DNA of 64,000 bases from a virus (Duplodnaviria; Heunggongvirae; Uroviricota; Caudoviricetes). The translations under genes were made by a program, and so were the position numbers. Shown one piece after another: positions 1-64,000 of this stretch (positions within the stretch are counted from its first letter, which is position 1; every line of letters begins with the position of its first letter). The notes beneath the pieces were generated by a model. That model was given only the letters and a program-made list of their open reading frames with translations. It was not told the DNA's origin and ran no database searches. The stretch lies in the IMG/VR virus record IMGVR_UViG_3300023213_000338; one strand, 5' to 3'.

Positions 1-2
1 AC

Positions 3-182
3 AATTAAGCAAAGAGTTAGAACTTTATACTCCGTTCTTTAAAAAAGATGCTATTATTGCTTTTGATGATATTTATGAAAACAATGGCATAAAAAGCGTA
101 TGGGAAGAAGTTATTCAGAAGTATGAGCATATGGATTTGACAGAAGAATGCCATTCTTCAGGGTGGGGAATTATTAAAGTAT
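3..182 (+). CDS. 3' end of a gene that begins upstream of the window (partial); product unknown
   Basis: Frame 3 is open from the window edge to a TGA at 180-182, read ...FDDIYENNGIKSVWEEVIQKYEHMDLTEECHSSGWGIIKV. The stop overlaps the next ATG as ATGA, indicating translational coupling. Confidence 0.4.
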
Positions 183-1008
183 GAAAAAAATATTATTTAT
201 CTACGATCACTCAAAGCCTGAACGATTAATATATGATGGCTTATGGTGTGCCTTAGAGTCATTTAATGTTAGAGGATCGGATTTCCCTGTGTATAAATGT
301 AATTTAGCATTTAATGAGGAGTTACCATTAAAAGATTTTGATTTTGTTTTAGGCTGGGGTGGTTTTGATAGTAAAGTAGACAAATTTATACAACAATTTC
401 CCAAAAAAGGTCTTTGTCTTTCAGCCCCTCTTCTTGTAAACGAAACAGCTAAAAATTATGATGTTATTTTTTATGAGACCGAAGAGGTTAAGAAATGGCT
501 TATGGTTTCAGGACTAACGAAATTAGTTCATGCTTTTGGAATAAATACGGAAATATTTGAACCCATTAAATGGGTTAAGGTTGGAGAAGAAGATTCTATC
601 GAGTTATTAAAAGTTTGGGATGTTATTTCCGTAGGTTCATTTATAGAAGCTCATAGGCAAGATAAACTATATGATATCCTTGGGAATAATATAGCCGTAG
701 GAGAAATTACGCCTGAAAATATCCAAAAATCTTTTAATTATATTGCTAATTTACTTCTTAAGGGTTGGACGGTCGCGAATTGGATTCAACAGGAAAAATT
801 AGCTCAGTTGTATAATATGAGCAAGAAATTTGTTGCTACGGCAAGTTTCGGACAGGAAAGAGCGGTACTTGAAGCAAGAGCTTGCGGAATTCCTATCGAA
901 GTTCCAAGTGATAATCCTAAGCTTAAGGAACTTCTAACTTCTCCAATTTGGGATATTCCATATTATGCTTCTCAATTGAAGAAAGGAATTGAAGAATGCT
1001 TAAAATAA
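181..1008 (+). CDS. hypothetical protein, first complete gene of a glycosyltransferase-like cluster
   Basis: 275-aa ORF with an ATG start overlapping the upstream stop. Its end overlaps the next gene by 13 nt. No motif I can name with confidence. Confidence 0.6.
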   Translation: MKKILFIYDHSKPERLIYDGLWCALESFNVRGSDFPVYKCNLAFNEELPLKDFDFVLGWGGFDSKVDKFIQQFPKKGLCLSAPLLVNETAKNYDVIFYETEEVKKWLMVSGLTKLVHAFGINTEIFEPIKWVKVGEEDSIELLKVWDVISVGSFIEAHRQDKLYDILGNNIAVGEITPENIQKSFNYIANLLLKGWTVANWIQQEKLAQLYNMSKKFVATASFGQERAVLEARACGIPIEVPSDNPKLKELLTSPIWDIPYYASQLKKGIEECLK

Positions 1009-1706
1009 GCGTAATTTCTGCCAGTAATCGAGAGGATGGGTTAGATATCGTTGCTAAAAGCCTTGCTAAGCAAACATTTAGAGACTTTGAATGGATTGTT
1101 TGTGCTCCAGTAAACAAAAAGTATTTAGGGATAACTCACGGATATATTCCAGAGCCAAAAAAAGGAAAAGAAGATTTTTATAATCTTAATAAAGCTTGGA
1201 ATGCGTTAATTAACAAGTCTCAGGGAGAACTTATCGTTTCTATTGTGGATTATACGGAGTTTCTTCCAAATATTTTGGAAATATTATGGACTCATTATAT
1301 TACGAATCCTACTACTTGCATAAGTGGAGTTGGATATCAGTTCGATGGAGATAAGCTTGTTTGGCAAGACCTAAGAATTCAGCATAAAACTTTATATCCA
1401 ATTGCTCCTGTGGATATGGAACTTCGACTTGCCTCAATTCCCAAACGAGCAATTCAAGCAGTTGGCGGATTCGATGAGGAGTATGACAAGGTTGTTGCAA
1501 ATTCCGAGAAAGAGATCGCTTTTCGCATATTCTCTTTAGGATATTTGTTTTTAATCGATGAAAGGGTAACATATAAGTTTGCTAAGCATGAACCTCATGG
1601 TAAAAAGTGGGATGAGTTATATAAAAAAAGTTGTGCTTTATTAAATCATGATCTTAATGAAATTAAAGCAGGTCATAAGTTAAAGTTGGATTTTGTAGAT
1701 CAATAA
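996..1706 (+). CDS. glycosyltransferase family 2-like protein (GT-A fold)
   Basis: The N-terminus ISVISASNREDGLDIVAKSLAKQTFRDFEWIV resembles the GT2 signature (ISVI..YN...L...L.QT..DFE.IVVDD). The gene is tightly coupled to its neighbours. Confidence 0.5.
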   Translation: MLKISVISASNREDGLDIVAKSLAKQTFRDFEWIVCAPVNKKYLGITHGYIPEPKKGKEDFYNLNKAWNALINKSQGELIVSIVDYTEFLPNILEILWTHYITNPTTCISGVGYQFDGDKLVWQDLRIQHKTLYPIAPVDMELRLASIPKRAIQAVGGFDEEYDKVVANSEKEIAFRIFSLGYLFLIDERVTYKFAKHEPHGKKWDELYKKSCALLNHDLNEIKAGHKLKLDFVDQ

Positions 1707-1707
1707 T

Positions 1708-2397
1708 ATGTTATTTGGGAAAACAAATATTGGAACGTGTTCCTATTTAGGGGGCATTATGTCGATCCCTGAGCCTTTTATGCATGCTTGGCAACAGATG
1801 ATCGAATATAATAATGATTATTTGGTTGAGCAGAATCAAAAGATTTATTACACACGAGCTACAGTTTCCTACCATTCGTTTGCTAGAGATACCTTAACAG
1901 AGAGTATGCAAGGAGATTGGATTTTGATGCTCGATACGGATATAATTTTCGAACCAGACTTGGCAGCACGGATGCTTCATAAGATGAATAAACACAATAT
2001 TGATGTTTTAACCTGTATGTACCCTTATAAAAGCTATCCCCATCCTCCTGTAATGTATGGTTATGATCCAAAGAGAAAGACAAAATTTATTCTTGGTGCT
2101 TGGGATAAAAATGCAGAGATTATGCAAATATACGCTGCTGGTGCTGGATGTCTAATGATAAGAAAAAAAGTTATTGACAAAATCAAATCCAAAGGGGAAA
2201 GCCCATTTGCGATAATTGAACCTATGTCTGAAGATCATTCTTTCTTTGAAAGGTTAAGAAAATTTAAAATTAAGGCTTATTGTGCTACAGATATTAAGAT
2301 AGAACATCTTACTTATAGATATTTAAGCGTAGAAAAAGATTATCCAAAAGAAGACATGAAGATCGGAGAAAAGATTACGGTTAGAGGGTTCAAGTAA
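1708..2397 (+). CDS. glycosyltransferase-like protein (GT-A, DxD motif)
   Basis: WILMLDTDIIFEPD carries a DxD motif in a Rossmann-like context. It starts 2 nt after the previous stop. Confidence 0.45.
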   Translation: MLFGKTNIGTCSYLGGIMSIPEPFMHAWQQMIEYNNDYLVEQNQKIYYTRATVSYHSFARDTLTESMQGDWILMLDTDIIFEPDLAARMLHKMNKHNIDVLTCMYPYKSYPHPPVMYGYDPKRKTKFILGAWDKNAEIMQIYAAGAGCLMIRKKVIDKIKSKGESPFAIIEPMSEDHSFFERLRKFKIKAYCATDIKIEHLTYRYLSVEKDYPKEDMKIGEKITVRGFK

Positions 2398-2400
2398 GGC

Positions 2401-2429
2401 TTGACAAATAATTTGTAGTGTGTTTTAAT
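2401..2429 (+). promoter_or_regulatory. sigma70-type promoter TTGACA-N17-TTTAAT
   Basis: TTGACA at 2401-2406, a 17-nt spacer, then TTTAAT at 2424-2429, immediately after the upstream stop. The same architecture recurs at 8060, 12955, 15061 and 26656. Confidence 0.5.
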
Positions 2430-2466
2430 CAAGAAAACTAAGCATTAGCGAGCACCGTTATGCGAA

Positions 2467-2495
2467 GATCAATTAGAAATAATTGGTCTTTTTTT
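2467..2495 (+). terminator. leader hairpin with U7 tract between promoter and start codon (attenuator or terminator-like)
   Basis: The stem gatcaatta/taattggtc (9 bp, one GU) has a gaaa loop and is followed by TTTTTTT. It is preceded by the conserved leader box aagCATtAGCGAGcACCGTTAT at 2440-2462. Confidence 0.45.
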
Positions 2496-2506
2496 GTGCT
2501 TAAATT

Positions 2507-2935
2507 ATGGCAAAGATTAGAGATGTAAAAACAGGAAGGTTTTTAGCTACTCCTCCGCTTTTGTGCATGGATTGTCAAAACCCTAGAAGTAGGGCTTTAA
2601 GCAGTAAAAGGTGTCGCTCCTGTTCCTCGAAGTTAACGGCTAAAAATTTGGGTAAGTATGCAACTAAAGGATTTTTAATAGGAGAGAAAAATTATAAGTG
2701 GAAAGGCGATAAAGTTGGCTATTACTCTCTTCATAATTGGCTAAAAAGAGAATTGGGTAAACCTATGTTTTGTGCTAAAAATATGTCTCATGTTGCTCCT
2801 CTTTATCATTGGGCTAATATTAGCGGTGAATATCTTAGAGATTTAAGTGATTGGCATTCACTTTGTCCTAGTTGCAATAAAACAGATGGGGTTAAAAAAG
2901 CAGACAGATTTACTTTAGAAAGGATGGTAATTTAA
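2507..2935 (+). CDS. zinc-finger/HNH-like endonuclease (possible free-standing homing endonuclease)
   Basis: 142 aa with a CMDCQNP...CRSC zinc ribbon at the N-terminus and LHNW...H...WHSLCPSCNK at the C-terminus, an HNH-like histidine/asparagine/Cys arrangement. Confidence 0.4.
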   Translation: MAKIRDVKTGRFLATPPLLCMDCQNPRSRALSSKRCRSCSSKLTAKNLGKYATKGFLIGEKNYKWKGDKVGYYSLHNWLKRELGKPMFCAKNMSHVAPLYHWANISGEYLRDLSDWHSLCPSCNKTDGVKKADRFTLERMVI

Positions 2936-2936
2936 T

Positions 2937-3320
2937 TTGGCAACGACATCAACACCAGTATTAGCTTGGACAGCATCTTTAATCGGCTCCTCAACAGGAG
3001 CTAATCAATCTGCTTCTCTTACAACCACTGTTAATATTACCCAAGGATGGGAGATTCAAATTCCAGTTAAAGTCCAATTCTCGAATGTTAGTGCCGATGC
3101 GGTTATTAACGCTTATCCATCAAACGATGGAGGGAATGCTTTTGACGGAAATCCAGCCTTCTCTATTTCAGTGGCTCGTGTTTCAGGAGGAGGAGCTACT
3201 CAAACTTCTATTCGTCTTCCAGTAGGTCAGTACGCTTTACAGCTACTTAATTCAGGCCCAAGTAGTGCAACTTTCCAAGTGCTGACCCAGATGGTAATTA
3301 CTGCTATTGTAAACCAGTAA
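2937..3320 (+). CDS. small virion/tail-associated protein (hypothetical)
   Basis: 127-aa ORF with a TTG start, S/T/A-rich and beta-rich in composition. It lies directly upstream of the fibre genes. Confidence 0.45.
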   Translation: MATTSTPVLAWTASLIGSSTGANQSASLTTTVNITQGWEIQIPVKVQFSNVSADAVINAYPSNDGGNAFDGNPAFSISVARVSGGGATQTSIRLPVGQYALQLLNSGPSSATFQVLTQMVITAIVNQ

Positions 3321-3410
3321 ATCTCAGTAAATCTTATGAAATACTTAAACTATATTTTAAAAACGCTTCCAAGCCTTCTTAGTACATAGTCTTGGGAGTA
3401 ATCCAAGACT

Positions 3411-5060
3411 ATGGGTAAATTTTTAGATTTTCCACAACAAGTTACTAAAATTATTACTTCTCAAACATGGGTAGTTCCAATTGGAATAACACAAGTTACT
3501 TTTGAGGCTTGGGGGGGTGGAGGAGGAGGCGGAGGCTCTGATGGAGTAGATGGGGGTTCGGGAGGAGGTGGAGGTGCTTATTCTAGAAAATTTAATGTAA
3601 ATGTTATGCCTGGTCAAAGGTTTACGATTACTATTGGATCAGGCGGATCAGGCGGAGCGGGTGGAAGCGGAAATGATGGAACAGCAGGTCAGGATACAAC
3701 TATTACTCAAAGTTCAACAAAAACTATAGTTTTAGCAAAAGCAGGAGCATTAGGTGGAGGAGGAGGGCCTATTAATCCTGGTGGAGCAGGTGGAAGTGCA
3801 AGTAGTTGTATAGGAGATATTGCTTTTAGCGGAGGTACAGGAGCTTCAAATCCTAGCGAAGGAGGAGGAGGAGGAGGAAGTGGAGGAAACAATGGTCAAG
3901 GAGGAGATACTACTACCAGCACGGGAGGGTCAGGTGGAGCAAATAATGGAAGTAACGGTGCTAATGGAGGAAATCCTGGAGGAACAGGAATTCTACCAGG
4001 ATCAGGGGGTGGGGGAGGTAATGTATCAGGTAGTGCAACGGGAGGGAATGGTGCTTCTGGACAAGTAAATATTATTTATAGATATTCTTTTCTTCACACA
4101 ATAGGACGTTTAATTGGATCTCTAGGAGTAGTAATAGCTCAAAAAGTAGGAGAGACAGAGCGTCCTACCTCACAGATTATTATCGATAAAGTCTTTCAAG
4201 GACAAAAAGCAGCAGTAGCTTTATCCACAGTCACTTTAAATATGGATGTCAATATTCCTTCTCAAGATGCCGATCTTATTGTTACTGGAGGTTCAGTTAT
4301 AGCAACAGGAGCAGCTTGGTCTTCAGTTACTCTTAACGGTACTCCTCTTACCAAACTTGTCCAAACAGGAGTTACGGGTCAATCTGCTGAAATTTGGTGG
4401 ACTCCCAGACCAGGAGTTGGAACAAAAACTCTTAAAATAGTCTCTGGAACTGGGGGGGAAATAAATGTCAATGCCATGATAGTTCTGGGGCTGGATAATA
4501 GGGATATTAATATCATAACAGCTTCAGCAACAGATGCAGCAACAACTTCAACGATTTCAAATACCGTAACTCCAGATGCAGCAAATTGTCTTATTGTTGA
4601 CTGTTTAACATCCCTAGATGCAACAGCTACTCCTGTTCCAGATCAGCTTCAAACTCAAGTTTTTAATGCCAACCAACTTGTCGGTAGCGAATATGTGATG
4701 TCTACTTATAAAATAGGACAGGTTGGTTCTCAAAAAATGAGTTGGAATTTATCAGCCTCAGTTAACGCTTCGTTGGTTACGGCAGTTTTTAGACCAGCAC
4801 AAGCTGCTTCTATTTGGTTTCCTAATATTGATTTAAGAACTATAGATGATACAGTTACGACAGCAGGATTGGATGCTGAAGTTAATCCTGCTTTTGGTAA
4901 TTATGGGTACAAAGCTCCAACTTTTTGGAAGAATTCTTTTTTTCAGACTGTAGGTAGGATAAAAAGTGGCACTCCTTCTTTTATATGGCAACAGCTTATT
5001 GGCTCTGGGCAAGAAATTCCTAGAGAAAATCTCGATAAAACGGAGGTGATAAATTATTAA
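3411..5060 (+). CDS. glycine-rich tail fibre-like protein
   Basis: 549 aa with long Gly runs (GGGGGGGSDGVDGGSGGGGGA, GGGGGGSGGNNGQGGD) in the N-terminal half and a beta-rich C-terminal half. It is followed by a LamG protein. Confidence 0.6.
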   Translation: MGKFLDFPQQVTKIITSQTWVVPIGITQVTFEAWGGGGGGGGSDGVDGGSGGGGGAYSRKFNVNVMPGQRFTITIGSGGSGGAGGSGNDGTAGQDTTITQSSTKTIVLAKAGALGGGGGPINPGGAGGSASSCIGDIAFSGGTGASNPSEGGGGGGSGGNNGQGGDTTTSTGGSGGANNGSNGANGGNPGGTGILPGSGGGGGNVSGSATGGNGASGQVNIIYRYSFLHTIGRLIGSLGVVIAQKVGETERPTSQIIIDKVFQGQKAAVALSTVTLNMDVNIPSQDADLIVTGGSVIATGAAWSSVTLNGTPLTKLVQTGVTGQSAEIWWTPRPGVGTKTLKIVSGTGGEINVNAMIVLGLDNRDINIITASATDAATTSTISNTVTPDAANCLIVDCLTSLDATATPVPDQLQTQVFNANQLVGSEYVMSTYKIGQVGSQKMSWNLSASVNASLVTAVFRPAQAASIWFPNIDLRTIDDTVTTAGLDAEVNPAFGNYGYKAPTFWKNSFFQTVGRIKSGTPSFIWQQLIGSGQEIPRENLDKTEVINY

Positions 5061-5062
5061 AT

Positions 5063-5968
5063 ATGGCTTTAACAGATGGTTTAGTAGCTTATTATTCGTT
5101 TGATGAGAATACAGGAACATTAGTAAACGACCGTTCTAATAATGGTAATTCAGGAATGTGGACAGGAAGCTTAGGCTCTCAATGGTTAACAAAAGGTAAA
5201 ATAAATAGTGCAGGAGTTTTTAATGGAAATGATAGTTATATTAATGTGCCAGATTCTGCAAGCGTTGAATTTACCGGTGATTTTTCAATTTCTGTATGGC
5301 TTAATCCTTCATCTACCCAAAGTGCTTTTTTTGAGGTGATCCGTAAAGAAAGTTTAGCTCAGAATAATGGATATGGAATTGAGCAAAAGGGAGTAGCCAA
5401 TAGTTTAGTTCTTCAAGCTGGATGGAAAAATTCTACAGGAAATGGCGGATGGGGAACTGACCTTCTTACACTTACCGCAAGCGTATGGAATCATGTTGTT
5501 ATAACAAAATCAGGTACAACTTTAAAAGCCTATCTTAATGGCACATTGCAAACAACGGTCACAGGAACAAATGGCGCAACGATTGATACATCCACCGCAG
5601 CATTACAAATGGGAAATTGGACTCAGCAATCAAACAGAGAATATAAGGGCGTAATGGATGAGGTGGGATTTTGGAATAGAAGTCTAGTTTCTTTTGAAGT
5701 AGCGAAATTATATAATAACGGCTCTGGTTTGCCATATCCTTTTGTCTACAATCAATTTGCAGTTGGAATATATGGATATAATCCCAATTTTCAAGGACAA
5801 AATTCTTATTCTCAAGGTTTAGGTTGGCAATCATCTTTTTTACAAACTATTGGTAGATTAAGAGTAACTACTTCAGGAGTAGTTACTCCTGTATCCAACA
5901 ATGTCATATATGCGGTATCAGCACCTAATACAATTGTTGGGATAAAAGATTCTATAGTCTCTTACTAA
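5063..5968 (+). CDS. LamG/concanavalin-like lectin-fold protein (putative receptor-binding protein)
   Basis: FDENTGTLVNDRSNNGNSG...NGNDSYINVPDSASVEFTGDFSISVWLNPS has the typical LamG_3 beta-sandwich signature. It starts 3 nt after the fibre gene. Confidence 0.6.
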   Translation: MALTDGLVAYYSFDENTGTLVNDRSNNGNSGMWTGSLGSQWLTKGKINSAGVFNGNDSYINVPDSASVEFTGDFSISVWLNPSSTQSAFFEVIRKESLAQNNGYGIEQKGVANSLVLQAGWKNSTGNGGWGTDLLTLTASVWNHVVITKSGTTLKAYLNGTLQTTVTGTNGATIDTSTAALQMGNWTQQSNREYKGVMDEVGFWNRSLVSFEVAKLYNNGSGLPYPFVYNQFAVGIYGYNPNFQGQNSYSQGLGWQSSFLQTIGRLRVTTSGVVTPVSNNVIYAVSAPNTIVGIKDSIVSY

Positions 5969-5969
5969 T

Positions 5970-8063
5970 ATGGCAAAGAGGATACAGTATCAAGGACTTT
6001 CAGTTGTTCCTCCAACTTCTGGAACTCATAGTTGGTTGGAAGTTGTATCTGTTGATAGGTTTCAACCAATCGTTCCTACTCCACCTCAAAGCAATTGGCA
6101 AAAAGCTCTTCTCTATTCTGTAGCAGCAATTGCTCCTTTTTTGTTTTTTGTTGCTCCTCCAACAGGTCAATCATCTTTTCCAGAAAGCGTAACGGCTGAT
6201 CGTTGGCATCCAGCTATCGAGCAACCGATAGCGAAAATTCGTCCAATCGATCAAAGGCAATATACTTATCCAAACTTTTTTTTTACAGAAAACTCTTTTG
6301 CCGAGACTGTATCTGTAGATAGGTGGCAGGGAAGTAAGCCAGACATAATTTGGGATCTTGAACGAACACAGTATACCTATCCTAGTTTTTTTCACGATCC
6401 TATTCCAATTACCATTATTTCTCCTATTCTTGCTTCGGATGTAGCAATTACTTACCCGAGAACAACTCAATATCAAAGCCACTTTAAGCCTGTTCTTCCT
6501 CCAAGCGAAGTTATTACTTTAGATAAATGGATTGGTCAAAAACCAGATTTTGGAGGAAGACTACAAAATTTCACTTATACCTATCCATATTTCTCAATTG
6601 ACACAAAACAGCTTGCTCAACCAGAAAGAACCACTCCAGATAAATGGCTGGGATATCATCCAAATATTATTTTTGATCTAAAACGCCAACAATTCACTTA
6701 CCCATCTGAGTTTAGAACAGATATCCTTACTCCAGTGTCTGAACCGATTAATTCAGATTCCTACCATCCAGACATAATATTTGACCTGAAGCGTCAACAA
6801 TATACTTATCCGACCCTCTTCTTTACAGAAAACTCTTTTGCCGAGACTGTATCTGTAGATAGGTGGCAGGGAAGTAAGCCAGACATAATTTGGGATTTGA
6901 AAAAGACTCAATTTGATTATCCAAATAGTTTTTTCACAGAATTATCTGCAAAAACAATTACTGTTGACCAATGGCTTACTCCCACAGAGCAACCTGTAAA
7001 AACCACTCCAATAACCGTACATTTACAACAATCGCTTATTTTTACTTCTATTCCGATAACAATTATTACGCCTATAGGAAACGAGAATAATGTTAATATT
7101 GTTTATCCAAGAGTAACTCAATATCAAGGAAGCTTTAATCCTGTTCTTCCTCCAGCCGAAGTTATTACTGTTGACAAATGGAGTGGACACAAGCCCGACA
7201 TAATTTGGGATCTAAAAAGGCTACAATTTACTTATCCCAATTTCTTTTTTACAGAAATATTTTTTCCAGAAACTGTCCTTATAGACAAAACTCCTCCTCA
7301 ATATCCAGATTTTATTTTTGATCTAAAACGCCAACAATTCACTTACCCATCTGAGTTTAGAACAGATATCCTTACTCCAGTGTCTGAACCGATTAATTCA
7401 GATTCCTACCATCCAGACATAATATTTGACCTGAAGCGTCAACAATATACTTATCCATCTGAATTTAGAATAGATTTATTTCCTCCTTCAGCAGAAGTTA
7501 TCAATGCCTTTAGCTATCACCCAGATATAATTTTCGATTTAAGAAGACAACAATATACATATCCCTTCTTTGTTATCGATCCAACTCTTACATTAGAAAG
7601 AGTTTCTATTGATAAATGGCAACCACAAATTCCAGATTTAATCTTTGATCTAAAAAGACAGCAATTTATCTATCCACATTTCTTTTTCACAGAACGCTCT
7701 TTTTTGGAAACTATATTTATAGATAAATGGTATGGAAGTAAACCAGACATAATTTGGGATTTGAAAAGATTGCAATATTTGTATCCAAGTTGGATGCCAA
7801 TTGATCCTCTTCAACTTACGAAAAAAGAAAATATTACGGTTGATAAATGGTTTAAGGAGACAGAAAAACCAGTTTGGGATATTCAAAGACTACAATACAT
7901 GTATCCTTCATGGTCTCCAATTGATCCATTAGCAATGCTTCAAAAAGGACAAAAAGCAACTCCAAAGCTTATCTTGGTAGACGGGGAATTGGCACTTCTT
8001 CTTCTTGACCCCTCAACAGGTTTTAAATATTATACCCTTTTAACAGGCCTTGATATTAGTTGA
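5970..8063 (+). CDS. tail-associated protein built of ~12 degenerate tandem repeats (D+W.G.KPDIIWDLKR.QYTYP..FF)
   Basis: 697 aa with a repeating ~40-aa unit. Two exact DNA duplications lie inside the gene (6289-6363 = 6829-6903; ~6655-6800 = ~7305-7450). Confidence 0.65.
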   Translation: MAKRIQYQGLSVVPPTSGTHSWLEVVSVDRFQPIVPTPPQSNWQKALLYSVAAIAPFLFFVAPPTGQSSFPESVTADRWHPAIEQPIAKIRPIDQRQYTYPNFFFTENSFAETVSVDRWQGSKPDIIWDLERTQYTYPSFFHDPIPITIISPILASDVAITYPRTTQYQSHFKPVLPPSEVITLDKWIGQKPDFGGRLQNFTYTYPYFSIDTKQLAQPERTTPDKWLGYHPNIIFDLKRQQFTYPSEFRTDILTPVSEPINSDSYHPDIIFDLKRQQYTYPTLFFTENSFAETVSVDRWQGSKPDIIWDLKKTQFDYPNSFFTELSAKTITVDQWLTPTEQPVKTTPITVHLQQSLIFTSIPITIITPIGNENNVNIVYPRVTQYQGSFNPVLPPAEVITVDKWSGHKPDIIWDLKRLQFTYPNFFFTEIFFPETVLIDKTPPQYPDFIFDLKRQQFTYPSEFRTDILTPVSEPINSDSYHPDIIFDLKRQQYTYPSEFRIDLFPPSAEVINAFSYHPDIIFDLRRQQYTYPFFVIDPTLTLERVSIDKWQPQIPDLIFDLKRQQFIYPHFFFTERSFLETIFIDKWYGSKPDIIWDLKRLQYLYPSWMPIDPLQLTKKENITVDKWFKETEKPVWDIQRLQYMYPSWSPIDPLAMLQKGQKATPKLILVDGELALLLLDPSTGFKYYTLLTGLDIS

Positions 8064-8088
8064 CATTTAAAATGAGGTATGTTTTAAT
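8060..8088 (+). promoter_or_regulatory. sigma70-type promoter TTGACA-N17-TTTAAT
   Basis: TTGACA at 8060-8065 overlaps the stop of the upstream gene. A 17-nt spacer precedes TTTAAT at 8083-8088. Confidence 0.5.
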
Positions 8089-8129
8089 CAAATCAATTGT
8101 TACCACGAGATAAGCATTGTCCGTGGCGA

Positions 8130-8158
8130 CCCAATTACATTTGTAATTGGGTTTTTTT
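8130..8158 (+). terminator. leader hairpin with U7 tract (intrinsic terminator or attenuator)
   Basis: The 10-bp stem cccaattaca/tgtaattggg has a tt loop and is followed by TTTTTTT. It is preceded by the small hairpin ccacg-N13-cgtgg, which contains ataagcatt. Confidence 0.55.
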
Positions 8159-8183
8159 ATTGCTTGGAAGGAGGTGAATTAAA

Positions 8184-9242
8184 TTGACAAAAATTATAAA
8201 CCTTTGGGGATCAACAGGGGCAAATTATTACACAGACGATACAACAGGAGCAGCATTTACATTTACAGGTTCTGGAGTTACAGAATCTTTGCTTTTGTCT
8301 CAAGTTAGTGTAGGAGCGAATGCTACAGTTGCACCATTGAGAATAATCGCTTCGACGGCATCACAGGTTGTGTTGAGCGTTTCAGGCGTGTTCATCTCAA
8401 CAGCCTCGATTAATGTGGCTGCAAGTGCAACAGCGTTCGTTATTCCCGTATTGACGTTGCGGGCTCTATTAGTAATAATAGATGAGAAAGTTCGAGAATT
8501 CGGTGGAAAACTCTTTGAGTCAATACCGAGCCTTGCAAGAGGTGTAGAGACTATGTACGAACTAACCTTGCAAAAGGTTAAAGATATAGTCCGAACTCCA
8601 ATGCGAATTGGAGAATTAAGTAGAAATAACTTAATCCTAGTTAATAAAATGAATAAAAAGATTTGTACTGTTTGTAATAAAGAATTCTCTAAACCTAGTA
8701 GAAGAGGTTATAAACAATGGGTAAAACAAAAAACTTGTTCTTATAAATGCTATTATGGCCGAACAGTTTCAAAAGAAACAAAATTAAGAATGAGTATTGC
8801 TCATAAGGGAAAACCTAACGCAGGATACTTTACGAAAGAAAGAGTTACTACTTTGGAATGGAGACAAAAGCTTTCTAGGGCTGGAAAAGGTAAAAAAAAG
8901 ACTAAAGAACATATTAGAAAAATCTTACAGAGAAGAACATTTTCTAATTTAGAATTAAAATTTCAATCTTTTATTGACAAATATAATCTCCCTTATAAAT
9001 TTGTTGGTAACGGTAATTTTTTTATCGAAAATATTAATCCAGACTTTGTAAATACAAATGGACAGGAAAAGGCAATTGAGGTTTATTATCAAAAGCATAA
9101 AGAAATGTTTAGAAATAAATCTATTAATGAATGGAGACGAGAACGAAGTAATATTTTTCAAAGATATGGATGGGATATATTATTTATTGAAGCAAAGGAA
9201 TTATCAGAAAAATATATTCTTGAGACCTTCGTTAAAAATTAA
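8184..9242 (+). CDS. homing-endonuclease-like protein (Cys4 zinc finger + NUMOD3-like motif + DUF559/Vsr-like nuclease domain) fused in-frame to an N-terminal hydrophobic A/V/S-rich segment
   Basis: NKKICTVCNKEF...CSYKCYYG is a zinc ribbon and ETKLRMSIAHKGK is NUMOD3-like. The C-terminus FFIENINPDFVNTNGQEKAIEVYYQKHK...YGWDILFIE matches the DUF559/Vsr-like topology and is paralogous to ORF 10181-10954. The TTG start and N-terminal ~115 aa may be a separate or ancestral structural-gene segment. Confidence 0.5.
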   Translation: MTKIINLWGSTGANYYTDDTTGAAFTFTGSGVTESLLLSQVSVGANATVAPLRIIASTASQVVLSVSGVFISTASINVAASATAFVIPVLTLRALLVIIDEKVREFGGKLFESIPSLARGVETMYELTLQKVKDIVRTPMRIGELSRNNLILVNKMNKKICTVCNKEFSKPSRRGYKQWVKQKTCSYKCYYGRTVSKETKLRMSIAHKGKPNAGYFTKERVTTLEWRQKLSRAGKGKKKTKEHIRKILQRRTFSNLELKFQSFIDKYNLPYKFVGNGNFFIENINPDFVNTNGQEKAIEVYYQKHKEMFRNKSINEWRRERSNIFQRYGWDILFIEAKELSEKYILETFVKN

Positions 9243-9441
9243 TTTAACTAGAGTAACAAATTTGATATCATCAATCACAAGGAATTTACGGATTCATTAA
9301 CGTTAGTAAAGGCGTTTCATAGAGATCGGAAATACCAGTTTGTGTTTTTCTTCTGTCTCACCAGTTGGGACAGGGATAAAAACAGAAAAGTAGATATATA
9401 TATGATTCCTTGGAACAAAAATAAAAAGGAGGTAGATTAGA

Positions 9442-10143
9442 GTGGCCGCTTTTACTGTATCCGAATTAATGAGTCAAATTGGGAGTACTGTAAATCAAGA
9501 CCCAACCGCTCCTCTATCTGGATCGACAGATTACAATCTGTGGATTTCTTTTATGGAGCGTGCTCAACGCGAGTGGCAAGAAGCTCATGATTGGGAAGAT
9601 ACAAGGAAAGATTTTTTTCCTAACATCACTCAAGTAACCGCAGCCTCTCTTGTTGTACTCACAATTCCACTCCCAAGCGATTTTTATAGAGTTGCAGGTC
9701 CTCCTGTTAATTGGAGTTTAAATAATATTCAGGGAGTTCCTTGGCCTGAAGTTCTTCCTGATCAACGACAATTATATTCTGTTTACGATAAATATTTCTA
9801 TGTTCTTGGAAATATGCAAAATGGATTTAATATGATATGGAATCCTGGGTCATTATTATCGGGTGCTTCGGTACAGATTCCATACTTTTCCGTAGTTGCT
9901 TCATTAGCCTCTTCTGGGCAAGTACTCGTGATGAGAGATCCTAGCTTCGTAGTTGATAGAACAGTAGCCTATATTTTGGAGTCTAGGTATGATCCACGTT
10001 TCCAAGAGATAGAAGTTAAGGCTAGAGAACGTCTATTAAATATGGTGGCAAACCATGATGCCATAAAATATGCTTCCTATAGTAATAAGAACTATGTCTT
10101 AAATCAAACAAGATTAAGTGGGTTTCGGTGGGGGAGGGATTAG
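9442..10143 (+). CDS. hypothetical virion protein
   Basis: 233 aa with a GTG start preceded by aaaggagg. It lies in the structural module with no recognisable motif. Confidence 0.5.
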   Translation: MAAFTVSELMSQIGSTVNQDPTAPLSGSTDYNLWISFMERAQREWQEAHDWEDTRKDFFPNITQVTAASLVVLTIPLPSDFYRVAGPPVNWSLNNIQGVPWPEVLPDQRQLYSVYDKYFYVLGNMQNGFNMIWNPGSLLSGASVQIPYFSVVASLASSGQVLVMRDPSFVVDRTVAYILESRYDPRFQEIEVKARERLLNMVANHDAIKYASYSNKNYVLNQTRLSGFRWGRD

Positions 10144-10180
10144 TTTATATTGAAAATATTTTGTTTTATAAACAAAAGAT

Positions 10181-10954
10181 ATGCAGATAAAAAAAAATTG
10201 CGTAAGCTGTAATAGCGAATTTATAGTAAAATCATATAGAAAAAATATTGCTTTATACTGTTCAATAAGTTGTAGTAAAAAGGGAAAATCTGCGTGGAAT
10301 AAGGGGTTAAAGGGTTTTAGAAGTGGAATAAGAAAAATAAGAAATAAATCTTTTTGTCTAACATGCAATAAAGAAATTATACCTAATTATCCTTCGCTTA
10401 AAAATAAATTCTGCTCTATTAATTGTCATAATATGTTTATGAAAAAGCCTTTGAATGAAAAGGCTTACAATTGGAAACCGAAAAAAAAAATGATTTGTAG
10501 AGTATGTAGTAAAATTTTTTATATACAATCTTGTCATACGTCCAAAAGAAAATCTTGCTCGATGCAATGTGCTAGTAAATATCGAATTGGTAGTAGACAA
10601 AGTGCAGAAACTATTAAAAAAAGGCTTTCTCGACGAGAGATGTCTAAGTTGGAAATAAAAGTAAATACCATAATTAATAAATATCATCTTCCATATAGGT
10701 TTGTGGGAAATGGAAAATTCTTTCTCGAAAATATTAATCCAGATTTTGTTAATACTAATGGAGAAAAAAAAGCAATAGAAGTTTATTATCAAAAACATAA
10801 AAATCAATTTAGGCTAGGAGGATGTGAAGGGTGGAAAGAAAAAAGAGAGAAAATTTTTGAAAATTATGGGTGGAAAATAATTTTTATAGAAGGCAGTAAA
10901 ATAACAGAAAAAATTATTCTAGACAAATTAATAAGAGGTGAATATGTATGTTAG
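10181..10954 (+). CDS. homing-endonuclease-like protein (three CxxC...CSxxC zinc-finger modules + DUF559/Vsr-like nuclease domain)
   Basis: The module CVSCNSEF...CSISCSKKGK is repeated three times. The C-terminus YRFVGNGKFFLENINPDFVNTNGEKKAIEVYYQKHK...YGWKIIFIE is about 70% identical to the C-terminus of ORF 8184-9242. Confidence 0.55.
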   Translation: MQIKKNCVSCNSEFIVKSYRKNIALYCSISCSKKGKSAWNKGLKGFRSGIRKIRNKSFCLTCNKEIIPNYPSLKNKFCSINCHNMFMKKPLNEKAYNWKPKKKMICRVCSKIFYIQSCHTSKRKSCSMQCASKYRIGSRQSAETIKKRLSRREMSKLEIKVNTIINKYHLPYRFVGNGKFFLENINPDFVNTNGEKKAIEVYYQKHKNQFRLGGCEGWKEKREKIFENYGWKIIFIEGSKITEKIILDKLIRGEYVC

Positions 10955-12900
10955 GTCCACTTAAGCCAGCACCATGGCACACGCCTAAAGAGAATACTAT
11001 AGGTTGGAACACCTGGCGAGGCGGTCTCAATACTTTACTTCGGGAAACGGAGATTCAAGGTTCTGAACTTGTTCAGGCAACGAATCTTCTTCTTGTTGGA
11101 TCGGGCGTTCCAACAAAAAGATGGGGATCTGCAAACTATTTCCTTTCTGGAGCGACTGGCTATGGACGTTTCGTATTCCCAATAAAAGATGCAAATGACA
11201 ATATTCAAGTTCTTGCTTTAACAGATTGGGGATATTTAGTTAAGCAGAACAATGCTTCCTACACTCAAATTACAGGAGGTTCTTTTCCATCTGGCTATAA
11301 TGTGGAAGCAGCTGAATTAAATGCTAATGTTTATATTGTGAACCAGCAACAAGCTTGGTATAGATATAATTTTTCCGCTCTTGTTAATTTTCCAACTCTT
11401 GCCATCCCAACAGGTTTAACCCAAACTATGCTTTCAACTGCAACAGGACTTAATAATATTTCATGGAGAGTAACAGCCTTAGCACAATCAGGAGGAGAAA
11501 CAACTGCTTCTACAAATGTTTTAGCGAGTGGTCTTCCAGCCGACTTAACAAAAACATTAATACGCATAAATTGGACGGCAGTTTCTGCGACTTCTGGTGC
11601 TTTAGCTGGTTATAATATTTATCGTGGACCAGCAGGAGGAGAAGTTTGGGTAGGAGGTGTCAATAATAATACGCAAACATTTGACGATTATGGTTTTCCT
11701 TCCACTCAACTTTTTAGAACAACTCCTCCGACAGATACCAGTGGTGGACCTCAAGCAAAATATATTATTCGTTTTCAGGATAGATTGATTTTGGCAGGTT
11801 TTTCTGGAGATCCAACAAAAGTTCTTATTTCGGCAAGATATCCAAACCACGAGCGATTTGATTGGTTTGTTCAGGGAGGATCAATAAAGATTGAACCAGA
11901 TTCTGGAGAAGATATTACAGGAATAAGCGTTTATTACAGATCAGCTACAAGTACACAAACCATAGTTGTTTTTAAAGAAAAATCCGTTTGGGAGCTATCG
12001 CTTGATACGATTGCTTTTGGCCCATATATTCTTCTTAATCCTACTTATCGTTTATTAACTTTATCTCAAGGATGTGGATCTCACAGATCTATCCAATCGG
12101 TTGAGAACGATTTAATGTTTGTTAACCAAAGAGGAATGTATATTCTTCGCTACGAACCTCAATTATTAAATGTTATTAACGCAAATGAATTATCTGCAAA
12201 AATACGTCCTTTCTTTTTAGGATTAAGCAATACTGATATCACATCAGCAGCTGCAATCTATGCTGATAAAAAATATGTGGTTTCCTTTCCTAGTAGTAAA
12301 CAATCGATTATGTATGACAGAGAGCGTTTATGTTTTATGGGTCCTTGGACAACTCCTTTTGGGATTAACCATTGGGCAAAGTTTGTAGATGCTTCAGGAA
12401 TAGAAAGGTGGTTAACTTCTGATTCTACAGATAATTATGTCTCGGAATTTAGAACAAGCTATGTAGATGATAAAGGGACAGCAATGCGTACAACATTTAG
12501 AAGTAGAAAAGAAGATTTTGGTGTTTGGGAGGTTTTTAAAACGATTAATGAATTATATATGAATTTTAGAAACGTTCAAGGATCGGTAAATGTTAATGTT
12601 TATCTTGAGCAAAGAAGCGGAGCTACGATTCTTACCAAAGCCTTTACAATTACATCTGCGAGTGGAAAAAGTGGTTTCGGGACGGATGAATTTGGATTGG
12701 TTGAATTTGGATTATCTGGAACTAACCCAGCTGTAACTTCAACAGAGCTTCCTAAAAAATCATTTTTATATAAAGTTGCAAGAACGATGCAGATTGAGAT
12801 AATTACTACAGGGAATGTTGATAACTACGAGCTACTTGCGATCCGTGGCGTGGCAATAAATCAGAGTAGAGGAAATTCCCCATCGAGTTGGATAGTCTAA
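10948..12900 (+). CDS. large virion protein with an FN3-like domain (tail/baseplate or head-decoration candidate)
   Basis: 650 aa. LIRINWTAVSATSGALAGYNIYRGPAGGEVWVGGVNNNTQTFDDYGF fits a fibronectin type III signature (W..V.....Y.IYR.....G......TF.D.G). Its start overlaps the previous gene by 7 nt. Confidence 0.5.
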   Translation: MLGPLKPAPWHTPKENTIGWNTWRGGLNTLLRETEIQGSELVQATNLLLVGSGVPTKRWGSANYFLSGATGYGRFVFPIKDANDNIQVLALTDWGYLVKQNNASYTQITGGSFPSGYNVEAAELNANVYIVNQQQAWYRYNFSALVNFPTLAIPTGLTQTMLSTATGLNNISWRVTALAQSGGETTASTNVLASGLPADLTKTLIRINWTAVSATSGALAGYNIYRGPAGGEVWVGGVNNNTQTFDDYGFPSTQLFRTTPPTDTSGGPQAKYIIRFQDRLILAGFSGDPTKVLISARYPNHERFDWFVQGGSIKIEPDSGEDITGISVYYRSATSTQTIVVFKEKSVWELSLDTIAFGPYILLNPTYRLLTLSQGCGSHRSIQSVENDLMFVNQRGMYILRYEPQLLNVINANELSAKIRPFFLGLSNTDITSAAAIYADKKYVVSFPSSKQSIMYDRERLCFMGPWTTPFGINHWAKFVDASGIERWLTSDSTDNYVSEFRTSYVDDKGTAMRTTFRSRKEDFGVWEVFKTINELYMNFRNVQGSVNVNVYLEQRSGATILTKAFTITSASGKSGFGTDEFGLVEFGLSGTNPAVTSTELPKKSFLYKVARTMQIEIITTGNVDNYELLAIRGVAINQSRGNSPSSWIV

Positions 12901-12954
12901 TATAGACAATCTGAAATATAGATTTAGAACATTTTTTATATCCTAGTCCTATTC

Positions 12955-12983
12955 TTGACAAGCTTCTCCCTTTATGTTTTAAT
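12955..12983 (+). promoter_or_regulatory. sigma70-type promoter TTGACA-N17-TTTAAT
   Basis: TTGACA at 12955-12960, a 17-nt spacer, then TTTAAT at 12978-12983. The leader box aaCATAAGCGAGaAACGCTgTg lies at 12995-13016. Confidence 0.5.
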
Positions 12984-13021
12984 CGAAGCAACTTAACATA
13001 AGCGAGAAACGCTGTGTTTTA

Positions 13022-13052
13022 GACCAATTATTAATTTAATTGGTCTTTTTTT
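13022..13052 (+). terminator. leader hairpin with U7 tract
   Basis: The 9-bp stem gaccaatta/taattggtc has a ttaatt loop and is followed by TTTTTTT. The stem sequence is nearly the same as the hairpin at 2467. Confidence 0.55.
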
Positions 13053-13059
13053 ATAGAAT

Positions 13060-13938
13060 ATGGCATCAACATGGTGGAAAGCTAATACATCAAACGCCTA
13101 CAACTCTACATTGAATGGTTCTATCGGATCGGCCGATACCACAATTACCCTCAACTCTGTTGCGGGGCTTCAATCTCCTGGGGTTTTGGTTATTGACCGT
13201 ACCGATGGAAGCGGAAATGCCACCCCCACTCTTCGTGAATATATAAGCTTCACAGGTATCAGCAGTAATCAGCTTACAGGAGTTACAAGAGGAGTTGCAG
13301 GTTCAACAGCTCAAGCACATAATTCTGGGGCTCAAGTTGAAGAAAATATGTCAGTTACTCATTGGAATGACATGATTACTCTTGTTACTAATGAGCACGA
13401 TGTAGCTGGGCATCATGTTATTGCAACGGCTACCATCAATTATACTGAAACCAAACAATTAGTAACAACCTCTCTTGCCTCTATTCAACAACTTGTAATT
13501 GCCCAAATGCTTTCTGCATCAGGAGCATCTATCTATGGAAATATTACTGATTTATCTCAACTCCAAGTTTTATCGAATAAGATGCTTAGTTCTCCTACGC
13601 TTGTTACTCCTACAATGCGTCTTCCTATTGTAATTGATGAATACAATAATGGAACATTTAGTGCAAATGCAACAGTTAGCTGGCTTAATGGAGATAGACA
13701 AAAAGGATTATTAAATACAAATTCAACTTTTTATTTTGCTAGTATGGCATCAGGACAGGTATTGACTTTATGGATGTATCAAGATGGTACTGGAGGACGT
13801 AGCATTACCCTTCCTACCATGAGATGGCCGAGTGCATTGCCTCCTACTTTTGGTTCTTCTGCTTCCCAAGTTAATGCAATTATAGTTAAGTATGATGGAC
13901 AGACTTTTTTTGGTCAATCAGCAGTATCTTTTGGTTAA
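13060..13938 (+). CDS. hypothetical virion protein
   Basis: 292-aa ORF, S/T/N-rich, in the structural module. Confidence 0.5.
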   Translation: MASTWWKANTSNAYNSTLNGSIGSADTTITLNSVAGLQSPGVLVIDRTDGSGNATPTLREYISFTGISSNQLTGVTRGVAGSTAQAHNSGAQVEENMSVTHWNDMITLVTNEHDVAGHHVIATATINYTETKQLVTTSLASIQQLVIAQMLSASGASIYGNITDLSQLQVLSNKMLSSPTLVTPTMRLPIVIDEYNNGTFSANATVSWLNGDRQKGLLNTNSTFYFASMASGQVLTLWMYQDGTGGRSITLPTMRWPSALPPTFGSSASQVNAIIVKYDGQTFFGQSAVSFG

Positions 13939-13944
13939 TTTAAT

Positions 13945-14592
13945 ATGGCACTTGCATACGACAATTCAACAGATATGGGGTCTCCAGTCTCGGCTAGCTC
14001 TTATACTTTTTCCCATACTATAAATGGAGTTTCAAATCTAATTCTATTAGTAGGCGTACAAGTTGAGTCTGGAAGCGATTCGGTTACAGGAATCACATAT
14101 AATGGGGTTTCCATGACAAGAGCAAAGCTACAAGTAAGTGTCAATTCTGATGAAACTCTTTATCTTTATTATCTGATTGCTCCTGCAACTGGAGCTAATA
14201 ATGTAGTTATTTCTCTTAGCTCATCAATACTCGCAAAAGCAGTTGCAGCCTCTTATACAGGAGCGAAACAATCAGGTCAGCCAGACTCCTCAAGTGGGGC
14301 TACTAATGCTTCGGCTAATACTTTAACTCTTACCACAACAGTTGTTGCTGCTAACTGTTGGCTTGTTGGTTATGGGGGGTTTGCAGCAGGAGGTACGATT
14401 AGTGCAGGTGCAGGAACTACTTTAAGAGCAAGCAATGGACCTAAAGGCTGGTTTGATAGTAATGCAAGCGTAGGAGTAGGTTCTCAAAGTCTTATTTATA
14501 ATGAAAGCCAAACTAATGAAATTACAGGAGTTATAGCATCTATTCCTCCAGCATCTCCATCTGGAGGAGGATTATTTTTTGAACAATTTTGA
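13945..14592 (+). CDS. hypothetical virion protein (S/T/A/G-rich)
   Basis: 215-aa ORF, 6 nt after the previous stop, preceded by ttaatATG. Confidence 0.5.
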   Translation: MALAYDNSTDMGSPVSASSYTFSHTINGVSNLILLVGVQVESGSDSVTGITYNGVSMTRAKLQVSVNSDETLYLYYLIAPATGANNVVISLSSSILAKAVAASYTGAKQSGQPDSSSGATNASANTLTLTTTVVAANCWLVGYGGFAAGGTISAGAGTTLRASNGPKGWFDSNASVGVGSQSLIYNESQTNEITGVIASIPPASPSGGGLFFEQF

Positions 14593-14605
14593 GAGGAGGT
14601 GAATT

Positions 14606-15055
14606 ATGAATCCAACAGGACAAGGAGGAAATCCATATCTACAAGTACTTTCTCAAATGCAAGGGAATCAAGGAGGTTTTGCAGGAAGTCCAGTCGGAGC
14701 GACTGGCAATGGGGGTGGAATGCCAACAAGTGCAAGTAAGCCGAACGTCGGAGTTGCTGTTCCAGGAGGAATACCTCCTCCAACAGGTGGACAGCTAGGA
14801 GGAACGCCAGGAATGGCAGGCGGACAAGGGACAACTAAAATTCTTATTTCTGCTTTACAAGCATTGCAGCAATTCACTCAAGTTGCAGGAGATCCGCAAG
14901 AACAAGCGATTGTTAGGAGTATAATTACGCTTTTGTCTGGCTTAATCCAAAGGGATATGTCCAGAGCAGATCAAGGAGGAACACAACAACCAGGAGGAAC
15001 AACAACTCCCCAAGGAGCAGGAACGGGAATGGGAGGAGGCTTGCCTCTTCGATAA
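14606..15055 (+). CDS. Gly/Pro/Gln-rich low-complexity protein
   Basis: 149-aa ORF preceded by gagaggaggtgaattATG. Its composition is compositionally biased. Confidence 0.5.
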   Translation: MNPTGQGGNPYLQVLSQMQGNQGGFAGSPVGATGNGGGMPTSASKPNVGVAVPGGIPPPTGGQLGGTPGMAGGQGTTKILISALQALQQFTQVAGDPQEQAIVRSIITLLSGLIQRDMSRADQGGTQQPGGTTTPQGAGTGMGGGLPLR

Positions 15056-15060
15056 AAGGC

Positions 15061-15090
15061 TTGACAAAGAGAAAGCTCTTGTGATATTAA
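15061..15090 (+). promoter_or_regulatory. sigma70-type promoter TTGACA-N18-TATTAA
   Basis: TTGACA at 15061-15066, an 18-nt spacer, then TATTAA at 15085-15090. Confidence 0.45.
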
Positions 15091-15132
15091 TTAGTCAATT
15101 ATAGTTAAAATAATCCAGCACGGATATTTTAG

Positions 15133-15163
15133 ACGACCAAAGTGTAAACTAGGTCGTTTTTTT
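15133..15163 (+). terminator. leader hairpin with U7 tract upstream of the micro-ORF array
   Basis: The stem acgacc/ggtcgt has a 13-nt loop and is followed by TTTTTTT. Confidence 0.4.
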
Positions 15164-15179
15164 ATGTAGAGAAACATTT

Positions 15180-15302
15180 ATGCCTAGAGTAAAAGTTGGA
15201 AATAAGATTAAAAAATTCCCTTACACTCCAGCAGGGAAGAAAAAGGCGAGATCTTACGCCAAAAAAACTGGAGGGAAGATAACGGATAAAGGATCATATT
15301 AA
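15180..15302 (+). CDS. lysine-rich micropeptide 1 (40 aa: MPRVKVGNKIKKFPYTPAGKKKARSYAKKTGGKITDKGSY)
   Basis: ATG to TAA, first of 8 tandem small basic ORFs that are absent from the >=60-aa ORF track. Confidence 0.4.
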   Translation: MPRVKVGNKIKKFPYTPAGKKKARSYAKKTGGKITDKGSY

Positions 15303-15372
15303 GATGGAACTTATTTGGCCAGAGTCATCAGTAATAGTTTGTGGGGATGATGGAGAGGAGGACGAAATATAA

Positions 15373-15552
15373 ATGAAACCTAAAGGAGCAAAAGGCAGAG
15401 CAATGGTTGCTAAACTCGGTAGGACAAAGAAAACAGGAGGTTTTGCAAAGATTGCAGCAAAAGCAGGTAAAAAATATGGTTCTTCTCAGGCAGGGAAAAA
15501 GGTTGCAGGAGCAATTTTCTGGAAAATGGCAAAGGCAAGAGGAGGAAAATGA
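15373..15552 (+). CDS. lysine-rich micropeptide 2 (59 aa: MKPKGAKGRAMVAKLGRTKKTGGFAKIAAKAGKKYGSSQAGKKVAGAIFWKMAKARGGK)
   Basis: A GGAGAGGAGG RBS precedes the ATG. The stop overlaps the next start as ATGA. Confidence 0.5.
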   Translation: MKPKGAKGRAMVAKLGRTKKTGGFAKIAAKAGKKYGSSQAGKKVAGAIFWKMAKARGGK

Positions 15553-15665
15553 AGAAAGTTTCTAAACTTAAAAAGCGTAAGGCAAATCCTTATAAAAAAA
15601 CAGCAAAAGGATCTCCTTATGGAGCGTCAGCAAATACAGTAAGTGACAAGACACAGTATGGGTAA
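15549..15665 (+). CDS. lysine-rich micropeptide 3 (38 aa: MKKVSKLKKRKANPYKKTAKGSPYGASANTVSDKTQYG)
   Basis: ATG overlaps the previous stop. The ORF overlaps the next start. Confidence 0.45.
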   Translation: MKKVSKLKKRKANPYKKTAKGSPYGASANTVSDKTQYG

Positions 15666-15783
15666 AAGAAAGAAAGCGAAAAAAAAGAGTAGAATGTTTA
15701 AAAGGAAAGGAACTCCGATAACATTCCGAATGCCAGGAAGAGTCGCTACAGAACCAAATACGCCAACTGATATTCAATATTAA
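15658..15783 (+). CDS. lysine-rich micropeptide 4 (41 aa: MGKRKKAKKKSRMFKRKGTPITFRMPGRVATEPNTPTDIQY)
   Basis: ATG at 15658, TAA at 15781-15783. Confidence 0.45.
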   Translation: MGKRKKAKKKSRMFKRKGTPITFRMPGRVATEPNTPTDIQY

Positions 15784-15784
15784 C

Positions 15785-15907
15785 ATGAAGATTAAAGGAA
15801 AAAAGACAAAGAAAGCTAAGAAACAGGTTGTAAATATCGGTAAGTCACGGGGATTAAAGGGCTTACCGACTTGGAATGTTAACTCGGGATATTCCAGTAA
15901 GGTCTAG
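15785..15907 (+). CDS. lysine-rich micropeptide 5 (40 aa: MKIKGKKTKKAKKQVVNIGKSRGLKGLPTWNVNSGYSSKV)
   Basis: ATG 1 nt after the previous stop, ending in TAG. Confidence 0.45.
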   Translation: MKIKGKKTKKAKKQVVNIGKSRGLKGLPTWNVNSGYSSKV

Positions 15908-15909
15908 AT

Positions 15910-16035
15910 ATGGGTAAAAATAAATTAGCAAAAAAGAAAATGAAGCTTCAAGCAAAATTGAAGAAAAAATCAATTAAGCGTTCTCATAAACCTAAAGATG
16001 GAGTGTTTGGAGACGTAACTAATAGGACGTATTAA
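15910..16035 (+). CDS. lysine-rich micropeptide 6 (41 aa: MGKNKLAKKKMKLQAKLKKKSIKRSHKPKDGVFGDVTNRTY)
   Basis: ATG 2 nt after the previous stop, ending in TAA. Confidence 0.45.
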   Translation: MGKNKLAKKKMKLQAKLKKKSIKRSHKPKDGVFGDVTNRTY

Positions 16036-16036
16036 T

Positions 16037-16168
16037 ATGGCAAATAAGAATAGGCAGGGAAAAGAAAAGAAAAAGAAGTCTCAGAAAGCAAAGATGAAAC
16101 AAGTTTATAGGGGTTATGCAGGGAATCGGTTGCCAATAGTGAGAAATGAGGGAGGGAATGCAGTTTAA
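16037..16168 (+). CDS. lysine-rich micropeptide 7 (43 aa: MANKNRQGKEKKKKSQKAKMKQVYRGYAGNRLPIVRNEGGNAV)
   Basis: ATG 1 nt after the previous stop, ending in TAA. Confidence 0.45.
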   Translation: MANKNRQGKEKKKKSQKAKMKQVYRGYAGNRLPIVRNEGGNAV

Positions 16169-16170
16169 CT

Positions 16171-16305
16171 ATGAAATCTAAATCAAAAACAAAAAGCAGA
16201 AAATTGATTAATCCTAAAAAGATTAGTAACAATACCAAGCGAATGGGACAAATGCTACAAAAGGCTAGATCACAAGGAAGCATGTATCACGGAACAGGAG
16301 CATAA
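16171..16305 (+). CDS. lysine-rich micropeptide 8 (44 aa: MKSKSKTKSRKLINPKKISNNTKRMGQMLQKARSQGSMYHGTGA)
   Basis: ATG 2 nt after the previous stop. TAA at 16303-16305, 3 nt before the next gene. Confidence 0.45.
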   Translation: MKSKSKTKSRKLINPKKISNNTKRMGQMLQKARSQGSMYHGTGA

Positions 16306-16308
16306 AAT

Positions 16309-17661
16309 ATGGGACCAACAGGAGGAGGAGCAATTCCTTTACCAGGGTTAAATTTAGGATCAAATCAACCAACAGCAAGCGGATCTTTTGCTGTTCCTAC
16401 CACTCAACCGATTACTGGACAACAATTACTTAACAATGTAGCTAACGGAACTGCAAACGCTTTGCCTCAAGGCTTATGGCAAGGAACTCCTATTCGTAAT
16501 TTTCTTGGAGTAACTCCAGCTTATGCAGCTGGACCAGATGTATTAGGAGCAAATACTACTAATCAACCAAGTGCTATTGGAGCAGCTTTACAACAAGCTG
16601 GAAGACAAACAAATAATACTACTCCTGCTGGGCCTTCTGATTCAGAGCTTCAGCAACTTCAAAAAGTTGCAGCAAGTGGAGGATTAAATCCATCTCAACA
16701 AACTCAATATAATCAACTAATGGCTCAACAGCAACAAAGTCCAAGTGCCTCCGATCTACAAAATCAAGCTAATGCAGTTTATCAACCCCAACTTGATTAT
16801 CTCAATAATCTTGCTAATAATATTTTGCCACAAGGACGAAATCAAACAATTGCAAATCTTACTGGTGCTTATAATTCCCAAATTGGGCTATTGCCTGGAT
16901 TACAACAAAGTCTTATTAATCCAATTCAGCAAAACCAAAATCTTTTTGGTCAACAACAACAAAGTGCACTTTCTCAGGCAGCACAACAATATCAAGCATG
17001 GCAAAATCAAATTGCAGGACTTGGGGGAGGAACTTCAGCGGGTCCAGCAGCTCAAGAGCTTGCATACGAACAATTTTTAAGAGGACAACAAGATATCGCA
17101 AATCAAAATGCAAATGCACAATTAACCTTTGGAGGTCAACAAAATCAAGTTAATCTTTTTGTGCAACAGAAGCATGCGGATTTAGATAATTGGCTAAATG
17201 AAGCAAAAACAACAGTTCAAAATAATTTTCTCAACCAATTAGCTCAAGTTCAACAGCAACAAGGATTAACAGAGCAGGCTAGACAACAAGCTAATTTAGA
17301 TATTCTTGCAAATGTTAGAAATCAAAATGCATCAATTGAACTTGCAGATCGTAAATTTAGACAGGACTTGGAACTTTTTAGCACTCTAGCTAATCCAAAT
17401 TCAGTAGGAGGACAATTTAATCAAACAGGACAAATGGCAGCAGGGAATGCCTTAATTAATAATATGCAAAATCCACTTCCACAATACAACTTAACACCAA
17501 CTCCGCAAACAGCCCCAAACATGCCTAACTTTAGTTTCATAGGAAATTTTGGAGCTAATCCAAGAGAGCAAACACAACCAGCAAGCATCTTTGGTAATCT
17601 TCCTAATGTGACTTCTGGAGCTTTTGGAGTACAAGGTGGAGGACAAGGAGCAAACGCTTAA
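16309..17661 (+). CDS. Gln/Asn-rich virion protein (hypothetical)
   Basis: 450 aa, strongly Q/N/A-rich (QQQQSPSASDLQNQANAVYQPQ...). It is co-directional and tightly spaced with the giant protein gene. Confidence 0.55.
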   Translation: MGPTGGGAIPLPGLNLGSNQPTASGSFAVPTTQPITGQQLLNNVANGTANALPQGLWQGTPIRNFLGVTPAYAAGPDVLGANTTNQPSAIGAALQQAGRQTNNTTPAGPSDSELQQLQKVAASGGLNPSQQTQYNQLMAQQQQSPSASDLQNQANAVYQPQLDYLNNLANNILPQGRNQTIANLTGAYNSQIGLLPGLQQSLINPIQQNQNLFGQQQQSALSQAAQQYQAWQNQIAGLGGGTSAGPAAQELAYEQFLRGQQDIANQNANAQLTFGGQQNQVNLFVQQKHADLDNWLNEAKTTVQNNFLNQLAQVQQQQGLTEQARQQANLDILANVRNQNASIELADRKFRQDLELFSTLANPNSVGGQFNQTGQMAAGNALINNMQNPLPQYNLTPTPQTAPNMPNFSFIGNFGANPREQTQPASIFGNLPNVTSGAFGVQGGGQGANA

Positions 17662-17670
17662 TGCATATGT

Positions 17671-20600
17671 ATGGATCAATTCGGAAACGCTCTAAATCAG
17701 ACAGGTAAATTCTTCACAGGAATTGGTCAAGATATTGGAAATACAATTGAAAACGTAGCCTCTGGTCTTAGAGACAACCTCTCAAACGATTGGCAAGGTT
17801 TGTCTAAAAGTATACAACAGCCTCAAATTCCAAGCATCAATAACCCTGTTGCACAGGATGCAACAAGCTCGCTTTTACCCATGATTTTGCAACAAGGTCA
17901 ATATGCTCTGCAAGGAAAAAATGTCTTTGGTCAACAACAACCATGGAGTTTAAGCAATCCTTTTGCTCCTGCTCCTCGTATTAATGCCGCAAATCAAATT
18001 AATACTGGAAATCCAGTTGCAGATTTTGCACTAAAAACAGCAGTTGGTATTCCGCAAAGTATATTAAATGTCCCCTCAGATATCCAACAAGGAGTTGGAC
18101 AAACAGGACAAGATATTCAATCTGGAAAGATATTACAACCCCAAGTTGCGGTAAGCGATATCGCTTCAATCGGTTTGCCAATCGCAACTCTAGCAACTTT
18201 ACCTATGGGAGGAGAAGTTGCCGAACAAGCAATGCAACAAGGGTTCGGCCAAGCTTTGAAAGAAGGAGCTTTGACTGGAACTAAATTCGGAGCAGGTTTC
18301 GGTTTCGGAGCAGGCTTACAAAGTGGAAGAAACATTACAAATCCACAGCAATATTTGCAGAATTTAGCTACCAATGTTGGTGCTGGATCTTTAGCGGGAT
18401 TAGCAGTCGGAGGGACATTGGGAGGAGCGTCTAATCTTATTGGAAGAGGATTACAAAATATGAAAGATAATGAAGCGGTTACTCTTCCAGATGGGTTAAG
18501 GGTTACTCGAGAGGGGATAAATAAGTTTATGGACTTAAAGCCTCAAATCGATGCTAATTACGAACAATATGCAAATGATCCAAATATTTGGCAGAAGCTT
18601 TTGCCTCAAGATAATTTTAACGACTGGTATAAATCACAGGAAATGAACCATACCCCAGGAGGACCAGAAGCTCTTAAAGATGCTAATGGTTATTTCACTT
18701 TCGTTAATCCATTTGATATGCCACCAAAAGTAGCAGAGTCAGGGGATGTTATGAAAGGAGTTGCTTTCGATCAATTCGTTTCCAATAATGGAGTTTCTGA
18801 TTTACCTGTTGTAAAACAAACCTATGACGAAAATGGAAATCCAAATCCTTTAGATATTACAGATGGACATCATAGATTTCCAATTTCAAGGTCTCTTGGC
18901 CATCAATTAGTTCCAGTTGTAATGCTTGATGATAAAGCTCCTTTACTTTCTGATTCTTTCAATCAAATTAAATCAGGAACACCAATGAGAATAGGAATTA
19001 CATCAGCTCAACAAGCAAATCCGCAAGTTGCACAATTTTTGGATCAAGGAGCAAAACAGATGGAAGCTGGAGATATTAATGGAGCGATTAAAACCTTACA
19101 AAATGTTACGGACACAACCAAAGGACAATTAACCGATCTGCTTAATGATGGGGCAACCCAAGTTAGCAGACTTGAAACCAATACTCATGGATTATATTTC
19201 GGAACGCCAGAGCCTTCTTATTGGTTAGATCTTAATTCTAATAACTCAAATGAAACTCTTGCTTCTTTAGCAAAGTTCGCAAAAGACAATCAGCAAGACT
19301 CATTTATTACGGGGACAAAGAGTCAGGCAGGGCAAAATCTTGGTTTATCAATGAACTTTGGAAGACCTCTCAGTAACGAAGAGGTAGTTGCTGTTCAAAG
19401 AATTGCAAACGCAGAAGGATTGGGATTAACGATTAATCAGCGTACAGGAGAAACATATTCATATAATATTTCCCAATTTGATGGATTAAATCCAGAAGAA
19501 TTTAAAACCAAAGCGGAACAAGCGATTACTGCTTTGCAAGCTGGAGGATTCAAATTTAGTAAGTCGCTTGACAAATATAATTTAGGTGTTTACACTAAAG
19601 ATAATTATGACGGACTCATCAGTAAAAGCAACAGATTTGGACAGGTTGGTGCAGGACTTCAACCAGAAGGCACAACAGGAGGGAACATATCAGCCGAGCA
19701 ACCAAAAGGGAACGCAGGTAGCGTTCTTCCGCAAAACGCCCAATTATCCCCTCAAGAAACCTCAATCGTAAAAGGTCGAGATAAATCAATAGACATTAAG
19801 GATGCAACAGCTAAAGTTACAGAGGCTTCAAAAGATGTTCCTGTTTTACAAGATGTTGTAGATAATGCAACAAATGCCGTTAATGGAGTTTCTCAAGTTG
19901 CTTTAAAAGATCCACAATCTTTGGCTCAAAAGGTTGCAGATGATAAAGGAAGAACTTTGGAAAATAATCCAGATACTATTAGAAGCACAATTCTTGCAAT
20001 GGATAAAGATAAAGCTCAACAAGCTTTAGACATTCTTAAACAAGATCCGACAGTTCAGGTTGTAAAAGAGAAAAACAAAGTTAATCCAAAGACAGGATAT
20101 GATGCACAGCATTTACAAGTGAAACTTCCTAGTGGACAAACCGCAGAAATTCAAGCTCACACTCCTGAGTCACTTCAAACTCGTGAGATTGGACATGATC
20201 AATACAAAGGCGAGGGAACAAAAGGTGGAATTCCGCCTCCTCCAGAAAATATTCCAACAACAAACATTTTTGGATCGCCTCAGAATTATGCCGTTCTAAC
20301 AGGATTGGACAAAAACCGTCAAGAAGCTGGATTACCTATTCCTCAACAACAATGGAAGAATCCCATTGCAGGGAAAGGGGATATGGGAGATATCCCTCCT
20401 TTTGATAAGTATGGCAATCAAGGAAAAGGAGCATTCCAGCCAGGAGGAGCAATCCCAGAAACACAAACACCAAAACCCATAGGAGGAATCAAAGCTCTGG
20501 CTAAAAGTTTGTTTGTTGGGGAAAGAAAAGTTCTTGCTGATTCTCCTAGCACAAATGCGAATCTTTTTATTAAACGCTTGGAAGATGCAGCTAATAATCA

Positions 20601-23400
20601 TGAAGACATGGCTTCTTCAGCGATAACTGCTTTAGCAAATGCAAGGAAAGCTTTAAAACCAAATCAATACGCATTCGTAGTAGACTTAGCAGAAGGAAAA
20701 GTACCCATGATTGGAGATAAAGTTGATATGGGCTTAGGAGAGGCGCAGGCACAAGAAATTCCTCCAGAGATTAAGAATTGGTTACAGGCGTGGGATACGG
20801 TTCGTAAAGATATTGCTACAAAAGCAAAAGCTATCGATCTTCAGACTCTTGATCCCGAAGGAGGGATGACAGTTCCTTGGGAGGGAAGAGATAATTATTT
20901 CCCTCATTATGTAACCAAAGAGCAAATGGATCAAATTCGAGCCAATCCAGATGCGACTCTTGATGGCATTATTAGAAGCGGAAAAGCAAGTAATGCTTTT
21001 GAGGCGAGGCTGTATTTAGATAAGCAGTTAGATGCTTTGAGAGCAAGAAGGTTTGGGAATTTGGAAATGCATAGAGGAGATATTGATATTCCTTATTTAA
21101 AAGATCCTCGTATTGCCGAAGATTATGTTAATGGTGCATATAAAAGAATAGCTTATGCCAACCAATTTGGAGCTTTTAATCAAGATGGTCAACGCTTGGT
21201 TGACAACATGATTGGGGAAGGTCGTCCATATGAGTCAAATGTTGCATCTGATCTTTTAAAGCAGGTTACGGGTTATCGTCCACAAAGCCCAGAGGAACAA
21301 GGAGTTGGAATGATTGGGAGAGCTGTTCGTGCAATCGAAACCCCTATGAAGTTAGGCTTAATTTCTCTTCACCACGGAGGACAGGTCGCTTCAATTGCTG
21401 CAAGGTCAGGCCTTGGGAACATGCTCAGAACTGCTCCTCAAGCAGTTTCTTCTTTACTATTTGACAACCAATCTCCTTTTGCTAGAAATGCGGTCTTGGA
21501 GCTTCATGACCTTGATAATAAATATGATCTTTATGGAGGATCTTCTAGACTTGATCAAAAGTTTCTCGGAGTGGTTGGTTTCGACAGAGTAATTAAAACG
21601 CTTCGTGCATGGGGAGCAGACGCTGCCCAAATGCAAGCTAAACAATTCGAAACAAAACTAGACGATTCGACAACAGCAAGATTTCTTAAAGGGGCAGGAC
21701 TTGATTATGATGCAATAAGACAAAGAGGATATCTTACTCAACCAGAAGTTAATCAATATGCAAGATCAGCCTTAAAAGATACAGCCCTTCTTTTTCAGCC
21801 AGGAGATTTACCAAAGCTTTGGAATACGCCAGTTGGAAGACTCATGACTATGTTTAAAACCTTTGGCTATAATCAGGCTACAAAGTTTGTTCCATACATA
21901 TTTAGAGAAGCAAGAGCAGGAAATGTAGCTCCTGCAATCGCATTCTTGACATTGGGAACAGGAATTGGTACAGGTGAACAGGTATTTCAAAATTTAATTC
22001 AAAATAAACCTGCTCCTACGATTGGGAAAACAATTGTTCAAGGTGCACTTAGAGGAGCTAATCCTGGAATTATAGGAAGTACAATTGCAAATACAATTAT
22101 GTACCCACAATATACAGCGTCTAATTTGGTTGGTTTAGTTGGTGGACCCGTAGCCTCTGATGTCATGAATGTAGGAGGATTAGTAAATAATGCTTTAAAT
22201 CCTCCTCAAGGACAAAATCAGGTTCAAATTAAAAACAATCAAATAACTGCAAATAGAGATTTAATTAGAAATGTTCCTTTGGTTGGCTCAACTTTAGCAA
22301 ACACTCTTTTCCCATATAAAAGTTATGTTGGTAATCGTCCATCAGATGTTCTTTCGGGAATGCTTACTGGACAACCAATAACTCATGGAACTGGAGATTT
22401 TGCTTATCAAACAACACCAACAGTTGCTGATTTACTAAGACCAAATCCTACAGTTATCGCTCAAACAAAACAAGCAACAACTATTGCTAAAAATGAAAAT
22501 TCAATTAAAGCTGGATTAGATGCTAATAGACAAACCCAACTTGATACTATCAATAACCTACTTCAGCTTCCTTACAATGGGGGAAATCAGCTTGATAAAA
22601 TTCATGCTTATGGGTTGTTAGCTAATGATGGGCAATTAGCCCTAGCTAAATCACAAATGGAGGCATCTAATGCAAAGACTACAAAAGATCCAGTTAATCC
22701 TTTATGGCAAATGGGACTTGTTAATCCACAAGCACAAAATATTGTTTTGCAATATAAGGCTTTATTGCCAGCAGACCAAAAAGCTTTTAAATCAGATCCT
22801 ACAAATCTAGCTATCTTAAACTCATATAATGCAGCGGAAACAGATTATTACAACAGTCTTCCTCCAACCAAACAAACCCAACAATTTGGTATTGTAGCTC
22901 CGTCTCCTTCAAAAGATGTACAAAACTTACTAAATCAGGCTAAGTCAACAAAAAACTATTCTTTATACAATGATTCAAAAGTGCAAGCATATTTTGCTCA
23001 ACTTGATTATTATGACAATTATATTAATGGATTGGCGGGATTACCCCCTGGAGCTGGAGGGACAACCAAAGGAGGGGGTGGAGGATATGGCTCTTCCAAT
23101 GGTTATATAGGCAATTTACCTAGTAACTATTTGGAACGCGCTCAACTTAGATCCTTTATATCTCAGGCTATGATGCTTGAAAACCAACCTGTCCCAATGA
23201 GATTTAAGGGAGTAGGAGGGTTTCAGCAACAACTCAGACAAAATCCTATTAATATAAATGCATTAACAGGAAATGTAGCATTAGCTCCAAGAGAAAGAGT
23301 TTCACCTGTTTTGGGACAACCAAAAGTTGGAGGAGTACAGCTTAGGCCATATCAGCAACCTACGAGTATGCATGGGCTTGGTATGGCAGCAGTAAGATAA
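17671..23400 (+). CDS. giant virion protein (1909 aa), Q-rich, with an internal ParB/Srx-like DGHHR motif; candidate internal/ejection or tape-measure-like protein
   Basis: Uninterrupted 5.7-kb ORF. DITDGHHRFPISR at about aa 395-407 resembles the ParB/sulfiredoxin-fold signature. The N-terminus is Q/G-rich and the C-terminus has a Gly-rich GGTTKGGGGGYGSSNGY patch. Confidence 0.6.
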   Translation: MDQFGNALNQTGKFFTGIGQDIGNTIENVASGLRDNLSNDWQGLSKSIQQPQIPSINNPVAQDATSSLLPMILQQGQYALQGKNVFGQQQPWSLSNPFAPAPRINAANQINTGNPVADFALKTAVGIPQSILNVPSDIQQGVGQTGQDIQSGKILQPQVAVSDIASIGLPIATLATLPMGGEVAEQAMQQGFGQALKEGALTGTKFGAGFGFGAGLQSGRNITNPQQYLQNLATNVGAGSLAGLAVGGTLGGASNLIGRGLQNMKDNEAVTLPDGLRVTREGINKFMDLKPQIDANYEQYANDPNIWQKLLPQDNFNDWYKSQEMNHTPGGPEALKDANGYFTFVNPFDMPPKVAESGDVMKGVAFDQFVSNNGVSDLPVVKQTYDENGNPNPLDITDGHHRFPISRSLGHQLVPVVMLDDKAPLLSDSFNQIKSGTPMRIGITSAQQANPQVAQFLDQGAKQMEAGDINGAIKTLQNVTDTTKGQLTDLLNDGATQVSRLETNTHGLYFGTPEPSYWLDLNSNNSNETLASLAKFAKDNQQDSFITGTKSQAGQNLGLSMNFGRPLSNEEVVAVQRIANAEGLGLTINQRTGETYSYNISQFDGLNPEEFKTKAEQAITALQAGGFKFSKSLDKYNLGVYTKDNYDGLISKSNRFGQVGAGLQPEGTTGGNISAEQPKGNAGSVLPQNAQLSPQETSIVKGRDKSIDIKDATAKVTEASKDVPVLQDVVDNATNAVNGVSQVALKDPQSLAQKVADDKGRTLENNPDTIRSTILAMDKDKAQQALDILKQDPTVQVVKEKNKVNPKTGYDAQHLQVKLPSGQTAEIQAHTPESLQTREIGHDQYKGEGTKGGIPPPPENIPTTNIFGSPQNYAVLTGLDKNRQEAGLPIPQQQWKNPIAGKGDMGDIPPFDKYGNQGKGAFQPGGAIPETQTPKPIGGIKALAKSLFVGERKVLADSPSTNANLFIKRLEDAANNHEDMASSAITALANARKALKPNQYAFVVDLAEGKVPMIGDKVDMGLGEAQAQEIPPEIKNWLQAWDTVRKDIATKAKAIDLQTLDPEGGMTVPWEGRDNYFPHYVTKEQMDQIRANPDATLDGIIRSGKASNAFEARLYLDKQLDALRARRFGNLEMHRGDIDIPYLKDPRIAEDYVNGAYKRIAYANQFGAFNQDGQRLVDNMIGEGRPYESNVASDLLKQVTGYRPQSPEEQGVGMIGRAVRAIETPMKLGLISLHHGGQVASIAARSGLGNMLRTAPQAVSSLLFDNQSPFARNAVLELHDLDNKYDLYGGSSRLDQKFLGVVGFDRVIKTLRAWGADAAQMQAKQFETKLDDSTTARFLKGAGLDYDAIRQRGYLTQPEVNQYARSALKDTALLFQPGDLPKLWNTPVGRLMTMFKTFGYNQATKFVPYIFREARAGNVAPAIAFLTLGTGIGTGEQVFQNLIQNKPAPTIGKTIVQGALRGANPGIIGSTIANTIMYPQYTASNLVGLVGGPVASDVMNVGGLVNNALNPPQGQNQVQIKNNQITANRDLIRNVPLVGSTLANTLFPYKSYVGNRPSDVLSGMLTGQPITHGTGDFAYQTTPTVADLLRPNPTVIAQTKQATTIAKNENSIKAGLDANRQTQLDTINNLLQLPYNGGNQLDKIHAYGLLANDGQLALAKSQMEASNAKTTKDPVNPLWQMGLVNPQAQNIVLQYKALLPADQKAFKSDPTNLAILNSYNAAETDYYNSLPPTKQTQQFGIVAPSPSKDVQNLLNQAKSTKNYSLYNDSKVQAYFAQLDYYDNYINGLAGLPPGAGGTTKGGGGGYGSSNGYIGNLPSNYLERAQLRSFISQAMMLENQPVPMRFKGVGGFQQQLRQNPININALTGNVALAPRERVSPVLGQPKVGGVQLRPYQQPTSMHGLGMAAVR

Positions 23401-23401
23401 T

Positions 23402-24307
23402 ATGGGAGCATTACAACAAGCACTAGGAGCACTAGGACACTTTGGTCAACAGGCATTTCAAAATGCGTGGGGAGGTGTACAGAATTGGCTTGGAGGCGGT
23501 AGAAGACCAGGATATTCATTTTCTCCTATCCCAAAAGCAGAAAGTCCAGGAGGATATAATAGTCCTTTACAACCAGGCTTGAATTATTATTATCAAAGAG
23601 AGTATGCAAATGAGAGATTGGCTGATCAACAACTTGCTCAAAATCAACATATGCAACCATCTCCCACAAGAAACATAACTCCTATTCCCACAAGAATTCC
23701 TGTTAATAATGTTATTTCTCAACCGATGCAACAATCAAGAATTGTAGCTAGAACAACTCCTACTCCTAATCCTAGCCACACAGTTAACTATCAACAAAAC
23801 ATTACCATTCCCTATAGCCAGACAGGACAACCATATCGTTTACAACCTCAACTTGCTCAAACTTTAATGAATGCATTTGGAAATATTAATCAAGCTACAA
23901 ATGCAGCTCAAGTTCTTAACCATCCTTTACAACAAACCTATACTCAGGCAGAGATCAGGCAAATGGGACATCCTTCGTATAATTATGGAGAAAATGCAGG
24001 TTTTGGTTTAACCAATAATGATGCTCCTAATCCAAATGGATCAATAGACAGGGGTTTATTTAGGATAAATAGCAATACATTTAATGGCATTATGAATGAT
24101 CCTAAATATGGCTTCTGGAAACAAGCTGCAAATAAATTTGGGATTAGAAAATGGGATGACATGAATGATCCGCAAAAGAATGCTTATATGGCAAGAATTA
24201 TCTATGAGATGGGTGGATGGGGTAGATGGTTTGCTGCCCCACCTCAATTAAGAGGACAAGGAGCACCAGACTTACAACAATTAGCTCAGTTAATTGCAAG
24301 GAGGTAA
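23402..24307 (+). CDS. virion-associated lysozyme-like peptidoglycan hydrolase (C-terminal GH22/GH23-like domain)
   Basis: C-terminal GENAGFGL...NGSIDRGLFRINSNTFNG matches the lysozyme/transglycosylase G(L/I)FQINS signature. It starts 1 nt after the giant-protein stop. Confidence 0.5.
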   Translation: MGALQQALGALGHFGQQAFQNAWGGVQNWLGGGRRPGYSFSPIPKAESPGGYNSPLQPGLNYYYQREYANERLADQQLAQNQHMQPSPTRNITPIPTRIPVNNVISQPMQQSRIVARTTPTPNPSHTVNYQQNITIPYSQTGQPYRLQPQLAQTLMNAFGNINQATNAAQVLNHPLQQTYTQAEIRQMGHPSYNYGENAGFGLTNNDAPNPNGSIDRGLFRINSNTFNGIMNDPKYGFWKQAANKFGIRKWDDMNDPQKNAYMARIIYEMGGWGRWFAAPPQLRGQGAPDLQQLAQLIARR

Positions 24308-24833
24308 AAATAATATGGCAATACTAATGGGATCACCAATGCCAGGAAGAGGAGTTCCAACGAGAACTCCAATAACAAATATACCAAGTTTAGATACAAG
24401 TGCTTTTAGACAGCAACTTTTAAATGAGTATCAATCCTTTAGGCAGGGTAATGGAATGGTTGCTAATGGAGCAACACCTTTTGCTAGTCAATTTCTACAA
24501 GGATTACCCGCCCAATTAGGTGGGCAGACTCCTCAACCGATCGTAGCTCAACCAAGTGGATTGCAATTAGCTTTACAACAAATTGCTCAATTATATGCGA
24601 AGAATCGAATGAACCAACCTAATTTTTCTCCATTTATTGCAACAGGAATAGGTAAGGCTATGCAAAGAGTTCCAAATTTTAATCCTAAGTTTCAACAACC
24701 AGTTAATTCTTTAGGGACACTTAATGCCCAAAATAAAAACGTTTCGCCAGAAACAGTTCAACAAGGTAGACAATCAGCTAGAAATGGAGATTTTGCCAGT
24801 CCTTTAAGCACGGGCTATTCTGGAGTTTTCTAA
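24294..24833 (+). CDS. hypothetical protein (Q/N-rich)
   Basis: 179-aa ORF overlapping the previous gene end by 14 nt. Confidence 0.45.
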   Translation: MQGGKNNMAILMGSPMPGRGVPTRTPITNIPSLDTSAFRQQLLNEYQSFRQGNGMVANGATPFASQFLQGLPAQLGGQTPQPIVAQPSGLQLALQQIAQLYAKNRMNQPNFSPFIATGIGKAMQRVPNFNPKFQQPVNSLGTLNAQNKNVSPETVQQGRQSARNGDFASPLSTGYSGVF

Positions 24834-24910
24834 AAACTTGACTTTTTAAGAGAAAGTAGATAGTGTAAAAGACATATATACTTTCAACATAACGAGTACC
24901 GTTTATTGAA

Positions 24911-24943
24911 AGCCACCTGTAAAGAATAAGGGTGGCTTTTTAG
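24911..24943 (+). terminator. hairpin with U tract, preceded by a conserved leader box
   Basis: The 8-bp stem aagccacc/ggtggctt has a 13-nt loop and is followed by tttt. The leader box caaCATAAcGAGtACCGTTtAT lies at 24885-24908. A weak TTGACT...TAGTGT promoter-like element sits at 24839-24867. Confidence 0.4.
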
Positions 24944-24975
24944 TTTAAAGAAGGTAAAAGGGGTAGCATATAGCG

Positions 24976-25284
24976 ATGAATGGATTTTGGCAATTTTTTA
25001 AAACAGCTATTCAACACCAAGCGGTTCAATTTTTCATTGTCATTGGAACAGTGGCGATTGCTCTTGCTAATATTTGGATTGGTCTTAGGACTGCTCCTTT
25101 GGCAGATCATATTTCAACCATAGCAACTCAAGTAGATGCAGATAATCGACGCATAACAAACCTTGAAGACCTTACTCCACAATTTATTAAACTTCAACAA
25201 CAACTTCAAGATATAAGTCCTAGACTTGACAGGATTGAAAATAAGGTAGATTCAATAGACAACTTTTTAAGAGGATATAAGTAA
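24976..25284 (+). CDS. XhlA-like membrane protein (single TM + coiled coil), lysis-associated
   Basis: 102 aa. A transmembrane helix FFIVIGTVAIALANIWIGL is followed by a coiled-coil tail. It sits immediately upstream of the M23 peptidase gene. Confidence 0.4.
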   Translation: MNGFWQFFKTAIQHQAVQFFIVIGTVAIALANIWIGLRTAPLADHISTIATQVDADNRRITNLEDLTPQFIKLQQQLQDISPRLDRIENKVDSIDNFLRGYK

Positions 25285-25287
25285 TAT

Positions 25288-26154
25288 ATGACATATATTT
25301 TAGGAGATGTATACATTGGTAATTATCCTGAAACACAAGGATTTGGAGATAATCCCCAAAATTATGCTCAATTTGGTTTAAAAGGCCACGACGGTATTGA
25401 TATTGGAGCTCCAACAAATACACAAGTTATTGCTAGTAATGATGGGTGGATTAAAGAAGTCGGATCTGACCCAACAGGCTATGGTAATTATGTTAAGGTT
25501 ATCCATAATGGATATTTAACACTCTCAGCTCATTTGGATCATGCTACAGTGAGTGTGGGAGATAAAGTGATTCGTGGACAACTTATTGGATATTCAGATA
25601 ATACAGGTAATTCAACAGGTGCTCATATTCATTTTGGAGTAGCTCCTTGTGATAGCAATGGAGCAAAAACGGAAATAAATAATGGCTATGCTGGATATAT
25701 TGATCCTAATGGAAATAGATGTAGTTGGGATATTAAGAATCCTACTCAACCAGTTTCTGTTCCAAGTCAACCCACTACTGATTTACAGAGTCAATTAGAT
25801 CAATGCAGGACAGATCGAGATAAAAATTGGAGATTATATCAAGCAGATGAAGCAACTATTGCAAACCTTAATCAACAAATTAATGATAGAAATAATGATA
25901 TAACTCAATTAAATGCTCAAATTAAAACATTACAAACCCAACTTGAAGCCTCTAATCAACAAGTTATAACTCTCCAACCAATAGCGTCAAAAGTTCCAGA
26001 CTTGACTGCCAACCTAGCACAATGTGAGCAAGATCGCCAAAGTATCCTAGATGCACAATCAAAACAAAATGTTCTTATTGGGAACTTGAAGTCTCAACTA
26101 GCAAACGTCAAGCCTAAAACATTTTGGGCGAAATTACAATTTTTATTTTCGTAG
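25288..26154 (+). CDS. peptidase M23 (LytM-type) endolysin with C-terminal coiled coil
   Basis: Contains GLKGHDGIDIGAP (HxxxD), HLDH, and NTGNSTGAHIHFGV (HxH), the canonical M23 zinc ligands. Confidence 0.75.
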   Translation: MTYILGDVYIGNYPETQGFGDNPQNYAQFGLKGHDGIDIGAPTNTQVIASNDGWIKEVGSDPTGYGNYVKVIHNGYLTLSAHLDHATVSVGDKVIRGQLIGYSDNTGNSTGAHIHFGVAPCDSNGAKTEINNGYAGYIDPNGNRCSWDIKNPTQPVSVPSQPTTDLQSQLDQCRTDRDKNWRLYQADEATIANLNQQINDRNNDITQLNAQIKTLQTQLEASNQQVITLQPIASKVPDLTANLAQCEQDRQSILDAQSKQNVLIGNLKSQLANVKPKTFWAKLQFLFS

Positions 26155-26167
26155 AAGGAGGTGAATT

Positions 26168-26428
26168 ATGTTTACACAAGCAGCATTTGAACGAGGACTT
26201 AGGAATTTTGGAGCTACTATCATAAGTTTACTAGCTATTGCTTTAATTCAAGCACTTACAGGTTTACAAGCTGTACCAATCAATTTTTCTGACATTCAAC
26301 AAACAACAAAAGCACTTGTAGTCGCTTTTGTTATCGGATTTATTACATATTTAGGGAAAGCTATTCGCGATAAATATGGGAGTCCGACAAATAGTACAGC
26401 AGGAGTTATCAACAAACTTCCTATTTAA
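26168..26428 (+). CDS. holin-like protein (two TM helices)
   Basis: 86 aa with two hydrophobic helices (GATIISLLAIALIQALTGL and ALVVAFVIGFITYLG). A GGAGG RBS precedes it, directly downstream of the peptidase. Confidence 0.5.
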   Translation: MFTQAAFERGLRNFGATIISLLAIALIQALTGLQAVPINFSDIQQTTKALVVAFVIGFITYLGKAIRDKYGSPTNSTAGVINKLPI

Positions 26429-26443
26429 AGGAAAGGTTAGCCT

Positions 26444-26647
26444 ATGCCAACTTCAGAAGATAAAGGCGTGCCGTTAGCAGAGATGTTTACTCGAGCGGAG
26501 AGAAATCGTCTTGGATTCTTTCGTTGGTTTTTCAGACAAAGACCAGAAATTCGTTTTCCTACACAATCTCTTCCCCCTCCGAATCCTCCAAATGTTACAG
26601 GCGTAGGTGAATTCTTTGCTCGTCGAGCTCAAAGAGGGAAGAAATAA
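26444..26647 (+). CDS. hypothetical small protein
   Basis: 67-aa ORF; arginine/phenylalanine-rich. Confidence 0.35.
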   Translation: MPTSEDKGVPLAEMFTRAERNRLGFFRWFFRQRPEIRFPTQSLPPPNPPNVTGVGEFFARRAQRGKK

Positions 26648-26655
26648 TCGCTTGT

Positions 26656-26685
26656 TGACAATTAATTTTTATCGCAGTATTATTC
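26656..26685 (+). promoter_or_regulatory. sigma70-type promoter TTGACA-N17-TATTAT
   Basis: TTGACA at 26656-26661, then attaatttttatcgcag, then TATTAT. It lies upstream of ORF 26701. Confidence 0.4.
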
Positions 26686-26700
26686 AAATATATATAATAT

Positions 26701-27327
26701 ATGCCATCGGATCTTGTAACTTCTAATTCCCAAATATTTCTCCAACCAGATATTATAAATAAATTAAACTCTTGGGAAGATTTTGTAGGATTTTATACCC
26801 AACTTGAAGAAGTTTCCTCTCTTTCCTCTTGGCTTAAGGCAGATCTTATCAAAAGGCTTGTTGAAAAATTCCCCGACAAAAATTCTTTACTGGAGTTTAG
26901 TAAGTCTGTTAATCAAAAATATAGTACGATCGTTAATTATCTCCGAATAGCAAAAGCATTCCCAATGGAGAAAAGGATTCCAGAAGCTTCTTTTACCCTT
27001 CATTTTCAGGCCAGTTTTATAGACTCATTTGATAACGAAAAACAAGAGTTTATAACAGACGACAGGTTTAAGTGGCTTGGGATTGCAATTGATCAACATT
27101 GGTCAACAAGAGCTTTACAGAGTGAAATCAGAAGAGATAAAAAAACAAAAGCTTTAAACTCAGAGGTTATTCCTTGCGATTTATGTGGAAGTTCGGAAGA
27201 AGAAACATTTGAATATATATTCTATTCTCCAATCCTTCATCAAGTAGCTACGCATAAGGATCTTCATGTTACCTGCTTCCAGTCTATAATAGATAAGATT
27301 GGACAGGAAGCTCCAAATGGTATTTGA
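26701..27327 (+). CDS. hypothetical protein
   Basis: 208-aa ORF. Confidence 0.5.
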   Translation: MPSDLVTSNSQIFLQPDIINKLNSWEDFVGFYTQLEEVSSLSSWLKADLIKRLVEKFPDKNSLLEFSKSVNQKYSTIVNYLRIAKAFPMEKRIPEASFTLHFQASFIDSFDNEKQEFITDDRFKWLGIAIDQHWSTRALQSEIRRDKKTKALNSEVIPCDLCGSSEEETFEYIFYSPILHQVATHKDLHVTCFQSIIDKIGQEAPNGI

Positions 27328-27493
27328 GCAAACTTTAAAAAAGGGCGTTTCTGATTGTTGGACAAGGAAAGCCCATGATTGGAAAAGAATAGACGAGTAT
27401 ACGTTAAAGTGCCAAACTTGTGGGGAAGAAGCTGATAATGAACGTTATATTAGAATGAAAGAAGCTACAAAACAGAAAGGTTTTTTCAGATAA
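27299..27493 (+). CDS. hypothetical small protein with CxxC
   Basis: 64-aa ORF overlapping the previous gene. It carries CQTCGEEAD. Confidence 0.3.
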   Translation: MDRKLQMVFEQTLKKGVSDCWTRKAHDWKRIDEYTLKCQTCGEEADNERYIRMKEATKQKGFFR

Positions 27494-27667
27494 AAAAAGA
27501 AAGCCAAGGGGGAAATAAAAAAGAACTAACCTGATGAAGGATTAGAAGTTTTTTAACCCTTAACTTTCTTTACTTTATATTTTACCACTTTTTTACTCTT
27601 TTGTCTATACTTTCTTCTTCTGCGAGACGTTTCTGGACTAAAGGATTGTGTTCAAGTCGTTTCTTTT

Positions 27668-27967
27668 TCATTTATATTTGATATTTCCCTTATAATTAAA
27701 ATCTACTAATTCAAGTTGAGTATCAGAATAATTTATTTTGTATAGCCCTCTTACAGGTGGAACTTTATACTCATGAATATCTTTTAGTTGACCTTTCAAT
27801 TTTTTAACATGGGGATTTGCTGTAGTAGGTTCTTCTGTAACTGATTGTTCAAATTTATCAAATTTCTTCTTAAGAATTGCATCTGACTTATGATCCTTAA
27901 GCCATTCATCTTTGTGTTCTTTATTTATTACCCAAACTGGTTTAGTTGAAGAAGTTGCACTACCCAC
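27668..27967 (-). CDS. RelE/ParE-family toxin-like protein
   Basis: 99 aa. The C-terminal half KLKGQLKDIHEYKVPPVRGLYKINYSDTQLELVDFNYKG resembles RelE/ParE (..L.G....E.R.G.YRIIY.....V.VL.I.HR). It lies 3 nt downstream of a small partner ORF. Confidence 0.4.
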   Translation of the reverse strand: MGSATSSTKPVWVINKEHKDEWLKDHKSDAILKKKFDKFEQSVTEEPTTANPHVKKLKGQLKDIHEYKVPPVRGLYKINYSDTQLELVDFNYKGNIKYK

Positions 27968-27970
27968 AGG

Positions 27971-28225
27971 TTAATTTGATTTGGCAGTCCGACTTCTTAT
28001 CTCTTTTATCCTCTCCATTAGACGGTTATCGTTGAAAACTTCAATTGTATCTTCCCACGTATCTAATTCATTCTCTACCTTTTTTATCCCTCCAATAAAG
28101 AAAGCGAGTAATAAATCTTTTACAAGCTCAAATTTTTCCAGAAACTTTGTCTCTTGCCACAATTTTACTATTCTTTGCTTCTTTGATACCTTCTTGGTAT
28201 TTATCATACTGTTCTTTGAGAGCAT
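27971..28225 (-). CDS. putative antitoxin partner
   Basis: 84-aa ORF immediately upstream of, and co-oriented with, the toxin-like gene. Confidence 0.35.
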   Translation of the reverse strand: MLSKNSMINTKKVSKKQRIVKLWQETKFLEKFELVKDLLLAFFIGGIKKVENELDTWEDTIEVFNDNRLMERIKEIRSRTAKSN

Positions 28226-28282
28226 TTATTAGTGCTGGGATTAAGTCATTTGGCACTACTACCTCACATTGTAGTGGGATAT

Positions 28283-28666
28283 TTATTTCCTTCTTACCGT
28301 ATTTGTTCTTTTAGAACTTTTCCCAACTTGGTTCGTCTGTCGATTGTTTCTTTTTTTGTTTTTTTGACCCTTGGCCATGTTACGATTGACTGCATAAGAC
28401 CAAAATTCTACATTTGCCAACCATCCAGCAGGCGTTTCTTGTACTTTAATGGTTTTTCTATCTTTTTTAATATTGTACCCTGTCTTTATCTGTACAAATT
28501 TTACTTCATAATGCTCTCCGTGTCCACAGCTAGCTGGACGCACCGCTAAAACGTCAGCAACACCATGACTACCAGAGGCTCTAGTGCAGTAAAACCCCTC
28601 TTTTTCTAGCTGACGTTTCGCTTCGTATTCCCTTTGCCTACTTCTAACGTAGCCTGTATTGGGCAT
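28283..28666 (-). CDS. Hjc-like Holliday junction resolvase (PD-(D/E)xK)
   Basis: REYEAKRQLEKEGFYCTRASGSHGVADVLAVRPA...HYEVKFVQIK matches the archaeal Hjc pattern (ERELV..L...G..V.RA.GS....DI.A......IEVK). Confidence 0.5.
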   Translation of the reverse strand: MPNTGYVRSRQREYEAKRQLEKEGFYCTRASGSHGVADVLAVRPASCGHGEHYEVKFVQIKTGYNIKKDRKTIKVQETPAGWLANVEFWSYAVNRNMAKGQKNKKRNNRQTNQVGKSSKRTNTVRRK

Positions 28667-28707
28667 AGATATATTTTATATATCATGGAGAACACAGATT
28701 TGCAAGC

Positions 28708-29238
28708 TTAACGAGTTAATCTTTTCTCAACTTCTTTTACAGCTTCTTGGTCAATAACTTTTACCAACTCACTAAGTTGTTTATACTTTCTTTCCCAATA
28801 TTTAAGTTCTTGTAAGGCTGTTTCAAGAACTTGTCTCTTTAGTTCCTCATCGGAAAAAACTTTCTCTGCTGAAAAGTATGCTTTTATAGGTTCATTGTTA
28901 ATGATAACATTTGCACTAAAATAGGCATCTGTTTTTTTACCAACAAAGGTTACAGAAATCGTATTTATTACCGATCGAGCTTGAAACAAACGATGTTTAT
29001 TTGCTGCTACGGTATCATTCCAATCAAATAGAGGATGCAAGATGCTATCTTCAGCTCTTGCAGCTTGAACAACCATTAAGGGGGTTAAAATCCCATTGTT
29101 TTCTTGTTCTATCCTCTTTAATTCTTTTTTGATATCAGATTTTTTTACATATTGGCCATCTTCTCTAGTAAATCGATTTGCCAAAAATTCTTCTGAATAT
29201 TTTTGTTCTTTATTTTTTACTCTTTTTTGTTTTCTCAT
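28708..29238 (-). CDS. hypothetical protein
   Basis: 176-aa ORF. Confidence 0.5.
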   Translation of the reverse strand: MRKQKRVKNKEQKYSEEFLANRFTREDGQYVKKSDIKKELKRIEQENNGILTPLMVVQAARAEDSILHPLFDWNDTVAANKHRLFQARSVINTISVTFVGKKTDAYFSANVIINNEPIKAYFSAEKVFSDEELKRQVLETALQELKYWERKYKQLSELVKVIDQEAVKEVEKRLTR

Positions 29239-29279
29239 ATTATTTCACCTCCTTTTAACCTATTATCTCATCCATACCT

Positions 29280-29650
29280 ATTCCCTCCAGATCCTTCGCT
29301 ACGAATCCACTCCTATACTGCCTATCCTGATCCCTCCATACCTCAACTGAACGCTCTATAACGTAACAAACCCTACCTGTACTGCCAATCCCTACTGGAA
29401 CTCGCCACACCCCATCTGTCCCAACGCCCCACACCAGAACTTAACTGCCAATTCCTACCTAAACCGTTAATGCCAGAATACTCCCTCTCTACCCCTCCCT
29501 TATCCATGCAACCTGTTCAATCCTCACAGTTCCATACTACAACGGAACGTATCCATTTCCCACCAACCCTTACTGCCTTACCTATCCATTCCCTACGTTC
29601 CTGTCCATACCTGTCCCCTACAGCCAAAGTTTATAGATCAGGGGATGTTT
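29280..29650. repeat. G-depleted, C-rich noncoding island with four copies of an 'actgccNatNcctac' iteron-like motif
   Basis: About 370 bp with roughly 8% G on the + strand. The repeated copies are tatactgcctatcctg, ctgtactgccaatccctac, ttaactgccaattcctac and cttactgccttacctatcc. No ORF is present. Confidence 0.5.
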
Positions 29651-29675
29651 TTAAACACCCCCCAATCTATTTTTT

Positions 29676-30416
29676 TTAACGCGTAACTGTTTTTGCATTC
29701 GTTGCAATTTCAAACGTTCCATAGTCACCATTCTTCTCTGGTCTCCATTCTCCAAGTCCGCAAGAAAATCCTGCGGTTTGAAGCAAATTGAGTACCTGAC
29801 TGGCACTTAGAACATCTGCATTGAAGCGTACCAAAAACTCCATTGTCCAATCTTTAACTTGTCCTCTAAAACGTACGTCTGCTCCTCCTCCCATAACGCG
29901 TACCATATCTTCCCTAATTTCTACGATTCCAGGAAAGGCTGGATCAGTTCCGATAATAATATCGGATTTTGATTCTCCGTTATACATTTTAAGTTTTTTG
30001 GAAAGTTTGATTGGTTTTCTTTTATAAAGAAGCTTAATTAAGCCTTCTTCATCTCCTAACGTGAATACAGCACCTCTAATCAGAGTCATTGTAACCCCTT
30101 CAAGGTTTCTAACCGCACCAACCATCGCCTGTTTAATGTTTCCCGATGGAAATGCCAATTCTTCGTCTTTATCGTAATAAAAACTTGCTCGGAATTCTCC
30201 TTCTGGATCTCGAGGCGTTCTTTTATTAGCTTCAGGATCTTTCATCTGTTTTTTAAGAATCATTTCCTTAGCTTTTTGTGTCCACTTGTGGTAAATAATT
30301 GGACTTGTTCCAATAATCTCAACTTTCATAGTTTTGATATTTGGAGCTGGAATCTCAACTTTTACCTCCTTTTCTATTGGAGCTTTTTTCTTTGTAATAG
30401 CCATATTTTTATTCAC
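29676..30416 (-). CDS. hypothetical protein
   Basis: 246-aa ORF preceded by a GGAGG RBS. Confidence 0.55.
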   Translation of the reverse strand: MNKNMAITKKKAPIEKEVKVEIPAPNIKTMKVEIIGTSPIIYHKWTQKAKEMILKKQMKDPEANKRTPRDPEGEFRASFYYDKDEELAFPSGNIKQAMVGAVRNLEGVTMTLIRGAVFTLGDEEGLIKLLYKRKPIKLSKKLKMYNGESKSDIIIGTDPAFPGIVEIREDMVRVMGGGADVRFRGQVKDWTMEFLVRFNADVLSASQVLNLLQTAGFSCGLGEWRPEKNGDYGTFEIATNAKTVTR

Positions 30417-30460
30417 CTCCCTTCATCATCTTCTGTTTTCTCAATTTTTAAATAAAAATA

Positions 30461-30763
30461 TTAATTAATTTGTGATTTTTTTAAATCAGACCAACGATAT
30501 TCCCTTTTGATTAACTTTTTAATCTCTTCAGCTTCTTTTCTGGAATATTTTCTCCATCCTCCTTTTGGACTTCTCTCCCCCATCGGAAAATTTAATTCAT
30601 ACGATTTGCGATAGAATGTTGGTCTACTAATTGTATTGCCAGTTTCTAAAAGCAATTCTTCAATTATTTGTCCTGGCCCGATAAATGGCAACTTTCTTTT
30701 CATATCATCTCTCACCTCCATAACTTTGTTTTGGGGCAAATTTACTCTCATTCGGAGCGTCAA
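30461..30763 (-). CDS. small DNA-binding-like protein (putative HTH)
   Basis: 100-aa ORF, basic, with a helix-turn-helix-like segment GNTISRPTFYRKSYELNFP. Confidence 0.35.
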   Translation of the reverse strand: MTLRMRVNLPQNKVMEVRDDMKRKLPFIGPGQIIEELLLETGNTISRPTFYRKSYELNFPMGERSPKGGWRKYSRKEAEEIKKLIKREYRWSDLKKSQIN

Positions 30764-31091
30764 GTTTTGTTGTCTTATTGGTAGTCTTATCGAATTTTTC
30801 CCACTGTTTCCAATAATAAGCTTCTGATCCAGAAGTTGTAGCTCCTAATTGGGAATAGGCACTACAATCCTTACAACGGATCTTAATATATAAAAAGTTC
30901 TTTTCTTTCGTTCGGTAAGAGGTTAATAGAAGACTCTTACTTGCACAGAAACCACAAGCCTCTGGAAGATTACCTTTTTTTGAGGAATCGGTAAACCTAC
31001 TTGCTTTTTCTAATGCATCTCTTTCATCCGATCCCTCAACTTCAAATTGAAGCATGCTATCTCCTACTCGTCTTGAAACAATAATTTTCAT
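30705..31091 (-). CDS. zinc-ribbon protein
   Basis: 128 aa with CGFCASK...CKDCSAY cysteine pairs. Confidence 0.4.
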   Translation of the reverse strand: MKIIVSRRVGDSMLQFEVEGSDERDALEKASRFTDSSKKGNLPEACGFCASKSLLLTSYRTKEKNFLYIKIRCKDCSAYSQLGATTSGSEAYYWKQWEKFDKTTNKTTKLDAPNESKFAPKQSYGGER

Positions 31092-31095
31092 ATTT

Positions 31096-31302
31096 CTATC
31101 TATTAATTAAATAATGAATCTTTTCATCGTCGCACGGACAACGTTGAAGCCAAGTGCGACAATAACAACACCTAACGCACCCTTTACAACAACCTCTAGG
31201 CAAACAAAAACAACATCTACTGCCCTTTTTACCTAAGCACTTAATTTTAACTTTTGTTATTGGCTTGGGTCTTTTTTTGATAATTTTTTTCATAGAAAAC
31301 AA
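31096..31302 (-). CDS. cysteine-rich microprotein (about 15 Cys in 68 aa)
   Basis: CLGKKGSRCCFCLPRGCCKGCVRCCYCRTWLQRCPCDDEK. Confidence 0.4.
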   Translation of the reverse strand: MFSMKKIIKKRPKPITKVKIKCLGKKGSRCCFCLPRGCCKGCVRCCYCRTWLQRCPCDDEKIHYLINR

Positions 31303-31522
31303 TATTCTAATTTTATCTCATCAAAATTTACGCTTGCATATTGATACCACGTTTCATCTATTTCAAAATTATGTTGGATATGTCTAAAAGCAAACCAATC
31401 CATTAGCTTTGTTTTTTTTCTATGGCATTTCATGCATAAAGTTTGCCCATTAGAGATTTCATATCTTAATTAAGGATTTTCTCCAAAATTCCTTACTACA
31501 GCTTTTATTATTACAAATATAT

Positions 31523-32242
31523 TTATTTACCATATTTTTTTAAAACTTTATATGCTTCAAAAAATGTTAAAAAATCATTAAAGTCTGCTTTTGCTTCTAC
31601 GACAGAATAACCTCCATCATCCCTAAAATGAACTAAATAAGCGGTATCAAACTTAGGCATTTCTACTATAGTTCTATTGGGTAAAACAATGTGAGTACAA
31701 TTCAAATAAGCAATTTGTTGTAGATGATGATCGAAATATAAGTCTTTACCTGTTTTCCAGTCATAAATACTATCGGATGCAAAATCACAAGTACCAGCAT
31801 ATCCATATTTAAGATTAAAAACTGTAAATTCTACTAATGGAAATTCGTTTATGATTTTAGGTTTTATTTTTTCTTTATTAAGAAAATTACGAGCTGATTC
31901 TAAAAATGGAGCATCTATGTCTAATAAGCTAACAGGAGCAGAGCCAGTTTTTAAATAAGATTCAATTAAAGAGTGGATTCTTTTACCCTTATCAGTTGCT
32001 ATATCTCTTTTTCTATAAGGAGCACGTAATGCTTCTTCCATATTAATTCCATCTTCTATCCTTTCAAAAATAGCTTTTGCCGTTTCTCTTTGAGCCCAAT
32101 AAATTAATTCTTTTTTTGGAATTGCTGTCCCTAAAATACTGGTTACAGAAGGAAGAATTAATTTTTCTCCCTCCATCTCAATGTAGTAGTTTGTGTCTCT
32201 TTTTACTGGAATTGATTTAGCTCTAGCTATAGGAGTAGGCAT
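31523..32242 (-). CDS. PD-(D/E)xK nuclease (RecB/Cas4-like exonuclease fold)
   Basis: N-terminal LPSVTSILG is followed by GTCDFASDSIYDWKTGKD (D...D/ExK) and QIAYL, which resembles the RecB-family QxxxY motif. Confidence 0.45.
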   Translation of the reverse strand: MPTPIARAKSIPVKRDTNYYIEMEGEKLILPSVTSILGTAIPKKELIYWAQRETAKAIFERIEDGINMEEALRAPYRKRDIATDKGKRIHSLIESYLKTGSAPVSLLDIDAPFLESARNFLNKEKIKPKIINEFPLVEFTVFNLKYGYAGTCDFASDSIYDWKTGKDLYFDHHLQQIAYLNCTHIVLPNRTIVEMPKFDTAYLVHFRDDGGYSVVEAKADFNDFLTFFEAYKVLKKYGK

Positions 32243-32253
32243 AATTTATCTAT

Positions 32254-32282
32254 ATTATATCATATATATCAATATCTTTCAA
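32254..32282 (-). promoter_or_regulatory. minus-strand sigma70-type promoter (TTGAAA-N17-TATAAT)
   Basis: Reverse complement reads TTGAAAgatattgatatatatgaTATAAT. It lies upstream of gene 31523-32242. Confidence 0.45.
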
Positions 32283-32967
32283 CACTAGCCTTGATCTGAG
32301 CTTTAATAAGTTGGTTAATAACATTTTTACACTCTTTAACAACCTCTTCTTTTGTCCACCGATGGGGTTCTTCTCCAAATATATTAGATATACGTCGCAT
32401 GCTTAAGAATAAATCAGATTCTATTTTATAAAGATCGGGATCAGTAAGTTTTAATTCTTCCAAAGCTTCTAGGTCGCATATCTGATCTGTTCCATGTCCA
32501 TAGTCCCATCCAATCCATGAGCCTTCTGCAAATCCTTGACGATCAGCAACTCTTATAACATCTTTTTTACCAACAATCTTTGAGAAAGTTAATTCTCCGT
32601 GAACCTGAATTGGTATTTCCTCATAGCCATTATGTATATACCATCGGTTGGATTTGGGTTTTGGCTTAGTAAAAAGTTCACCTTTTTTTTCAGCCTCCTT
32701 TTTCTCTTGTTTCCATACAGATAAACCTAAATCATGCCATCTGAGTTTTTTCATAAATATTTGGTAAGGATGATTGTCTGGAAGCCTAACATAGCCACAA
32801 TAAAAAGCTACTCCACTTTTTCTTTTCCTACCCCGTTGTTCTTCTACTATTTGATGGTAATAGGCAATATAAGGAATTCCTTTATAAACTCCATGAACGG
32901 TTTTAGTTGTCTTTTTCCTCAACTTTGGATGAGGTATCCTCTTTTGGTTTATCATCAAAATATGCAC
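32269..32967 (-). CDS. hypothetical protein
   Basis: 232-aa ORF. Confidence 0.5.
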   Translation of the reverse strand: MHILMINQKRIPHPKLRKKTTKTVHGVYKGIPYIAYYHQIVEEQRGRKRKSGVAFYCGYVRLPDNHPYQIFMKKLRWHDLGLSVWKQEKKEAEKKGELFTKPKPKSNRWYIHNGYEEIPIQVHGELTFSKIVGKKDVIRVADRQGFAEGSWIGWDYGHGTDQICDLEALEELKLTDPDLYKIESDLFLSMRRISNIFGEEPHRWTKEEVVKECKNVINQLIKAQIKASVERY

Positions 32968-33619
32968 TTGCGTACCCTACGAAAAAAAGCTCTAAAATAT
33001 TATTATTCAAAGTTGTATCTTTGGATAAGGCTGAACCTTTTTGCTTTCGTCCTGCATATATAAAATAAGGGTTAAGACCTAGAATTATTTTTTTGTTTGG
33101 AGTTCGCGTAACCTTAAATATCGCCTGATTGAATCTTTTATCTATTGTAGTTCCACAGATTGCCATAATTTCTTCTTTGTTTTTAAGATCATGTACAGCC
33201 ATGTTGGGATTATTAAGAAATTCTTTTTCTTCTTGAGTCCCCTTCTGAACAGAAGCCATCCATGCTTCAGCTGCCATAAAACACATTGTAGGAAGAAAAT
33301 CTTTCTTTTCTGTAGCCATTTTTTTACCAATTGTAAAAATAATTTTATTTTTTGCTATTGCAAAGTTTTTCTCTCCCCTAGAAGCTTCTGCTAAATCAAT
33401 AGCGTATCCAACATCTTTCTTATTTTCTATACCACATATCAGAAGCATAGGATTGAATCCATTCACTTCATTTTCATTAAAATAAGCTTGAAGAGCTTTT
33501 GCTTGAACATCAAGTTCTTTATCAAATTTTTTACTTGAAAGAATTCCTTCGGCTGCACTTTTAATCTCTTTTTTTATTGTTAGTTGATTAAGTTTAACTT
33601 TGTAGGGCTTAATTTTCAT
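32903..33619 (-). CDS. hypothetical protein
   Basis: 238-aa ORF overlapping the previous gene by 65 nt. The true start may be internal. Confidence 0.45.
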   Translation of the reverse strand: MKIKPYKVKLNQLTIKKEIKSAAEGILSSKKFDKELDVQAKALQAYFNENEVNGFNPMLLICGIENKKDVGYAIDLAEASRGEKNFAIAKNKIIFTIGKKMATEKKDFLPTMCFMAAEAWMASVQKGTQEEKEFLNNPNMAVHDLKNKEEIMAICGTTIDKRFNQAIFKVTRTPNKKIILGLNPYFIYAGRKQKGSALSKDTTLNNNILELFFVGYASAYFDDKPKEDTSSKVEEKDN

Positions 33620-33630
33620 TTGTTATCTAT

Positions 33631-33659
33631 ATTATACAATATTTATCAGTGAAAGTCAA
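33631..33659 (-). promoter_or_regulatory. minus-strand sigma70-type promoter (TTGACT-N17-TATAAT)
   Basis: Reverse complement reads cacTTGACTttcactgataaatattgTATAATa. Confidence 0.55.
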
Positions 33660-33696
33660 GTGTTTATGTGCGTTGCAGACGCACCCCTGAGACAGA

Positions 33697-34506
33697 TTAT
33701 TTTGTTAAATTCAAGAACGGTATCGGAGTTCCTGCTCCCAAATAAGTTGGTAGCTCTCCATTCCATTTTTCTATAGAGAGTTTTTGTAAAATCTCTGAAG
33801 TAAGCGTCTGTTGCAAAAGCTTTTGGGCATCTGCTTGACCCTGAGCTGTAGCAACTGTTGCTTGAGCGTTTGCTTGGGCTGTTTTAACTTCATTTTCAGC
33901 TGCAATAGCATGCTGGTTTGCAACTTGAGCGTCCTCAATCGCTTGATTAAATTTATCTGAGAAATTAATATTTGTTATTGACAGATTGTCTATCACAACA
34001 TAATATTGTTTCATTTTTGTTTGTAAAACATTTAAAGCCGTAGTTGCAACATTATCTCTGTTTTTTTGAACATCTAAAGCTACATATTTTGAGACGGCAG
34101 CTTTAATAGAGTCTTTTGTATTATTATCTAAAACATTTGTTGCAATTGCATCTATATCTCCTACCCGTTGATAGATTTTATTAACTTCTCCTGCGTTTAG
34201 ATGCCAATTAACAGAAACTTTAATATCAACCTGTTGGGAATCTGAAGTTCCTGCACTATCTGCTCCTGTTTCAGCGTAGGTGCTGATTTGAGTTCTGACT
34301 GGCATGATAACAACATTTTCTATAAGAGGAACTCTAAAATGAACTCCTTCTCCCAAGATTCTGTTTTCAACTCCTGTAGTATTATTAAATACAACTCCTC
34401 TTTCACCTGCTCCTACAACTACAATTGGGAAAAAGGCTATAATAATTATTATTGCTATAAAAAGAGCAATTCCTACGATAATTAATCGCTGTTTGTTTTG
34501 ATTCAT
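33697..34506 (-). CDS. SPFH/band-7 (stomatin/prohibitin/HflK-C-like) membrane protein
   Basis: An N-terminal TM helix precedes VVVGAGERGVVFNNTTGV...HFRVPLIENVVIMPVRTQ (the SPFH core). The C-terminus is an Ala/Gln-rich coiled coil. Confidence 0.7.
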   Translation of the reverse strand: MNQNKQRLIIVGIALFIAIIIIIAFFPIVVVGAGERGVVFNNTTGVENRILGEGVHFRVPLIENVVIMPVRTQISTYAETGADSAGTSDSQQVDIKVSVNWHLNAGEVNKIYQRVGDIDAIATNVLDNNTKDSIKAAVSKYVALDVQKNRDNVATTALNVLQTKMKQYYVVIDNLSITNINFSDKFNQAIEDAQVANQHAIAAENEVKTAQANAQATVATAQGQADAQKLLQQTLTSEILQKLSIEKWNGELPTYLGAGTPIPFLNLTK

Positions 34507-34646
34507 TTATTTTCTCACCTCCCTCTTTTTTTTCTATGTTTAGGTTTTTTAATTTGAAAATCGTTGAGTGCGATAATTATAATTACAACACAGGCTACCA
34601 ACACAAGAAATAAGAAAAAATCTAGAGTGTAAAATCTTATCATTTT

Positions 34647-34958
34647 TTATTTTAATTTTATAAATTCATCCATTGCAGCTTTTTGCAAAGATTCATCTAC
34701 GAGAAACTCCATGCTATAAACAACAACATTTTCTGGGTGGATTAGATTAAATAATCGCTTAGTGGAAATAAAACATTTCTTTTTATAGCTATATTTAATA
34801 GGAATAATTTTAATTTCATCTTTTATTACGCTTGAAACCATAGCAAAGGTCATATTTGCAGAATTGCCTTCTCTGATAGCTCTCAAAAGAAAATCTCCTT
34901 TTTTAATTTTGTTTCCTACACAATCATTTGCCATGTTCTTTAAATTCTCCTTCATCAT
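34647..34958 (-). CDS. hypothetical protein
   Basis: 103-aa ORF. Confidence 0.4.
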   Translation of the reverse strand: MMKENLKNMANDCVGNKIKKGDFLLRAIREGNSANMTFAMVSSVIKDEIKIIPIKYSYKKKCFISTKRLFNLIHPENVVVYSMEFLVDESLQKAAMDEFIKLK

Positions 34959-35115
34959 ATTGAGAAACAGCTCTTATAAGTTGTTTCTGCATATTTTTAT
35001 GATTTCTATAAGATAAAGTTCTATGAATAATTGTAATATTATAAGGATATTTTGTTGCAAACCATGCATCCCTAACGAATAAAGGAAGACTCAGTAAGAA
35101 GCGAACTATCCTCAT
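34924..35115 (-). CDS. hypothetical small protein
   Basis: 63-aa ORF. Confidence 0.3.
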   Translation of the reverse strand: MRIVRFLLSLPLFVRDAWFATKYPYNITIIHRTLSYRNHKNMQKQLIRAVSQYDEGEFKEHGK

Positions 35116-35192
35116 ATTCTGTTTCCTAGAACTTCTTTAAGCTCGTAAAGCCTGTCCAACCTTACGAGCTTGACAAATTTCTAAAAAAAAGT

Positions 35193-35840
35193 TCATATGA
35201 TTTTGTCAACCAAATTCAATTCCAAAGCCTCTTTTGCGGTTAACCAACAATCCTTTTTTTTAATAAGAGATAGAATTTTAGCTTTACTCATTCCAGACCG
35301 TAGAGCCAAAATGCTAACCAATTGTTCATTAAGCTTTTTAAGTTCTATGGTCTTATCTTCCGCATCCGAGGCAGTATCGATTCCAAAGTTAAAATTTGAA
35401 ACCTCGTGGATAAGAATTTTCGCATTTTGAGCTATATGTCTTTCATCTCCAGCTTGAAGAATAATCGCTCCCATTGAAGCTGCATAACCCTTAGTCTCAA
35501 TGGTAATATAGCCTCCCTGTTTTTTATATTCTGACAATGCATCATAAACAGCAAGGCCATCAAAAACATTTCCTCCTGGAGAGGTTAAAATAAGCCTAAG
35601 TTTTTTAATTTCTCTATTTAGAAGCTCATATATCTGAAGAAAAACTTCTTCTCCTGAACCTTGTCCTATTTCATCGTCAAGATAAATAATTCCCCTAGAC
35701 AGAAGTTGCATTCTCAGAAATCCAAAATAATCTAGTTGAAGATTGGGAATAGTTTGAATAGAACGAATTGAGGGACGATTCCTTTTAAGTATTTTACTAT
35801 GAATGATTTTGTCTGCATCTGAGTGTATTCCTTTTCTCAT
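35193..35840 (-). CDS. ClpP-family (S14) serine peptidase
   Basis: LILTSPGGNVFDGLAVYDAL, GYAASMGAIIL (catalytic Ser) and AKILIHEVS (catalytic His) align with ClpP. Confidence 0.75.
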   Translation of the reverse strand: MRKGIHSDADKIIHSKILKRNRPSIRSIQTIPNLQLDYFGFLRMQLLSRGIIYLDDEIGQGSGEEVFLQIYELLNREIKKLRLILTSPGGNVFDGLAVYDALSEYKKQGGYITIETKGYAASMGAIILQAGDERHIAQNAKILIHEVSNFNFGIDTASDAEDKTIELKKLNEQLVSILALRSGMSKAKILSLIKKKDCWLTAKEALELNLVDKII

Positions 35841-35844
35841 TAAC

Positions 35845-36441
35845 TTAATTAAACCTCTTTCTTAAAAATTCTGCAACTGTATTATTTTTCAACTTATCAT
35901 TTTCTACTTTCAAAGCTTCATTTTCCACTTTAAGTCTATTAATAACTTCTTGTAATTCTAAATTTTTTTCGTTCACTTTTTTTACAGCACTATCAAGAAG
36001 CTGTTGCGAACCTTTTCCAATAAGCTTACCTAAAGAATACATAAATTCTTTCTGAAATTCTACAAATGGATCTTCTTCTTTTTCAGTAGAAGCAATAGGA
36101 GTTTCTGGTTCATGTACAATAGCTTCTCCAGAGGATGCTTGGGATTCACGAGGATGCTCTACGGAAGGTAAAGACTCTTTAGTTGGATCAATTCCTTTTG
36201 CTATATATTCTTTAACAATTGGAATAGCTTTTGAATAAACGTTTCTTTGTCGCTTTTTACTGCGATTTTCAAGCGGAATATCCCAATAATACCTATTAAT
36301 ACTCCAAATGCAATAATATACAGCACGCTTCTCTAAAGATAGTTTTTGTGCAATCTGATTTCCTGATAATGATGAGGTTTTATGAAGATATAGAATTTTA
36401 ATAATTTCTTCGAGGGTAAAAAGATTATGGGTAATTTTCAT
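35845..36441 (-). CDS. hypothetical protein with C-terminal coiled coil (start trimmed to the internal Met downstream of the promoter)
   Basis: The ORF extends to 36519, but a consensus promoter at 36461-36489 lies inside that extension. MKITHNL at 36441 is the likely start. Confidence 0.45.
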   Translation of the reverse strand: MKITHNLFTLEEIIKILYLHKTSSLSGNQIAQKLSLEKRAVYYCIWSINRYYWDIPLENRSKKRQRNVYSKAIPIVKEYIAKGIDPTKESLPSVEHPRESQASSGEAIVHEPETPIASTEKEEDPFVEFQKEFMYSLGKLIGKGSQQLLDSAVKKVNEKNLELQEVINRLKVENEALKVENDKLKNNTVAEFLRKRFN

Positions 36442-36460
36442 TTCTGTTTTCTTGAGTTTA

Positions 36461-36489
36461 ATTATACAATATTTATTGATAATTGTCAA
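36461..36489 (-). promoter_or_regulatory. minus-strand sigma70-type promoter (TTGACA-N17-TATAAT)
   Basis: Reverse complement reads cTTGACAattatcaataaatattgTATAATt. Confidence 0.5.
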
Positions 36490-36503
36490 GATAGAAATTA
36501 GAT

Positions 36504-37286
36504 TTATTGGGGGGAACAAATAGAATTTGGATCATTTTTTAGTTGTAAATAACAAGCATACCAATTGTTAAGAAATATGTTTTGTCCTTGTTTTAGTGTT
36601 AATTCTTTTGAACAGATAAATCTATTTACCGCATTTTCTACAAAATCTTTTTCATTAGGAGAACCTCCTGGTTCTGCCCACAAGTTTCTTACATCAGTAG
36701 GATTTCCTCCTGTCTCAAGTGGAACTACGTGATCAAACTCTAGGTCTCTTGGATTTTTATCAATATATCCATAATCTGCGATAGATTTAATTTTTAAAGG
36801 TTCTGTATAGCCTACAGGGGGTCTAATTTGTCTTGTATAGCCATGGATGCAAATCGTTGTGCTAATTGTATCTTGAGTAACGTCTAGATTCAAAGCTCCT
36901 GGAGTGCATTTAGGATCTGGAATCCAAGATTCTGGATCATTAGGGTTTAGTTGGGTTGCATGACAAATGCCGTTGGAGATTATTTGCGCACTTGGAGCTC
37001 CTGATGTTGGAGAAATAGAAATCGTTGGAAGAGGAGCTATGGCGTGAGAACTTGGTCTTGTAGCAACATATCCTGTCCCTCCGAATAAAGCCAAAACAAT
37101 AATTAAAATTCCTGCCTTTACCGAGGTTCGTAGCGATCTTTTTGGAGGAGCTGTTTTTCTGCTAAAAGTTCTTTTTTGTTTTGGCATTGGATTTCCAAGA
37201 GGAGTTGTTTCTGAAGGAGGATTTACAACAACAGGAGTAGTTGCTTCGGGTACTGGAGTCGGATTTGTATTAAGCTCATCAGTCAT
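36504..37286 (-). CDS. membrane-anchored HNH nuclease-like protein (Pro-rich N-terminus, TM helix, C-terminal HNH)
   Basis: A TM helix ILIIVLALFGGTGYV precedes DLEFDHVVPLETGGNPTDVRNLW (HNH D-H...N motif). Confidence 0.45.
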   Translation of the reverse strand: MTDELNTNPTPVPEATTPVVVNPPSETTPLGNPMPKQKRTFSRKTAPPKRSLRTSVKAGILIIVLALFGGTGYVATRPSSHAIAPLPTISISPTSGAPSAQIISNGICHATQLNPNDPESWIPDPKCTPGALNLDVTQDTISTTICIHGYTRQIRPPVGYTEPLKIKSIADYGYIDKNPRDLEFDHVVPLETGGNPTDVRNLWAEPGGSPNEKDFVENAVNRFICSKELTLKQGQNIFLNNWYACYLQLKNDPNSICSPQ

Positions 37287-37475
37287 AGCGAGTAAGAATC
37301 AACATGTTATAGATCAGCTCAAACAATCAACTCGAAAAGAACAGATCCTTGCATATTGATTCTGATCCGCTAGGAAAACCTAACGAAAAACTGAAAAACA
37401 GTGTCGAGTTTCATTATTCACTAACAAGACAGAGTATATATTTTATACATCATTATCACTGTTTTGTCAAGAGTG

Positions 37476-37706
37476 CTAGTAAGAATTATTTATCAAGTGG
37501 TAAGTCCACGCATTTTGGGGCGTACCATAGCCATGATTTTTTATATAATTTATTGTCCAATCTATTTGACAAGAAACATTACTTAATGATCCACATATAT
37601 TTATTAACTTTTGGCATGGGTATGCTTGTGGCAATCCGCATGCTCCAGAAAACCTATTTCTAGCATATGGATTAAATCCACTTTCCTCTTCAATTAGAGT
37701 ATACAT
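37476..37706 (-). CDS. hypothetical small protein
   Basis: 76-aa ORF. Confidence 0.3.
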   Translation of the reverse strand: MYTLIEEESGFNPYARNRFSGACGLPQAYPCQKLINICGSLSNVSCQIDWTINYIKNHGYGTPQNAWTYHLINNSY

Positions 37707-37834
37707 TGCAGGCCATTGACTTATTCCCCATTCAGAAACCGTAGCTTCTGCAAGTTTTGCCGTTACATCGTTTTTAACGACTTGTCTTACCGTAGGAGAA
37801 GTTTTGCCATATTTTTCTCTCGCATAAGCAAGTT

Positions 37835-38170
37835 CTACTTTAAAGACGATTCAACAGACTTTTGGATATTCGTAATTGCTTGAATTTCAGGCGGTTGAGC
37901 CTGATTAATAAATTGGGCATCAAGCTTTGATTTTTGGTCTTCATATCTTAATCTTACAGCTTGAACAACTTTGGGGTTCTGGATGGCAAAAAGAACCTCT
38001 TTTCTGTCATTCCAAAGCTGGTTGCCAAAAGCATATATTTTCCAACCAATTAAAAGACCAATCGCTACCCAAAGAACAAAAAAGATTGATTTTTTAATCC
38101 ATTCATTAGAATATTCTTTTTGTTCTTGTGGGAAGACATGGCTTTTGGGGAGATTCGTAAACATATTCAT
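37835..38170 (-). CDS. small membrane protein
   Basis: 111 aa with one TM helix IFFVLWVAIGLLIGWKIYAF. Confidence 0.45.
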   Translation of the reverse strand: MNMFTNLPKSHVFPQEQKEYSNEWIKKSIFFVLWVAIGLLIGWKIYAFGNQLWNDRKEVLFAIQNPKVVQAVRLRYEDQKSKLDAQFINQAQPPEIQAITNIQKSVESSLK

Positions 38171-38197
38171 GTTTTTTCACCTCCTTCATGATTAATA

Positions 38198-38226
38198 TAT
38201 TATACAATACTAAACAATATTTGTCA
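38198..38226 (-). promoter_or_regulatory. minus-strand sigma70-type promoter (TTGACA-N17-TATAAT)
   Basis: Reverse complement reads aacTTGACAaatattgtttagtattgTATAATa. Confidence 0.55.
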
Positions 38227-38279
38227 AGTTGAGGCTAAAAATTTATGCAAGCATTATGGAAATTTAGTACATGTGATAT

Positions 38280-38530
38280 ATATCATGTGGCTTCCGTAGG
38301 ATAGGGCATCAGTTCTGTTTTCTCATTTCCTCCCTAAAAATCCTACTGAAGCCAATTTCATAAAAAGCGTCCCTAAAAAGAGAGGCTTCATGTTCCGCCA
38401 AACTTAACCATTCCATTCCCCAACTAGAAATACCTCGCTACAACAAATTTTTCCACACCCCTGCTGCCACTCCATTCTGCTCTGAAACCAACCTCAACAC
38501 TCAACCCCAACCCATACTGCCAAAACAAGC
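38280..38530. repeat. second G-depleted, C-rich noncoding island immediately downstream of parB; candidate parS/centromere-like region
   Basis: About 250 bp, C-rich on the + strand. It shares actgcc-containing motifs (ctgctgccactcc, catactgccaaaac) with the island at 29280-29650. Confidence 0.4.
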
Positions 38531-38532
38531 GA

Positions 38533-39405
38533 TTATTTATCCAAAAGATATCCTTGGATTTCCGTCAGGAGCCACTGAAGCTGAGCTTCTACAATCTTCC
38601 GCTCTTGGAGGTTAATATTTGTGAGCGGATGATCTTCTAGGGCTAAGGCAAGCTTAGCAATCTGATTTAGTATCCGATTCGTAGATTTTGATTCCTTACT
38701 TCTTTTTCTTTCAATTTCCAACGTTGCTAAATCAGGCAACTTTCTTGCAATTTGTGCTTCCGTCTCAATTTCATCTCTTGACTGATAATCTCCGACAAGG
38801 ATTTTATCTTTAATTTTATCTCTCATTTCTTCAGGAGCTGAATTAGCTTCACGGATATAGGTTCTTGGAATTTGACCCACATGAATAGCATCTTGGATCA
38901 GCTCTGGTTCGTCTAAGAGCTTAAGTAACTCAAAGACAGTTTCTTTATCGGCGGATATTTCTTCTGCAATTTCCAAGAATGGTCCCTTGATTCCCCTGCC
39001 AGTTCCTTTTCCTCCAAAACTGTAAGCCGTATTATAGTTTTTCCCCGTTTTAAGCTCATAAAGCCTAACCCATCCCCGAGCGGTATCGATCGGGTTCATG
39101 GATGCTCCATTTCTTGCGGCTGATTGGTGAAGATTTTCACTCATTTGTCTCTTTAGCCTATCATAAGGAGTAAGTTGTTTATGGTTCACAATGGCCTTAA
39201 TCTTATCCCAACCTAAAGATTTTATTGCTCTATAACGCCTTTCCCCAACGACAATTATTCCGCTTTCATCAATTTCAATGGGATGGATTTGTCCTACGTT
39301 TTTAATGTTTTCGGCTAAAGATTCTACGTCTGAAAAGCTCTTTCTCGGTTGGTGAGGATCTGGAGTTACGGAGTTAATATCAACATATAAAGAATTATTT
39401 TCCAT
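38533..39405 (-). CDS. parB: ParB-like protein (ParB/Srx N-terminal domain)
   Basis: IHPIEIDESGIIVVGERRYRAIKSLGWDKIKAIV contains the ParB GERRxRA box. No parA gene is adjacent. Confidence 0.7.
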   Translation of the reverse strand: MENNSLYVDINSVTPDPHQPRKSFSDVESLAENIKNVGQIHPIEIDESGIIVVGERRYRAIKSLGWDKIKAIVNHKQLTPYDRLKRQMSENLHQSAARNGASMNPIDTARGWVRLYELKTGKNYNTAYSFGGKGTGRGIKGPFLEIAEEISADKETVFELLKLLDEPELIQDAIHVGQIPRTYIREANSAPEEMRDKIKDKILVGDYQSRDEIETEAQIARKLPDLATLEIERKRSKESKSTNRILNQIAKLALALEDHPLTNINLQERKIVEAQLQWLLTEIQGYLLDK

Positions 39406-39865
39406 TTTTCAGGTGAGGCAGTAAAACTTTTTCTTCTTCGATCGAACCCCTTAAGAATCCGTTGCTAACAGCTTCTTTCATATATTTCTGGGTTCTGTCT
39501 AATATTCCTTTTGTGAATGTATATCTCGTTGTCCCAATATATCTATATTCAGCCTCATTTTGTGCAAGTCCATATTGTCCGAGATTGTTTACGCAACCAA
39601 ACATTACTCCATGCTTGCGGTACATGGAATCTTTAAGCGTATGTATCCATCCCCTAACTTTTCTTTCTGCTACCAAGGCATTAACTACAGTTTTAAGATT
39701 GAAAAAGCGTACTAAAAGCTGTTGAATGGAATATTTTTCTCCGTCCAAAAATTCCTGTTCCAAGATGGAAATAATAGCTTTTGTTTGTTTTCTGGAAGTT
39801 GGATTCATAGAGGCTGAAATCTGAATTTCTTTTGGCTTTATATTGTCTTTGACTCGTTTTCTCAT
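39395..39865 (-). CDS. hypothetical protein (start trimmed to the Met downstream of the promoter)
   Basis: The ORF runs to 39880, but the consensus promoter at 39880-39908 overlaps it. MRKRVKDN at 39865 is the likely start. The stop overlaps the parB start. Confidence 0.45.
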   Translation of the reverse strand: MRKRVKDNIKPKEIQISASMNPTSRKQTKAIISILEQEFLDGEKYSIQQLLVRFFNLKTVVNALVAERKVRGWIHTLKDSMYRKHGVMFGCVNNLGQYGLAQNEAEYRYIGTTRYTFTKGILDRTQKYMKEAVSNGFLRGSIEEEKVLLPHLKNGK

Positions 39866-39879
39866 GTGAATATGTATCA

Positions 39880-39908
39880 AGTATATACTATTTTTCTCAA
39901 TTTGTCAA
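39880..39908 (-). promoter_or_regulatory. minus-strand sigma70-type promoter (TTGACA-N17-TATACT)
   Basis: Reverse complement reads cTTGACAaattgagaaaaatagtaTATACTt. Confidence 0.45.
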
Positions 39909-39994
39909 GAGGATTGACAGAAAATCTAAAAGAGAGTATGGTAAAAATGTTTTGGTAAAGTTCCAAAACCAACGTTTAAATTAGAGATAAAACT

Positions 39995-40112
39995 AATTTA
40001 AGAATCCCTACGCCAAGCGGGGTACTTGTAGCTTAACAGAATATCTGTTTAGTTCGGCCAAGTATGCTTGGCAAAGCTACAGGGCTTGGTCGAACCGAAC
40101 AGATATTTTTTT
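39995..40112 (+). other. highly structured intergenic element (8-bp closing stem, two internal hairpins, U7 tract)
   Basis: cttgtagc...gctacagg closes on aacagAATATctgtt and ccaagTATGcttgg hairpins. ccgaaccgaacagatat can alternatively pair with atatctgtttagttcgg. A TTTTTTT tract follows. It sits in the divergent region between the minus-strand block and gene 40124. Confidence 0.4.
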
Positions 40113-40123
40113 ATGATTAATTT

Positions 40124-40942
40124 ATGACAACCCTACCTGATTTTTTAATTATTCCAACTATTCTTCTAACAGACGAGAACATCCAACCCCTTGACAGAGA
40201 GGTTTTTGGTATTATTTATTGGACAACTAAATTAAAAAATGAAAAATGTACGATGACCAATCGTACAATAGCAGATCTTTTAAGAGCTAAGCCATCGAGC
40301 GTCTCTCATGCAGTTAATCGATTGGTGTTGGGGAAATATGTTTCTTCGGTAATTAATCCTAAAACCCACCAAAGGAAAGAACTCCGTCCACTTATATCCT
40401 TTAGTGCTATTTCAGAAAATAATGAAAACTATAACCCTAGCTCAAAAAAGCAAGGGTTTGAAGATGAGGTGCTAACCCTAGCTCAAAAAAGCTATCCCCT
40501 AGCTCAAAAAAGCGAGGGGGTTAGCTCTGTAGAGCATGATACTACTAATAAGAATATAAATAAGAATAATAAAGAAGATAAATATATAAATATATTTGCA
40601 AATAAAAAAGAGAACGCTGGGGCAGAAAAAACTACAGGTTCTTCCTTATTTGATCAGCAAATAGACAAGCAAATAATCGCCTATTGCCAACGCGAGCAAA
40701 AATTAGACAAGGGGTTTGTTAATTATGCGTCCCAACTTGTTGCACTCAAAAAAATCCGTAGTGCAAGATATACAACCGACGACATATATTTTGTCATCAA
40801 CGAAATGGTAGCTGATCCATATTGGAGTACTCGTCCATTTGATCTATTTAAGGTTTCTAACCAAATGCACTATTTTCTGAACCGAACCGTATATTTTGAC
40901 CAAAAGAAAGGAGGCGGATCACGGAATGGGAGACTTTTTTAG
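40124..40942 (+). CDS. wHTH DNA-binding protein with internal LAQKS repeats (possible replication-initiation or regulatory protein)
   Basis: N-terminal MTNRTIADLLRAKPSSVSHAVNRLV is helix-turn-helix-like. The internal repeat is LAQKSYPLAQKSEG, from a DNA repeat at 40470-40510. Confidence 0.4.
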   Translation: MTTLPDFLIIPTILLTDENIQPLDREVFGIIYWTTKLKNEKCTMTNRTIADLLRAKPSSVSHAVNRLVLGKYVSSVINPKTHQRKELRPLISFSAISENNENYNPSSKKQGFEDEVLTLAQKSYPLAQKSEGVSSVEHDTTNKNINKNNKEDKYINIFANKKENAGAEKTTGSSLFDQQIDKQIIAYCQREQKLDKGFVNYASQLVALKKIRSARYTTDDIYFVINEMVADPYWSTRPFDLFKVSNQMHYFLNRTVYFDQKKGGGSRNGRLF

Positions 40943-41549
40943 CATAAGGGATATATTAAAAAAAATGATTGAAGAAAAAGATTATGAGGGGGTTACTAAA
41001 AAGGTGGAGGAATGGTTTAAATCTAGGGGTTTAGTTGAATTACCCGAGGGTTCTTATTGGAAGTGGATGTATAAAGATTGGTTTGAGAAAGCTATTAAAG
41101 AAAAATACTTAACAAAGAATAAAGACGGCCAATATGTGCCTCTAATTTATGAGACCACTATAGAAAAACCCATTGGTAAAAGAGGAAAGGATATTGTTTA
41201 CGAAAAAAATACCAAATTAGATTCTGCTCGTTTTTTTAAGTTTGCACAAGAATATGGCGCATATGAATACATGAGGGAACGTGAGCAAGAAGCTGAAGAT
41301 CAGTTTATTCAATGGGAAGAGAAAAAGAAGGTTTTGGAAAACCAAATTGCCCATTTAAGGGTGCAATATTCACAGGCTGAAGACCAAGCGGTAAAAGAAA
41401 AAATCGTTGTAGAAGGGACAAAATTAAAGAATGAGCTTCTTTCTTTGGAGGGAGAAAAACCAAGAATTACAGAAGAAGAATTGACCCATGTGGCTGTTCG
41501 GACAGGAGAAGGGGTTTACGACGACGTAGATTTTGAAAATCCATCTTGA
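40896..41549 (+). CDS. hypothetical protein with coiled coil
   Basis: 217-aa ORF overlapping the previous gene. Confidence 0.45.
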   Translation: MTKRKEADHGMGDFFSIRDILKKMIEEKDYEGVTKKVEEWFKSRGLVELPEGSYWKWMYKDWFEKAIKEKYLTKNKDGQYVPLIYETTIEKPIGKRGKDIVYEKNTKLDSARFFKFAQEYGAYEYMREREQEAEDQFIQWEEKKKVLENQIAHLRVQYSQAEDQAVKEKIVVEGTKLKNELLSLEGEKPRITEEELTHVAVRTGEGVYDDVDFENPS

Positions 41550-42016
41550 AAAATCGTTCAATATTTGTTATAATATTAACACTAGGCATAGGGGCGAAAG
41601 CCTTTCTTCGATCCTAAGCATGCGTCGGATTGGGAACTAGCCTAGAACAGGGGCATGAATTGATTCGAGGAGAAGCGTACTTTAAAATTGCAAGCCGACT
41701 CTTCGTCATTGTCGTAAAACAGACGAAATAAAATAAATGCTGAAAAGAAAACAGCACTACTTGCTGAAAAGCGAGCTATTGAAGAAGAGCTTGCCTCAAG
41801 CATGTATCAACCTCTTTTCGCTTAAAACTAAGCGATTAGTGGAAGACGTTTCAAAATAATTTGCTTGTCGATTGTTTGAGGCGTAAAAACAGACAGGCCT
41901 GGCAGGAGGAAAGACTCCGTAAATAAGATAATTTTTAACATACCAAAAAAAGCTTGTAAACAATTTTTGAGAAACTTTTTCGACGGGAAGTCACTCTTCC
42001 CCATGTCCACTAAGAC

Positions 42017-42087
42017 TGCCGAGTCGACTAACGGTAAGTCAATTGCCCTTGGAGCAGTTTATCTACGTTCGAGTCGTAGCGCGGCAA
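42017..42087 (+). tRNA. tRNA-Gln (anticodon UUG), CCA not encoded
   Basis: Manual cloverleaf: acceptor tgccgag/cgcggca (one A-G mismatch), U8, D arm gact-aacggta-agtc, anticodon arm attgc-ccTTGga-gcagt, variable loop ttat, T arm ctacg-TTCGAGT-cgtag, discriminator A. Position 33 is C rather than U. Confidence 0.5.
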
Positions 42088-42095
42088 CTTAAAAT

Positions 42096-42242
42096 ATGCC
42101 ATATAAATCTAAAGCCCAACAGAAATTTTTCCACGCAAATAGGGCGAAGTTAGAATCCCAAGGAGTAAACGTTTCGGAATGGGATCAAGCTTCTAAAGGG
42201 AAAAAACTTCCACGTAGAGTTAAGAAAAAGGGTAAAAAATAA
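42096..42242 (+). CDS. small basic protein (48 aa: MPYKSKAQQKFFHANRAKLESQGVNVSEWDQASKGKKLPRRVKKKGKK)
   Basis: ATG-to-TAA ORF that exactly fills the gap between the two tRNAs. It is lysine-rich like the micro-ORF array. Confidence 0.35.
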   Translation: MPYKSKAQQKFFHANRAKLESQGVNVSEWDQASKGKKLPRRVKKKGKK

Positions 42243-42316
42243 GCGACTGTAGTTAATTGGCTTAACGTTTCCCTTCCAAGGAAAGGAAGAGAGTCCGATT
42301 CTCTCTAGTCGCTCCA
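42243..42316 (+). tRNA. tRNA-Gly (anticodon UCC) with encoded CCA
   Basis: Manual cloverleaf: acceptor gcgactg/tagtcgc (one GU), D arm gtta-attggct-taac, anticodon arm tttcc-cTTCCaa-ggaaa (perfect stem, U33, A37), variable loop ggaa, T arm gagag-tccgatt-ctctc, discriminator T, CCA. Confidence 0.55.
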
Positions 42317-42416
42317 ATACGGTTGAAGGAGACTGTCGACAAATAAGGCAGTTGGATTCTTTTAAGTGACTTTTTAAGAATCTTATTGTTTGCTCCAGTC
42401 AACCGTATTTTAAAAG

Positions 42417-42749
42417 ATGCGTATTGGAATAGATTATTGGCAAACCCTCTCTCAAGCTCCAGATAAATACAGGCAGATAGCTCAAGCCTTTGAAGATTCA
42501 GGAATTGGAGTTTATATCGTTTCTGCCGTTGGAGAAAGCGACGTAGAGCGAATAATTGCAGAAATCCAATCTTTAAATATTCCCCACACTGTGATTTCGA
42601 TTATCATTTGTTCAGGGGAAGAAGTTCCCCAAGAAAAGCTTGGATATGCGATAGAGAATAAATTGGATTTTTTTATCGATGACAGAATGGATGTTTGTGA
42701 GCTCTTAAGGAAAAATGGGATAATTACGCTTAATGCTATAAATTTATAA
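42417..42749 (+). CDS. hypothetical protein
   Basis: 110-aa ORF following an 11-bp long-range stem (aatacggttga...tcaaccgtatt at 42313-42408) that encloses a hairpin. Confidence 0.45.
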   Translation: MRIGIDYWQTLSQAPDKYRQIAQAFEDSGIGVYIVSAVGESDVERIIAEIQSLNIPHTVISIIICSGEEVPQEKLGYAIENKLDFFIDDRMDVCELLRKNGIITLNAINL

Positions 42750-42753
42750 AACC

Positions 42754-42966
42754 ATGCGTTTGGAAGAAATGGGATTTGATAGATTAAGGGAAGGCGAGAA
42801 GAAAATCTTTTGGTCTAAAGAGATTATGGAGATGTTTGGACTCAGACCTAAAGAAGTTTATTGGTTAGGACAGATGCTCGGAGTTCGCAAGGATACGAGT
42901 CGTATGTATAACTTTACGAAAGAAGATGTTGATAAGATTGCTCGGTTGATTAAACAAGGGAATTGA
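42754..42966 (+). CDS. hypothetical small protein
   Basis: 70-aa ORF. Confidence 0.35.
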   Translation: MRLEEMGFDRLREGEKKIFWSKEIMEMFGLRPKEVYWLGQMLGVRKDTSRMYNFTKEDVDKIARLIKQGN

Positions 42967-42991
42967 TATTATCTCCTCCCTTGTGACAGAT

Positions 42992-43486
42992 CTACTGTTT
43001 AGAGATCAGTTGTTCGTAGGCTAGCTTGGCCTTTTCTTTGTAGGAAAATTCATTTTGTTTGCGTTTTTCCAACTCCGCCTGTGTGAGGAAACGGAAATAC
43101 AAACTCCAAGCTTTACGCCAAAAGATCATATCATGATGGTGTCCGCTTCTAACCAGCCAATGTGCCAGTTCGTGAAGCAAGAGTCCTTTTTCTACGGCTC
43201 CCTCTTCTATTCTCATGATAATATTGGGTTTTCTGCCGTAGGCTCGTGACCAAAATATTGATCGGTTTCTAAGAGAACTCTTCCAGTTGCTTGCTCTATA
43301 AGTTGTCCCCGAGGCTTTATATCGAACGCCTCTCCATTTGATCTTAGGAGCTTTGCTTCTTTTTTCAGAAGCAAGAACCTCAGCGATCAGTTTAGTTGCC
43401 CATTCTGGTTGATTCATGTCGTCTCCGATACTGTTTGCCCCTCCACCAAGATCTTCTTTTCCTATAGCAATATGCTTCGCAAACAT
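42992..43486 (-). CDS. HExxH zinc metallopeptidase-like protein (SprT/YgjP-like)
   Basis: LLLHELAHWLVRSGHHHD carries the HExxH motif with a downstream His cluster. Confidence 0.35.
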   Translation of the reverse strand: MFAKHIAIGKEDLGGGANSIGDDMNQPEWATKLIAEVLASEKRSKAPKIKWRGVRYKASGTTYRASNWKSSLRNRSIFWSRAYGRKPNIIMRIEEGAVEKGLLLHELAHWLVRSGHHHDMIFWRKAWSLYFRFLTQAELEKRKQNEFSYKEKAKLAYEQLISKQ

Positions 43487-43883
43487 AAAAGCTTCTATAT
43501 TGCTTGCATTTGCGGTATTGCCAACAGGATTGACAAACGTGCATCATATTTTTCACCTCCTCTCTTTTTAAAGTGCGAGCTGATTTGCTCTACATTAATT
43601 ATATCATCCCAAAAATCGAGTTTTAATTGTCCCTGCGTGTTAAACTCAGGTTTTGAGGTCACACTTTTCGACTTGACAGAGGCTACATAAAATGTCTATG
43701 GGAGGCTGTGGTAAAAAATAGGAGGTTGTCAGGATAATCTAAATTGATGATAAGTTGCTCCAAAATTCAAAAGGGGATTTAGTGTATCAAAACAAATCCT
43801 TAAAAATAACATCTTAATTATTTTCTACGATATATCTGTAAGCCCCTAAAATGCCCCAGGACGAGTTTTTAAAGACTTAATGG

Positions 43884-44300
43884 CTATGTCCTTTCACTTA
43901 TGGCTAACTTAGGAAACTTTTTCCTGAATTTATTCCAAAAGCGTCTATCAAATGGAAGTTCCTCGTTGGTATACATGGCTCGGATCGTGCTTTGGAGAAA
44001 TAGTGGCATAACGGCTATATAGCGTCTTTCATGCTCTTTTCCTCCTTGAGTTTGTCCAAACTTTTTGTCTTGGAGATTTGATTTATCTAATTTCACGTTA
44101 TATAAAATATCTTGAACTTCTTCTGGATATCTTCTTGCCCACTCCTGAGCCAAGAGTTCAATTGTGCCTCCTTCTTCCCATGGGTCTTTTTCCTTTCTCG
44201 CCCACATAACTTTAGTTGCAAAACTTGAATCTTCCATGTTAACAACCATAGGGACATTTCCAACTTTACTTTCTATAACTTTGAGTTGCTGAGGCTTCAT
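43884..44300 (-). CDS. hypothetical protein
   Basis: 138-aa ORF. Confidence 0.45.
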   Translation of the reverse strand: MKPQQLKVIESKVGNVPMVVNMEDSSFATKVMWARKEKDPWEEGGTIELLAQEWARRYPEEVQDILYNVKLDKSNLQDKKFGQTQGGKEHERRYIAVMPLFLQSTIRAMYTNEELPFDRRFWNKFRKKFPKLAISERT

Positions 44301-44321
44301 GTTCTGTATTTTATTTTAATT

Positions 44322-44534
44322 TTATTTATTAAGATTAGATATTCTCCATTTGGGTAATGGTTTCTTTAATTTTCCATCTTCACAAGCCCAACATAAAAAA
44401 TTACCCTTATCTTCTATTTGGTATAATCCGCAAAAAGGACAAGTAAAATATCTAACTTTCCCTATCAGTTTGCCACCTAGATTTATTATAGCTTCATTTT
44501 TGAACTTATATTTTTCTTTTTTCTTTTTTATCAT
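44322..44534 (-). CDS. zinc-ribbon microprotein
   Basis: CPFCGLYQ...CWACEDG. Confidence 0.4.
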   Translation of the reverse strand: MIKKKKEKYKFKNEAIINLGGKLIGKVRYFTCPFCGLYQIEDKGNFLCWACEDGKLKKPLPKWRISNLNK

Positions 44535-44833
44535 TATTCAAGATTCAAGTTATTTAAATATTCTTTTAGCTTGTCTTTGGTTACAATTTTTCCCTTAGTC
44601 CATTTTCTAATGTCGTGAATAAGTTCTTGTTTTTGAGAAGATAGAAGATTGGAAATAAATATCCTAACTGTGGAGGGAGTAACTAGCCAACGAGAAGAAC
44701 CACCTACTTCATTGTTGTCATAAAATTTTTTAAATGTTTCTTCCCAACCTATGGGCTTTTGTTCGCAATGACTACAGGTCTTATCAGAATTTTCTTCGCA
44801 AGTTGTTTTATAGTGACATTTACATTTATTCAT
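44534..44833 (-). CDS. zinc-finger small protein
   Basis: CKCHYKTTC...CSHCEQK. Confidence 0.4.
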   Translation of the reverse strand: MNKCKCHYKTTCEENSDKTCSHCEQKPIGWEETFKKFYDNNEVGGSSRWLVTPSTVRIFISNLLSSQKQELIHDIRKWTKGKIVTKDKLKEYLNNLNLE

Positions 44834-44999
44834 TTATTTTCTCCCTCTAATATAAATTTATCTCTATCTTTCCAGCTTCTTATAATTGTTTTGCCTGTTG
44901 ATTTTTCTTGATATTCTATTTTTAACTCATGTAAGTCGTCATGGATTTTACAAATTTCATGAAATAACTCATCCCAATGTTTGTCTATAAGTTGCTCGA

Positions 45000-45194
45000 T
45001 CATTTTTTATATCCTTCTATTCTCTTAAATTTTTTAAGAAAAGATAAAATCCTTATAGGATCACTCCAAGTATCTTTACAAGAAAGACAATGTAAACAAG
45101 GATAAGGATTTTTTCTATGCTTTCTTATTTTTAGTTTTAAATGTAAACATTTCATACTAGTCATACTAGCAACTGGGGGTAAGTTCGGATACAT
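45000..45194 (-). CDS. zinc-finger microprotein
   Basis: CLH...CLHCLSCKD. Confidence 0.3.
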   Translation of the reverse strand: MYPNLPPVASMTSMKCLHLKLKIRKHRKNPYPCLHCLSCKDTWSDPIRILSFLKKFKRIEGYKK

Positions 45195-45199
45195 ACGGT

Positions 45200-45480
45200 C
45201 TACTTCTCCTACGCATGAATTATCCTTGGATTACATAGAAGCCTTTGAAATCCTACTTTTATCCCATACCCCCATGTGCTAGTAAGTCTACTTTAGCTAT
45301 CCTAAGAAGTGTGAACTTCACACGTATCGCCAAGTAGACTTGCTAGTAGGCTATTGATTAGCCAATTCCTTAACTCAGGAAGCTCGATTGTTTTATACTT
45401 GCTCGATTAGCCTTAAAGTTGGTTCCAGCATACAAGTAATTGGCTTTTGTTGTATGTTCTGGCATACTAGCCTTAAAGTT
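45200..45480. repeat. noncoding region with nested palindromes and direct repeats
   Basis: A central palindrome gtgtgaacttcacac is flanked by the inverted repeat gctagtaagtctactt / aagtagacttgctagtagg. Direct repeats of ctagccttaaagtt (2 copies) and ttgctcgattagcc are also present. Confidence 0.45.
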
Positions 45481-45482
45481 AA

Positions 45483-45686
45483 TCATAAATCAGTTTCAGA
45501 AACTTCCTTATCCCACTTATCTTCTAAATCCTTAGTAATTTGACTATTAACAATCTCAGAATAACGTGTCTCTCTAATTGCAAACCCACAACCACATTCA
45601 ATATAACCTGCTCTTAGAAAACTGGAGTAACTAAACTTCTTATTACACTGTGGACAAATATTTTGTTTTAAATTAGACCATTTCAT
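45483..45686 (-). CDS. zinc-ribbon microprotein
   Basis: CPQCNKKF...CGCGF. Confidence 0.4.
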   Translation of the reverse strand: MKWSNLKQNICPQCNKKFSYSSFLRAGYIECGCGFAIRETRYSEIVNSQITKDLEDKWDKEVSETDL

Positions 45687-45979
45687 AAATTAAACTTTTT
45701 TCTTAATTCTCTAATACAAGTATTGTAACCTTCTTTAAAGCTAACTTTGATAGCACCATCCATTTTAAATACATCATCCATAATCGGCTCAAGTTCACTT
45801 ACACTTTTTCTTTCTAAAAGTTTTCCTATAAGGGATTTGATTTGAGAAAGCTTAAATCCTACAGGTTTTGGCAAATAAACTATATTGTTTTTCCCATCAT
45901 TGCAACCTGTTTCATAAAGGCTTTTTAATATTTCCTCTAAATTTTTATCAAACGTTACATCCTTCATAATTTGTTTCAT
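45683..45979 (-). CDS. hypothetical small protein
   Basis: 98-aa ORF overlapping its neighbour by 4 nt. Confidence 0.4.
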   Translation of the reverse strand: MKQIMKDVTFDKNLEEILKSLYETGCNDGKNNIVYLPKPVGFKLSQIKSLIGKLLERKSVSELEPIMDDVFKMDGAIKVSFKEGYNTCIRELRKKFNL

Positions 45980-46146
45980 TTTATAGTCTTATTTGTTACA
46001 TCTTTCCTTTTAATTATTTTTTTAGGATGTTCCTCGTCTTCATTATGCCAATTTAAACATTGAGAACAAAACCACTTTTTAATAGTTTTACCTGATCTAG
46101 TATCTTCAAAGGATATTTTATGTTCTTTAGCTTTCATTCTTTCCTT

Positions 46147-46413
46147 TCAAGATACCTTTATTTTTTTATCTTTGTTTTTATTGAAAGAGTCTTTTATATC
46201 AGTTAGCCATTTATCTTTTTCAAGAGAATCTAAAAATTGAGAACCATTTTGGTTGTACCACAACTTTTGATTAAAAAATGCGTCTACGATTGCTACTAAT
46301 ACTGATTGGTAAATTAAATCATCTTTCATTTCTTTCGTCCTCTCTGCCTCTTTTATAGACATAAGAGAGGAAATCAATAATTGAATCAAAATCTTCTGCT
46401 CTAATAGGAGCAC
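46147..46413 (-). CDS. hypothetical small protein
   Basis: 88-aa ORF. Confidence 0.3.
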   Translation of the reverse strand: MLLLEQKILIQLLISSLMSIKEAERTKEMKDDLIYQSVLVAIVDAFFNQKLWYNQNGSQFLDSLEKDKWLTDIKDSFNKNKDKKIKVS

Positions 46414-46534
46414 TAAATCTTGCTCGAGCTAAACAATTTTTGTGAATATTACATTTTTCTCTTTGTAAATCAAAAACTTTCTCAAAATTCTCTTTAAACT
46501 TCTTTTCTATAGCTTTAGGTAAAGTGTTTTTCAT
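46319..46534 (-). CDS. hypothetical small protein
   Basis: 71-aa ORF whose stop overlaps the next gene. Confidence 0.3.
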   Translation of the reverse strand: MKNTLPKAIEKKFKENFEKVFDLQREKCNIHKNCLARARFSAPIRAEDFDSIIDFLSYVYKRGREDERNER

Positions 46535-47133
46535 TTATTTGGAAATATACTTTTTCCGTTCCAAGGACAATCTTTTAAACATTCTTTTTTGTGTAGCTTT
46601 TTCCAACCATCCTCTGTTGTAGGAATATCACCTAAGACTGGTTTTAAAAGTTTTAAACGAATTCCTACTTCTTCCTTTGGTTTATTTTTCTTTATATAAT
46701 TTATTCTTGCCCTGATTGGTTCAGTAAGCCATTCATATAAAATTGTCTCGTGAATATGCCACCAATAATCAGTTTGATCTGAGTCAATATTTTTTGCACT
46801 TGCAAGATCTATTTGACGAAAAACCATTCCTTGAACATTTGTTCCTGAAAAATCTGTTCTCTCAAGATGTGTTCCCCAAAAAATAACATCTCTAAGATCT
46901 GCTCCTGAAAAATCTACTCCTTCCATGTTTGCTCCTCGAAAATTTGCTCCTCTAAGATTTGCTTTTTGAAGATTTGCTCCCATAAGATCTGTTGCTACAA
47001 GATTTGCTCTCCAAAGTTTTACTCCTCTTTTAACTGCTTCTTCAAGAGTATCTTTGATAGTATTGTTTTCTTTTTCATATTCAAACAATATTTCTCTCGT
47101 TATCCATTCTTTGATTTGTATTTTACTTTTCAT
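46531..47133 (-). CDS. pentapeptide-repeat protein (Qnr/MfpA-like DNA-mimic fold)
   Basis: ANLVATDLMGANLQKANLRGANFRGANMEGVDFSGADLRDVIFWGTHLERTDFSGTNVQGMVF forms tandem A(D/N)LxX pentapeptides. Confidence 0.65.
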   Translation of the reverse strand: MKSKIQIKEWITREILFEYEKENNTIKDTLEEAVKRGVKLWRANLVATDLMGANLQKANLRGANFRGANMEGVDFSGADLRDVIFWGTHLERTDFSGTNVQGMVFRQIDLASAKNIDSDQTDYWWHIHETILYEWLTEPIRARINYIKKNKPKEEVGIRLKLLKPVLGDIPTTEDGWKKLHKKECLKDCPWNGKSIFPNK

Positions 47134-47458
47134 TTAATCTTTCATCCTTTTCAGGATCATTTGCCAATAATTCTCCACTACCTTCTTTTACGTCAATAAG
47201 TTCCAATAAATGAATCACTATTCCTGATTCTGCAATTATACGCGAACCATAAGATTTAACTATTTTCCAAGGTATCTCTTGTCCTGTAAATGCGAGGACA
47301 AATACCCTTTTTTCTATTTCTTTTTTCGTGTCTACCAAAGCCCAAATAAAAACTTGTTTGTTTTTAACTCCATAATCTACGATTGTTGCTCCTAATGGTA
47401 GTCTAATTATTTCTGGAACGTTTGTATAATTAAGTTTGTATTTATAAATCGTTTTCAT
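47123..47458 (-). CDS. hypothetical protein
   Basis: 111-aa ORF. Confidence 0.4.
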   Translation of the reverse strand: MKTIYKYKLNYTNVPEIIRLPLGATIVDYGVKNKQVFIWALVDTKKEIEKRVFVLAFTGQEIPWKIVKSYGSRIIAESGIVIHLLELIDVKEGSGELLANDPEKDERLNEK

Positions 47459-47522
47459 AAGTTTTCAATTAAATATTAAATCCATTCCTATAATTTTATC
47501 AGTAATCAATCCATGTTTTTCT

Positions 47523-47720
47523 TTACCATTTCTCAAGTTTTCCTTTTTCTTTTTTAACAAATCTTTCTAAGTAAATCTTTGATTTTAAGAAATAATCAGC
47601 TAATCTTTCACAGATTTTTATTAAAATAATAAGCCACCATGCTCCAATGCCGTATTCTGTTCTATAACCTTTTATTTTCTTTTTACCAATAACCGTTGTG
47701 TAATAAAGTATTGTTTTCAT
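47523..47720 (-). CDS. small membrane protein
   Basis: 65 aa with a hydrophobic segment GIGAWWLIILI. Confidence 0.3.
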   Translation of the reverse strand: MKTILYYTTVIGKKKIKGYRTEYGIGAWWLIILIKICERLADYFLKSKIYLERFVKKEKGKLEKW

Positions 47721-48056
47721 AAAATTAATAAAAAAATCCCATATTATTCAATCCACCAGTCTAAAAAATCTATTACTGAGTCTCCTTTTCCTATGAGTGT
47801 AAATAATCCTCCAATAATAAAGAGATGGGGTAGAAAAATAGGCAATGTTAAAATCTTAAATAATATTTTCATAAATGACTTTCTCCTTTACAAAACACAT
47901 TTTCTGATTCTCCTTTTGCTAATTCTTTATTACACCATCTGCCAAATTTTTTATCTTCAGTTTTGCACCAAATCTCAGAAATCCCATCATAGTGTTTTAG
48001 ATGATCCCAAGAATACTCTATTAAAATTATTTCATGGATTTTATTGTTTGGGCAAT

Positions 48057-48311
48057 TCATATCTTTTTGTTTTTTATACTTTCTTTTTTAGATTCAGATT
48101 TAAATTTTTTTATTACACATTGAATATCGATAAATACAGAATCATCAGGAAATTCATCTACATAATATACTTTTTCTCCACAAACCACGCAATGGTGAGT
48201 AAATTTTGATATTGAACTTTTTTCTTTTAAGCCAACAACATAATCAATTTTTGAATAATCCAATTTTTTAGGATCTATAAATTCGATTTTAAGTTTTTTC
48301 TTATTTTTCAT
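48057..48311 (-). CDS. zinc-ribbon small protein
   Basis: CVVCGEK...CVIKK. Confidence 0.35.
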   Translation of the reverse strand: MKNKKKLKIEFIDPKKLDYSKIDYVVGLKEKSSISKFTHHCVVCGEKVYYVDEFPDDSVFIDIQCVIKKFKSESKKESIKNKKI

Positions 48312-48531
48312 TGAATATAGTTCTTAATTCTTCTGCTGATGGAGTAAAATTCCACAACCCCCTTTGTGTACCTACGTCTCTAAGTATAAACCATTTGTGG
48401 TAAAGTTTTTCATAAAGAAAACGGTTTTTTTCTATTTCTCTTGCAGAAAGAGATTGTATTTTTTTTACATACGAATCATGGACAGCTTTTAGTTGCTTAT
48501 TGTCCATTTGACTGATTTTTACCATATTCAA
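48301..48531 (-). CDS. hypothetical small protein
   Basis: 76-aa ORF. Confidence 0.35.
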   Translation of the reverse strand: MNMVKISQMDNKQLKAVHDSYVKKIQSLSAREIEKNRFLYEKLYHKWFILRDVGTQRGLWNFTPSAEELRTIFNEK

Positions 48532-48701
48532 TAATCTTCTTTGTGTCGTTCGTATCGTTCGTCTAGAGCAGAAAGTATGGCTTTTCCTATTTGTAGGGCA
48601 ATATTATTATTTTCTAAAGTTATACTTACTCCCATCTCATAGCCTTTTCTCCAAGCCTTATCCATTGGAGATGGTTCTTTTTCTTTCTTTTTAATCATAT
48701 T

Positions 48702-49001
48702 TTATTTAAACAATTGTCCATATCGTTTTTCAATCTTATCTTTAATCATATCAACCGCACGCTCAACATATAATTGATTTTTTGGGTCTTGAGAGGATTT
48801 ATTAAAGAAAAGCTGAGGAAACATATTCCAACTGGTACAGATTGTGTCTTCAATTGCAAGTTTCAAAACCTTCTTTCGCATAAATCCCATTATTCCAGCA
48901 GGATCGTTTATATGGTCTTTAACAAAGTCTAATATATCCTTGTCAGGAGAGGCAGATGCTACGGCAAGAAGTTTTTTTTGTTTCTCTTCTGTTTCATTCA
49001 T
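48702..49001 (-). CDS. hypothetical protein
   Basis: 99-aa ORF with its own promoter directly upstream. Confidence 0.4.
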   Translation of the reverse strand: MNETEEKQKKLLAVASASPDKDILDFVKDHINDPAGIMGFMRKKVLKLAIEDTICTSWNMFPQLFFNKSSQDPKNQLYVERAVDMIKDKIEKRYGQLFK

Positions 49002-49011
49002 ATTTATCTAT

Positions 49012-49040
49012 ATTATACAACAATTAATATTTTTTGTCAA
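49012..49040 (-). promoter_or_regulatory. minus-strand sigma70-type promoter (TTGACA-N17-TATAAT)
   Basis: Reverse complement reads aTTGACAaaaaatattaattgttgTATAATa. Confidence 0.5.
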
Positions 49041-49143
49041 TATAAAATTTGCTTTTTTTAAACAAAAGTATTATTCTTTTTATACCTATTATCTGTTTTA
49101 ATAGGAGACGAGGCGGAATTTGAATGCCACCTCGTATCCTAGA

Positions 49144-50625
49144 TTATCTGTGAATTAACGATCGCATCATTTCGATCATTTTTAAAGGTAACTGTTCAAT
49201 TTTAGGAACTGCGATATATGTGGGATAAAATTGCTTCAAATAATCGCTTGTTAGCCCTACTCCAATTGCAATAAGAGTCGCGTTTTTTTCTTTTTCAATT
49301 TTGTGGATTAGGGTTCGCATTGTGCTTGAATTAACTCCTATTCCGCCATCAGTCATCATAAGAACAATGTTATCATCGTATTTATTAATATTTTTATAAG
49401 TTACATCTAAGGCAAGAAACTCATTGTTTCCCCCCCCACGCATTTTACGATAAACAGAAAGATCGGAAATTACTTGTGTCGTATGGTTGAATCTGATATA
49501 TTTTATTTCAAACTTTAATCTTTTCATAGCTTCGTTAATTAAAAAAGATGCAATATATGTTTGAGCATGAAAATATCCTTCCATGCTTCCGCTTTCATCC
49601 AGAACAAAAGTTATTGAGTAATGAGGCGTATCTGGATTTGTGCGTTTGCTAAAAAGCCTAGTTTCATCAGAAACTGTAACTTTGTATGCGTTTTTAGATA
49701 GTAACCTTCCCTTTTTATGTGCTCCTGTGTAACGAACTGAAGCTTTTTCTTTAAGAATATCTGCTAGGCGTTGTGTTAGGGTATGAATATATCCTCCCAA
49801 AAGAGACCTTAATTCTTCATCTGAGGGAATGTCTGTTAAATATTCTTCCATTTTTCCCTCAAACGACCTATCGGGTTTTCCCTCCCTGAGTTCTTCTTCA
49901 ATGGATTTATTACCATCCGCTTTGCCCTCTCTTTGTTCTTTCTCTAATTGTTTATCGGCTTCGTCTAGGAAGGGTTTTGCGTGTCTATAGATATATTGGT
50001 CAACCAATTGTTTAAGAACTTCTGTTGAAGAGGCATTGAGTATCTTCCCAACACAGGCTTGAATATCTGAATCTGCGGAACTTAAAGCTTTTTTAACTTC
50101 TGTAGAGTTATAGTCTCGTAGATCTCTGGCTAGATAATAAAGATTATTTCTACTCCACTCAACTATTTTCCCAGAATAAAATCTTTGTAAATTTGTGCTA
50201 TCCAGAAATTCCATTAATTTAGTTCGTTCTAACATTTTAAGTTTAGCCAAAGAGATTCTTCCTATTAAGCCCCAAGTAGAACAATGAGCCAGAGCTTGTA
50301 TTGCAAAACCTCTATATTGTTGCATAAGCAAATATTCAATTCTCATATCTTCAAATTGGTTATAAACATATTGCATCGAGGGATGTTTTATTAAGTTTGG
50401 GGTATCTTTTTGAATTTTATCTGTGAATAAAATATGTCCAACTTCATGGATAATGATTCCTTTTGCTACCAATGCGGGCGCAAAGACGAGATCGGTGGGA
50501 TTATATGTAACTTCCCTTTTGGCGACGTTCGTAACCCACTTTTTCCCTTCTTTGAATGTAATTTTATTCTCGTTGGATAAAGCTGTAATAAGAGCTTCAA
50601 GATAAGATCGAGTTGTCCTAAACAT
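49144..50625 (-). CDS. von Willebrand factor A (vWA) domain protein with N-terminal HExxH metallopeptidase-like motif; last gene of the Ubl/AAA operon
   Basis: TFVLDESGSMEG is the MIDAS DxSxS motif. IIHEVGHILF is an N-terminal HExxH. It is co-oriented with the MoxR gene with a 15-nt gap. Confidence 0.65.
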   Translation of the reverse strand: MFRTTRSYLEALITALSNENKITFKEGKKWVTNVAKREVTYNPTDLVFAPALVAKGIIIHEVGHILFTDKIQKDTPNLIKHPSMQYVYNQFEDMRIEYLLMQQYRGFAIQALAHCSTWGLIGRISLAKLKMLERTKLMEFLDSTNLQRFYSGKIVEWSRNNLYYLARDLRDYNSTEVKKALSSADSDIQACVGKILNASSTEVLKQLVDQYIYRHAKPFLDEADKQLEKEQREGKADGNKSIEEELREGKPDRSFEGKMEEYLTDIPSDEELRSLLGGYIHTLTQRLADILKEKASVRYTGAHKKGRLLSKNAYKVTVSDETRLFSKRTNPDTPHYSITFVLDESGSMEGYFHAQTYIASFLINEAMKRLKFEIKYIRFNHTTQVISDLSVYRKMRGGGNNEFLALDVTYKNINKYDDNIVLMMTDGGIGVNSSTMRTLIHKIEKEKNATLIAIGVGLTSDYLKQFYPTYIAVPKIEQLPLKMIEMMRSLIHR

Positions 50626-50640
50626 CTGTCAGTTCCTCCA

Positions 50641-51939
50641 TTAAAGTGATTTTTTTTGTGTTGGATTAGAAGTTTTTTTATTAGAGGTAGTAATTTTTTT
50701 GGATGCTTTTTGGATGATTTTTTCGATTTGTTGATATTCTTTGATTTGGTCTTGGAGTTCTTCATTTTTTTTTCTTTCGGCTTCGATTTCTGTTTTCTGA
50801 CCTTCAATTACCTTCTTTATCTCGTCTGCCGTTAAATTAAGCTTCTCCAAAGTTTTTTCTAATTCGTCTATAGCTTTTAATTGCGTAGCCAATTCTCTTT
50901 CTTTATCTAAAATCAATCCTTCTGCTTTTTCTGCACGATGTTTCAATGTCTCAAATTCTTTTTTGGTAGTAATTATAGGAGTTGTTCCTTTATCTTCAGC
51001 TTCAGCTTGTTTATTAATGGCTAAGAAAAAATCTAATAAGGCTTTTTGTTCGTCTTTGTTATTGGTTTTTTTAACAACAGTTGTACTCCAAGCATTTTGT
51101 GGCTTCATGCCAGAGGAGATAAGTTTAGCCGTATTAAGGAGGCTACGAGTGGAGACATATAGGAATATCTTTTGTTCCAAATAGTCTTTTCTAGCCATCG
51201 TAGCTGTTATTACCAATATATTTGCCATCTCCTCAGAGATTTTTGTACGGCTAACCAACAATTCCTTTTCTTTGTCTGGAGCTAACGTATCAACTGATAT
51301 TATGATTGGGAAACGATCCAAAAAAGCCTTATTCATTGATTTTGTGCCTTCATAATCGGGGTTACAAGTTGCAAAAACTCTAAAATTTGGATGAGGATAA
51401 ATAACTTCTCCGTTAGGAAGCGTTATTCTCCTATCTTCGTCTAAAAGTCCATGAAGAATAAACAAGCAATCTGGGGTGGTTGCATTAATCTCATCTATAA
51501 CCAAAATTGCTCCGCGTTGCATGGCATTGGTAATAACTCCGTGTTCGTAATATGTCTCATTGCCTTTATCGGTCGCTCGGACGGACTTGCTCCCTATGAG
51601 CTCATCTGGGGTCGAAAACCCATGCATGTTTACACGCACATAGGGTTGTTGTCTGAGATATGCCAATCGTCTAACGGCTGAAGTTTTGGCTACCCCCGTC
51701 TCTCCAATTAATAAAACAGGTAGATTCTCCTTTATCCCCAAAGCAATTGCATCTTTGTCGTTTATTGGTAGAATAACCTCAAGTGCTTCTTTTGGAACTA
51801 ACGGATCGTTTTGCTCGTTGATTTTTTCCAACTCAATAGAACCAAATAGGAAAGAGTTTTCTTTTACTACCGCCAACGCTTTTGGAGCTTCTGGTTCTGG
51901 AGTAATAGAATCTGTTTTTTTAATTTTAGTTTTTTTCAT
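50641..51939 (-). CDS. MoxR-family AAA+ ATPase with C-terminal coiled coil
   Basis: LLIGETGVAKT is Walker A, AILVIDEIN is Walker B, FATCNP is sensor 1, and FLDRF carries the arginine finger. This is the MoxR/RavA arrangement paired with a vWA protein. Confidence 0.8.
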   Translation of the reverse strand: MKKTKIKKTDSITPEPEAPKALAVVKENSFLFGSIELEKINEQNDPLVPKEALEVILPINDKDAIALGIKENLPVLLIGETGVAKTSAVRRLAYLRQQPYVRVNMHGFSTPDELIGSKSVRATDKGNETYYEHGVITNAMQRGAILVIDEINATTPDCLFILHGLLDEDRRITLPNGEVIYPHPNFRVFATCNPDYEGTKSMNKAFLDRFPIIISVDTLAPDKEKELLVSRTKISEEMANILVITATMARKDYLEQKIFLYVSTRSLLNTAKLISSGMKPQNAWSTTVVKKTNNKDEQKALLDFFLAINKQAEAEDKGTTPIITTKKEFETLKHRAEKAEGLILDKERELATQLKAIDELEKTLEKLNLTADEIKKVIEGQKTEIEAERKKNEELQDQIKEYQQIEKIIQKASKKITTSNKKTSNPTQKKSL

Positions 51940-53060
51940 TTTTTATCTCCAATAACTTTATCGATGTTGATTTCCCTATCTTCATCTAAGAGTGAGTAGT
52001 CTTGCTTCATTGAAGTCCCATTACTAACAGAAGAACTTGGTTTATCAGATAAAGCAGAGAAGCTTTCTTTTTCTTGTTTCTCTTTTTTAATTGCATCGAC
52101 AAAATATTTCATTGAGATTGTTTTAGCCTTATCATAAGCACATTTTCTTGCAGCCATTAAGATTGTATTTTTAATATTGCCACCACTCAAAGGAATTTTA
52201 GCAAGTATTTCAAAGTCAACGTCTTTTCCAATAGGAGCTTTCTTAGGTATTAGACGTTCCCAGATTAGCTTTCTTTCAGACTCATTTGGAAAAGGAAATT
52301 CGATTTTGGTTGTGATACGACGTTCTAAAGCAGGATCAAGTTTGCCTAAGCGATTAGTGGTAAGAATAACGATTCCTTCATAGCGTTCAATTTCGGAAAG
52401 CAAGATATTAACTTGAGAAGATACGATTGGTCCAACAGCATCTCGATTGTACAAAAGCGAATCACACTCGTCAATCAAGATTACATCTTTCTTGTTTTCA
52501 GGTGAGCTTTCGGCACTTATAAAAGCCTTAGTAATATTCTTTTCAGTTTCTCCCCAAAGGTAGGAACTCATTGTATTCATGTCCAGTTTCTTAAGACCTA
52601 GCCCTAATTCATTAGCAATCGCTTCAGCCATAAGACTTTTCCCCGTTCCCGAAGACCCATAGAAAAGAAGCGTCATTCCCATTCCCTTTTCCAAAACTTC
52701 ATTGAAGCCCCATTCCTCAAAGATCAGTTGCTTGTTTTGTTCCTGAGCAATTGTAGCTTGAATCTCCTTTTTCTTTTCTGGGCTAAGTACTACGCTTTCA
52801 ATGTTAAGGTTCTTGATAGGATTTTCTTTAATAAAAACAATTGACTTATCTTTTTCAATTCTCATTTTATATCCCATTGGAGAAACAATTTCTTCAACCG
52901 CTTCTTTTGCCAATTCAACATTGAAGTATGGATAAAGATCAGTTAGCTTAAATTCTTTCGGGTGGGTATGAATAATTTCTTGAATTGCACTTTTTAAAGT
53001 AGTCTGATTAAGATGGGTAAAAACTGGAAGTGGCTTAGGTTGATTAATATTATTTGGCAT
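51936..53060 (-). CDS. classical-clade AAA ATPase (Cdc48/FtsH/proteasomal-ATPase-like unfoldase module)
   Basis: LLFYGSSGTGKSLMA is Walker A, VILIDECDSL is Walker B, and VILTTNRLGKLDPALERR is the second region of homology. Confidence 0.8.
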   Translation of the reverse strand: MPNNINQPKPLPVFTHLNQTTLKSAIQEIIHTHPKEFKLTDLYPYFNVELAKEAVEEIVSPMGYKMRIEKDKSIVFIKENPIKNLNIESVVLSPEKKKEIQATIAQEQNKQLIFEEWGFNEVLEKGMGMTLLFYGSSGTGKSLMAEAIANELGLGLKKLDMNTMSSYLWGETEKNITKAFISAESSPENKKDVILIDECDSLLYNRDAVGPIVSSQVNILLSEIERYEGIVILTTNRLGKLDPALERRITTKIEFPFPNESERKLIWERLIPKKAPIGKDVDFEILAKIPLSGGNIKNTILMAARKCAYDKAKTISMKYFVDAIKKEKQEKESFSALSDKPSSSVSNGTSMKQDYSLLDEDREINIDKVIGDKK

Positions 53061-53061
53061 G

Positions 53062-53388
53062 TTAGTTAACTATCCTTTCTTTTTTCTTTTCCTGTTTTTC
53101 TTTTAACGCCTGCTCGATATCAAATTCAGGCTCTTTCGGTTCTGGAGTTGGATTGGTTTTTGGTTTTACTCCCATTGCCTTATATATTTCATTCATAATA
53201 TCTTTAATATCGATTCCCATTTTGGCCAATTCATCGCCAGCTGCAATATATAGAGCTTGAGATAGGATTTGCTGAAACTCTTTACTTTCTCTTAAACCCT
53301 CGACTAATAAATCTATAATTTCAATTTCTTTACCTTGTAATTCAAACCTAACTCCTTTTGCCTCATGCTCCAAATATAGTTTTGCCAT
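53062..53388 (-). CDS. small acidic/helical protein of unknown function within the Ubl operon
   Basis: 108-aa ORF lying 1 nt from the AAA gene start. Confidence 0.45.
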   Translation of the reverse strand: MAKLYLEHEAKGVRFELQGKEIEIIDLLVEGLRESKEFQQILSQALYIAAGDELAKMGIDIKDIMNEIYKAMGVKPKTNPTPEPKEPEFDIEQALKEKQEKKKERIVN

Positions 53389-53400
53389 AGTGTGTGGGTT

Positions 53401-54000
53401 TTATCCCTCTTCTCCTATAAAAAGGTCTTTTAAACCCTTCTTAATCGCCCTACCAACGTCTTTTATGTCCTCGCTGGTAAATAATTCGTCGCCTCGGACT
53501 TTTTCTTTGATTTCTTTTATAATCTCTTCTTTCATTTCTTTGTCTCCAAGATCAACTTCGAATTCAACTTGATCAAACTCATATCGGAAAGGAGCGAATA
53601 AATCTACCCTACATAAATTATCACCCTTATGGTTTGTAACAAGAGAGATTATATAATTATGCGAATCCATTTCTGAATCCCATTCTTCAATTGTTGCAGT
53701 ATCTATGCCAGAAAAGAAAGCTCCCATTCTGTTATGTGAATGCCACCAAAGCTTCCAATCACTCATTTTTTCTCCCTTGGACAATAAATCGCTAAAGAAT
53801 TTTCCAAGATCAGTTCTGTTTAAAACAGTGTTTGCTCCGCTAACTTTTTGTTTAAAGATTCGTATATCCTCAACATAAAAGATTGTTTCCCCATTGATAT
53901 ATTCCGATCTGACTTTGCCAAGCCCAGAGATTTCAAGTTCCGTGTTCTCAACGTAGTGTCTGAGTTTCTGGTACAGTTTGATTGGGATAATAACTTTCAT
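53401..54000 (-). CDS. JAB/MPN (JAMM) metallopeptidase, predicted Ubl-processing/deconjugating enzyme
   Basis: WWHSHNRMGAFFSGID is an exact H-x-H-x7-S-x2-D JAMM motif. An upstream conserved Glu is present in TELEISGLG. Confidence 0.8.
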   Translation of the reverse strand: MKVIIPIKLYQKLRHYVENTELEISGLGKVRSEYINGETIFYVEDIRIFKQKVSGANTVLNRTDLGKFFSDLLSKGEKMSDWKLWWHSHNRMGAFFSGIDTATIEEWDSEMDSHNYIISLVTNHKGDNLCRVDLFAPFRYEFDQVEFEVDLGDKEMKEEIIKEIKEKVRGDELFTSEDIKDVGRAIKKGLKDLFIGEEG

Positions 54001-54003
54001 AAT

Positions 54004-54804
54004 TTAAGATTGCCTAGCTTCTAACGATCGGATAGCGTCTTCTAAGGCTTGTAATCTTTGATGAATTGCATTTGTAAAATTAATATCTCTAGTATAAGGA
54101 TAAGGAACATTAAGTTCAGCAAGAAGCATATTTCTTTTCGCTCTCATCGTGTCTAATCCATTTAATTGATTTTGATAGGTTGCTTGTGTGTATTGAGCTT
54201 CCTGTATCCCAGAAGGAGCTGTTTGTGTTCTTGGTTGTGGTTGATAAGATGCTTGTCTTATTCCCCGATCGTACTGATCAAAATCAAATCCTCTTGGGCA
54301 TGGAGTTGCTCCTTTTAACCATTCATCCCAATTTGTATAACCAGCATCCTCGCTTTTTACGCTTGCAATATAATATAAACAAGTGTCAACGAGTTTTTGA
54401 AGATTTTGAGCTACCCATAATTTCTCAATCTCTAACTTTATTCCATATTTTCCACTCCCCCAACAAGGTTTTGTGTCACTAATTGTCGGATTATCTAAAT
54501 TATAGTAGCGTTGTGAAATATTTAAAATTCTTATCATTTCAGTTGAGTTTTTAAAATTTATTCTTATTTGGTATTGACCAGCAACTTTGTTTCTTCTATT
54601 TACTTTAATATATATCGGTTGGGTTGTAATCGTGATTCTATTCTGACTGTCTACAGAAACATTTTTTATCATGTATTGTTTTTTAATCTTTATTAGTAAG
54701 TCCCTGTCTTTCCAAGGAATGATTTTCTGTTTGAGGTTATTAATCCCTCGCTCAATGGTTGCGAGGGGATTAAGTAACATTAATTTTCTTAAAGAAAGTG
54801 CCAT
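54004..54804 (-). CDS. candidate E2-like (UBC-fold) conjugating protein; unknown fold otherwise
   Basis: 266-aa ORF located between the Ubl and JAB genes. YYNLDNPTISDTKPCWGSG places a Cys about 9 residues after an NP, reminiscent of HPN...C. A helix (WVAQNLQKLVDTCLYYIAS) follows. This is a contextual inference only. Confidence 0.35.
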   Translation of the reverse strand: MALSLRKLMLLNPLATIERGINNLKQKIIPWKDRDLLIKIKKQYMIKNVSVDSQNRITITTQPIYIKVNRRNKVAGQYQIRINFKNSTEMIRILNISQRYYNLDNPTISDTKPCWGSGKYGIKLEIEKLWVAQNLQKLVDTCLYYIASVKSEDAGYTNWDEWLKGATPCPRGFDFDQYDRGIRQASYQPQPRTQTAPSGIQEAQYTQATYQNQLNGLDTMRAKRNMLLAELNVPYPYTRDINFTNAIHQRLQALEDAIRSLEARQS

Positions 54805-55044
54805 TTATTTTTCCCCTCCTTCGATTTGTCTTGTCAGGATAACCTGATCCCCATCTTTAAGTTTATGTTCCAAAACATTACCTGTTAATTCAGACCCATT
54901 AAGCTGAACGGTCTCATTTGATTTTCTACTTATTCCCATTGCTATTAATGCTTCACCCACTGTTTGTGCTCCAGTAAGAGGAATTTGTTTTGCATCGCCT
55001 CCCATTTTTCCAACTGTGACAAATATATTTTTCTTTCTAGCCAT
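54805..55044 (-). CDS. ThiS/MoaD-like ubiquitin-like beta-grasp protein with C-terminal GG followed by an EK tail
   Basis: 79 aa ending ...LKDGDQVILTRQIEGGEK. It aligns with ThiS ...VQDGDQILLFQVIAGG. The two extra residues after GG imply peptidase processing. Confidence 0.65.
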   Translation of the reverse strand: MARKKNIFVTVGKMGGDAKQIPLTGAQTVGEALIAMGISRKSNETVQLNGSELTGNVLEHKLKDGDQVILTRQIEGGEK

Positions 55045-55058
55045 ATATCCTCCTTTCT

Positions 55059-55748
55059 TTAGATTAATGAATAACTTGGAATATCAAGCGTAATCTCGCT
55101 TCTTATTTTCTCTTTTGTGGCAAAACGTTTGATAATGTTTGTTACAAGACCAGCACAAATTAGAGTGTTATAGGCAATTGCCCGAGCCGTGCATTTTTCA
55201 CCACTTGGCTTAATTTTAGAAAACAGTTTATTATGATAATTTTCCATTTGTTCAAAATCTTGTGTATTGATAGTATAGATTCTAATAAGCTCAGCTCCCA
55301 TACGAGCATCAATATAAAGCTTTAATGTTTTTAACGTTTCTTTGCTTCTAACAATCTGTCCCCAGATTTCCTTGCGTTGCAAGATTGAATCTACGGCAGA
55401 GATAATTACGGTTGGAGCTTTATATTCTTTAGATAAGATGTATTCTTGAAAAGAGGTTATAACTCCAGTAATTGAAGCTCCAGAGAGGGAATGAATGATG
55501 TGTTTTAAAGAATTGACTTTTAAATCCTCTATCTGGGGGGAATACAATTGAGAGGGGGCATTGTGTTTTTCTGTTTTATCATAGTCTATAGCTGTTAAAT
55601 TGGAGCATCCCATTTTTGAAAGAGATAAAGCTGTCCAAGAACCTATTCCGCCTACGCCTATTAATGTTATTGGAAAGTTTAATTGTGAAGGTTTGACAAT
55701 ATCCAATTGCCTAAGAAAAACTTGTCGGTCATCAATGTTCTGTCTCAT
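55059..55748 (-). CDS. minimal E1-like adenylyltransferase (ThiF/MoeB/UBA fold)
   Basis: LDIVKPSQLNFPITLIGVGGIGSWTALSLSKMGCSNLTAIDYDKTEKHNAPSQL has the Rossmann GxGxxG and the D.D.VE.SN..RQ signature. ISAVDS is the Mg/ATP Asp. It is 229 aa with no rhodanese domain. Confidence 0.65.
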   Translation of the reverse strand: MRQNIDDRQVFLRQLDIVKPSQLNFPITLIGVGGIGSWTALSLSKMGCSNLTAIDYDKTEKHNAPSQLYSPQIEDLKVNSLKHIIHSLSGASITGVITSFQEYILSKEYKAPTVIISAVDSILQRKEIWGQIVRSKETLKTLKLYIDARMGAELIRIYTINTQDFEQMENYHNKLFSKIKPSGEKCTARAIAYNTLICAGLVTNIIKRFATKEKIRSEITLDIPSYSLI

Positions 55749-55759
55749 TTCTTGTTATT

Positions 55760-55788
55760 ATTATACAATATTGTAGAGGAAAAATCAA
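55760..55788 (-). promoter_or_regulatory. minus-strand sigma70-type promoter (TTGATT-N17-TATAAT) driving the E1-Ubl-JAB-AAA operon
   Basis: Reverse complement reads cTTGATTtttcctctacaatattgTATAATa, 12 nt upstream of the E1 start codon. Confidence 0.55.
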
Positions 55789-56003
55789 GAGGTATTTTAA
55801 AAAGAAAATATAAATAATCGCTTATTTATTCCCAAATACGCTCGTCAGCTTTCTTTGGAGTATTGTAGTTTTTATAATTTACCCATGTTCCAGCCTTTTT
55901 AACATAAGTTCGGCCTGTGAATACACCTTGGTTTTTACTCATGGGTCGTGAAACTCTTTCATGAGAGATATCTCCTTTGTTGTGTCTAGCTCCTTTTGAC
56001 ATA

Positions 56004-56321
56004 TTAAATATTTAATTCTTTTTTGATTATATCAAATTTATTTTGTGTGGAGTTAATAATCTCTTGTTGTTTCTCAGTTAAAGAAAAAGCTTTCGTTATA
56101 ATCTTTGCACCTTTACTAAAATACCATCCATGTTGGTGTTGTAACCCACACGCCTTACACATTTGATCTCCGCTCATGTTGCTTCCCTTTTGGCTATCAT
56201 TTGTATATACGCCATAGTTTTTCTGCTCATTCCAACAAATAACTATTCCAATCGGTTCTATCATAACTCCTCCCTGTAAGTTTCCTTGAATTTCATCTCC
56301 AATCTCAAAACTCTCTTTCAT
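56004..56321 (-). CDS. hypothetical protein
   Basis: 105-aa ORF. Confidence 0.4.
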   Translation of the reverse strand: MKESFEIGDEIQGNLQGGVMIEPIGIVICWNEQKNYGVYTNDSQKGSNMSGDQMCKACGLQHQHGWYFSKGAKIITKAFSLTEKQQEIINSTQNKFDIIKKELNI

Positions 56322-56411
56322 AAAACCTACCTTTCAATTTGATGCTTCAAGTTCGCAAAAGTCTGTGTGAGCGAATCAATTATTTGTTTAGTTTTTTTAG
56401 GAATTATTCCA

Positions 56412-56726
56412 TCAATCAATAGGTAGAAGCGTACAATGTGACCAAGCATACATAAAATCTTTTCTTCCTGCTAGATTTATAAAATAGTCTTCTGAAAGAT
56501 AATAGAGAGGATTTGCTATGCGTTCTTCAGAGTTTAAGATGAGTATTTTATGAATTGTTAAAGGCTCTTTTCTTTTAATAAAAGGTAAGTCTCGAGGAAT
56601 TAATTTATTACATCCTTTCTTTTGACAGCGACCCCCGAAACCAAATTCTGTGTCTTGACTAATTATGTGCATAGGGTTCACAAAAACCTTAGTGCTAACC
56701 TTAAAAGGGATAACTATATCATTCAT
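56412..56726 (-). CDS. hypothetical protein
   Basis: 104-aa ORF. Confidence 0.4.
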   Translation of the reverse strand: MNDIVIPFKVSTKVFVNPMHIISQDTEFGFGGRCQKKGCNKLIPRDLPFIKRKEPLTIHKILILNSEERIANPLYYLSEDYFINLAGRKDFMYAWSHCTLLPID

Positions 56727-57039
56727 TTGGAGTAATCTTATTAATCATTTTCACTAACATGAATAAGAGTTCAACAAACAACCAAATTAAAAGATTAATA
56801 AAAATTGCCATAGCTATCGGAAAGCCCAAAGCCCATTTCTTAGGATTAAGAACAAAATCTATAAAGTTTCCAAAGGCTAAAATCCAACACACTGCAAATA
56901 TTAGTCCTTTAAATAGAGTAAGCATAGAATCAAAGTATTTTAATTGACGAGATAATTTTGTTGTGACAAAAGAAGTTGATAAGCCAACAGTAAATGCTAT
57001 TCCAAGGCGAAAGATAAGCTCTAAAATGTTTTTTAACAT
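56719..57039 (-). CDS. small membrane protein (3 TM)
   Basis: 106 aa with hydrophobic helices. Confidence 0.45.
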   Translation of the reverse strand: MLKNILELIFRLGIAFTVGLSTSFVTTKLSRQLKYFDSMLTLFKGLIFAVCWILAFGNFIDFVLNPKKWALGFPIAMAIFINLLIWLFVELLFMLVKMINKITPNE

Positions 57040-57450
57040 ATTTCATATTAATCTATTGGCTCAAGTTCTTGGTGGAGGTTGAAGAGTTGCACTCCGATAG
57101 AATACATGGTACACATTCTATCCTACTGTAGCCTCCTTGTTGCCAGAGGGAGGTGATGATCCTCAAGTTGGCGTACGCTGTAACTTACTTCCTCTAGCAT
57201 GTATCTTTCAGACAGGGCGTAAAAGCTGTGACTGAATGCTTGTTTTTCTTTCACGCCCTTATCTGAAACTGTTTTTCAATTCTTTCTCTCTTACCCTAAT
57301 TGTTTTGGTGTAATTGAGATTGAAACTATTAAATGTGTTTGCTCTGCCTCAAACAAGACAGGTTTTAATAGCAAATAGCAATAAAATAGTTTCGCGGATA
57401 ATAGGAAAACTCCAAATTCTGTTTCTCATAGTTCTTATTTATTTCTCTAC
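57040..57450 (-). ncRNA. candidate structured leader or ncRNA (GC-richer ~400-nt transcribed noncoding region)
   Basis: It lies between the promoter at 57455-57483 and the first ORF. It has locally higher GC and several stable hairpins (cctcc..ggagg, gggcgtaaaag..ctttcacgccc) but no ORF. Confidence 0.35.
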
Positions 57451-57454
57451 ACGT

Positions 57455-57483
57455 ATTATACAATAATGATCAATTATTGTCAA
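57455..57483 (-). promoter_or_regulatory. minus-strand sigma70-type promoter (TTGACA-N17-TATAAT)
   Basis: Reverse complement reads aTTGACAataattgatcattattgTATAATa. Confidence 0.5.
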
Positions 57484-57661
57484 TATATACCAACTGTATC
57501 AAATCGGCTTTTATTTAATGATCTGGATTGTATTGTGAAAATATATAACAAAGCCTATGCAAAGGGTTTTGTGAATGTTCTAGATCGTATTGTAGCAATA
57601 TACAACTGCCCAGAAAATGGCCTACAAATAATGATCTGGATCGTATTGTGAGAAGACGTGG

Positions 57662-57847
57662 CTATGAGATAACTTGCTCCATAAGATGTTTAAGATATTT
57701 TAGATACATACTTTTAATACCCTTGGCGCATGGACTGTTAGAGGCTTCAAGTGCTTTAATCAGATCAATAGCGTTGCAATAGATAATTCGTTTGACTGTT
57801 ATAAAGTTAATGCCAACTTCAACTTTTTTTGTTTCATTCATAATCAA
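57662..57847 (-). CDS. hypothetical small protein
   Basis: 61-aa ORF. Confidence 0.3.
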   Translation of the reverse strand: MIMNETKKVEVGINFITVKRIIYCNAIDLIKALEASNSPCAKGIKSMYLKYLKHLMEQVIS

Positions 57848-57890
57848 GCTTGCTAAACTTTTGCCTGCTTAGCAAGCTTTCATCATGAGG

Positions 57891-58160
57891 CTATCTTGTA
57901 CAATAACCGCTTTCTATTAAAGAGGTTGCCGTTCGACCGTACCAGCCTTGTAAATGCCAAACCTTGCCCGTATCTATAAGGTATTGGAATGCGTCAATTC
58001 TTTCTTCATCAGTCGCATTTTCTCCTTCGCAAAACCCTTCCGCATATGCACACGCTAGATATGGAGTCCACGCCTTAAGATATGTTTTTTTACTCATATT
58101 TCTCCTCCTTTCTTTAAGATTTAAGCTTGCATGAGTCCTGTAATCACTTACAGAACTCAA
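57891..58160 (-). CDS. hypothetical protein
   Basis: 89-aa ORF preceded by an aggagg RBS. Confidence 0.4.
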   Translation of the reverse strand: MSSVSDYRTHASLNLKERRRNMSKKTYLKAWTPYLACAYAEGFCEGENATDEERIDAFQYLIDTGKVWHLQGWYGRTATSLIESGYCTR

Positions 58161-58166
58161 ACAAGG

Positions 58167-58712
58167 TTAAGAATATATAACTATTCCCTCTTTGAACTCT
58201 TGATTTAATCTCTTACCCAAAACCTCATTATAGATGTACCAGTTCCAGTTTTTTTGATATACGCCCATGCCGTTAGGCAGATATTTATTAATCCATTTTT
58301 TAGTCGTAACAGTGGCGTAGCCTCCATTAAACAATTGATATTCATGGTTTTTGATTTTAACAATATCAGTGTCATAGAGTCTAACAACCTTGTACCCGTT
58401 TTCAAACCGCTCAAAAACGTTTTGACTTATTCTTTTAACTAAACCACGTTTCACTCTTTTAAATAGGCCAATGTAAATTTGAAATTGACCTATGTTAGTA
58501 AGTTTTGCGGTTAACATTCCATGCGTAGAAAGCAAGGCCTCAAGTTTTGTTAAAAATTGAGCTCTTGTTAACGCTGGCTCGTCCTCCAAGCCAAACCCTG
58601 AACTATCAACGAAAAACTCTTTAATAAGCTCAAACCCTTGCAACTGCATTGTTTCTACACTACACGGGCTAGCTCTAAAAACTTTCTCAATTGTTGATGA
58701 TGTAATTCTCAT
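58167..58712 (-). CDS. hypothetical protein
   Basis: 181-aa ORF preceded by a ggaggtg RBS. Confidence 0.5.
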   Translation of the reverse strand: MRITSSTIEKVFRASPCSVETMQLQGFELIKEFFVDSSGFGLEDEPALTRAQFLTKLEALLSTHGMLTAKLTNIGQFQIYIGLFKRVKRGLVKRISQNVFERFENGYKVVRLYDTDIVKIKNHEYQLFNGGYATVTTKKWINKYLPNGMGVYQKNWNWYIYNEVLGKRLNQEFKEGIVIYS

Positions 58713-58918
58713 ATTTTCACCTCCGATCTTTTTAAATTTAAGTTATTTTGCTTATAAATATTTACATACTTATAAGCAATAAACTTAGGCAACAATTTGG
58801 ATTACGCTGTTGTTAACGAGCTCTGTTGCTTGGTGTTTAACTTTGAAGCTTGCCTTTTTAAGAGCTTCAAGTACGCTCTTAGCTTCAACTTCAATAGGAT
58901 CAAGATTGATTTTAACCT

Positions 58919-59122
58919 TCATGCTAATTGAGCAATAAAGCTTAAAGCTTCTTGAATATCCGTTGTGTAACGCGTATCAACAATGTTTTTGCTATACGTT
59001 TTATTAATTTGATATTCTTTTGCGATTAAATAAACTGTAATATCTGATCTTAGTTTGGAATTGATATATACGCTAAAAGATTTCAGATTTTTTATGTTTA
59101 ATTTTTTTAATCTTATTCTCAT
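58919..59122 (-). CDS. hypothetical small protein
   Basis: 67-aa ORF preceded by an aggagg RBS. Confidence 0.35.
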   Translation of the reverse strand: MRIRLKKLNIKNLKSFSVYINSKLRSDITVYLIAKEYQINKTYSKNIVDTRYTTDIQEALSFIAQLA

Positions 59123-59579
59123 TTTTTCACCTCCTTCCTAACAAGCGATTGTTTTTAAATGCTTCAGGTTCTTAACCCTCTAAACAGTCTATATAAAGCG
59201 GTATTGACTCTTTTAGTTGAACTAAATAGTTCTTAACCTGCTTATTGATCTATTGTTACATTTGCTTGCTATCCCGTCTTTAATTGCGTCTGCAATTAAA
59301 ATGTAATCTTTCTTTGTCATGTTACTCTAAAACGTCATAATCTCTTATCTCATAATCTTTGCCTTCTACAAGAGTAATTTGTTTTTCAGAATTATCTGCC
59401 TGTCTTTCTGTTTGGTAGACAGCGGTGACAACGCCTCCCTTAACTTCGATAATTAACATAATATTATTCACCTCTTTCCTCCGCCTTACTCAAGCGGTGA
59501 GGCTTTATATAGACTATTTAGATTATTAAAGAGCGAATGCTTCAGGTTCTTTATGATAGTTGCCTACTTACTATCGCCT

Positions 59580-60160
59580 AGCTAATTATTAATCTTTTCT
59601 GCCTTTATGGAGTAAAAATGTATAAAGGGTTTTTTAAAAATTAAGCTTTATTCTTTTTTACTTCCAAACCTAGCATAGCAAATATATCATGTTTTGTCAA
59701 TACATATCCATATTGAATAATATAACTTTAATATAACAATCTATAGCAAAATTACTATATTAAAATAGGAATATTAAACTAAAGCTAATTTTATCCATAG
59801 GCTAGTTTTAAATCTTATAAACAATCTATTTATTAAGATTTAATAAGGGGCGGTTATAGGTGTTATCGGCTTACATAAAATAAGGTCAATAAGTAAGCTA
59901 CTGGGTTTACAACATACGTATAGGGTACTTGTTGGCTTCAAGTTCACGTAGGCTTGATTGCTTCGTGTTCGCCAATATGCCCGTGGTGTTGCTACGGGTG
60001 CTTTTTTGGGGTTGGTTTGTTGTTGCTACGAGTTCTTTGCTGGCATGTCTTTATTGTGTGTTGCTACAGATGCCCTGGCGTGCGTAAATAGACTACATCC
60101 CTTTTATATACCTGTGGCGTTTTTATCGTCGTGTACCTGTAGCAACCGTTCATAAACAAT
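59580..60160. other. candidate replication origin: AT-rich unwinding region (59580-59830) plus GTTGCTACR iterons (three direct at 59998, 60032 and 60071; one inverted at 60148)
   Basis: An approximately 80% AT stretch is followed by the repeats tgttgctacgggtg, tgttgctacgagtt, tgttgctacagatg and inverted cctgtagcaacc. The region is noncoding. Confidence 0.4.
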
Positions 60161-60313
60161 CCTATAATCGTTTTTTTATACCCTAAAACGCGGGTTCTAG
60201 CTTTTATTTTCGAGGCTAGTAGCCTCAAGGTATTATAGTATATAGAAGCTTCAAAAATAAACTATAATACGGCTTACAGTTTTGTAGCTAGAGGGATGGG
60301 GGCTTCGGGTTCA

Positions 60314-60745
60314 TTATTGGGAAGGGAAGCGATTATTGAGGCTTTTACCTTGATTACATTCATGACATAATACTTGCAAATTTTCAATGGTATTATTTGA
60401 GGGATTTTCGTCTTTATGATCTATTTCAAGGTTTATATTACTTCCACATAATTGGCAAATTTTATCGCGAATTAAAACTTGATAACGTAATTTTGGGGAT
60501 AGTGTTTTTCTTTTTTTATGTTCTTTTTGTTTTTTAAAATAAAATTCTATGCGTCCTCTTCGCATTGCATTTCTGAAAGCTTCTTTTACGGTTCTAACCA
60601 GTCCGATTTTTTTCATTCGTCTTTGAATTGAGCGCACGGTTTGTTTAAGTACCAATGTATCTTTGATCTCTTGAGCAGATAAACCTTCTCTATATAGGTT
60701 TTCCATTAGTTGTAGTTCTTTTGAAGTGAAAGTGTATTGAGTCAT
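60314..60745 (-). CDS. HNH endonuclease with N-terminal HTH (homing-endonuclease-like)
   Basis: CQLCGSNINLEIDHKDENPSNNTIENLQVLCHECNQGK is a canonical HNH. The N-terminal sigma-70 region 4-like HTH is LSAQEIKDTL. Confidence 0.7.
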   Translation of the reverse strand: MTQYTFTSKELQLMENLYREGLSAQEIKDTLVLKQTVRSIQRRMKKIGLVRTVKEAFRNAMRRGRIEFYFKKQKEHKKRKTLSPKLRYQVLIRDKICQLCGSNINLEIDHKDENPSNNTIENLQVLCHECNQGKSLNNRFPSQ

Positions 60746-60752
60746 TTATTGT

Positions 60753-60781
60753 ATTATACGACTTTTAGCTATAAATGTCAA
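60753..60781 (-). promoter_or_regulatory. minus-strand sigma70-type promoter (TTGACA-N17-TATAAT)
   Basis: Reverse complement reads cTTGACAtttatagctaaaagtcgTATAATa. Confidence 0.5.
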
Positions 60782-61279
60782 GCGTAGTACTATACGACCT
60801 AGTGGGTACATTCTATGTTGTGCGACGCGGGGTATAGCTTCAATTAAATACTATAATACTTAGCTTTTAAGCTGTAGATCGGGGAATAGGCTACATATTC
60901 AATACTATAAGGCACTCGAGTCCCCTATCTGCTATATATAATACTTTTAGGAATTCTTTTTTTTATTTTATTATTTTATTTTTTGACGCTTCAAGTTCTG
61001 GGGCGTGCGGAAAGTCGATGCCCGATTTTTGGAACAAGCCTTAAAGGGATTGACTTGATATACAGTATGACATCGGTCTCCTAGCATCCTGTAGCCTCTA
61101 TTTTCCATAATTCATATATATATTATATATCTCTCTCCCATCTCGAAGCGTCTTTTCTCAATATATATTTTCCATCCTGAAGCTCCTTTTTTATATATAC
61201 TTTGTGTACCTGTAGCCTTTGTTATGGTTGTGTTAGTTGTACCTTGACAACCGATTGTAATTATTGTATCATTTGTACC

Positions 61280-61564
61280 ATGCGTAGAGTTACACTATTT
61301 CTTCAAGAAGAAATTTATCGAGCACTTCGGATAATGGCAGCTACTGAAGGTACAAGCATGACTAATATTGTGGAGGAATTAATTATGGGAAAAAGACAAA
61401 ATATTAGCAATTCTAAAGAACAAAAGAAATTAACAAAAGGATACACAATGGATAAAAGTAAAGAAAAGGTTTTTAAGAAAGATGATCCAATTTTCAAAGA
61501 AGCCAATTCAGAAGAAGCTCCTATTTCTAATGGCAAGAATAAAGATCTAAATATTCCTTTTTAG
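61280..61564 (+). CDS. ribbon-helix-helix (CopG/ParD-like) DNA-binding protein
   Basis: MRRVTLFLQEEIYRALRIMAATEGTSMTNIVEELI is the classic RHH N-terminus. The start is trimmed from the track ORF (61202), whose Cys-rich N-terminus reads through noncoding sequence. Confidence 0.55.
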   Translation: MRRVTLFLQEEIYRALRIMAATEGTSMTNIVEELIMGKRQNISNSKEQKKLTKGYTMDKSKEKVFKKDDPIFKEANSEEAPISNGKNKDLNIPF

Positions 61565-61694
61565 AGATACCTATCCCCCTTTTCTACAAAAACAGGTATC
61601 CCTAAATTTTCACTTCCCATATATTTTCCCAAAAATTTACTTGACTTTTATATATATTTAGTATATACTATATGGGTAGAAAGAAGGTGAATAT

Positions 61695-62015
61695 ATGGCA
61701 TATAGCATGTTAGCTTATACAACTGAAAACTTCAAAAGAGGAAGGGTTAAGAATCTTTCTGTCAAAATTACCAGAGCAGAAAATGGGTATATGTTTGAGC
61801 TAGAAGGGTCAAAGGAGCTTCCGATTACAAAGGATAATCTTTATTCCTCTTGGGAAACTTTTGATGCAACGTTTGTTTATTCTACGTTAGAGGATGGATT
61901 AAAAGAAGTCAAAGGATTTTTTGACGTTCTAGAAAAAATATTGGATAAAAAGGTTAAAGCACAAGTTAAGGCAAATAAAGAATACAATAAGGGTAAGGAA
62001 AAGGGAAAGAAATAA
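61695..62015 (+). CDS. hypothetical protein
   Basis: 106-aa ORF preceded by an aaggtg RBS. Confidence 0.45.
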   Translation: MAYSMLAYTTENFKRGRVKNLSVKITRAENGYMFELEGSKELPITKDNLYSSWETFDATFVYSTLEDGLKEVKGFFDVLEKILDKKVKAQVKANKEYNKGKEKGKK

Positions 62016-62020
62016 TTTTT

Positions 62021-62236
62021 ATGAACTTGTATCACCTGACTTCTATGGATACTCCTATTGCTGGGATTAGTGCAACTCTTCAACCTATTGCTTTGAATTC
62101 TCAGGCAGGAATCCATATGCTTGGGATAGGCGTTATTTTGATATTTGTATTTGTATTTATTATTGTCTGGTTGGCATTGTTAGGATATATTATTTACATA
62201 TTACATAATACATGGTTTAATAAAAGGCTTCACTAA
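62021..62236 (+). CDS. small membrane protein
   Basis: 71 aa with two hydrophobic helices. Confidence 0.4.
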   Translation: MNLYHLTSMDTPIAGISATLQPIALNSQAGIHMLGIGVILIFVFVFIIVWLALLGYIIYILHNTWFNKRLH

Positions 62237-62259
62237 AAATCTACGTTAATTTAATAAGG

Positions 62260-63399
62260 TTGAGAGGAGGTGAGATTATGAAGAAAATAATATTTTTTGT
62301 TTTTTTGCTTTTAGCAATCCCAGCATTTCTTTATGCAATTAGACCACAACCTGTAAGTGCAGGAAATGGATGGAGTGTGTGTATTTCTACTGATTCCCAA
62401 TGTGGAACAGATAATGGAACACAAGAGGAAACCGTAATGACTGATTTTATTGGTATTTGTCCTGAAGGATATGAATATCAGAATAATGGCAATTACAATC
62501 AGGGATGCCATAGAGTGGAAAGCTGTGGCGATAATGATAATGATAATGATGATACAGATTGTCCAGAAGAGCATGTAGCTCCAACTGGAACAGTTTGTCC
62601 TCAAGGGTATACGAAAAGCGAAGATGGAAAAGATACGGTTTGTAGCAAAGAAATTTCTCAATCTTGTCATACAGGAAAAATAGATTTCTCAGCGTGTACT
62701 CCAGCTCAAGAATGTCCTACAGCTTGCGGGCATGAGGCTAGTGATGTTTCTAATGGAGAGGGTGGTTTTACAGACTGCAAGGCCACTCCAGCGTGCGAAG
62801 TTGATCAATGTATTAACTTAAGTGGAATTCAGGAAAAAGTCCCGCCCAATATGCAAACAAATGAAGATCACTTTTGTTCTTGCTTAAAAGGGTTTCATGA
62901 AGTTTTTATAGGTGATCAGAAACAGGATTTTACCTGTCAACCTGATCCAACGGTTACGCCAAATGAACCCACTCCAACGCCTCAACAGACTACAAGTAAT
63001 GGAGGAAGCGGAGGAGGAACGCCAGATGCTCCAAGTTGCACAACGCCAAATACCAATAGTTTGCCAGCAAATGTTTTTGTTGTGAGAAATGGAACTGAGG
63101 TAACCGTTAATGGTTTTATAACTCAGGGAGATAGTGCTAATATCTACTGGAGAGAATCTAGTCAAGCACCATCTTGGCCATACAGTAGTGCGGGTACTGA
63201 CCCTAATGGGGTAAAGCCAAATGGAGATGGTTTTGTTTCATACCACATTGGAAGTTTGAAAAAAGGAGTCGATTATGACTTTGGATTTCAACAAAAATGG
63301 GGTTGTGGATCAGGAGAAATATGGGTAAAAGCTATCATTCATGACAGCGATACCAAAGGAACGATTTGGAGAATAACTTCTTGGGAAGTTTCCAATTAG
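62260..63399 (+). CDS. secreted cysteine-rich protein with Asp-rich linker
   Basis: Signal peptide MKKIIFFVFLLLAIPAFLYA. The mature part has about 26 Cys and a DNDNDNDDTDC stretch. A strong RBS gagaggaggtgag precedes it. Confidence 0.55.
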   Translation: MRGGEIMKKIIFFVFLLLAIPAFLYAIRPQPVSAGNGWSVCISTDSQCGTDNGTQEETVMTDFIGICPEGYEYQNNGNYNQGCHRVESCGDNDNDNDDTDCPEEHVAPTGTVCPQGYTKSEDGKDTVCSKEISQSCHTGKIDFSACTPAQECPTACGHEASDVSNGEGGFTDCKATPACEVDQCINLSGIQEKVPPNMQTNEDHFCSCLKGFHEVFIGDQKQDFTCQPDPTVTPNEPTPTPQQTTSNGGSGGGTPDAPSCTTPNTNSLPANVFVVRNGTEVTVNGFITQGDSANIYWRESSQAPSWPYSSAGTDPNGVKPNGDGFVSYHIGSLKKGVDYDFGFQQKWGCGSGEIWVKAIIHDSDTKGTIWRITSWEVSN

Positions 63400-63500
63400 T
63401 CCTTAGTTTGTCCATGAGGAGAAGATTAGTTAGCGTTTAATTTATATAGGCCTTTTAAATACCAACGTCTCCTCATCAACAAGCTAGAAATATATTAGAG

Positions 63501-64000
63501 ATGCAAATTAAAAAACATTATATGAGAGATTATTCATTAGAAACCGAACAATTAATGGATAGAATGTGTCGTTATATAGAAAGGGAAAATTTTGTTTTAA
63601 ATAAAAAAAAGGCAGAAGAATGTCTTTTGAAAACATACGATCTTTTTAAGCTAAAACGGCCTCAAAAAATTGTCTGGTGTATAGATATTTTCGATAAAAA
63701 ATTTCAAAGGAGTACAAGGAGCGCATGGAGCGCAAGGAACGCAGGGAGCGCATGGAACGCATGGAGCGCAGGGAGCGCATGGAGCGCATGGAGCGCAGGG
63801 AGCGCATGGAGTGCAGGGGGCGCAGGGAGCGCAAGGAACGCAGGGAGCGCATGGAGCGCATGGAGCGCAGGGAGCGCATGGAGTGCAGGGGGCGCAGGGA
63901 GCGCAAGGAACGCAGGGAGCGCATGGAGCGCATGGAGCGCAGGGAGCGCATGGAGTGCAGGGGATACATGTGTAGATTGGACTGCACTAGACGAAGATTT
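63501..64000 (+). CDS. partial ORF (runs off the window) encoding an N-terminal domain followed by (SAW/SAG)n repeats
   Basis: ATG at 63501 with no stop to the window end. From aa ~70 it reads [27 protein letters not shown]..., encoded by the 9-bp tandem repeat. Confidence 0.35.
63724..63965. repeat. 9-bp tandem repeat GGAGCGCAK, ~27 units, with a ~90-bp higher-order duplication
   Basis: Direct reading shows ggagcgcat, ggagcgcag and ggaacgcag units repeated head to tail. GC is much higher than the surroundings. Confidence 0.8.

What the first reader, a model, noticed from the sequence alone, without database searches (positions are those of the whole stretch)
49144..55795. Phage-borne operon for ubiquitin-like conjugation and deconjugation: E1-like, Ubl, E2-like candidate, JAB peptidase, AAA unfoldase, MoxR AAA+ and vWA protein
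Eight co-oriented, tightly packed minus-strand genes sit behind a single consensus promoter (55760-55788). In order they are:
- a 229-aa ThiF/MoeB-fold E1 (GVGGIGS...DYDKTEKHN);
- a 79-aa ThiS/MoaD-like Ubl ending GG-EK;
- a 266-aa protein with an NP...C arrangement (E2-like candidate);
- a JAB/MPN protein with an exact HxHx7Sx2D motif;
- a 108-aa protein;
- a classical AAA ATPase (Walker A/B plus SRH);
- a MoxR AAA+ ATPase;
- a vWA protein with MIDAS and HExxH motifs.
The combination E1 + Ubl with a cleavable tail + JAB + E2-like is the hallmark of prokaryotic ubiquitin-like conjugation cassettes. Coupling it to two ATPase remodellers and a vWA/zincin module, inside a phage genome, is unusual. 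It suggests protein tagging followed by unfolding or remodelling, for virion maturation, host takeover or anti-defence.
Basis: partly seen in the sequence, partly recalled or inferred. Interest (0 to 1): 0.9.

Follow-up and report, generated by a model that had tools for sequence, protein, structure and literature searches.

The report
Phage-encoded ubiquitin-like protein tagging cassette
A large uncultured phage carries a four-gene kit (activating enzyme, small ubiquitin-like tag, a very divergent conjugating enzyme, and a tag-removing peptidase), so a bacterial virus probably tags proteins much as eukaryotic cells do; three protein-remodelling genes sit next to the kit.

Summary
All eight minus-strand genes exist as described and are tightly packed (gaps of -4 to 15 nt).

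**Core cassette (E1, Ubl, E2-like, JAB).**
- The E1 is a minimal 229-aa ThiF-type enzyme.
- The 79-aa protein is a beta-grasp Ubl ending GG-EK.
- The JAB carries the full JAMM motif and is closest to Rpn11-type deubiquitinases.
- These four genes recur together in at least 12 other distinct metagenomic or viral loci.

The most likely function is Ubl conjugation and deconjugation, not sulfur transfer.

**Accessory genes.**
- The Cdc48-like AAA recurs in two other loci.
- The MoxR/vWA pair is a CobS/CobT-like module that is widespread on its own in phages. It has no ortholog in any other cassette locus.
- A different MoxR plus zincin-vWA pair does flank the cassette in two related phages.
- A bacterial MoxR-vWA-FtsH system with a Ubl set is a published precedent.

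Coupling of the three accessory genes to the cassette is therefore plausible but unproven. The "consensus promoter" is not evidential. The targets and the biological role are unknown.

**Verdict:** a new, phage-borne variant of a known kind of system.

The parts
55059..55748 (-). Minimal E1-like Ubl-activating enzyme (229 aa). It is a single ThiF/MoeB-type adenylation domain with no separate CYS domain, no UFD and no CxxC zinc site.
   Evidence: Pfam ThiF 5e-14. A family profile against the PDB hits UBA5 at 1e-19, then UBA6, TcdA, UBA1, ThiF/MoeB, BubCD and Cap2. Invariant residues are G31xG33xxG36, D55, D57, N63, K77, D120 and R125; Cys186 is near-invariant, in EKCTARAI. I judge Cys186 to sit at the UBA5 Cys250 / ThiF Cys184 position from my own knowledge of those sequences. 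In one search that segment aligned to UBA5 only in a stretch that did not score significantly.
54805..55044 (-). Ubiquitin-like modifier precursor (79 aa). Beta-grasp fold with a C-terminal GG followed by a 2-residue tail (EK).
   Evidence: Profile against the PDB: PF1061 4e-5, SAMP2 6.6e-5, ThiS 4e-4, TtuB, with the alignment ending at the C-terminal GG. AF2 model pLDDT 77 with a beta-grasp strand/helix order. Foldseek hits SUMO, Caldiarchaeum ubiquitin, MoaD and ISG15 at probability 1.0, TM 0.5-0.7. In 8 of the 10 aligned homologs GG is followed by 0-3 variable residues; the other two read AG-L and NG-KN.
54004..54804 (-). Divergent E2-like (UBC-fold) conjugating enzyme (266 aa). The core is residues ~30-185 with invariant Cys114. 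The C-terminus has a Q-rich linker and two helices.
53401..54000 (-). JAMM/MPN+ (JAB) metallopeptidase (199 aa). Predicted to remove the EK tail from the Ubl and to cleave Ubl conjugates.
   Evidence: E23, H87, H89, S97 and D100 are invariant in 13 homologs. Profile against the PDB: Caldiarchaeum Rpn11-like protein 2.6e-10, Rpn11/PSMD14 2e-8, CSN5, AMSH.
53062..53388 (-). 108-aa protein of unknown function with an acidic, lysine-rich C-terminus. It lies between the JAB and AAA genes.
   Evidence: No hit in any library. The only homolog is on L001, at the same position after the JAB gene.
51936..53060 (-). Classical-clade AAA ATPase (374 aa). Single ATPase domain with Walker A/B, pore loop YLWGE and a second region of homology. 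Likely a protein unfoldase.
   Evidence: PF00004 4.6e-25. PDB best hits are Cdc48/p97/VAT at 3e-34. PADLOC IetA 5e-31. There is a 48%-identical ortholog directly after the JAB gene in L011. L004 has another classical AAA 1.8 kb after its E1.
50641..51939 (-). MoxR-class AAA+ ATPase (432 aa), CobS/CbbQ-like, with a coiled-coil, lysine-rich C-terminal extension.
   Evidence: AAA_5 3e-30, CbbQ_C 2.9e-11, bpMoxR 2.6e-9. phrog_249 2.7e-45. TIGR01650 CobS 3e-22, far below its cut-off. tblastn finds 379 phage records, mostly cyanophage CobS at 27-28% identity.
49144..50625 (-). CobT-like protein (493 aa) with an N-terminal HExxH (zincin-like) region and a C-terminal vWA domain with MIDAS motif DESGS. 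Partner of the MoxR ATPase.
   Evidence: CobT_C 3.8e-6 and VWA 3.5e-4. Matches phrog_1576, phrog_5298 and phrog_17276 (CobT) and phrog_459 (peptidase). The cobST pair is described as a widespread phage module in PMC8651126.
55760..55788 (-). Promoter-like site TTGATT-17-TATAAT upstream of the E1 gene. Not verifiable.
   Evidence: 10 of 12 matches. The number of such sites in the region is no higher than in shuffled sequence, and the -10 ends 11 nt before the ATG.

Best explanation
The core of the finding is a phage-encoded ubiquitin-like conjugation and deconjugation cassette (55748-53401).

Proposed mechanism; every step is inferred from homology and none is shown experimentally:
1. The JAMM peptidase trims the EK tail and exposes the Ubl C-terminal Gly-Gly.
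2. The minimal ThiF-type E1, probably a dimer, adenylates that glycine and takes it as a thioester on Cys186.
3. The Ubl passes to Cys114 of the divergent UBC-fold E2.
4. The E2 transfers the Ubl to lysines of a target, with no E3 detected. Variable N- and C-terminal extensions of the E2 family probably provide target recognition.
5. The same JAMM peptidase reverses conjugation.

The cassette lies in the early/replication arm of the phage, not among virion genes. The targets are therefore more likely host or phage non-structural proteins than virion parts.

The adjacent Cdc48-like AAA, possibly with the 108-aa protein as an adaptor, is a recurrent optional accessory. It may unfold or extract tagged proteins.

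The CobS/CobT-like MoxR + zincin-vWA pair is best read as a separate, widely distributed phage chaperone module that is co-transcribed here. I put the chance that it works together with the cassette at about 40%.
For: All four core functions were tested.
- E1.
- Ubl fold and GG terminus.
- JAB: full JAMM motif and Rpn11-like best hits.

Co-occurrence across loci:
- E1, Ubl, E2-like and JAB are adjacent in L001, L011, L012, L014, L015/16, L017/18 and L020. L019 (a short contig) has E1-Ubl-E2 followed by a cut-off ORF.
- The order Ubl-E2-JAB-E1 occurs in IMG/VR loci L003, L005, L007 and L008. L004 has E2-JAB-E1 with a tandem di-Ubl downstream. This is the BilABCD gene order.

No sulfurtransferase or cofactor genes flank the cassette.

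Accessory genes:
- AAA: Cdc48/VAT-like, and present next to the cassette in L011 and L004.
- MoxR/vWA: L011 and L012 carry a different MoxR + DUF2201_N/DUF2201 pair directly upstream of the E1.
- Published precedent: MoxR + vWA + FtsH-type AAA with JAB, E1, E2-Ubl and RING (PMC7159879).
Against: - There is no biochemical evidence at all.
- The canonical HPN triad is replaced (N-P-T in this protein).
- The E1 family lacks the Arg of the NLxRQ motif, has no CYS or UFD domain, and by sequence is as close to ThiF, MoeB and TcdA as to true E1s.
- SAMP2-, TtuB- and Urm1-type Ubls can be both sulfur carriers and modifiers.
- The AAA is absent from most cassette loci.
- The window's MoxR/vWA have no ortholog in any cassette locus. 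Their relatives occur in hundreds of phages without a Ubl cassette.
Confidence: 0.72

Rival explanations
1. All eight genes form one machine, a phage counterpart of the bacterial MoxR-vWA-FtsH "ternary" conflict systems. The MoxR/vWA pair would assemble or gate a complex. The Ubl cascade would tag a substrate. The AAA would unfold it while the Rpn11-like JAB strips the tag, giving a proteasome-lid-like logic.
For: - The eight genes are tightly packed and co-oriented, with overlapping or near-abutting stop and start codons and no internal terminator.
- A perfect promoter consensus appears only after the vWA stop.
- A non-orthologous MoxR + zincin-vWA pair abuts the E1 in L011 and L012. An AAA abuts the JAB in L011.
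- The published bacterial systems have the same component list.
- The MoxR passes the Pfam bpMoxR cut-off.
- JAB best hits are Rpn11; AAA best hits are Cdc48/VAT.
Against: - Most cassette loci lack an AAA, a MoxR and a vWA.
- L011 and L012 are related phages, so their shared synteny may reflect common descent.
- The window's MoxR/vWA belong to the stand-alone phage cobST-like family.
- No RING E3, EAD1, beta-propeller or caspase effector is present.
- The AAA has a single domain and is not FtsH-type.
Confidence: 0.3
2. The cassette is a phage-carried anti-phage defence or superinfection-exclusion system of the Bil kind. It would tag a competing phage's structural protein and so protect the infected or lysogenic cell.
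For: - It has the same component set as BilABCD, and the IMG/VR relatives have the same gene order. BilABCD is a bacterial defence system that conjugates a Ubl to a phage tail fibre.
- The AAA matches the defence ATPase IetA/IteA.
- MoxR-vWA systems are proposed conflict systems.
- A ParB-like gene in the window could mean a plasmid-prophage lifestyle.
Against: - The cassette holds a syntenic place in the replication/early arm across a diverse phage clade. It is not a patchy moron.
- No integrase or repressor was seen.
- The E1 (single domain) and the E2 (unannotated family) are not Bil-family members by sequence.
- JAB-ThiF pairs sit in the replication modules of the cultured phages crAss001 and FpV4.
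Confidence: 0.15
3. The E1, Ubl and JAB form a sulfur-carrier system of the ThiS/MoaD/CysO-Mec+/TtuB type. It would serve tRNA thiolation or cofactor or nucleotide modification during infection. The 266-aa protein would not be a conjugating enzyme.
For: - The Ubl profile's best PDB hits are SAMP2, ThiS and TtuB.
- The E1 hits ThiF, MoeB and TcdA nearly as well as UBA5.
- Public records annotate the crAss and FpV4 homologs as "thiamine biosynthesis protein".
- A JAB plus sulfur-carrier combination is known from CysO/Mec+ (Iyer et al. 2006).
Against: - A UBC-fold protein with an invariant cysteine in the catalytic register is strictly linked to the E1, Ubl and JAB in at least 12 loci.
- There is no rhodanese, cysteine desulfurase, PP-loop ATPase, ThiG/ThiH or MoaE in the flanks.
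- The JAB is closest to Rpn11-type isopeptidases.
Confidence: 0.08

Closest known systems
BilABCD (Type I/II Bil) bacterial ubiquitination-like defence systems (Hör et al. 2023 preprint, 10.1101/2023.09.04.556158; Chambers et al., PMC10557695)
   Same: It has four separate proteins: a Ubl, an E2, a JAB deubiquitinase and an E1. The Ubl has a conserved C-terminal glycine followed by a short non-conserved tail that the JAB removes. The IMG/VR relatives of this cassette have the same gene order, Ubl-E2-JAB-E1.
   Different: Here the carrier is a phage, in its early/replication arm. The E1 is a 229-aa single adenylation domain, whereas BilD has inactive + active adenylation domains and a CYS domain. 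The E2 belongs to a family with no match in Pfam, NCBIfam or PADLOC. The gene order in the window is E1-Ubl-E2-JAB. The target and role are unknown.
FtsH ternary MoxR-vWA conflict systems with a Ubl-conjugation set (Kaur, Burroughs, Iyer, Aravind 2020, PMC7159879)
   Same: It combines a MoxR AAA+, a vWA protein and a second classical AAA ATPase with a JAB, an E1, an E2 and a Ubl in one gene neighbourhood.
   Different: The published systems are bacterial and occur in multicellular lineages. Their AAA has two FtsH-type domains. The Ubl is fused to the E2 and to EAD1. A RING E3 and a caspase-like effector are present. The vWA is fused to a beta-propeller or ClpN. None of these features is present here, and the window's MoxR/vWA are CobS/CobT-like.
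Archaeal SAMP / UbaA / HvJAMM1 sampylation, and the Caldiarchaeum ubiquitin-Rpn11 operon
   Same: The Ubl profile is closest to SAMP2 and PF1061. The E1 is a small ThiF-type enzyme. The JAB is closest to the Caldiarchaeum Rpn11 homolog. A Cdc48/PAN-like AAA is nearby.
   Different: Sampylation has no E2. The Caldiarchaeum operon has a canonical ubiquitin, a canonical E2 and a RING E3. Here the E2 is highly divergent, no E3 is seen, and the carrier is a phage.
Phage cobST (CobS/CobT-like MoxR + vWA) two-gene module (PMC8651126)
   Same: The MoxR (phrog_249; cyanophage CobS at 27-28% identity) and the vWA protein (CobT_C; CobT PHROGs; HExxH often annotated as a peptidase) match this module in both architecture and pairing.
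   Different: Both proteins score far below the CobS equivalog cut-off. No CobN or cobalamin context is present. Here the pair is packed behind a Ubl cassette and an AAA gene.
CBASS type II Cap2/Cap3
   Same: E1-like and E2-like activities plus a JAB peptidase. The E1 domain gives weak PADLOC E1-E2 and NCBIfam 6A-MBL cap2_3 hits.
   Different: Cap2 is an E1-E2 fusion that conjugates a CD-NTase. It has no free Ubl. No CD-NTase or effector is present here.
Lambda/T1 tail assembly proteins TAPI (Ubl) and TAPK (JAB + NlpC/P60) (Iyer et al. 2006, PMC1779556)
   Same: A Ubl with a C-terminal glycine next to a JAB peptidase, encoded by a phage.
   Different: TAPI/TAPK lie in the tail module and have no E1 or E2. 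The cassette here is in the non-structural arm and has a full E1-E2 relay.

Membership tests
Prokaryotic Ubl-conjugation cassette (generic: E1 + Ubl + E2 + JAB) | E1-like adenylation domain with nucleotide-binding and Mg-binding residues and a cysteine after the crossover loop | tested here: met
   ThiF 5e-14. GxGxxG, D55, K77 and D120 are invariant; Cys186 is near-invariant. UBA5 1e-19. Caveat: the Arg of NLxRQ is replaced by Ser.
Prokaryotic Ubl-conjugation cassette (generic: E1 + Ubl + E2 + JAB) | Beta-grasp Ubl with a C-terminal Gly(-Gly) | tested here: met
   beta-grasp model, SUMO/Ub/MoaD/SAMP structural and profile hits, and GG + 0-3 residues in 8 of 10 homologs.
Prokaryotic Ubl-conjugation cassette (generic: E1 + Ubl + E2 + JAB) | UBC-fold E2 with a catalytic cysteine | tested here: met
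Prokaryotic Ubl-conjugation cassette (generic: E1 + Ubl + E2 + JAB) | JAMM/MPN+ peptidase with E...HxHx7Sx2D | tested here: met
   The motif is invariant in 13 homologs. Rpn11-like PDB hits at 2.6e-10.
Prokaryotic Ubl-conjugation cassette (generic: E1 + Ubl + E2 + JAB) | Formation of Ubl~E1 and Ubl~E2 thioesters and of isopeptide conjugates | not testable with these tools
   This needs biochemistry or mass spectrometry.
BilABCD | E1 (BilD) with inactive + active adenylation domains and an inserted CYS domain | tested here: not met
   The E1 is 229 aa with one adenylation domain. Some relatives carry a separate second small ThiF gene, but the window does not.
BilABCD | E2 (BilB) sequence family | tested here: inconclusive
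BilABCD | Ubl with a conserved Gly followed by a short tail removed by the JAB | tested here: met
   The sequence pattern is met (against the description). The cleavage itself was not tested.
FtsH ternary MoxR-vWA system | Third component with two FtsH-type AAA+ domains, the N-terminal one inactive | tested here: not met
   There is a single AAA domain. It is closer to Cdc48, IteA, CdvC and PAN than to FtsH.
FtsH ternary MoxR-vWA system | RING-type E3, Ubl-E2 fusion with EAD1, and a caspase-like effector | tested here: not met
   No such domains occur in the eight proteins or the flanks. The Ubl and the E2 are separate genes.
Cobaltochelatase CobS/CobT | Scores at equivalog level and a CobN partner or cobalamin context | tested here: not met
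   TIGR01650 scores 79 bits against a cut-off of 558. No CobN was detected among the ORFs I scanned. The resemblance is to the phage cobST-like module only.
Sulfur-carrier systems (ThiS/ThiF, MoaD/MoeB, CysO/Mec+, TtuB/TtuC) | A linked sulfur donor or acceptor enzyme (ThiG/ThiH, MoaE, CysM, TtuA, rhodanese) and no E2 | tested here: not met
   An E2-like gene is strictly linked. No such enzymes lie in or beside the operon. ThiF/MoeB NCBIfam scores are far below their cut-offs.
IetAS defence system | IetA ATPase paired with an IetS subtilisin-like protease | tested here: not met
   The AAA hits IetA at 5e-31, but no IetS-like protease is adjacent.

The most novel reading that the evidence does not exclude
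A clade of large tailed phages runs its own complete, E3-independent ubiquitin-like tagging pathway during infection, built around a previously unrecognised E2 family. In some members, including this one, the pathway is coupled to a Cdc48-like unfoldase, an Rpn11-like deubiquitinase and a MoxR/vWA chaperone. That would make a virus-encoded "tag, unfold, remove the tag" system that reprogrammes or destroys host or rival-phage proteins. It would be a bacterial-virus analogue of how eukaryotic viruses exploit ubiquitin. It may extend in degenerate form to crAss-like phages, which carry JAB-ThiF pairs.
Probability: 0.25. Interest if true: 0.9.

Novelty: new variant of a known kind. Interest (0 to 1): 0.68.

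Why it matters
Bacterial ubiquitin-like conjugation has so far been characterised as a host weapon against phages (Bil, and CBASS Cap2/Cap3). A complete E1-Ubl-E2-deubiquitinase set that is conserved in the replication arm of a diverse group of phages would put the same chemistry in the hands of the virus.

It raises directly testable questions:
- What does a phage tag?
- Does tagging lead to unfolding or degradation?
- Is it takeover, counter-defence or exclusion of rival phages?

It also defines an E2-like family of about 79 clusters at 50% identity that no domain library recognises. It flags the "thiamine biosynthesis protein" and "metalloprotease" annotations in cultured crAss-like and Flavobacterium phages as probable E1/JAB pairs. 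Those cultured phages offer systems that can be tested in the laboratory.

Tried and rejected
**Searches that found nothing or little**
- blastn of the whole region against INPHARED phages: no match.
- Single-sequence pattern scans of IMG/VR with the 266-aa protein and the JAB: nothing. Alignment-based patterns were needed.
- tblastn of the 266-aa protein against cultured phages: no match.
- Pfam on all 79 family members: no family.
- PDB sequence and profile search for the 266-aa family: only coiled-coil noise.
- Rfam on 48-57 kb: nothing.
- Literature searches for phage-encoded E1/E2/Ubl/JAB cassettes, or for crAss + ThiF: nothing. The only near case was an Asgard-virus preprint reporting viral E1-like genes.

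**Ideas tested and not supported**
- That crAss001 gp78 or FpV4 gp52 are members of the E2-like family: hhalign probability 0.7%, and no HMM hit.
- That a second ThiF gene, seen in relatives, also exists in the window: none found.
- That the window's MoxR/vWA are orthologs of the L011 pair: only about 19% identity over the P-loop region.

**Practical limits**

Full report
**1. Observation**

| Gene | Coordinates | Length |
|---|---|---|
| E1 | 55059-55748 | 229 aa |
| Ubl | 54805-55044 | 79 aa, ends IEGGEK |
| 266-aa protein | 54004-54804 | 266 aa |
| JAB | 53401-54000 | 199 aa |
| 108-aa protein | 53062-53388 | 108 aa |
| AAA | 51936-53060 | 374 aa |
| MoxR | 50641-51939 | 432 aa |
| vWA | 49144-50625 | 493 aa |

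Intergenic distances are 14, 0, 3, 12, 1, -4 and 15 nt. No minus-strand terminator-like site lies inside the block. All quoted motifs are in the translations.

The "consensus promoter" is TTGATT-17-TATAAT, 10 of 12 matches. Promoter-like sites are no more frequent in the region than in shuffled sequence (25 found, 27.8 expected). The -10 ends 11 nt before the ATG, so I give it no weight. A perfect TTGACA-17-TATAAT lies just after the vWA stop (49040-49012), which fits the end of the unit. Rfam finds nothing in 48-57 kb.

**2. Context**

- G+C is about 35%. Most ORFs between roughly 28.7 and 59 kb are on the minus strand; this arm includes a PD-(D/E)XK-type exonuclease, a Band_7 protein, a ClpP-family protease and a ParB-like protein. 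Two tRNA genes and two larger ORFs at 40-42 kb are on the plus strand.
- The plus-strand genes at 0-27 kb include a 1909-aa ORF, an M23 peptidase and a glycine-rich tail-fibre-like protein.
- The window is not close to any cultured phage.
- The exact 266-aa protein is on a 99,862-bp JGI contig.
- Homologs of the cassette lie on IMG/VR viral contigs, in L008 a few kb from a portal gene.
- The flanks of the cassette hold only small ORFs of unknown function and a pentapeptide-repeat protein. There are no sulfur or cofactor enzymes.

**3. The four core proteins**

*E1.*
- Pfam ThiF scores 5e-14.
- A 13-member family alignment keeps GxGxxG, D55, D57, N63, K77, D120 and R125. Cys186 (EKCTARAI) is nearly invariant.
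- The family profile hits UBA5 best (1e-19), then UBA6, TcdA, UBA1, NAE, ThiF, MoeB, BubCD and Cap2.
- The protein is a single adenylation domain with no CYS domain, no UFD and no CxxC zinc site. The Arg of the usual NLxRQ motif is Ser.
- Sequence alone cannot separate a sulfur-carrier E1 from a conjugation E1.

*Ubl.*
- Single-sequence Pfam hits were sub-threshold: Ub-Mut7C 0.005 and ThiS 0.012.
- A 10-member profile hits PF1061, SAMP2, ThiS and TtuB (4e-5 to 2.5e-3), with the alignment ending at the terminal GG.
- The AF2 model (pLDDT 77) has the beta-grasp order of strands and helix.
- Foldseek matches SUMO, Caldiarchaeum ubiquitin, MoaD, ISG15 and NEDD8 at probability 1.0 and TM 0.5-0.7.
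- In 8 of the 10 aligned homologs the protein ends [IV]-x-G-G plus 0-3 variable residues; the other two read AG-L and NG-KN. The same pattern is described for Type II BilA, whose tail the JAB BilC removes.

*The 266-aa protein.*
- No library recognises it.
- The word-indexed search found one relative. The exhaustive HMMER search found 79 representatives, which share residues ~30-185.
- None of the 79 has a Pfam hit, and the profile finds nothing real in PDB sequences.
- With this alignment AF2 gives a core pLDDT above 90.
- Foldseek gives no significant hit, but its best 50 are again almost all E2 or UEV.
It gave probability 57% over 140 columns. It puts the family motif D-[SH]-P-[TH]-I-x2-T-x-[PC]-C-W-G-N on HPNI...C, with Cys114 on UBE2D2 Cys85.
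- Cys114 is present in 93 of 93 sequences, G116 in 94 of 94 and P106 in 87 of 94.
- I conclude that this is a strongly diverged UBC-fold enzyme. The HPN triad is not conserved (N-P-T here).

*JAB.*
- E23, H87, H89, S97 and D100 are invariant in 13 homologs.
- The profile's best PDB hits are the Caldiarchaeum Rpn11 homolog (2.6e-10), Rpn11/PSMD14 (2e-8), CSN5 and AMSH.

**4. Linkage across loci**

- The order E1-Ubl-E2-JAB recurs in L001, L011, L012, L014, L015/16, L017/18 and L020. L019, a short contig, has E1-Ubl-E2 followed by a cut-off ORF.
- The order Ubl-E2-JAB-E1 occurs in L003, L005, L007 and L008. L004 has E2-JAB-E1 with a tandem di-Ubl downstream of the E1. In these loci the E2 domain sits in 323-699-aa proteins.
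- L011 and L012 are related phages; they share an exonuclease, Band_7 and other genes at 30-45% identity. The IMG/VR loci are much more distant.
- The four genes therefore form a conserved unit in a diverse phage group. Many relatives add a second small ThiF (185-199 aa), which the window lacks.

**5. The other four genes**

*AAA.* It is a classical-clade ATPase. Best hits are Cdc48/p97/VAT at 3e-34, and it carries the pore loop YLWGE. It also matches the defence ATPase IetA/IteA, but no IetS protease is present. An ortholog (48% identity) follows the JAB in L011. An unrelated classical AAA lies 1.8 kb after the E1 in L004. Other loci have none.

*108-aa protein.* Its only homolog is in L001, at the same position.

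*MoxR and vWA.*
- They match the phage CobS/CobT-like families: phrog_249 at 2.7e-45 and the CobT PHROGs. There are 379 phage records, mostly cyanophage CobS at 27-28% identity.
- This is a two-gene module known to be widespread in tailed viruses, whose CobT is often mis-annotated as a peptidase (PMC8651126).
- Neither protein has an ortholog in any other cassette locus.
- L011 and L012 do carry a different MoxR (AAA_5) + DUF2201_N/DUF2201 (metallopeptidase + vWA) pair immediately upstream of the E1. It is only about 19% identical to the window's pair.
- L015 has a vWA-TerF-like gene 2 kb upstream.
- Kaur et al. 2020 describe bacterial "FtsH ternary systems". These join a MoxR, a vWA and an FtsH-type AAA+ with a JAB, an E1, a RING E3, a Ubl-E2 fusion and a caspase-like effector. 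This is the closest precedent for the whole eight-gene combination. Its defining details (double FtsH domain, RING, EAD1, effector) are absent here.

**6. Mechanism and rivals**

The best-supported reading is a phage-encoded Ubl conjugation/deconjugation cassette. The JAB matures the Ubl. The E1 adenylates it and probably forms a thioester on Cys186. The Ubl is then transferred to E2 Cys114 and on to target lysines without a recognisable E3. The JAB reverses the modification. The domain identities, the motifs and the gene linkage are shown; the chemistry, the targets and the role are inferred.

The position in the non-structural arm argues for host or non-structural targets rather than virion maturation. 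The same holds in crAss001 and FpV4, where a JAB-ThiF pair sits among replication genes.

The rivals are:
- a single integrated eight-gene machine (confidence about 0.3);
- a phage-carried Bil-like exclusion system (about 0.15);
- a sulfur-carrier pathway (about 0.08).

The strictly linked UBC-fold protein and the lack of sulfur enzymes count against the sulfur-carrier pathway.

**7. Novelty**

Prokaryotic E1/E2/Ubl/JAB operons have been known computationally since 2006 and experimentally as the Bil, Bub and CBASS systems. I found no description of a complete cassette conserved in phages, nor of this E2-like family. The nearest report is of viral E1-like genes in Asgard viruses. The searchable library is incomplete, so prior description cannot be excluded.

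I rate the finding as a new variant of a known kind, with interest 0.68.

Noticed in passing
L021 (Bacteroides phage crAss001, MH675552.1, gp75-gp78) and L023 (Flavobacterium phage FpV4, gp49-gp52): These cultured crAss-like and Fipvunavirus phages carry the order X (420-444 aa, no Pfam hit in crAss001; FpV4 gp52 not scanned), then a JAB (annotated "metalloprotease" in crAss001; hypothetical in FpV4), then a ThiF (annotated "thiamine biosynthesis protein"). The genes sit in the replication module. That is the same order as the IMG/VR cassettes. However, HMM searches detected no Ubl and no p266-type E2 there, and hhalign between the X proteins and the E2 family gave probability 0.7%.
   Followed up: partly
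L011 12381-12980, L012 11495-12088, L015 6997-7587, L017 12354-12923: A second, smaller ThiF-family protein (189-199 aa) follows the cassette in several relatives. It may be a heterodimer partner or a second E1. No counterpart exists in the 64-kb window.
   Followed up: partly
L004 10948-11358: In this IMG/VR relative the Ubl is a tandem di-beta-grasp protein (two Ubl domains in 136 aa), located downstream of the E1.
   Followed up: no
L017 12920-14404 and L018 4531-6015: A NAMPT/NAPRTase (NAD salvage) gene directly follows the cassette and the second ThiF in these relatives.
   Followed up: no
window 35193-35840 (-) and 33697-34506 (-): A ClpP-family protease (PF00574, 9e-30; PHROG "head maturation protease") lies 0.7 kb from a Band_7/stomatin-like protein, in the non-structural arm. 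I did not examine whether it is a prohead protease, an NfeD-like partner of Band_7, or a protease that could work with the AAA unfoldase.
   Followed up: no
window 46531-47133 (-): A 200-aa pentapeptide-repeat protein (PF00805, 1.4e-32) lies 2 kb downstream of the operon. Its function was not examined.
   Followed up: no
window 17671-23400 (+): A 1909-aa ORF with no PHROG match at all. Several other large plus-strand ORFs nearby (697, 650, 450 and 301 aa) likewise have no PHROG hit and no informative Pfam hit.
   Followed up: no
window 42017-42088 and 42243-42316 (+): Two phage-borne tRNA genes, tRNA-Gln(TTG) and tRNA-Gly(TCC).
   Followed up: no
window 49012-49040 (-): A perfect sigma-70 consensus (TTGACA-17-TATAAT, 12 of 12) lies immediately after the vWA stop codon, ahead of the next run of small minus-strand ORFs.
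   Followed up: no
window 55059-55748 (E1) and alignment A5: The whole phage E1 family replaces the conserved Arg of the E1/MoeB "NLxRQ" motif with Ser or Asn (HN[AL]PSQ). The Arg in the N-terminal RQ motif is kept in most members.
   Followed up: partly

What the first reader, a model, noticed from the sequence alone, without database searches (positions are those of the whole stretch)
49144..53060. Two different ATPase classes (classical AAA and MoxR) plus a vWA protein with HExxH appended to the Ubl cassette
MoxR-vWA pairs are chaperone-like remodellers. The classical AAA protein has the SRH of Cdc48/FtsH/proteasomal ATPases. Their co-transcription with a Ubl tagging system is reminiscent of a tag-then-unfold logic, as in Pup-Mpa or ubiquitin-Cdc48. 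A ClpP-like peptidase is also encoded at 35193-35840, although in a separate transcription unit.
Basis: partly seen in the sequence, partly recalled or inferred. Interest (0 to 1): 0.6.

Follow-up and report, generated by a model that had tools for sequence, protein, structure and literature searches.

The report
Phage ubiquitin-like operon with extra ATPases
A phage operon joins a ubiquitin-like protein-tagging cassette to a Cdc48/proteasome-type AAA ATPase and a CobS/CobT-type ATPase-adaptor pair, but comparison with about 170 related loci shows the AAA is only an occasional companion of the cassette and the pair is a separate module that landed next to it.

Summary
Window 49144-53060 (minus strand) holds three intact genes:
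- a classical AAA ATPase (374 aa);
- a MoxR/CobS-like ATPase (432 aa);
- a CobT-like vWA protein (493 aa) with an invariant HExxH and a complete MIDAS site.

They sit tightly packed behind E1, Ubl, an E2-like protein, JAB and a 108-aa protein. The eight genes lie between a promoter-like site and a strong hairpin.

The "tag-then-unfold" reading is only partly supported.
- **Core cassette.** E1-Ubl-E2-like-JAB is a widespread phage cassette (150 distinct loci, including crAss001). Over 90% of these loci have no ATPase beside it.
- **AAA.** It follows JAB in 2 of the 6 other distinct loci that share the window's gene order. Unrelated AAA+ genes (ClpA/B-like) take the same position in other phages (enrichment near the cassette p≈0.006). 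Most members of this AAA family sit in phages with no Ubl genes nearby.
- **MoxR-vWA pair.** It is autonomous: all 7 nearest relatives keep the pair and have no Ubl genes within the flanking DNA read (up to 10 kb per side).
- **HExxH domain.** It is the M48-like N-domain normal for CobT.
- **ClpP-family gene.** It is unlinked.

One lead remains: the vWA domain's best structural matches are midasin MIDAS domains, which bind Ubl domains.

The parts
55760..55788 (-). sigma-70-like promoter candidate (TTGATT-17-TATAAT, 10/12), 12 nt upstream of the E1 start
   Evidence: This is a consensus match only.
55059..55748 (-). E1-like adenylating enzyme (ThiF family, 229 aa)
   Evidence: PF00899 5.1e-14. 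PADLOC E1-E2 models match. 207 homologues were found. Invariant R13, Q14, the G31xG33xxG36 motif, D55, D57, K77, D120 and C186 in A2.
54805..55044 (-). Ubl (79 aa), ending ...QIEGG-EK
   Evidence: Weak ThiS and Ub-Mut7C hits. The family HMM finds 107 distinct members, 76 of which end in GG plus 0-5 residues.
54004..54804 (-). E2-like protein (266 aa) with invariant Cys114
   Evidence: Present in 113 of 162 E1 loci. The A4 core consensus is YDHPH..x..PCxGx, with G76, C114 and G116 invariant. One member hits UQ_con at 0.0079 and the profile touches the UBC9 HPN-Cys region only at E=1.4. The fold could not be modelled.
53401..54000 (-). JAB/JAMM peptidase (199 aa) with HSHNRMGAFFSGID
   Evidence: Prok-JAB weak hit at 85-107. 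The family HMM finds it in 125 of 162 E1 loci. The motif was read from the sequence.
53062..53388 (-). 108-aa protein of unknown function between JAB and AAA
   Evidence: No hit in Pfam, PHROGs, PADLOC or NCBIfam. No homologue in any fetched locus. L099 has an unrelated 100-aa gene in the same position.
51936..53060 (-). Classical-clade AAA ATPase (374 aa): wHTH-like N-domain (about 17-80) plus a single AAA module
   Evidence: Orthologues follow JAB in L099 (45% identity) and L100 (48%, N-domain included).
50641..51939 (-). MoxR/CobS-like AAA+ ATPase (432 aa) with a K/E-rich C-terminal tail
   Evidence: AAA_5 3e-30, CbbQ_C 2.9e-11, phrog_249 2.7e-45. 66% identical to the L184 gene. CobS-like matches in 555 phage records.
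49144..50625 (-). CobT-architecture adaptor (493 aa): M48-like HExxH N-domain, acidic linker, vWA/MIDAS domain
   Evidence: The CobT_N fold description comes from bioRxiv 10.64898/2026.07.21.739949.
49095..49143 (-). Stable hairpin directly after the vWA stop codon; likely 3' end of the unit
   Evidence: dG -21.6 kcal/mol, z -6.84, 0 of 200 shuffles fold as well. It has no clear U-tract.

Best explanation
The block is a composite operon built from three units with different evolutionary histories.

**1. Core.** A four-gene phage Ubl-conjugation cassette.
- JAB trims the Ubl after its diglycine.
- E1 adenylates the Ubl.
- The E2-like protein carries it on Cys114 and passes it to targets that are still unknown.

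**2. Accessory.** A single-ring classical AAA ATPase, together with the 108-aa gene. This is an optional partner of the cassette in this phage lineage. It most likely remodels or extracts tagged proteins, or the conjugation enzymes themselves. It is not part of a protease.

**3. Separate module.** A CobS/CobT-type motor-adaptor pair. By analogy with CobST and NorQD, a MoxR hexamer holds the vWA protein, whose MIDAS site and M48-like HExxH domain engage a client. This pair moves between phages as a two-gene unit. Here it has been placed at the 3' end of the operon, so it shares expression timing with the cassette rather than a demonstrated mechanism.

**Shown:** the domain identities, the intact catalytic motifs, the gene order and the distribution across loci.

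**Inferred:** every biochemical step, the targets, and any physical coupling.
For: **Cassette.**
- Among 162 E1 loci, JAB is present in 125 and the E2-like protein and the Ubl in 113 each. The gene order varies.
- JAB+E1 is also present in crAss001 gp77/gp76.
- Most Ubls end in GG plus a short tail.

**AAA as accessory.**
- It follows JAB in the window, L099 and L100, while the surrounding genes differ.
- It is absent in L101, L004, L009 and L016, which have the same cassette order.
- 9 of 17 AAA+ hits lie within 1.5 kb of the cassette, against 22.5% expected from the DNA surveyed (binomial p=0.006).
- ClpA/B-like ATPases are adjacent in L006, L111 and L128.

**AAA family mostly independent of Ubl.**
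- L001-3, L084-98 and L187-189 contain no E1 or JAB.
- Only two contig lengths are shared between the top-120 AAA list and the top-120 E1 list.

**MoxR-vWA as an autonomous pair.**
- L184-186 and L190-193 all keep the pair. It is adjacent in five, and 2 to 4 small genes intervene in L184 and L186. None has a cassette gene.
- Vibrio phage ICP2 gp41/gp42 is the same pair, with HECYH.

**Architecture of the vWA protein.**
- The model shows a helix, three strands, the HExxH helix and then a helical bundle, followed by the vWA domain. This matches the published CobT_N/CobT_C description.

**Operon boundaries:**
Against: **Points suggesting the pair's placement may not be accidental.**
- L100 has a different AAA_5 ATPase plus a DUF2201 (metallopeptidase+VWA) protein directly upstream of E1.
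- L021 and L130 have similar pairs 2 to 6 kb from the cassette.
- The midasin-like MIDAS fold is known to bind Ubl domains.

**Points weakening an unfoldase role for the AAA family.**
- Pore-loop 1 in most family members, including L099 and L100, is SEPGG, with no aromatic residue. Only the window protein has YLWGETEK.

**Limits of the data.**
- Flanks were limited to 10 kb, so genome-wide co-occurrence was not measured.
- The loci are not phylogenetically independent, so the p-value is rough.
- There are no transcript data.
Confidence: 0.55

Rival explanations
1. Integrated tag-then-unfold machine. The Ubl marks proteins, the classical AAA and/or the MoxR-vWA complex recognises the tag, and the tagged protein is unfolded, extracted or handed to a protease. 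The models are ubiquitin-Cdc48, Pup-Mpa and Rea1-UBL.
For: - All eight genes sit in one tightly packed unit.
- The AAA is conserved after JAB in L099 and L100.
- Unrelated AAA+ genes, including Clp-type, are recruited beside the cassette.
- Analogous ATPase plus metallopeptidase-VWA pairs lie near the cassette in L100, L021 and L130.
- The vWA fold is closest to midasin MIDAS domains solved in complex with UBL domains.
- The window AAA has an aromatic pore loop, YLWGETEK.
Against: - 142 of 150 distinct cassette loci have no AAA+ gene within 1.5 kb, including 4 of the 6 other distinct loci with the window's gene order.
- All 7 closest MoxR-vWA pairs and 20 AAA-family loci lack cassette genes.
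- No known Ubl-receptor domain is present. The AAA N-domain is a small helix-helix-helix-hairpin unit with pLDDT about 60-70.
- There is no HbYX tail.
- The ClpP-family gene is in another unit.
- The pore loop is non-aromatic in L099 and L100.
Confidence: 0.17
2. Pure juxtaposition. The AAA, the MoxR-vWA pair and the Ubl cassette are three independent early or accessory modules that happen to be packed into one leftward transcription unit. The AAA works on something else, for example replication or anti-defence factors, as in the roughly 40-kb phages where it stands alone.
For: - The AAA family is found mostly in 37-58 kb phages, next to replication or recombination genes (NinG, RecT, ParB_N, Rep_O) and without Ubl genes.
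- It has no conserved partner gene.
- MoxR-vWA is independent.
- Related ~100-kb phages share many genes in shuffled order.
Against: - The block E1-Ubl-E2-like-JAB-(small gene)-AAA is kept in three phages whose flanking genes differ.
- AAA+ genes are enriched next to the cassette.
- The AAA N-domain is shared only by the two cassette-linked copies, window and L100, and not by stand-alone homologues such as P0098.
Confidence: 0.23
3. Auxiliary metabolic genes. The MoxR and vWA proteins are true CobS and CobT that boost host cobalt chelatase for B12 synthesis, as database labels ('porphyrin biosynthesis', 'cobaltochelatase CobT subunit') imply.
For: - Labels of phrog_249, phrog_5298 and phrog_17276.
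- TIGR01650 CobS is the best NCBIfam hit.
- The PDB CobT match and the shared CobT architecture.
Against: - The CobS score is 79 bits against a cut-off of 558.
- No Pfam match at all (E<=0.001), and so none to CobN, in the seven window ORFs of 352-1909 aa that were scanned.
- The HExxH motif is invariant in the phage proteins.
- Identity to cyanophage CobS is 24-29%.
- The pair occurs in many phages that have no chelatase context.
Confidence: 0.04

Closest known systems
CobS-CobT motor-adaptor of aerobic cobaltochelatase, and the phage 'CobS/CobT' pairs (e.g. Vibrio phage ICP2 gp42/gp41)
   Same: - MoxR-type AAA_5 ATPase with a CbbQ_C lid.
- The partner has an M48-like N-domain (helix, three strands, then a helical bundle), an acidic linker and a vWA domain with MIDAS.
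- The two genes are adjacent.
- HExxH is also present in ICP2 gp41.

   Different: - Far below the CobS equivalog cut-off (79 versus 558 bits).
- No CobN effector in the window.
- The gene order here is ATPase then adaptor, whereas in ICP2 it is adaptor then ATPase.
- The ATPase carries a roughly 120-aa K/E-rich tail.
- The client is unknown.
NorQ-NorD, CbbQ-CbbO and other MoxR-vWA chaperone pairs
   Different: There is no nitric-oxide reductase or Rubisco context. The HExxH M48-like N-domain is not part of those adaptors as far as I know (own knowledge, not tested here).
Rea1/Midasin (MDN1) MIDAS domain binding the UBL domains of Rsa4, Ytm1 and NLE1
   Different: - Midasin is a single giant eukaryotic polypeptide acting on pre-60S particles.
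- Sequence identity is only 16-17%.
- No evidence here that the phage MIDAS site touches the phage Ubl.
- The closest relatives of the pair have no Ubl gene nearby.
Cdc48/p97, proteasomal Rpt/PAN and Mpa (tag-dependent unfoldases)
   Same: Classical AAA clade: Walker A/B, sensor-1 Asn, and a second region of homology with two Arg residues. These are the top structural matches. The gene sits next to a Ubl system.
   Different: - One AAA module only, 374 aa.
- No double-psi-barrel or coiled-coil/OB N-domain.
- No HbYX C-terminus.
- NCBIfam scores are 43-75 bits against cut-offs of 500-800.
IetA (ATPase of the Ietas anti-phage system) and phrog_3757 phage AAA proteins
   Same: These are the best family-level matches over nearly the whole protein (PADLOC IetA 5.2e-31, phrog_3757 3.8e-43).
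   Different: NCBIfam IteA scores 86 bits against a cut-off of 510. There is no IetS-type serine protease partner in the operon. The gene is phage-encoded rather than in a defence island.
Bacterial E1-E2-JAB-Ubl operons (Iyer, Burroughs and Aravind 2006; Bil systems)
   Same: The same four activities occur in one cassette. The Ubl has a C-terminal diglycine, the JAMM motif is intact, and a Cys-bearing UBC-like core is present (Bil description from PMC11601596).
   Different: - Phage-encoded.
- The E1 is a minimal 229-aa ThiF-type protein, not the IAD-AAD-CYS BilD type.
- The E2-like family matches no Prok-E2 Pfam model.
- No PADLOC hit for the Ubl, the E2-like protein or JAB.

Membership tests
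Classical AAA clade (PF00004) | Walker A, Walker B, sensor-1 Asn, and a second region of homology with arginine fingers | tested here: met
   PF00004 4.6e-25 over 131-256. G135, G138, G140, K141, D197, E198, N236, R247 and R248 are invariant in 32 sequences. Foldseek top hits are Rpt and p97 at E~5e-16.
Cdc48/p97 | Tandem D1-D2 AAA modules, a double-psi-barrel N-domain, and the family score | tested here: not met
   The 374-aa protein has a single AAA module. TIGR01243 scores 74.8 bits against a cut-off of 802.65. The N-domain is modelled as three helices plus a hairpin.
Proteasome-activating ATPases (PAN/Rpt/Mpa) | Coiled-coil/OB N-domain, C-terminal HbYX (or GQYL) docking motif, and a partner 20S protease | tested here: not met
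   Scores are 42-66 bits against cut-offs of 500-750. The C-terminus reads ...DKVIGDKK. No 20S genes were found. The only peptidase of this kind in the window is a ClpP-family gene 13 kb away.
IetA / IteA anti-phage ATPase | Equivalog score and an adjacent IetS serine protease | tested here: not met
   NF042959 scores 86.4 bits against a cut-off of 510. No protease of that type is present in the operon. Similarity is at superfamily level only (PADLOC 5.2e-31).
MoxR AAA+ family | AAA_5-type module with a CbbQ/NorQ-type C-terminal lid and an adjacent vWA-domain partner gene | tested here: met
   PF07728 3e-30, PF08406 2.9e-11, PF20030 2.6e-9. The vWA gene starts 15 bp downstream. The pairing is kept in 7 of 7 relatives.
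True cobaltochelatase CobS/CobT | Equivalog-level similarity and a CobN effector subunit | tested here: not met
   TIGR01650 scores 79.2 bits against a cut-off of 558.55. None of the seven window ORFs of 352-1909 aa scanned matches any Pfam family at E<=0.001, so no CobN was seen. The host genome was not available.
CobT architecture (CobT_N M48-like domain + linker + CobT_C vWA) | N-terminal helix, three-stranded sheet and helical bundle; acidic linker; vWA with an N-terminal extension and MIDAS | tested here: met
   PF11775 scores 27.1 bits (cut-off 21). PDB CobT 9uka matches at 6.7e-9. Model elements are H6-20, E23-41, H51-67 and onward, a disordered stretch at 234-256, and vWA at 336-492. 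A direct superposition on CobT_N was not possible.
Active zincin metallopeptidase | HExxH on a helix plus a third ligand, and demonstrated proteolysis | tested here: inconclusive
   H60, E61, H64, N89, E92 and D93 are invariant in 9 of 9 homologues. HExxH lies on helix 51-67 and E92/D93 on helix 84-104. Activity cannot be tested with these tools. hhalign against the L100 DUF2201 protein aligned only the HExxH region (probability 7.7%).
Ubl conjugation system (E1-E2-DUB-Ubl) | Adenylating E1; Ubl with a C-terminal Gly-Gly; E2 with a catalytic Cys in a UBC fold; JAMM peptidase | tested here: inconclusive
   E1, Ubl and JAB features are met. The E2-like protein has an invariant Cys in an HPH..PCxG motif but only marginal UQ_con and UBC9 matches.

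The most novel reading that the evidence does not exclude
The phage runs a miniature 'tag and pull' system. The Ubl cassette marks host or phage proteins. Two different AAA+ motors then act on the mark. One is a single-ring Cdc48-like ATPase with a lineage-specific N-domain. The other is a MoxR hexamer whose midasin-like MIDAS adaptor grips the Ubl as Rea1 grips Rsa4 or Ytm1, with the adaptor's intact M48-like HExxH domain clipping the client. The independent recruitment of a different ATPase plus metallopeptidase-VWA pair next to E1 in L100, and of Clp-type ATPases in other phages, would then reflect repeated selection for coupling tagging to mechanical remodelling.
Probability: 0.15. Interest if true: 0.8.

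Novelty: new variant of a known kind. Interest (0 to 1): 0.45.

Why it matters
Bacterial Ubl systems (Bil, CBASS Cap2/Cap3, Bub) are described as host defences. In my literature searches I found no description of phage-encoded E1-Ubl-E2-like-JAB cassettes, and none of ATPases attached to them.

If the AAA, or the midasin-like MoxR-vWA pair, really reads the tag, this would be a prokaryotic-virus counterpart of ubiquitin-Cdc48 or Rea1-UBL. It would also provide a tractable eight-gene system for studying how tagging became coupled to mechanical remodelling.

If they do not read the tag, the result still has value:
- It corrects the 'cobalamin biosynthesis' labels on phage CobS/CobT pairs.
- It shows that the HExxH-vWA protein has a standard CobT architecture with a conserved, probably active, metallopeptidase site.
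- It defines a widespread four-gene phage Ubl cassette with a new E2-like family.

Tried and rejected
**Searches that found nothing.**
- A DNA search of the 6.6-kb operon against 50,697 phage records gave no match.
- A single-sequence scan of IMG/VR with the AAA found no relatives. An alignment was needed.
- The exact-match contig look-up failed for the window's own proteins, although identical clusters exist on a 99,862-bp JGI contig.
- The 108-aa protein has no homologue anywhere I looked and no conserved counterpart next to AAA homologues.

**Ideas checked and dropped.**
- I first read crAss001 gp78/gp77 as an ATPase plus metallopeptidase-VWA pair. Pfam showed that gp77 is the JAB peptidase and gp78 has no ATPase domain.
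- I tested whether the window vWA protein is a DUF2201 family member like the L100 gene. There is no Pfam hit, and hhalign aligns only 34 columns around HExxH. The two are analogous, not demonstrably orthologous.
- Terminase or packaging role for the ATPases: no support in any library.
- ClpP-family gene as the proteolytic partner: it is in a different unit, no docking motif is visible on the AAA, and its neighbours are HTH, ParB-like and SPFH genes.

**Limits reached.**
- The fold searches of whole models were dominated by the AAA and vWA domains. The AAA N-domain and the HExxH domain could therefore not be searched on their own.

Full report
**1. What is there**

Window 55748-49144 on the minus strand carries eight co-directional genes:
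- E1/ThiF (229 aa);
- a 79-aa Ubl ending QIEGG-EK;
- a 266-aa protein;
- JAB (199 aa, HSHNRMGAFFSGID);
- a 108-aa protein;
- a classical AAA ATPase (374 aa);
- a MoxR-type ATPase (432 aa);
- a vWA protein (493 aa).

The gaps between genes are -4 to 15 bp. Pfam, PHROGs, PADLOC and NCBIfam agree on the domain calls.

A 10/12 sigma-70-like site precedes E1. No minus-strand terminator is predicted inside the block. A -21.6 kcal/mol hairpin (z = -6.8) follows the vWA stop, and a perfect TTGACA-17-TATAAT then opens the next gene. One transcription unit is therefore plausible, though not shown.

The window resembles no sequenced phage at the DNA level. Identical proteins sit on a 99,862-bp JGI contig.

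**2. The three genes of the finding**

*The AAA ATPase.*
- It is a genuine classical-clade member. Walker A/B, sensor-1 N236 and R247/R248 are invariant across 32 homologues.
- Its model (pLDDT 81.6) matches proteasomal Rpt subunits and p97 D1 best.
- It has a single AAA module and no HbYX tail. It scores far below the cut-offs for CDC48, PAN, Mpa, FtsH and IteA.
- Residues about 17-80 are modelled, at modest confidence, as three helices plus a beta-hairpin.
- This N-domain is shared with the L100 orthologue. It is not convincingly shared with stand-alone homologues such as P0098.

*The MoxR gene.* It belongs to the phage 'CobS' family: phrog_249, and 555 phage records at 24-34% identity.

*The vWA protein.* It has the CobT architecture.
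- PDB CobT matches at 6.7e-9.
- The model shows a helix, a three-stranded sheet, the helix carrying HExxH, a helical bundle, a disordered acidic linker and a vWA domain.
- A 2026 preprint describes the same layout for true CobT and likens CobT_N to M48C peptidases.
- H60/E61/H64, N89/E92/D93 and the MIDAS residues are invariant in all nine homologues.
- Vibrio phage ICP2 gp41 ('CobT') also has HECYH and sits beside gp42 ('CobS').

The HExxH motif is therefore a family trait that the phage proteins keep intact, not an unusual addition.

**3. Is the neighbourhood conserved?**

I collected 80 IMG/VR loci and 80 metagenome loci around E1 homologues, 15 IMG/VR loci around AAA homologues, and further contigs through exact-protein look-ups. 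I called ORFs and searched them with iterated family HMMs.

*(a) The cassette.* E1, JAB, the Ubl and the 266-aa protein form a widespread cassette.
- Of 162 E1 loci, many of them truncated, 125 have JAB and 113 each have the Ubl and the 266-aa protein. Several gene orders occur.
- The 266-aa family has a core motif YDHPH...PCxG with an invariant Cys114. This resembles the UBC HPN...C signature. Only marginal UQ_con and UBC9 matches back this up.
- 76 of 107 distinct Ubls end in GG plus 0-5 residues.
- crAss001 gp77/gp76 are JAB and E1 of this kind.

*(b) The AAA.*
- Among the seven distinct loci with the window's order (E1-Ubl-E2-like-JAB), three carry the AAA directly after JAB: the window, L099 and L100. 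L101, L004, L009 and L016 do not.
- The genes flanking this block differ between the window, L099 and L100.
- Over all 150 distinct E1 loci, 8 have some AAA+ gene within 1.5 kb of the cassette. Of the 67 loci with at least 3 kb on both sides, 5 do.
- 9 of 17 AAA+ hits fall in that near zone, against 22.5% expected (p=0.006). This figure is rough, because the loci are related to each other and short contigs favour near hits.
- The neighbours are not all orthologous. L006, L111 and L128 carry a ClpA/B-like protein (843 aa in L006).
- Conversely, the window's AAA family occurs in 20 fetched phage loci without any cassette gene. It typically sits among replication or recombination genes of roughly 40-kb phages.
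- Only two contig lengths are shared by the top-120 AAA and top-120 E1 lists.

*(c) The MoxR-vWA pair.*
- All seven nearest relatives keep the pair: L184 (66% and 42% identity), L185, L186 and L190-193.
- None of them has an E1, Ubl, E2-like, JAB or classical AAA gene within the flanking DNA read (up to 10 kb per side).
- However, L100 has a different AAA_5 ATPase plus a DUF2201_N/DUF2201 protein (metallopeptidase plus VWA) directly upstream of E1. L021 and L130 have similar pairs 2-6 kb away.

**4. Interpretation**

The best-supported picture is a composite operon:
- a core conjugation cassette;
- an optional, lineage-specific AAA partner, which probably acts on conjugates or on the enzymes themselves;
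- an autonomous CobS/CobT-type motor-adaptor pair that was placed at the 3' end.

This is met for most relatives.

A degradation step has no support. The ClpP-family gene is real (PF00574 8.9e-30). But it lies 13 kb away, among HTH, ParB-like and SPFH/Band 7 genes.

Against a simple unfoldase role, pore-loop 1 is SEPGG in most of the family, including L099 and L100. The window copy alone reads YLWGETEK.

**5. A lead worth keeping**

This probably reflects the common origin of MoxR-associated vWA domains. Even so, it gives a concrete and testable way in which a MoxR-vWA machine could read a Ubl.

**6. Comparison and novelty**

Each component belongs to a known kind:
- the classical AAA is closest to phrog_3757 and IetA-like proteins;
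- the pair is a phage CobS/CobT-like MoxR-vWA pair;
- the cassette is an E1-E2-JAB-Ubl operon of the type predicted by Iyer et al. 2006.

None is a member of Cdc48, PAN/Mpa, IteA or true CobS by the curated cut-offs.

Full-text searches found no description of phage-encoded cassettes of this type, or of ATPases attached to them. The library is incomplete, however.

I rate the arrangement a new variant of a known kind. Interest is moderate, because the functional link that made the finding attractive is supported only weakly for the AAA and is mostly contradicted for the MoxR-vWA pair.

Noticed in passing
window 33697-34506 and 35193-35840 (minus strand); L004 7553-8329; L100 5322-6119; L188 12824-13627: An SPFH/Band 7 gene (PF01145 1.9e-30) lies about 0.7 kb from the ClpP-family gene on the same strand. 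This is reminiscent of stomatin-NfeD/STOPP protease pairs. Band 7 homologues also recur close to the Ubl cassette (L004, L100) and close to an AAA homologue (L188/L189).
   Followed up: partly
window 54004-54804 (minus strand); alignment A4: The 266-aa protein defines a large phage family (120 ORFs in the fetched loci; 79 cluster representatives in the 1.8-billion-protein library). It has a UBC-like HPH...PCxG core and an invariant Cys, and matches no Pfam model. Lengths range from about 200 to 700 aa, some with Cys-rich C-terminal extensions (L072, L075, L021).
   Followed up: partly
L100 13392-13991; L101 14076-14690; L004 14206-14784; L016 18822-19460; L006 19189-19917: A second, shorter ThiF-like gene (about 190-240 aa) follows the cassette in several relatives, but is absent from the window.
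   Followed up: no
window 52533-52562 region (AAA residues 167-176): Pore-loop 1 of the window AAA reads SYLWGETEK, which is canonical-like. Nearly all close family members, including the cassette-linked L099 and L100 copies, read S(E/V)PGGAER, with no aromatic residue.
   Followed up: partly
L006/L105 11257-13788; L111 3618-4521; L128 1347-2411: A ClpA/ClpB-like AAA+ gene (843 aa in L006; cut off by the contig end in L111 and L128; Walker A VLVGEAGVGKTAIVEGLA) lies 300-600 bp downstream of E1 in an Ubl-E2-like-JAB-E1 cassette of a different phage lineage.
   Followed up: partly
L182 (crAss001 NC_049977) 4977-9460: crAss001 gp77 ('metalloprotease domain') is a JAB peptidase. gp76 ('thiamine biosynthesis protein ThiF') is an E1 of this phage cassette family with a roughly 160-aa N-terminal extension. 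The database labels are misleading.
   Followed up: partly
window 46531-47133 (minus strand): A 200-aa pentapeptide-repeat protein (PF00805 1.4e-32) lies downstream of the operon.
   Followed up: no
window 42992-43486 (minus strand); 42017-42088 and 42243-42316: A 164-aa protein with an HELAHW motif has no family match. Two tRNA genes (Gln-TTG, Gly-TCC) separate the leftward early region from the block that contains ClpP, Band 7 and ParB.
   Followed up: no
window 49012-49040 and 57455-57483 (minus strand): Two perfect 12/12 TTGACA-17-TATAAT sites are present. This suggests a host with standard sigma-70 promoters rather than a Bacteroidota host, despite the E1 similarity to crAss-like phages.
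   Followed up: no
window 17671-23400 (plus strand): A 1909-aa ORF has no Pfam or PHROG match. Several other large plus-strand ORFs (697, 650 and 450 aa) are likewise unassigned or carry only a spurious hit.
   Followed up: no

What the first reader, a model, noticed from the sequence alone, without database searches (positions are those of the whole stretch)
54004..54804. 266-aa ORF between Ubl and JAB as candidate non-canonical E2
Its position in the operon, between the Ubl and the JAB peptidase, is where E2-like genes sit in E1-E2-JAB-Ubl cassettes. The sequence has a beta-rich N-terminal region, then YYNLDNPTISDTKPCWGSG (an NP with a Cys at +9, comparable to HPN...C spacing), then a helical segment. 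There is no database-level support available here.
Basis: inference. Interest (0 to 1): 0.55.

Follow-up and report, generated by a model that had tools for sequence, protein, structure and literature searches.

The report
Phage-encoded E2-like Ubl-conjugating enzyme
The 266-aa gene between a ubiquitin-like protein and a JAB peptidase in this phage-like genome is very probably a new, highly diverged family of E2 ubiquitin-conjugating enzyme, which would give an uncultured virus of prokaryotes its own complete E1, Ubl, E2 and deubiquitinase cassette.

The parts
54004..54804 (-). ORF-X, 266 aa: E2-like (UBC-fold) protein, the subject of the finding
54250..54717 (-). UBC-like core domain, residues 30-185 (alpha1, beta-sheet, active-site loop, alpha2-alpha4)
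   Evidence: This is the conserved region of the family. pLDDT is mostly above 90. The region aligns to E2 residues about 5-147.
54463..54465 (-). Codon of Cys114, the predicted catalytic (thioester) cysteine in the motif PCWG
   Evidence: Present in 135 of 135 homologues covering the column. Aligned to UbcH5 Cys85 by hhalign. Codon verified.
54484..54495 (-). Residues 104-107, DNPT: the HPN-like motif. Family variants are DSPT, DHPH, DHPC, HHPH and, rarely, DHPN
   Evidence: Motif counts. Aligned with E2 H75-P76-N77.
54004..54249 (-). C-terminal extension, residues 186-266: Q-rich linker plus a predicted helical hairpin. Alignable only with the closest homologue and much less conserved than the core
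   Evidence: The region is largely gapped in the family alignment.
54805..55044 (-). Ubl precursor, 79 aa, SAMP2/ThiS-like beta-grasp, ending ...QIEGG-EK
   Evidence: Pfam ThiS and Ub-Mut7C hits are weak in the window protein but occur in 10 and 11 of 12 orthologues. The best PDB hits of the profile are P. furiosus SAMP2, TtuB, ThiS and MoaD.
54814..54819 (-). Gly76-Gly77 of the Ubl: the predicted mature C-terminus, followed by a 2-residue tail (EK). The GAAGGAGGG codons also form the Shine-Dalgarno-like sequence for ORF-X
   Evidence: The first Gly is invariant in 12 of 12 orthologues and GG occurs in 10 of 12. All carry tails of 1-9 residues after the Gly. Sequence shown.
55059..55748 (-). 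Minimal E1 (ThiF/MoeB/UBA5-like adenylation domain), 229 aa
   Evidence: Pfam ThiF 5e-14. PADLOC Cap2 'E1-E2' models hit the E1 part. Best PDB match is UBA5 at 2e-6. GxGGxGS, DxD, AVDS and D-x-R are conserved.
55191..55193 (-). Codon of E1 Cys186, a candidate E1 thioester cysteine
   Evidence: Invariant in 9 of 9 orthologous E1s. Codon verified. Equating it with ThiF C184, MoeB C187 or UBA5 C250 is an inference from position only.
53401..54000 (-). JAB/JAMM metallopeptidase, 199 aa: predicted Ubl-processing enzyme and deconjugase
   Evidence: Weak Pfam Prok-JAB hit. Weak alignments (E 0.04-0.1) to Rpn11/PSMD14 and CSN5 span the Glu and the JAMM motif. Orthologues at 38-51% identity lie next to X in all loci whose sequence extends past the 3' end of X.
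53701..53742 (-). JAMM zinc-site motif HSHNRMGAFFSGID (H-x-H-x7-S-x2-D)
   Evidence: Read directly from the sequence. Aligned with Rpn11 HSHPGFGCWLSGVD.
55760..55788 (-). Candidate sigma-70-type promoter (TTGATT-17-TATAAT) just upstream of the E1 start
   Evidence: This is weak evidence: promoter-like sites are no more frequent in this AT-rich region than in shuffles (25 found, 26.8 expected).

Best explanation
ORF-X is a diverged member of the UBC (E2) superfamily. It is the conjugating enzyme of a virus-encoded, four-gene ubiquitin-like modification cassette (E1, Ubl, E2, JAB). The proposed mechanism has five steps. (1) The JAMM peptidase trims the 2-residue tail (EK) from the 79-aa Ubl precursor and exposes Gly77. 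(2) The small ThiF/UBA5-like E1, presumably a homodimer, adenylates that Gly with ATP and probably takes it onto its invariant Cys186. (3) The Ubl passes by transthioesterification to Cys114 of ORF-X, which sits in the loop after the HPN-like motif, immediately before a short helix and the crossover helix, as in canonical E2s. (4) The E2~Ubl thioester is resolved by a lysine of a so far unknown phage or host target. The variable N- and C-terminal extensions of the family probably provide targeting or localisation, since no E3 gene is seen. (5) The same JAMM enzyme can reverse the modification. Shown here: gene order and its conservation, the predicted fold, the invariant Cys and its alignment to the E2 catalytic Cys, the Gly/Gly-Gly-plus-tail Ubl, the intact JAMM motif and the E1 motifs. 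Inferred: every chemical step, the E1 cysteine assignment, and the targets.
For: Family and invariant Cys: 136 relatives were found. C114 is present in 135 of 135 covering sequences. T61, G76, N95, P106 and G116 are each conserved in more than 90% of rows.
Profile-profile: probability 90%, E 1.7e-6, 122-134 columns. G76 aligns with G48, the (H/S)P motif with HPN, C114 with C85, and SPN with PNP. Controls scored 25 or less, against 40.3.
Synteny: E1, Ubl, X and JAB occur together in the window and in L001, L002, L006, L007, L008, L011 and L014. Partial versions are in L012, L015 and L016. L003 has the order Ubl-X-JAB-E1. Protein identities are 25-60%.
Ubl: it is SAMP2/ThiS-like, with an invariant Gly followed by a tail.
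JAMM and E1: the JAMM motif is intact. E1 Cys186 is invariant.
Precedent: a JAB DUB trims Ubl tails of up to 9 residues in Type II Bil systems, and E1 Cys and E2 Cys are both required for conjugation there (PMC10557695).
Operon packing: the genes are tightly packed and translationally coupled.
Against: No curated E2 model (Pfam UQ_con, Prok-E2_A-E, UEV, RWD; NCBIfam; PADLOC; PHROGs) hits any of up to 110 members.
Shallower profile comparisons were not significant: probability 23% against a single E2 sequence, and 1-2% with a 44-sequence profile. In the latter the Cys was not aligned to Cys85.
The HPN Asn is rarely conserved, and the window protein also lacks the His (DNPT).
SAMP-type systems conjugate without any E2, and Gly-Gly-plus-tail Ubls with a JAMM peptidase also occur in pure sulfur-carrier pathways, so only the E2 fold argues specifically for a conjugation cascade.
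No target, no E3 and no biochemical data exist.
Confidence: 0.78

Rival explanations
1. ORF-X has a UBC/RWD/UEV-like fold but is not catalytic. It would be an adaptor, a scaffold (many members have an N-terminal coiled coil, as kinetochore RWD proteins do) or the substrate of an E2-independent, SAMP-like conjugation carried out by the E1 alone.
Against: The only invariant residue of the family is a cysteine at the E2 active-site position. Catalytic E2s outrank UEV and RWD proteins in both fold searches. Non-catalytic UEV and RWD domains characteristically lack that Cys.
Confidence: 0.08
2. The cassette is a sulfur-relay system rather than a protein-conjugation system. The E1 would thiocarboxylate the Ubl after JAMM trimming, as in CysO/Mec+, QbsE/QbsD or TtuB/TtuC. 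ORF-X Cys114 would act as a persulfide carrier or acceptor for a thiolated nucleoside, cofactor or DNA modification useful to the phage.
For: The Ubl matches ThiS, MoaD and TtuB as well as SAMP2. The E1 is a minimal MoeB/ThiF-type domain. Gly-Gly plus a tail, together with a JAMM peptidase, is also typical of sulfur-carrier systems (established knowledge).
Against: ORF-X is not rhodanese-like or otherwise similar to a known sulfurtransferase. Its fold and motif order match E2s. No cysteine desulfurase, rhodanese or thiolation enzyme was noticed among the neighbours examined in the window or in the related loci.
Confidence: 0.07
3. ORF-X is a cysteine-dependent enzyme of another kind that only superficially resembles the UBC fold in the prediction, for example a second Ubl-specific peptidase or an isopeptide-forming ligase.
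For: The sequence shows an invariant Cys, a frequently conserved His (H105 in about half of members), N95 and D104. All structural evidence comes from a predicted model.
Against: His105 is replaced by Ser or Asn in about half of the family, including the window protein, so there is no conserved Cys-His dyad. No peptidase or transglutaminase fold appears among the top structural matches. Independent sequence-profile evidence points to E2s.
Confidence: 0.04

Closest known systems
Canonical UBC-fold E2 enzymes (Pfam UQ_con; e.g. UbcH5/UBE2D, UBE2S, UBE2C, Pex4)
   Different: No UQ_con HMM hit. The HPN Asn is mostly H, T or C, and the His is often S or N. There is an extra beta-hairpin and about 6 extra residues between beta4 and the HP motif. 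CWGN follows the Cys instead of L-D/S. Family-specific N-terminal coiled coil and variable C-terminal extensions are present. The gene is encoded by a virus of prokaryotes next to a minimal E1.
Bacterial Bil (ISG15-like) systems, BilABCD Types I and II (Hor et al. 2023 preprint 10.1101/2023.09.04.556158; Chambers et al. PMC10557695)
   Same: The same four activities lie in one operon: Ubl, E2 with catalytic Cys, JAB DUB and E1. The Ubl carries a short tail after the conserved Gly that the JAB enzyme removes in Type II Bil.
   Different: The Bil E1 is a large IAD+AAD+CYS-domain enzyme with its Cys in an inserted domain; here the E1 is a single domain of 220-229 aa. Type I BilA has two Ubl domains. 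BilB has a conserved His after the Cys, which is not seen here. Bil is a chromosomal anti-phage system, whereas this cassette sits in phage-like contigs. No sequence-level match to Bil proteins was observed or tested directly.
Type II CBASS Cap2/Cap3
   Different: Cap2 is an E2-E1 fusion that conjugates the CD-NTase itself and has no separate Ubl. There is no CD-NTase or effector here. ORF-X scores better against eukaryotic E2s than against Cap2.
Archaeal SAMPylation (UbaA E1, SAMP1-3, HvJAMM1/PfJAMM1) and Thermus TtuB/TtuC
   Same: The Ubl profile is closest to P. furiosus SAMP2 (1RWS/5LDA) and TtuB. Both use a single-domain E1 and a JAMM protease.
   Different: Those systems have no E2, and their Ubls double as sulfur carriers. 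This cassette always includes the UBC-like gene.
Archaeal eukaryote-like E1/E2/RING operons (Caldiarchaeum subterraneum; PMC5654768, PMC3082918)
   Same: They are compact prokaryotic operons with Ub-like, E1-like, E2-like and Rpn11-like JAMM genes.
   Different: They include a small RING E3 and a true ubiquitin. Their E2 is recognisable by standard models. They are cellular, not viral.
Lambda/T1 tail-assembly TAPI (Ubl) and TAPK (JAB + NlpC/P60) (Iyer et al. 2006, PMC1779556)
   Same: It is the one previously described phage-encoded pairing of a Ubl with a JAB peptidase.
   Different: It has no E1 and no E2. The Ubl is part of a tail-assembly protein. The cassette here lies among non-structural genes.

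Membership tests
UBC/E2 superfamily (fold level) | UBC alpha/beta fold: N-terminal helix, antiparallel beta-sheet, long active-site loop, crossover helix alpha2, then alpha3 and alpha4 | tested here: met
UBC/E2 superfamily (fold level) | Conserved catalytic Cys in the loop between beta4 and alpha2, equivalent to UbcH5 Cys85 | tested here: met
   Cys114 is present in 135 of 135 covering homologues. hhalign aligns it with Cys85 at probability 90%, well above shuffled controls. Shallower profiles were ambiguous.
UBC/E2 superfamily (fold level) | HPN motif about 10 residues upstream of the Cys | tested here: inconclusive
   Pro106 is present in 128 of 136. His is present in about half of the family and Ser in about a third; the window protein has Asn. 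The third position is H, T or C, and N in only about 4 members. Spacing to the Cys is 9 rather than 10. This is a degenerate variant of the motif, as in several prokaryotic E2 families (PMC1779556).
UBC/E2 superfamily (fold level) | Forms a thioester with a Ubl handed over by a cognate E1 | not testable with these tools
   Only genomic association is available: E1, Ubl and JAB are adjacent in every related locus with enough flank.
Pfam UQ_con / Prok-E2_A-E / UEV / RWD sequence families | Scores above the gathering threshold of the family HMM | tested here: not met
   No hit to any of these families in the window protein or in up to 110 members, even at E<=10 for 44 domain sequences. NCBIfam, PADLOC and PHROGs also gave none. 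It is therefore not a member of any of these existing sequence-defined families.
Bil (BilABCD) anti-phage system | Multidomain E1 (inactive and active adenylation domains plus an inserted CYS domain) | tested here: not met
   The E1 is 229 aa with a single ThiF domain. The Bil E1 architecture is described in PMC10557695.
Bil (BilABCD) anti-phage system | Ubl, E2, JAB DUB and E1 in one operon, with DUB-dependent trimming of the Ubl tail | tested here: inconclusive
   The gene content and the Gly/Gly-Gly-plus-tail Ubl are met. Trimming itself is not testable here. Homology of ORF-X to BilB was not tested directly because no BilB sequence was at hand.
Bil (BilABCD) anti-phage system | Chromosomal defence system of bacteria | tested here: not met
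   The window carries phage-type genes (tail-fibre-assembly PHROG, ParB, CobS/CobT-like pair, tRNAs). Relatives lie on IMG/VR viral contigs of 59-82 kb. A pattern scan of 185,579 species genomes found none.
Type II CBASS (Cap2/Cap3) | E2-E1 fusion protein next to a CD-NTase and an effector | tested here: not met
   E1 and the E2-like protein are separate genes with a free-standing Ubl between them. No CD-NTase was seen among the neighbours.
Bub (oxyester) pathways | E1 and E2 lack catalytic Cys and use Ser; a serine-protease BubE is present | tested here: not met
   Cys is invariant in both the E2-like protein and the E1. The peptidase is a JAMM enzyme, not a Ser-His enzyme. Bub features come from the abstract of PMC11601596.
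ThiS/MoaD/SAMP beta-grasp Ubl (for the neighbouring 79-aa gene) | Beta-grasp domain ending in a conserved Gly or Gly-Gly | tested here: met
   The best PDB hits of the profile are SAMP2 (E 0.004), TtuB, ThiS and MoaD, all weak. Pfam Ub-Mut7C hits 11 of 12 and ThiS 10 of 12 orthologues. The first Gly is invariant in 12 of 12. The fold itself was not modelled.
JAMM/MPN+ metallopeptidase (for the downstream 199-aa gene) | E ... H-x-H-x7-S-x2-D zinc-binding motif | tested here: met
   HSHNRMGAFFSGID and an upstream Glu in 'ELEISGLG' are present. They align with Rpn11 and CSN5.

The most novel reading that the evidence does not exclude
Uncultured tailed phages carry their own complete ubiquitin-like conjugation machinery. 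It would be built from a minimal UBA5/ThiF-type E1, a SAMP-like Ubl precursor, an Rpn11-like JAMM peptidase and a previously unrecognised E2 family. By fold and motifs that family is nearer to canonical eukaryotic UBC enzymes than to the known bacterial defence E2s. The phage would use the system during infection to tag host or virion proteins, for example to disarm host defences, redirect proteolysis or control assembly. That would make ubiquitin-like conjugation a weapon on the viral side of the conflict between prokaryotes and their viruses, and would add a viral reservoir to the question of how E2s evolved.
Probability: 0.45. Interest if true: 0.8.

Novelty: new variant of a known kind. 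Interest (0 to 1): 0.64.

Why it matters
E1-E2-Ubl-JAB cassettes in prokaryotes are so far known as cellular systems: Bil, CBASS type II, Bub and the archaeal operons. The characterised ones defend bacteria against phages. Here the same logic appears on phage-like contigs, with the smallest E1 of any of these cascades. Its E2 family has at least 136 clusters at 50% identity, and no curated library used here (Pfam, NCBIfam, PHROGs, PADLOC) recognises it. I found no description of it in the searchable literature. If the chemistry is confirmed, three things follow. It adds a new E2 family to the UBC superfamily and allows annotation of a family of metagenomic proteins that currently have none. 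It shows that viruses of prokaryotes can write, not only erase, ubiquitin-like marks. It also offers a compact system of four small proteins for studying, or engineering, how a single-domain E1 hands a Ubl to an E2. The mechanism is directly testable with recombinant proteins.

Tried and rejected
1. Single-sequence searches of ORF-X against Pfam, PHROGs, PADLOC and PDB sequences gave nothing meaningful.
2. The word-indexed homology search found only the protein itself and one relative. Repeating it with the 136-sequence alignment was swamped by low-complexity and coiled-coil words and returned 3 proteins.
3. AF2 with a 2-sequence alignment gave an unusable model, pLDDT 50.
4. A profile built on full-length proteins and searched against the PDB returned only coiled-coil noise. 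The domain-only profile returned nothing relevant.
5. hhalign with shallow profiles (A3 against one E2; A4 against one or five E2s) was not significant. Only the full 135-sequence domain profile reached 90%.
6. tblastn of two family members against 50,697 deposited phage genomes found no match.
7. Pattern scans of IMG/VR with single proteins failed, and the 44-sequence alignment had no usable conserved stretch. A 10-sequence alignment then found 3 viral contigs and 8 metagenome loci, 3 of them duplicates. It found none in GTDB species genomes.
8. The afdb50 fold library was unavailable.
9. The exact-sequence contig look-up for the window protein found no record.
10. I considered that the downstream AAA, MoxR and vWA genes belong to the cassette. 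I set this aside because their homologues were not found next to the cassette in other loci by tblastn, although L006 has an analogous, non-homologous MoxR and vWA pair upstream.
11. I considered a Cys-His peptidase reading and rejected it because His105 is not conserved.
12. Five full-text literature searches found no description of a phage-encoded E1-Ubl-E2-JAB cassette or of this family. One candidate preprint, checked for these terms, had nothing relevant. Absence from this library is not proof of absence.

Full report
**Observation.** The minus strand between 55748 and 53401 carries four tightly packed genes. The first is a 229-aa ThiF-family E1 at 55059-55748 (Pfam ThiF 5e-14). The second is a 79-aa ORF at 54805-55044 ending ...QIEGG-EK, with weak ThiS and Ub-Mut7C hits. 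The third is the 266-aa ORF in question at 54004-54804. The fourth is a 199-aa ORF at 53401-54000 with an exact JAMM motif, HSH-x7-S-xx-D. The Ubl stop abuts the ATG of ORF-X. The GAAGGAGGG codons of the Ubl's E-G-G form a Shine-Dalgarno-like sequence for ORF-X, and the ORF-X stop is 3 nt from the JAB ATG. The quoted peptide YYNLDNPTISDTKPCWGSG is residues 100-118, and Cys114 is encoded at 54463-54465.

**No existing model recognises ORF-X.** Pfam, PHROGs, PADLOC and PDB-sequence searches with the single protein returned nothing meaningful. The word-indexed search found only the protein itself and one relative at 41-42% identity, P0002. That relative sits on a 2.5-kb contig with the same E1-Ubl-X-JAB order.

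**A family with one invariant residue.** An exhaustive HMMER search with the two-sequence profile found 136 cluster representatives at E<=1e-3, 71 of them at E<=1e-10. Lengths run from 136 to 735 aa with a median of 417. The shared domain corresponds to window residues about 30-185. It is flanked in most members by an N-terminal coiled-coil or low-complexity region and a variable C-terminal region.
- Cys114 is present in 135 rows. The one exception, P0115, is a fragment whose sequence degenerates before the motif, consistent with a frameshift.
- T61, G76, N95, P106 and G116 are each conserved in more than 90% of rows.
- The consensus around the Cys is Y-D-(H/S)-P-(H/T/C)-I-x-x-(T/G)-x-(P/C)-C-(W/L)-G-N.
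- It is followed by a helix and then L-V-x-D-x-I-D-Y-I-x-S-P-N-D-x-x-G-Y.
- Motif variants are DSPT 35, DHPH 29, DHPC 18, HHPH 7 and DHPN 3. The window's DNPT occurs twice.

**Predicted fold.** With two sequences AlphaFold2 failed (pLDDT 50). With the 136-sequence alignment and no templates it gave pLDDT 82.4 and pTM 0.65, with residues 30-180 mostly above 90. The order of elements is:
- helix 30-41
- strands between 46 and 113
- Cys114
- short helix 122-131
- long helix 135-147
- helices 159-165 and 175-179
- a lower-confidence C-terminal helical hairpin at 200-265

**Sequence-profile evidence.** Shallow comparisons were not significant. The full-length A3 profile against one E2 gave probability 23%, with Cys aligned to Cys85. 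The 44-sequence A4 profile gave 1-2%, with the Cys not aligned. Using all 135 domain sequences (Neff 6.6) against an alignment of five human E2s, hhalign gave probability 90%, E 1.7e-6 and score 40.3 over 122-134 columns, covering E2 residues about 5-147. The alignment is collinear:
- helix alpha1 with alpha1
- G76 with G48
- the YQIRIDF strand with VFFLTIHF
- (H)P-x-I with HPN-I
- Cys114 with the catalytic Cys85
- the SPN loop after the long helix with the E2 PNP loop

Controls scored far lower. The reversed template scored 12.9. The maximum over 30 column shuffles was 21.1, and over 30 block shuffles 25.2. Unrelated alignments (Ubl, E1) scored 15.3 or less. Their alignment does reproduce the known invariant H75-P76-N77, C85, W93 and P95.

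**Genomic association.** tblastn of the window's proteins against all fetched loci shows E1, Ubl, X and JAB in that order in L001, L002, L006, L007, L008, L011 and L014.
- L012, L015 and L016 are truncated contigs with the expected partial sets.
- L003 has the order Ubl-X-JAB-E1 (ORFs).
- Protein identities to the window are 25-60%, so these are independent lineages.
- L006, L007 and L008 are IMG/VR viral contigs of 59-82 kb.
- No relative was found in 50,697 deposited phage genomes by tblastn.
- None was found in 185,579 species-representative genomes by pattern scan.

The window itself looks like a very divergent phage. It has a tail-fibre-assembly PHROG, ParB, an SPFH/Band_7 gene, a CobS/CobT-like MoxR and vWA pair, two tRNAs, and many ORFs with no hit in any library searched.

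**The partners.**
- Ubl: twelve orthologues align over about 80 residues. The first Gly of the terminal motif is invariant and GG occurs in 10 of 12. Every one carries a tail of 1-9 residues after it, for example EK, LIK, GK, QEC, R, KK, IFYDGTSL.
- The Ubl profile's best PDB hits are P. furiosus SAMP2 (1RWS/5LDA, E 0.004-0.012), TtuB, ThiS and MoaD. Pfam Ub-Mut7C and ThiS hit 11 and 10 of the 12.
- E1: GxGGxGS, DxD, AVDS, D-x-R and Cys186 are invariant in nine orthologues. The closest solved relative by sequence is UBA5 at 2e-6. Equating Cys186 with the crossover-loop Cys of ThiF, MoeB or UBA5 is an inference from position.
- JAB: the Glu and the HxHx7SxxD motif align weakly (E 0.04-0.1) with Rpn11/PSMD14 and CSN5.

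**Mechanism proposed.** The JAMM peptidase trims the Ubl tail to expose Gly77. The E1 adenylates the Ubl and probably forms a thioester on Cys186. The Ubl then passes to Cys114 of the E2-like protein and on to target lysines. The JAMM enzyme can reverse the modification. The chemistry is inferred by analogy. In Type II Bil systems the JAB DUB removes up to nine residues after the conserved Gly, and the E1 Cys and E2 Cys are both required for conjugation (PMC10557695). No E3-like gene is conserved. The variable extensions of the E2-like proteins are therefore the likeliest specificity elements. In the window protein that is a C-terminal helical hairpin; in long forms a shared C-terminal region; in the closest short homologues an N-terminal hydrophobic helix. 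Targets and biological purpose (counter-defence, host takeover, assembly control) cannot be deduced from the sequence.

**Rivals.**
- A non-catalytic UBC/RWD-like adaptor or substrate is disfavoured, because the single invariant residue is the active-site Cys and because catalytic E2s outrank UEV and RWD proteins.
- A sulfur-relay reading fits the ThiS-like Ubl, the small E1 and the JAMM trimming. It does not explain a conserved UBC-fold partner, and I noticed no sulfur-mobilising gene nearby.
- A different Cys enzyme is disfavoured, because there is no conserved Cys-His dyad and no such fold appears among the matches.

**Comparison with known systems.** At fold level ORF-X meets the tests I could run for the UBC superfamily: fold and catalytic-Cys position. 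The HPN motif is only partly conserved. ORF-X fails membership of every sequence-defined E2 family in Pfam, NCBIfam and PADLOC.
- The cassette works like Bil, but it is not a Bil system: the E1 is single-domain and the setting is viral.
- It is not CBASS type II: there is no E2-E1 fusion and no CD-NTase.
- It is not Bub: it has Cys rather than Ser, and a JAMM rather than a Ser-His protease.
- It differs from SAMPylation by having an E2.
- Iyer et al. 2006 described phage Ubl-JAB pairs only in tail assembly, without an E1 or an E2.
- Five full-text searches found no description of this cassette or family.

**Verdict.** I rate it a new variant of a known kind: a new E2 family within a minimal, virus-borne E1-Ubl-E2-JAMM cassette. 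Confidence in the E2 assignment is about 0.78. Interest is 0.64.

Noticed in passing
L002:794-1393; L006:9847-10425; L008:10747-11325; also L011 and L014: Many related cassettes carry a second, shorter ThiF-like gene (192-199 aa) with GxGxxGS, DxD and a conserved Cys, near or just after the JAB gene. The window has no copy; tblastn hit only the E1 itself. It could be a heterodimeric E1 partner or a second activating enzyme.
   Followed up: partly
P0002, P0003, P0004, P0067 (N-termini listed): The closest short-form homologues of ORF-X begin with a hydrophobic, transmembrane-like helix, for example LALAGVIILCISFFWSIF. The window protein's N-terminus (MALSLRKLMLLNPLATIERG) does not look membrane-spanning. 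Some family members may be membrane-anchored E2s.
   Followed up: no
window 54805-54830 (minus strand): The Shine-Dalgarno-like GGAGG for ORF-X is made by the codons for the Ubl's functional E-G-G C-terminus (GAA GGA GGG GAA AAA TAA ATG). One stretch of DNA thus encodes both the conjugation site and the ribosome-binding site of the next gene.
   Followed up: no
window 49144-53388 (minus strand): Directly downstream on the same strand, with no terminator-like site found, lie four genes: a 108-aa ORF with no hits, a classic-clade AAA ATPase (IetA-like in PADLOC, 5e-31), a MoxR/CobS-like AAA_5 and CbbQ_C protein, and a vWA/CobT-like protein. L006 has a non-homologous MoxR and vWA-metallopeptidase-like pair just upstream of its E1. 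Whether these ATPases cooperate with the Ubl cassette is open.
   Followed up: partly
L008:6061-6522: A second small JAMM/MPN-like ORF of 153 aa, with motif HTHPPGMTGLSFRD, lies immediately upstream of the E1 in this relative, in addition to the regular JAB after X.
   Followed up: no
L007:7208-7675: A 155-aa Cys/His-rich ORF resembling an HNH endonuclease is inserted between the Ubl and X genes in this relative, interrupting the otherwise contiguous cassette.
   Followed up: no
window 33697-34506 (minus strand); L002:1505-2320: An SPFH/Band_7 protein (phrog_200) in the window is 41% identical to a Band_7 gene that lies between the extra ThiF-like gene and the E1 in L002. This suggests the contigs belong to one broad phage lineage.
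   Followed up: partly
window 49012-49040 (minus strand): A perfect sigma-70 consensus (TTGACA-17-TATAAT, 12 of 12) sits just downstream of the vWA gene, ahead of the next block of small minus-strand ORFs. Together with the strong GGAGG ribosome-binding sites, it hints at a bacterial rather than an archaeal host.
   Followed up: no
window 17671-23400 (+), 5970-8063 (+), 10948-12900 (+), 16309-17661 (+): Several large ORFs, including one of 1909 aa, have no significant PHROG hit and no meaningful Pfam hit. The phage is very distant from characterised ones. Also present are a pentapeptide-repeat protein (46531-47133), a NUMOD3-containing ORF (8184-9242), and tRNA-Gln and tRNA-Gly (42017-42316).
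   Followed up: no
L006:7662-9185, L007:7677-9047, L008:7512-9221 (C-terminal halves of the X proteins): By eye, the long-form E2-like proteins seem to share a recognisable C-terminal region, for example ...RAAYYF(L/M)(D/G)L(I/L)... in L006 and L008. It is absent from the 266-aa window protein and may be a target-recognition module.
   Followed up: no
L012 (contig name contains 'Hain-H51-01um'); L008/L013 (C687J35021): At least one related contig comes from a sample whose record name suggests a 0.1-um groundwater size fraction. I read this only from the contig name. If correct, the hosts might be ultra-small groundwater prokaryotes. This is pure speculation and was not tested.
   Followed up: no
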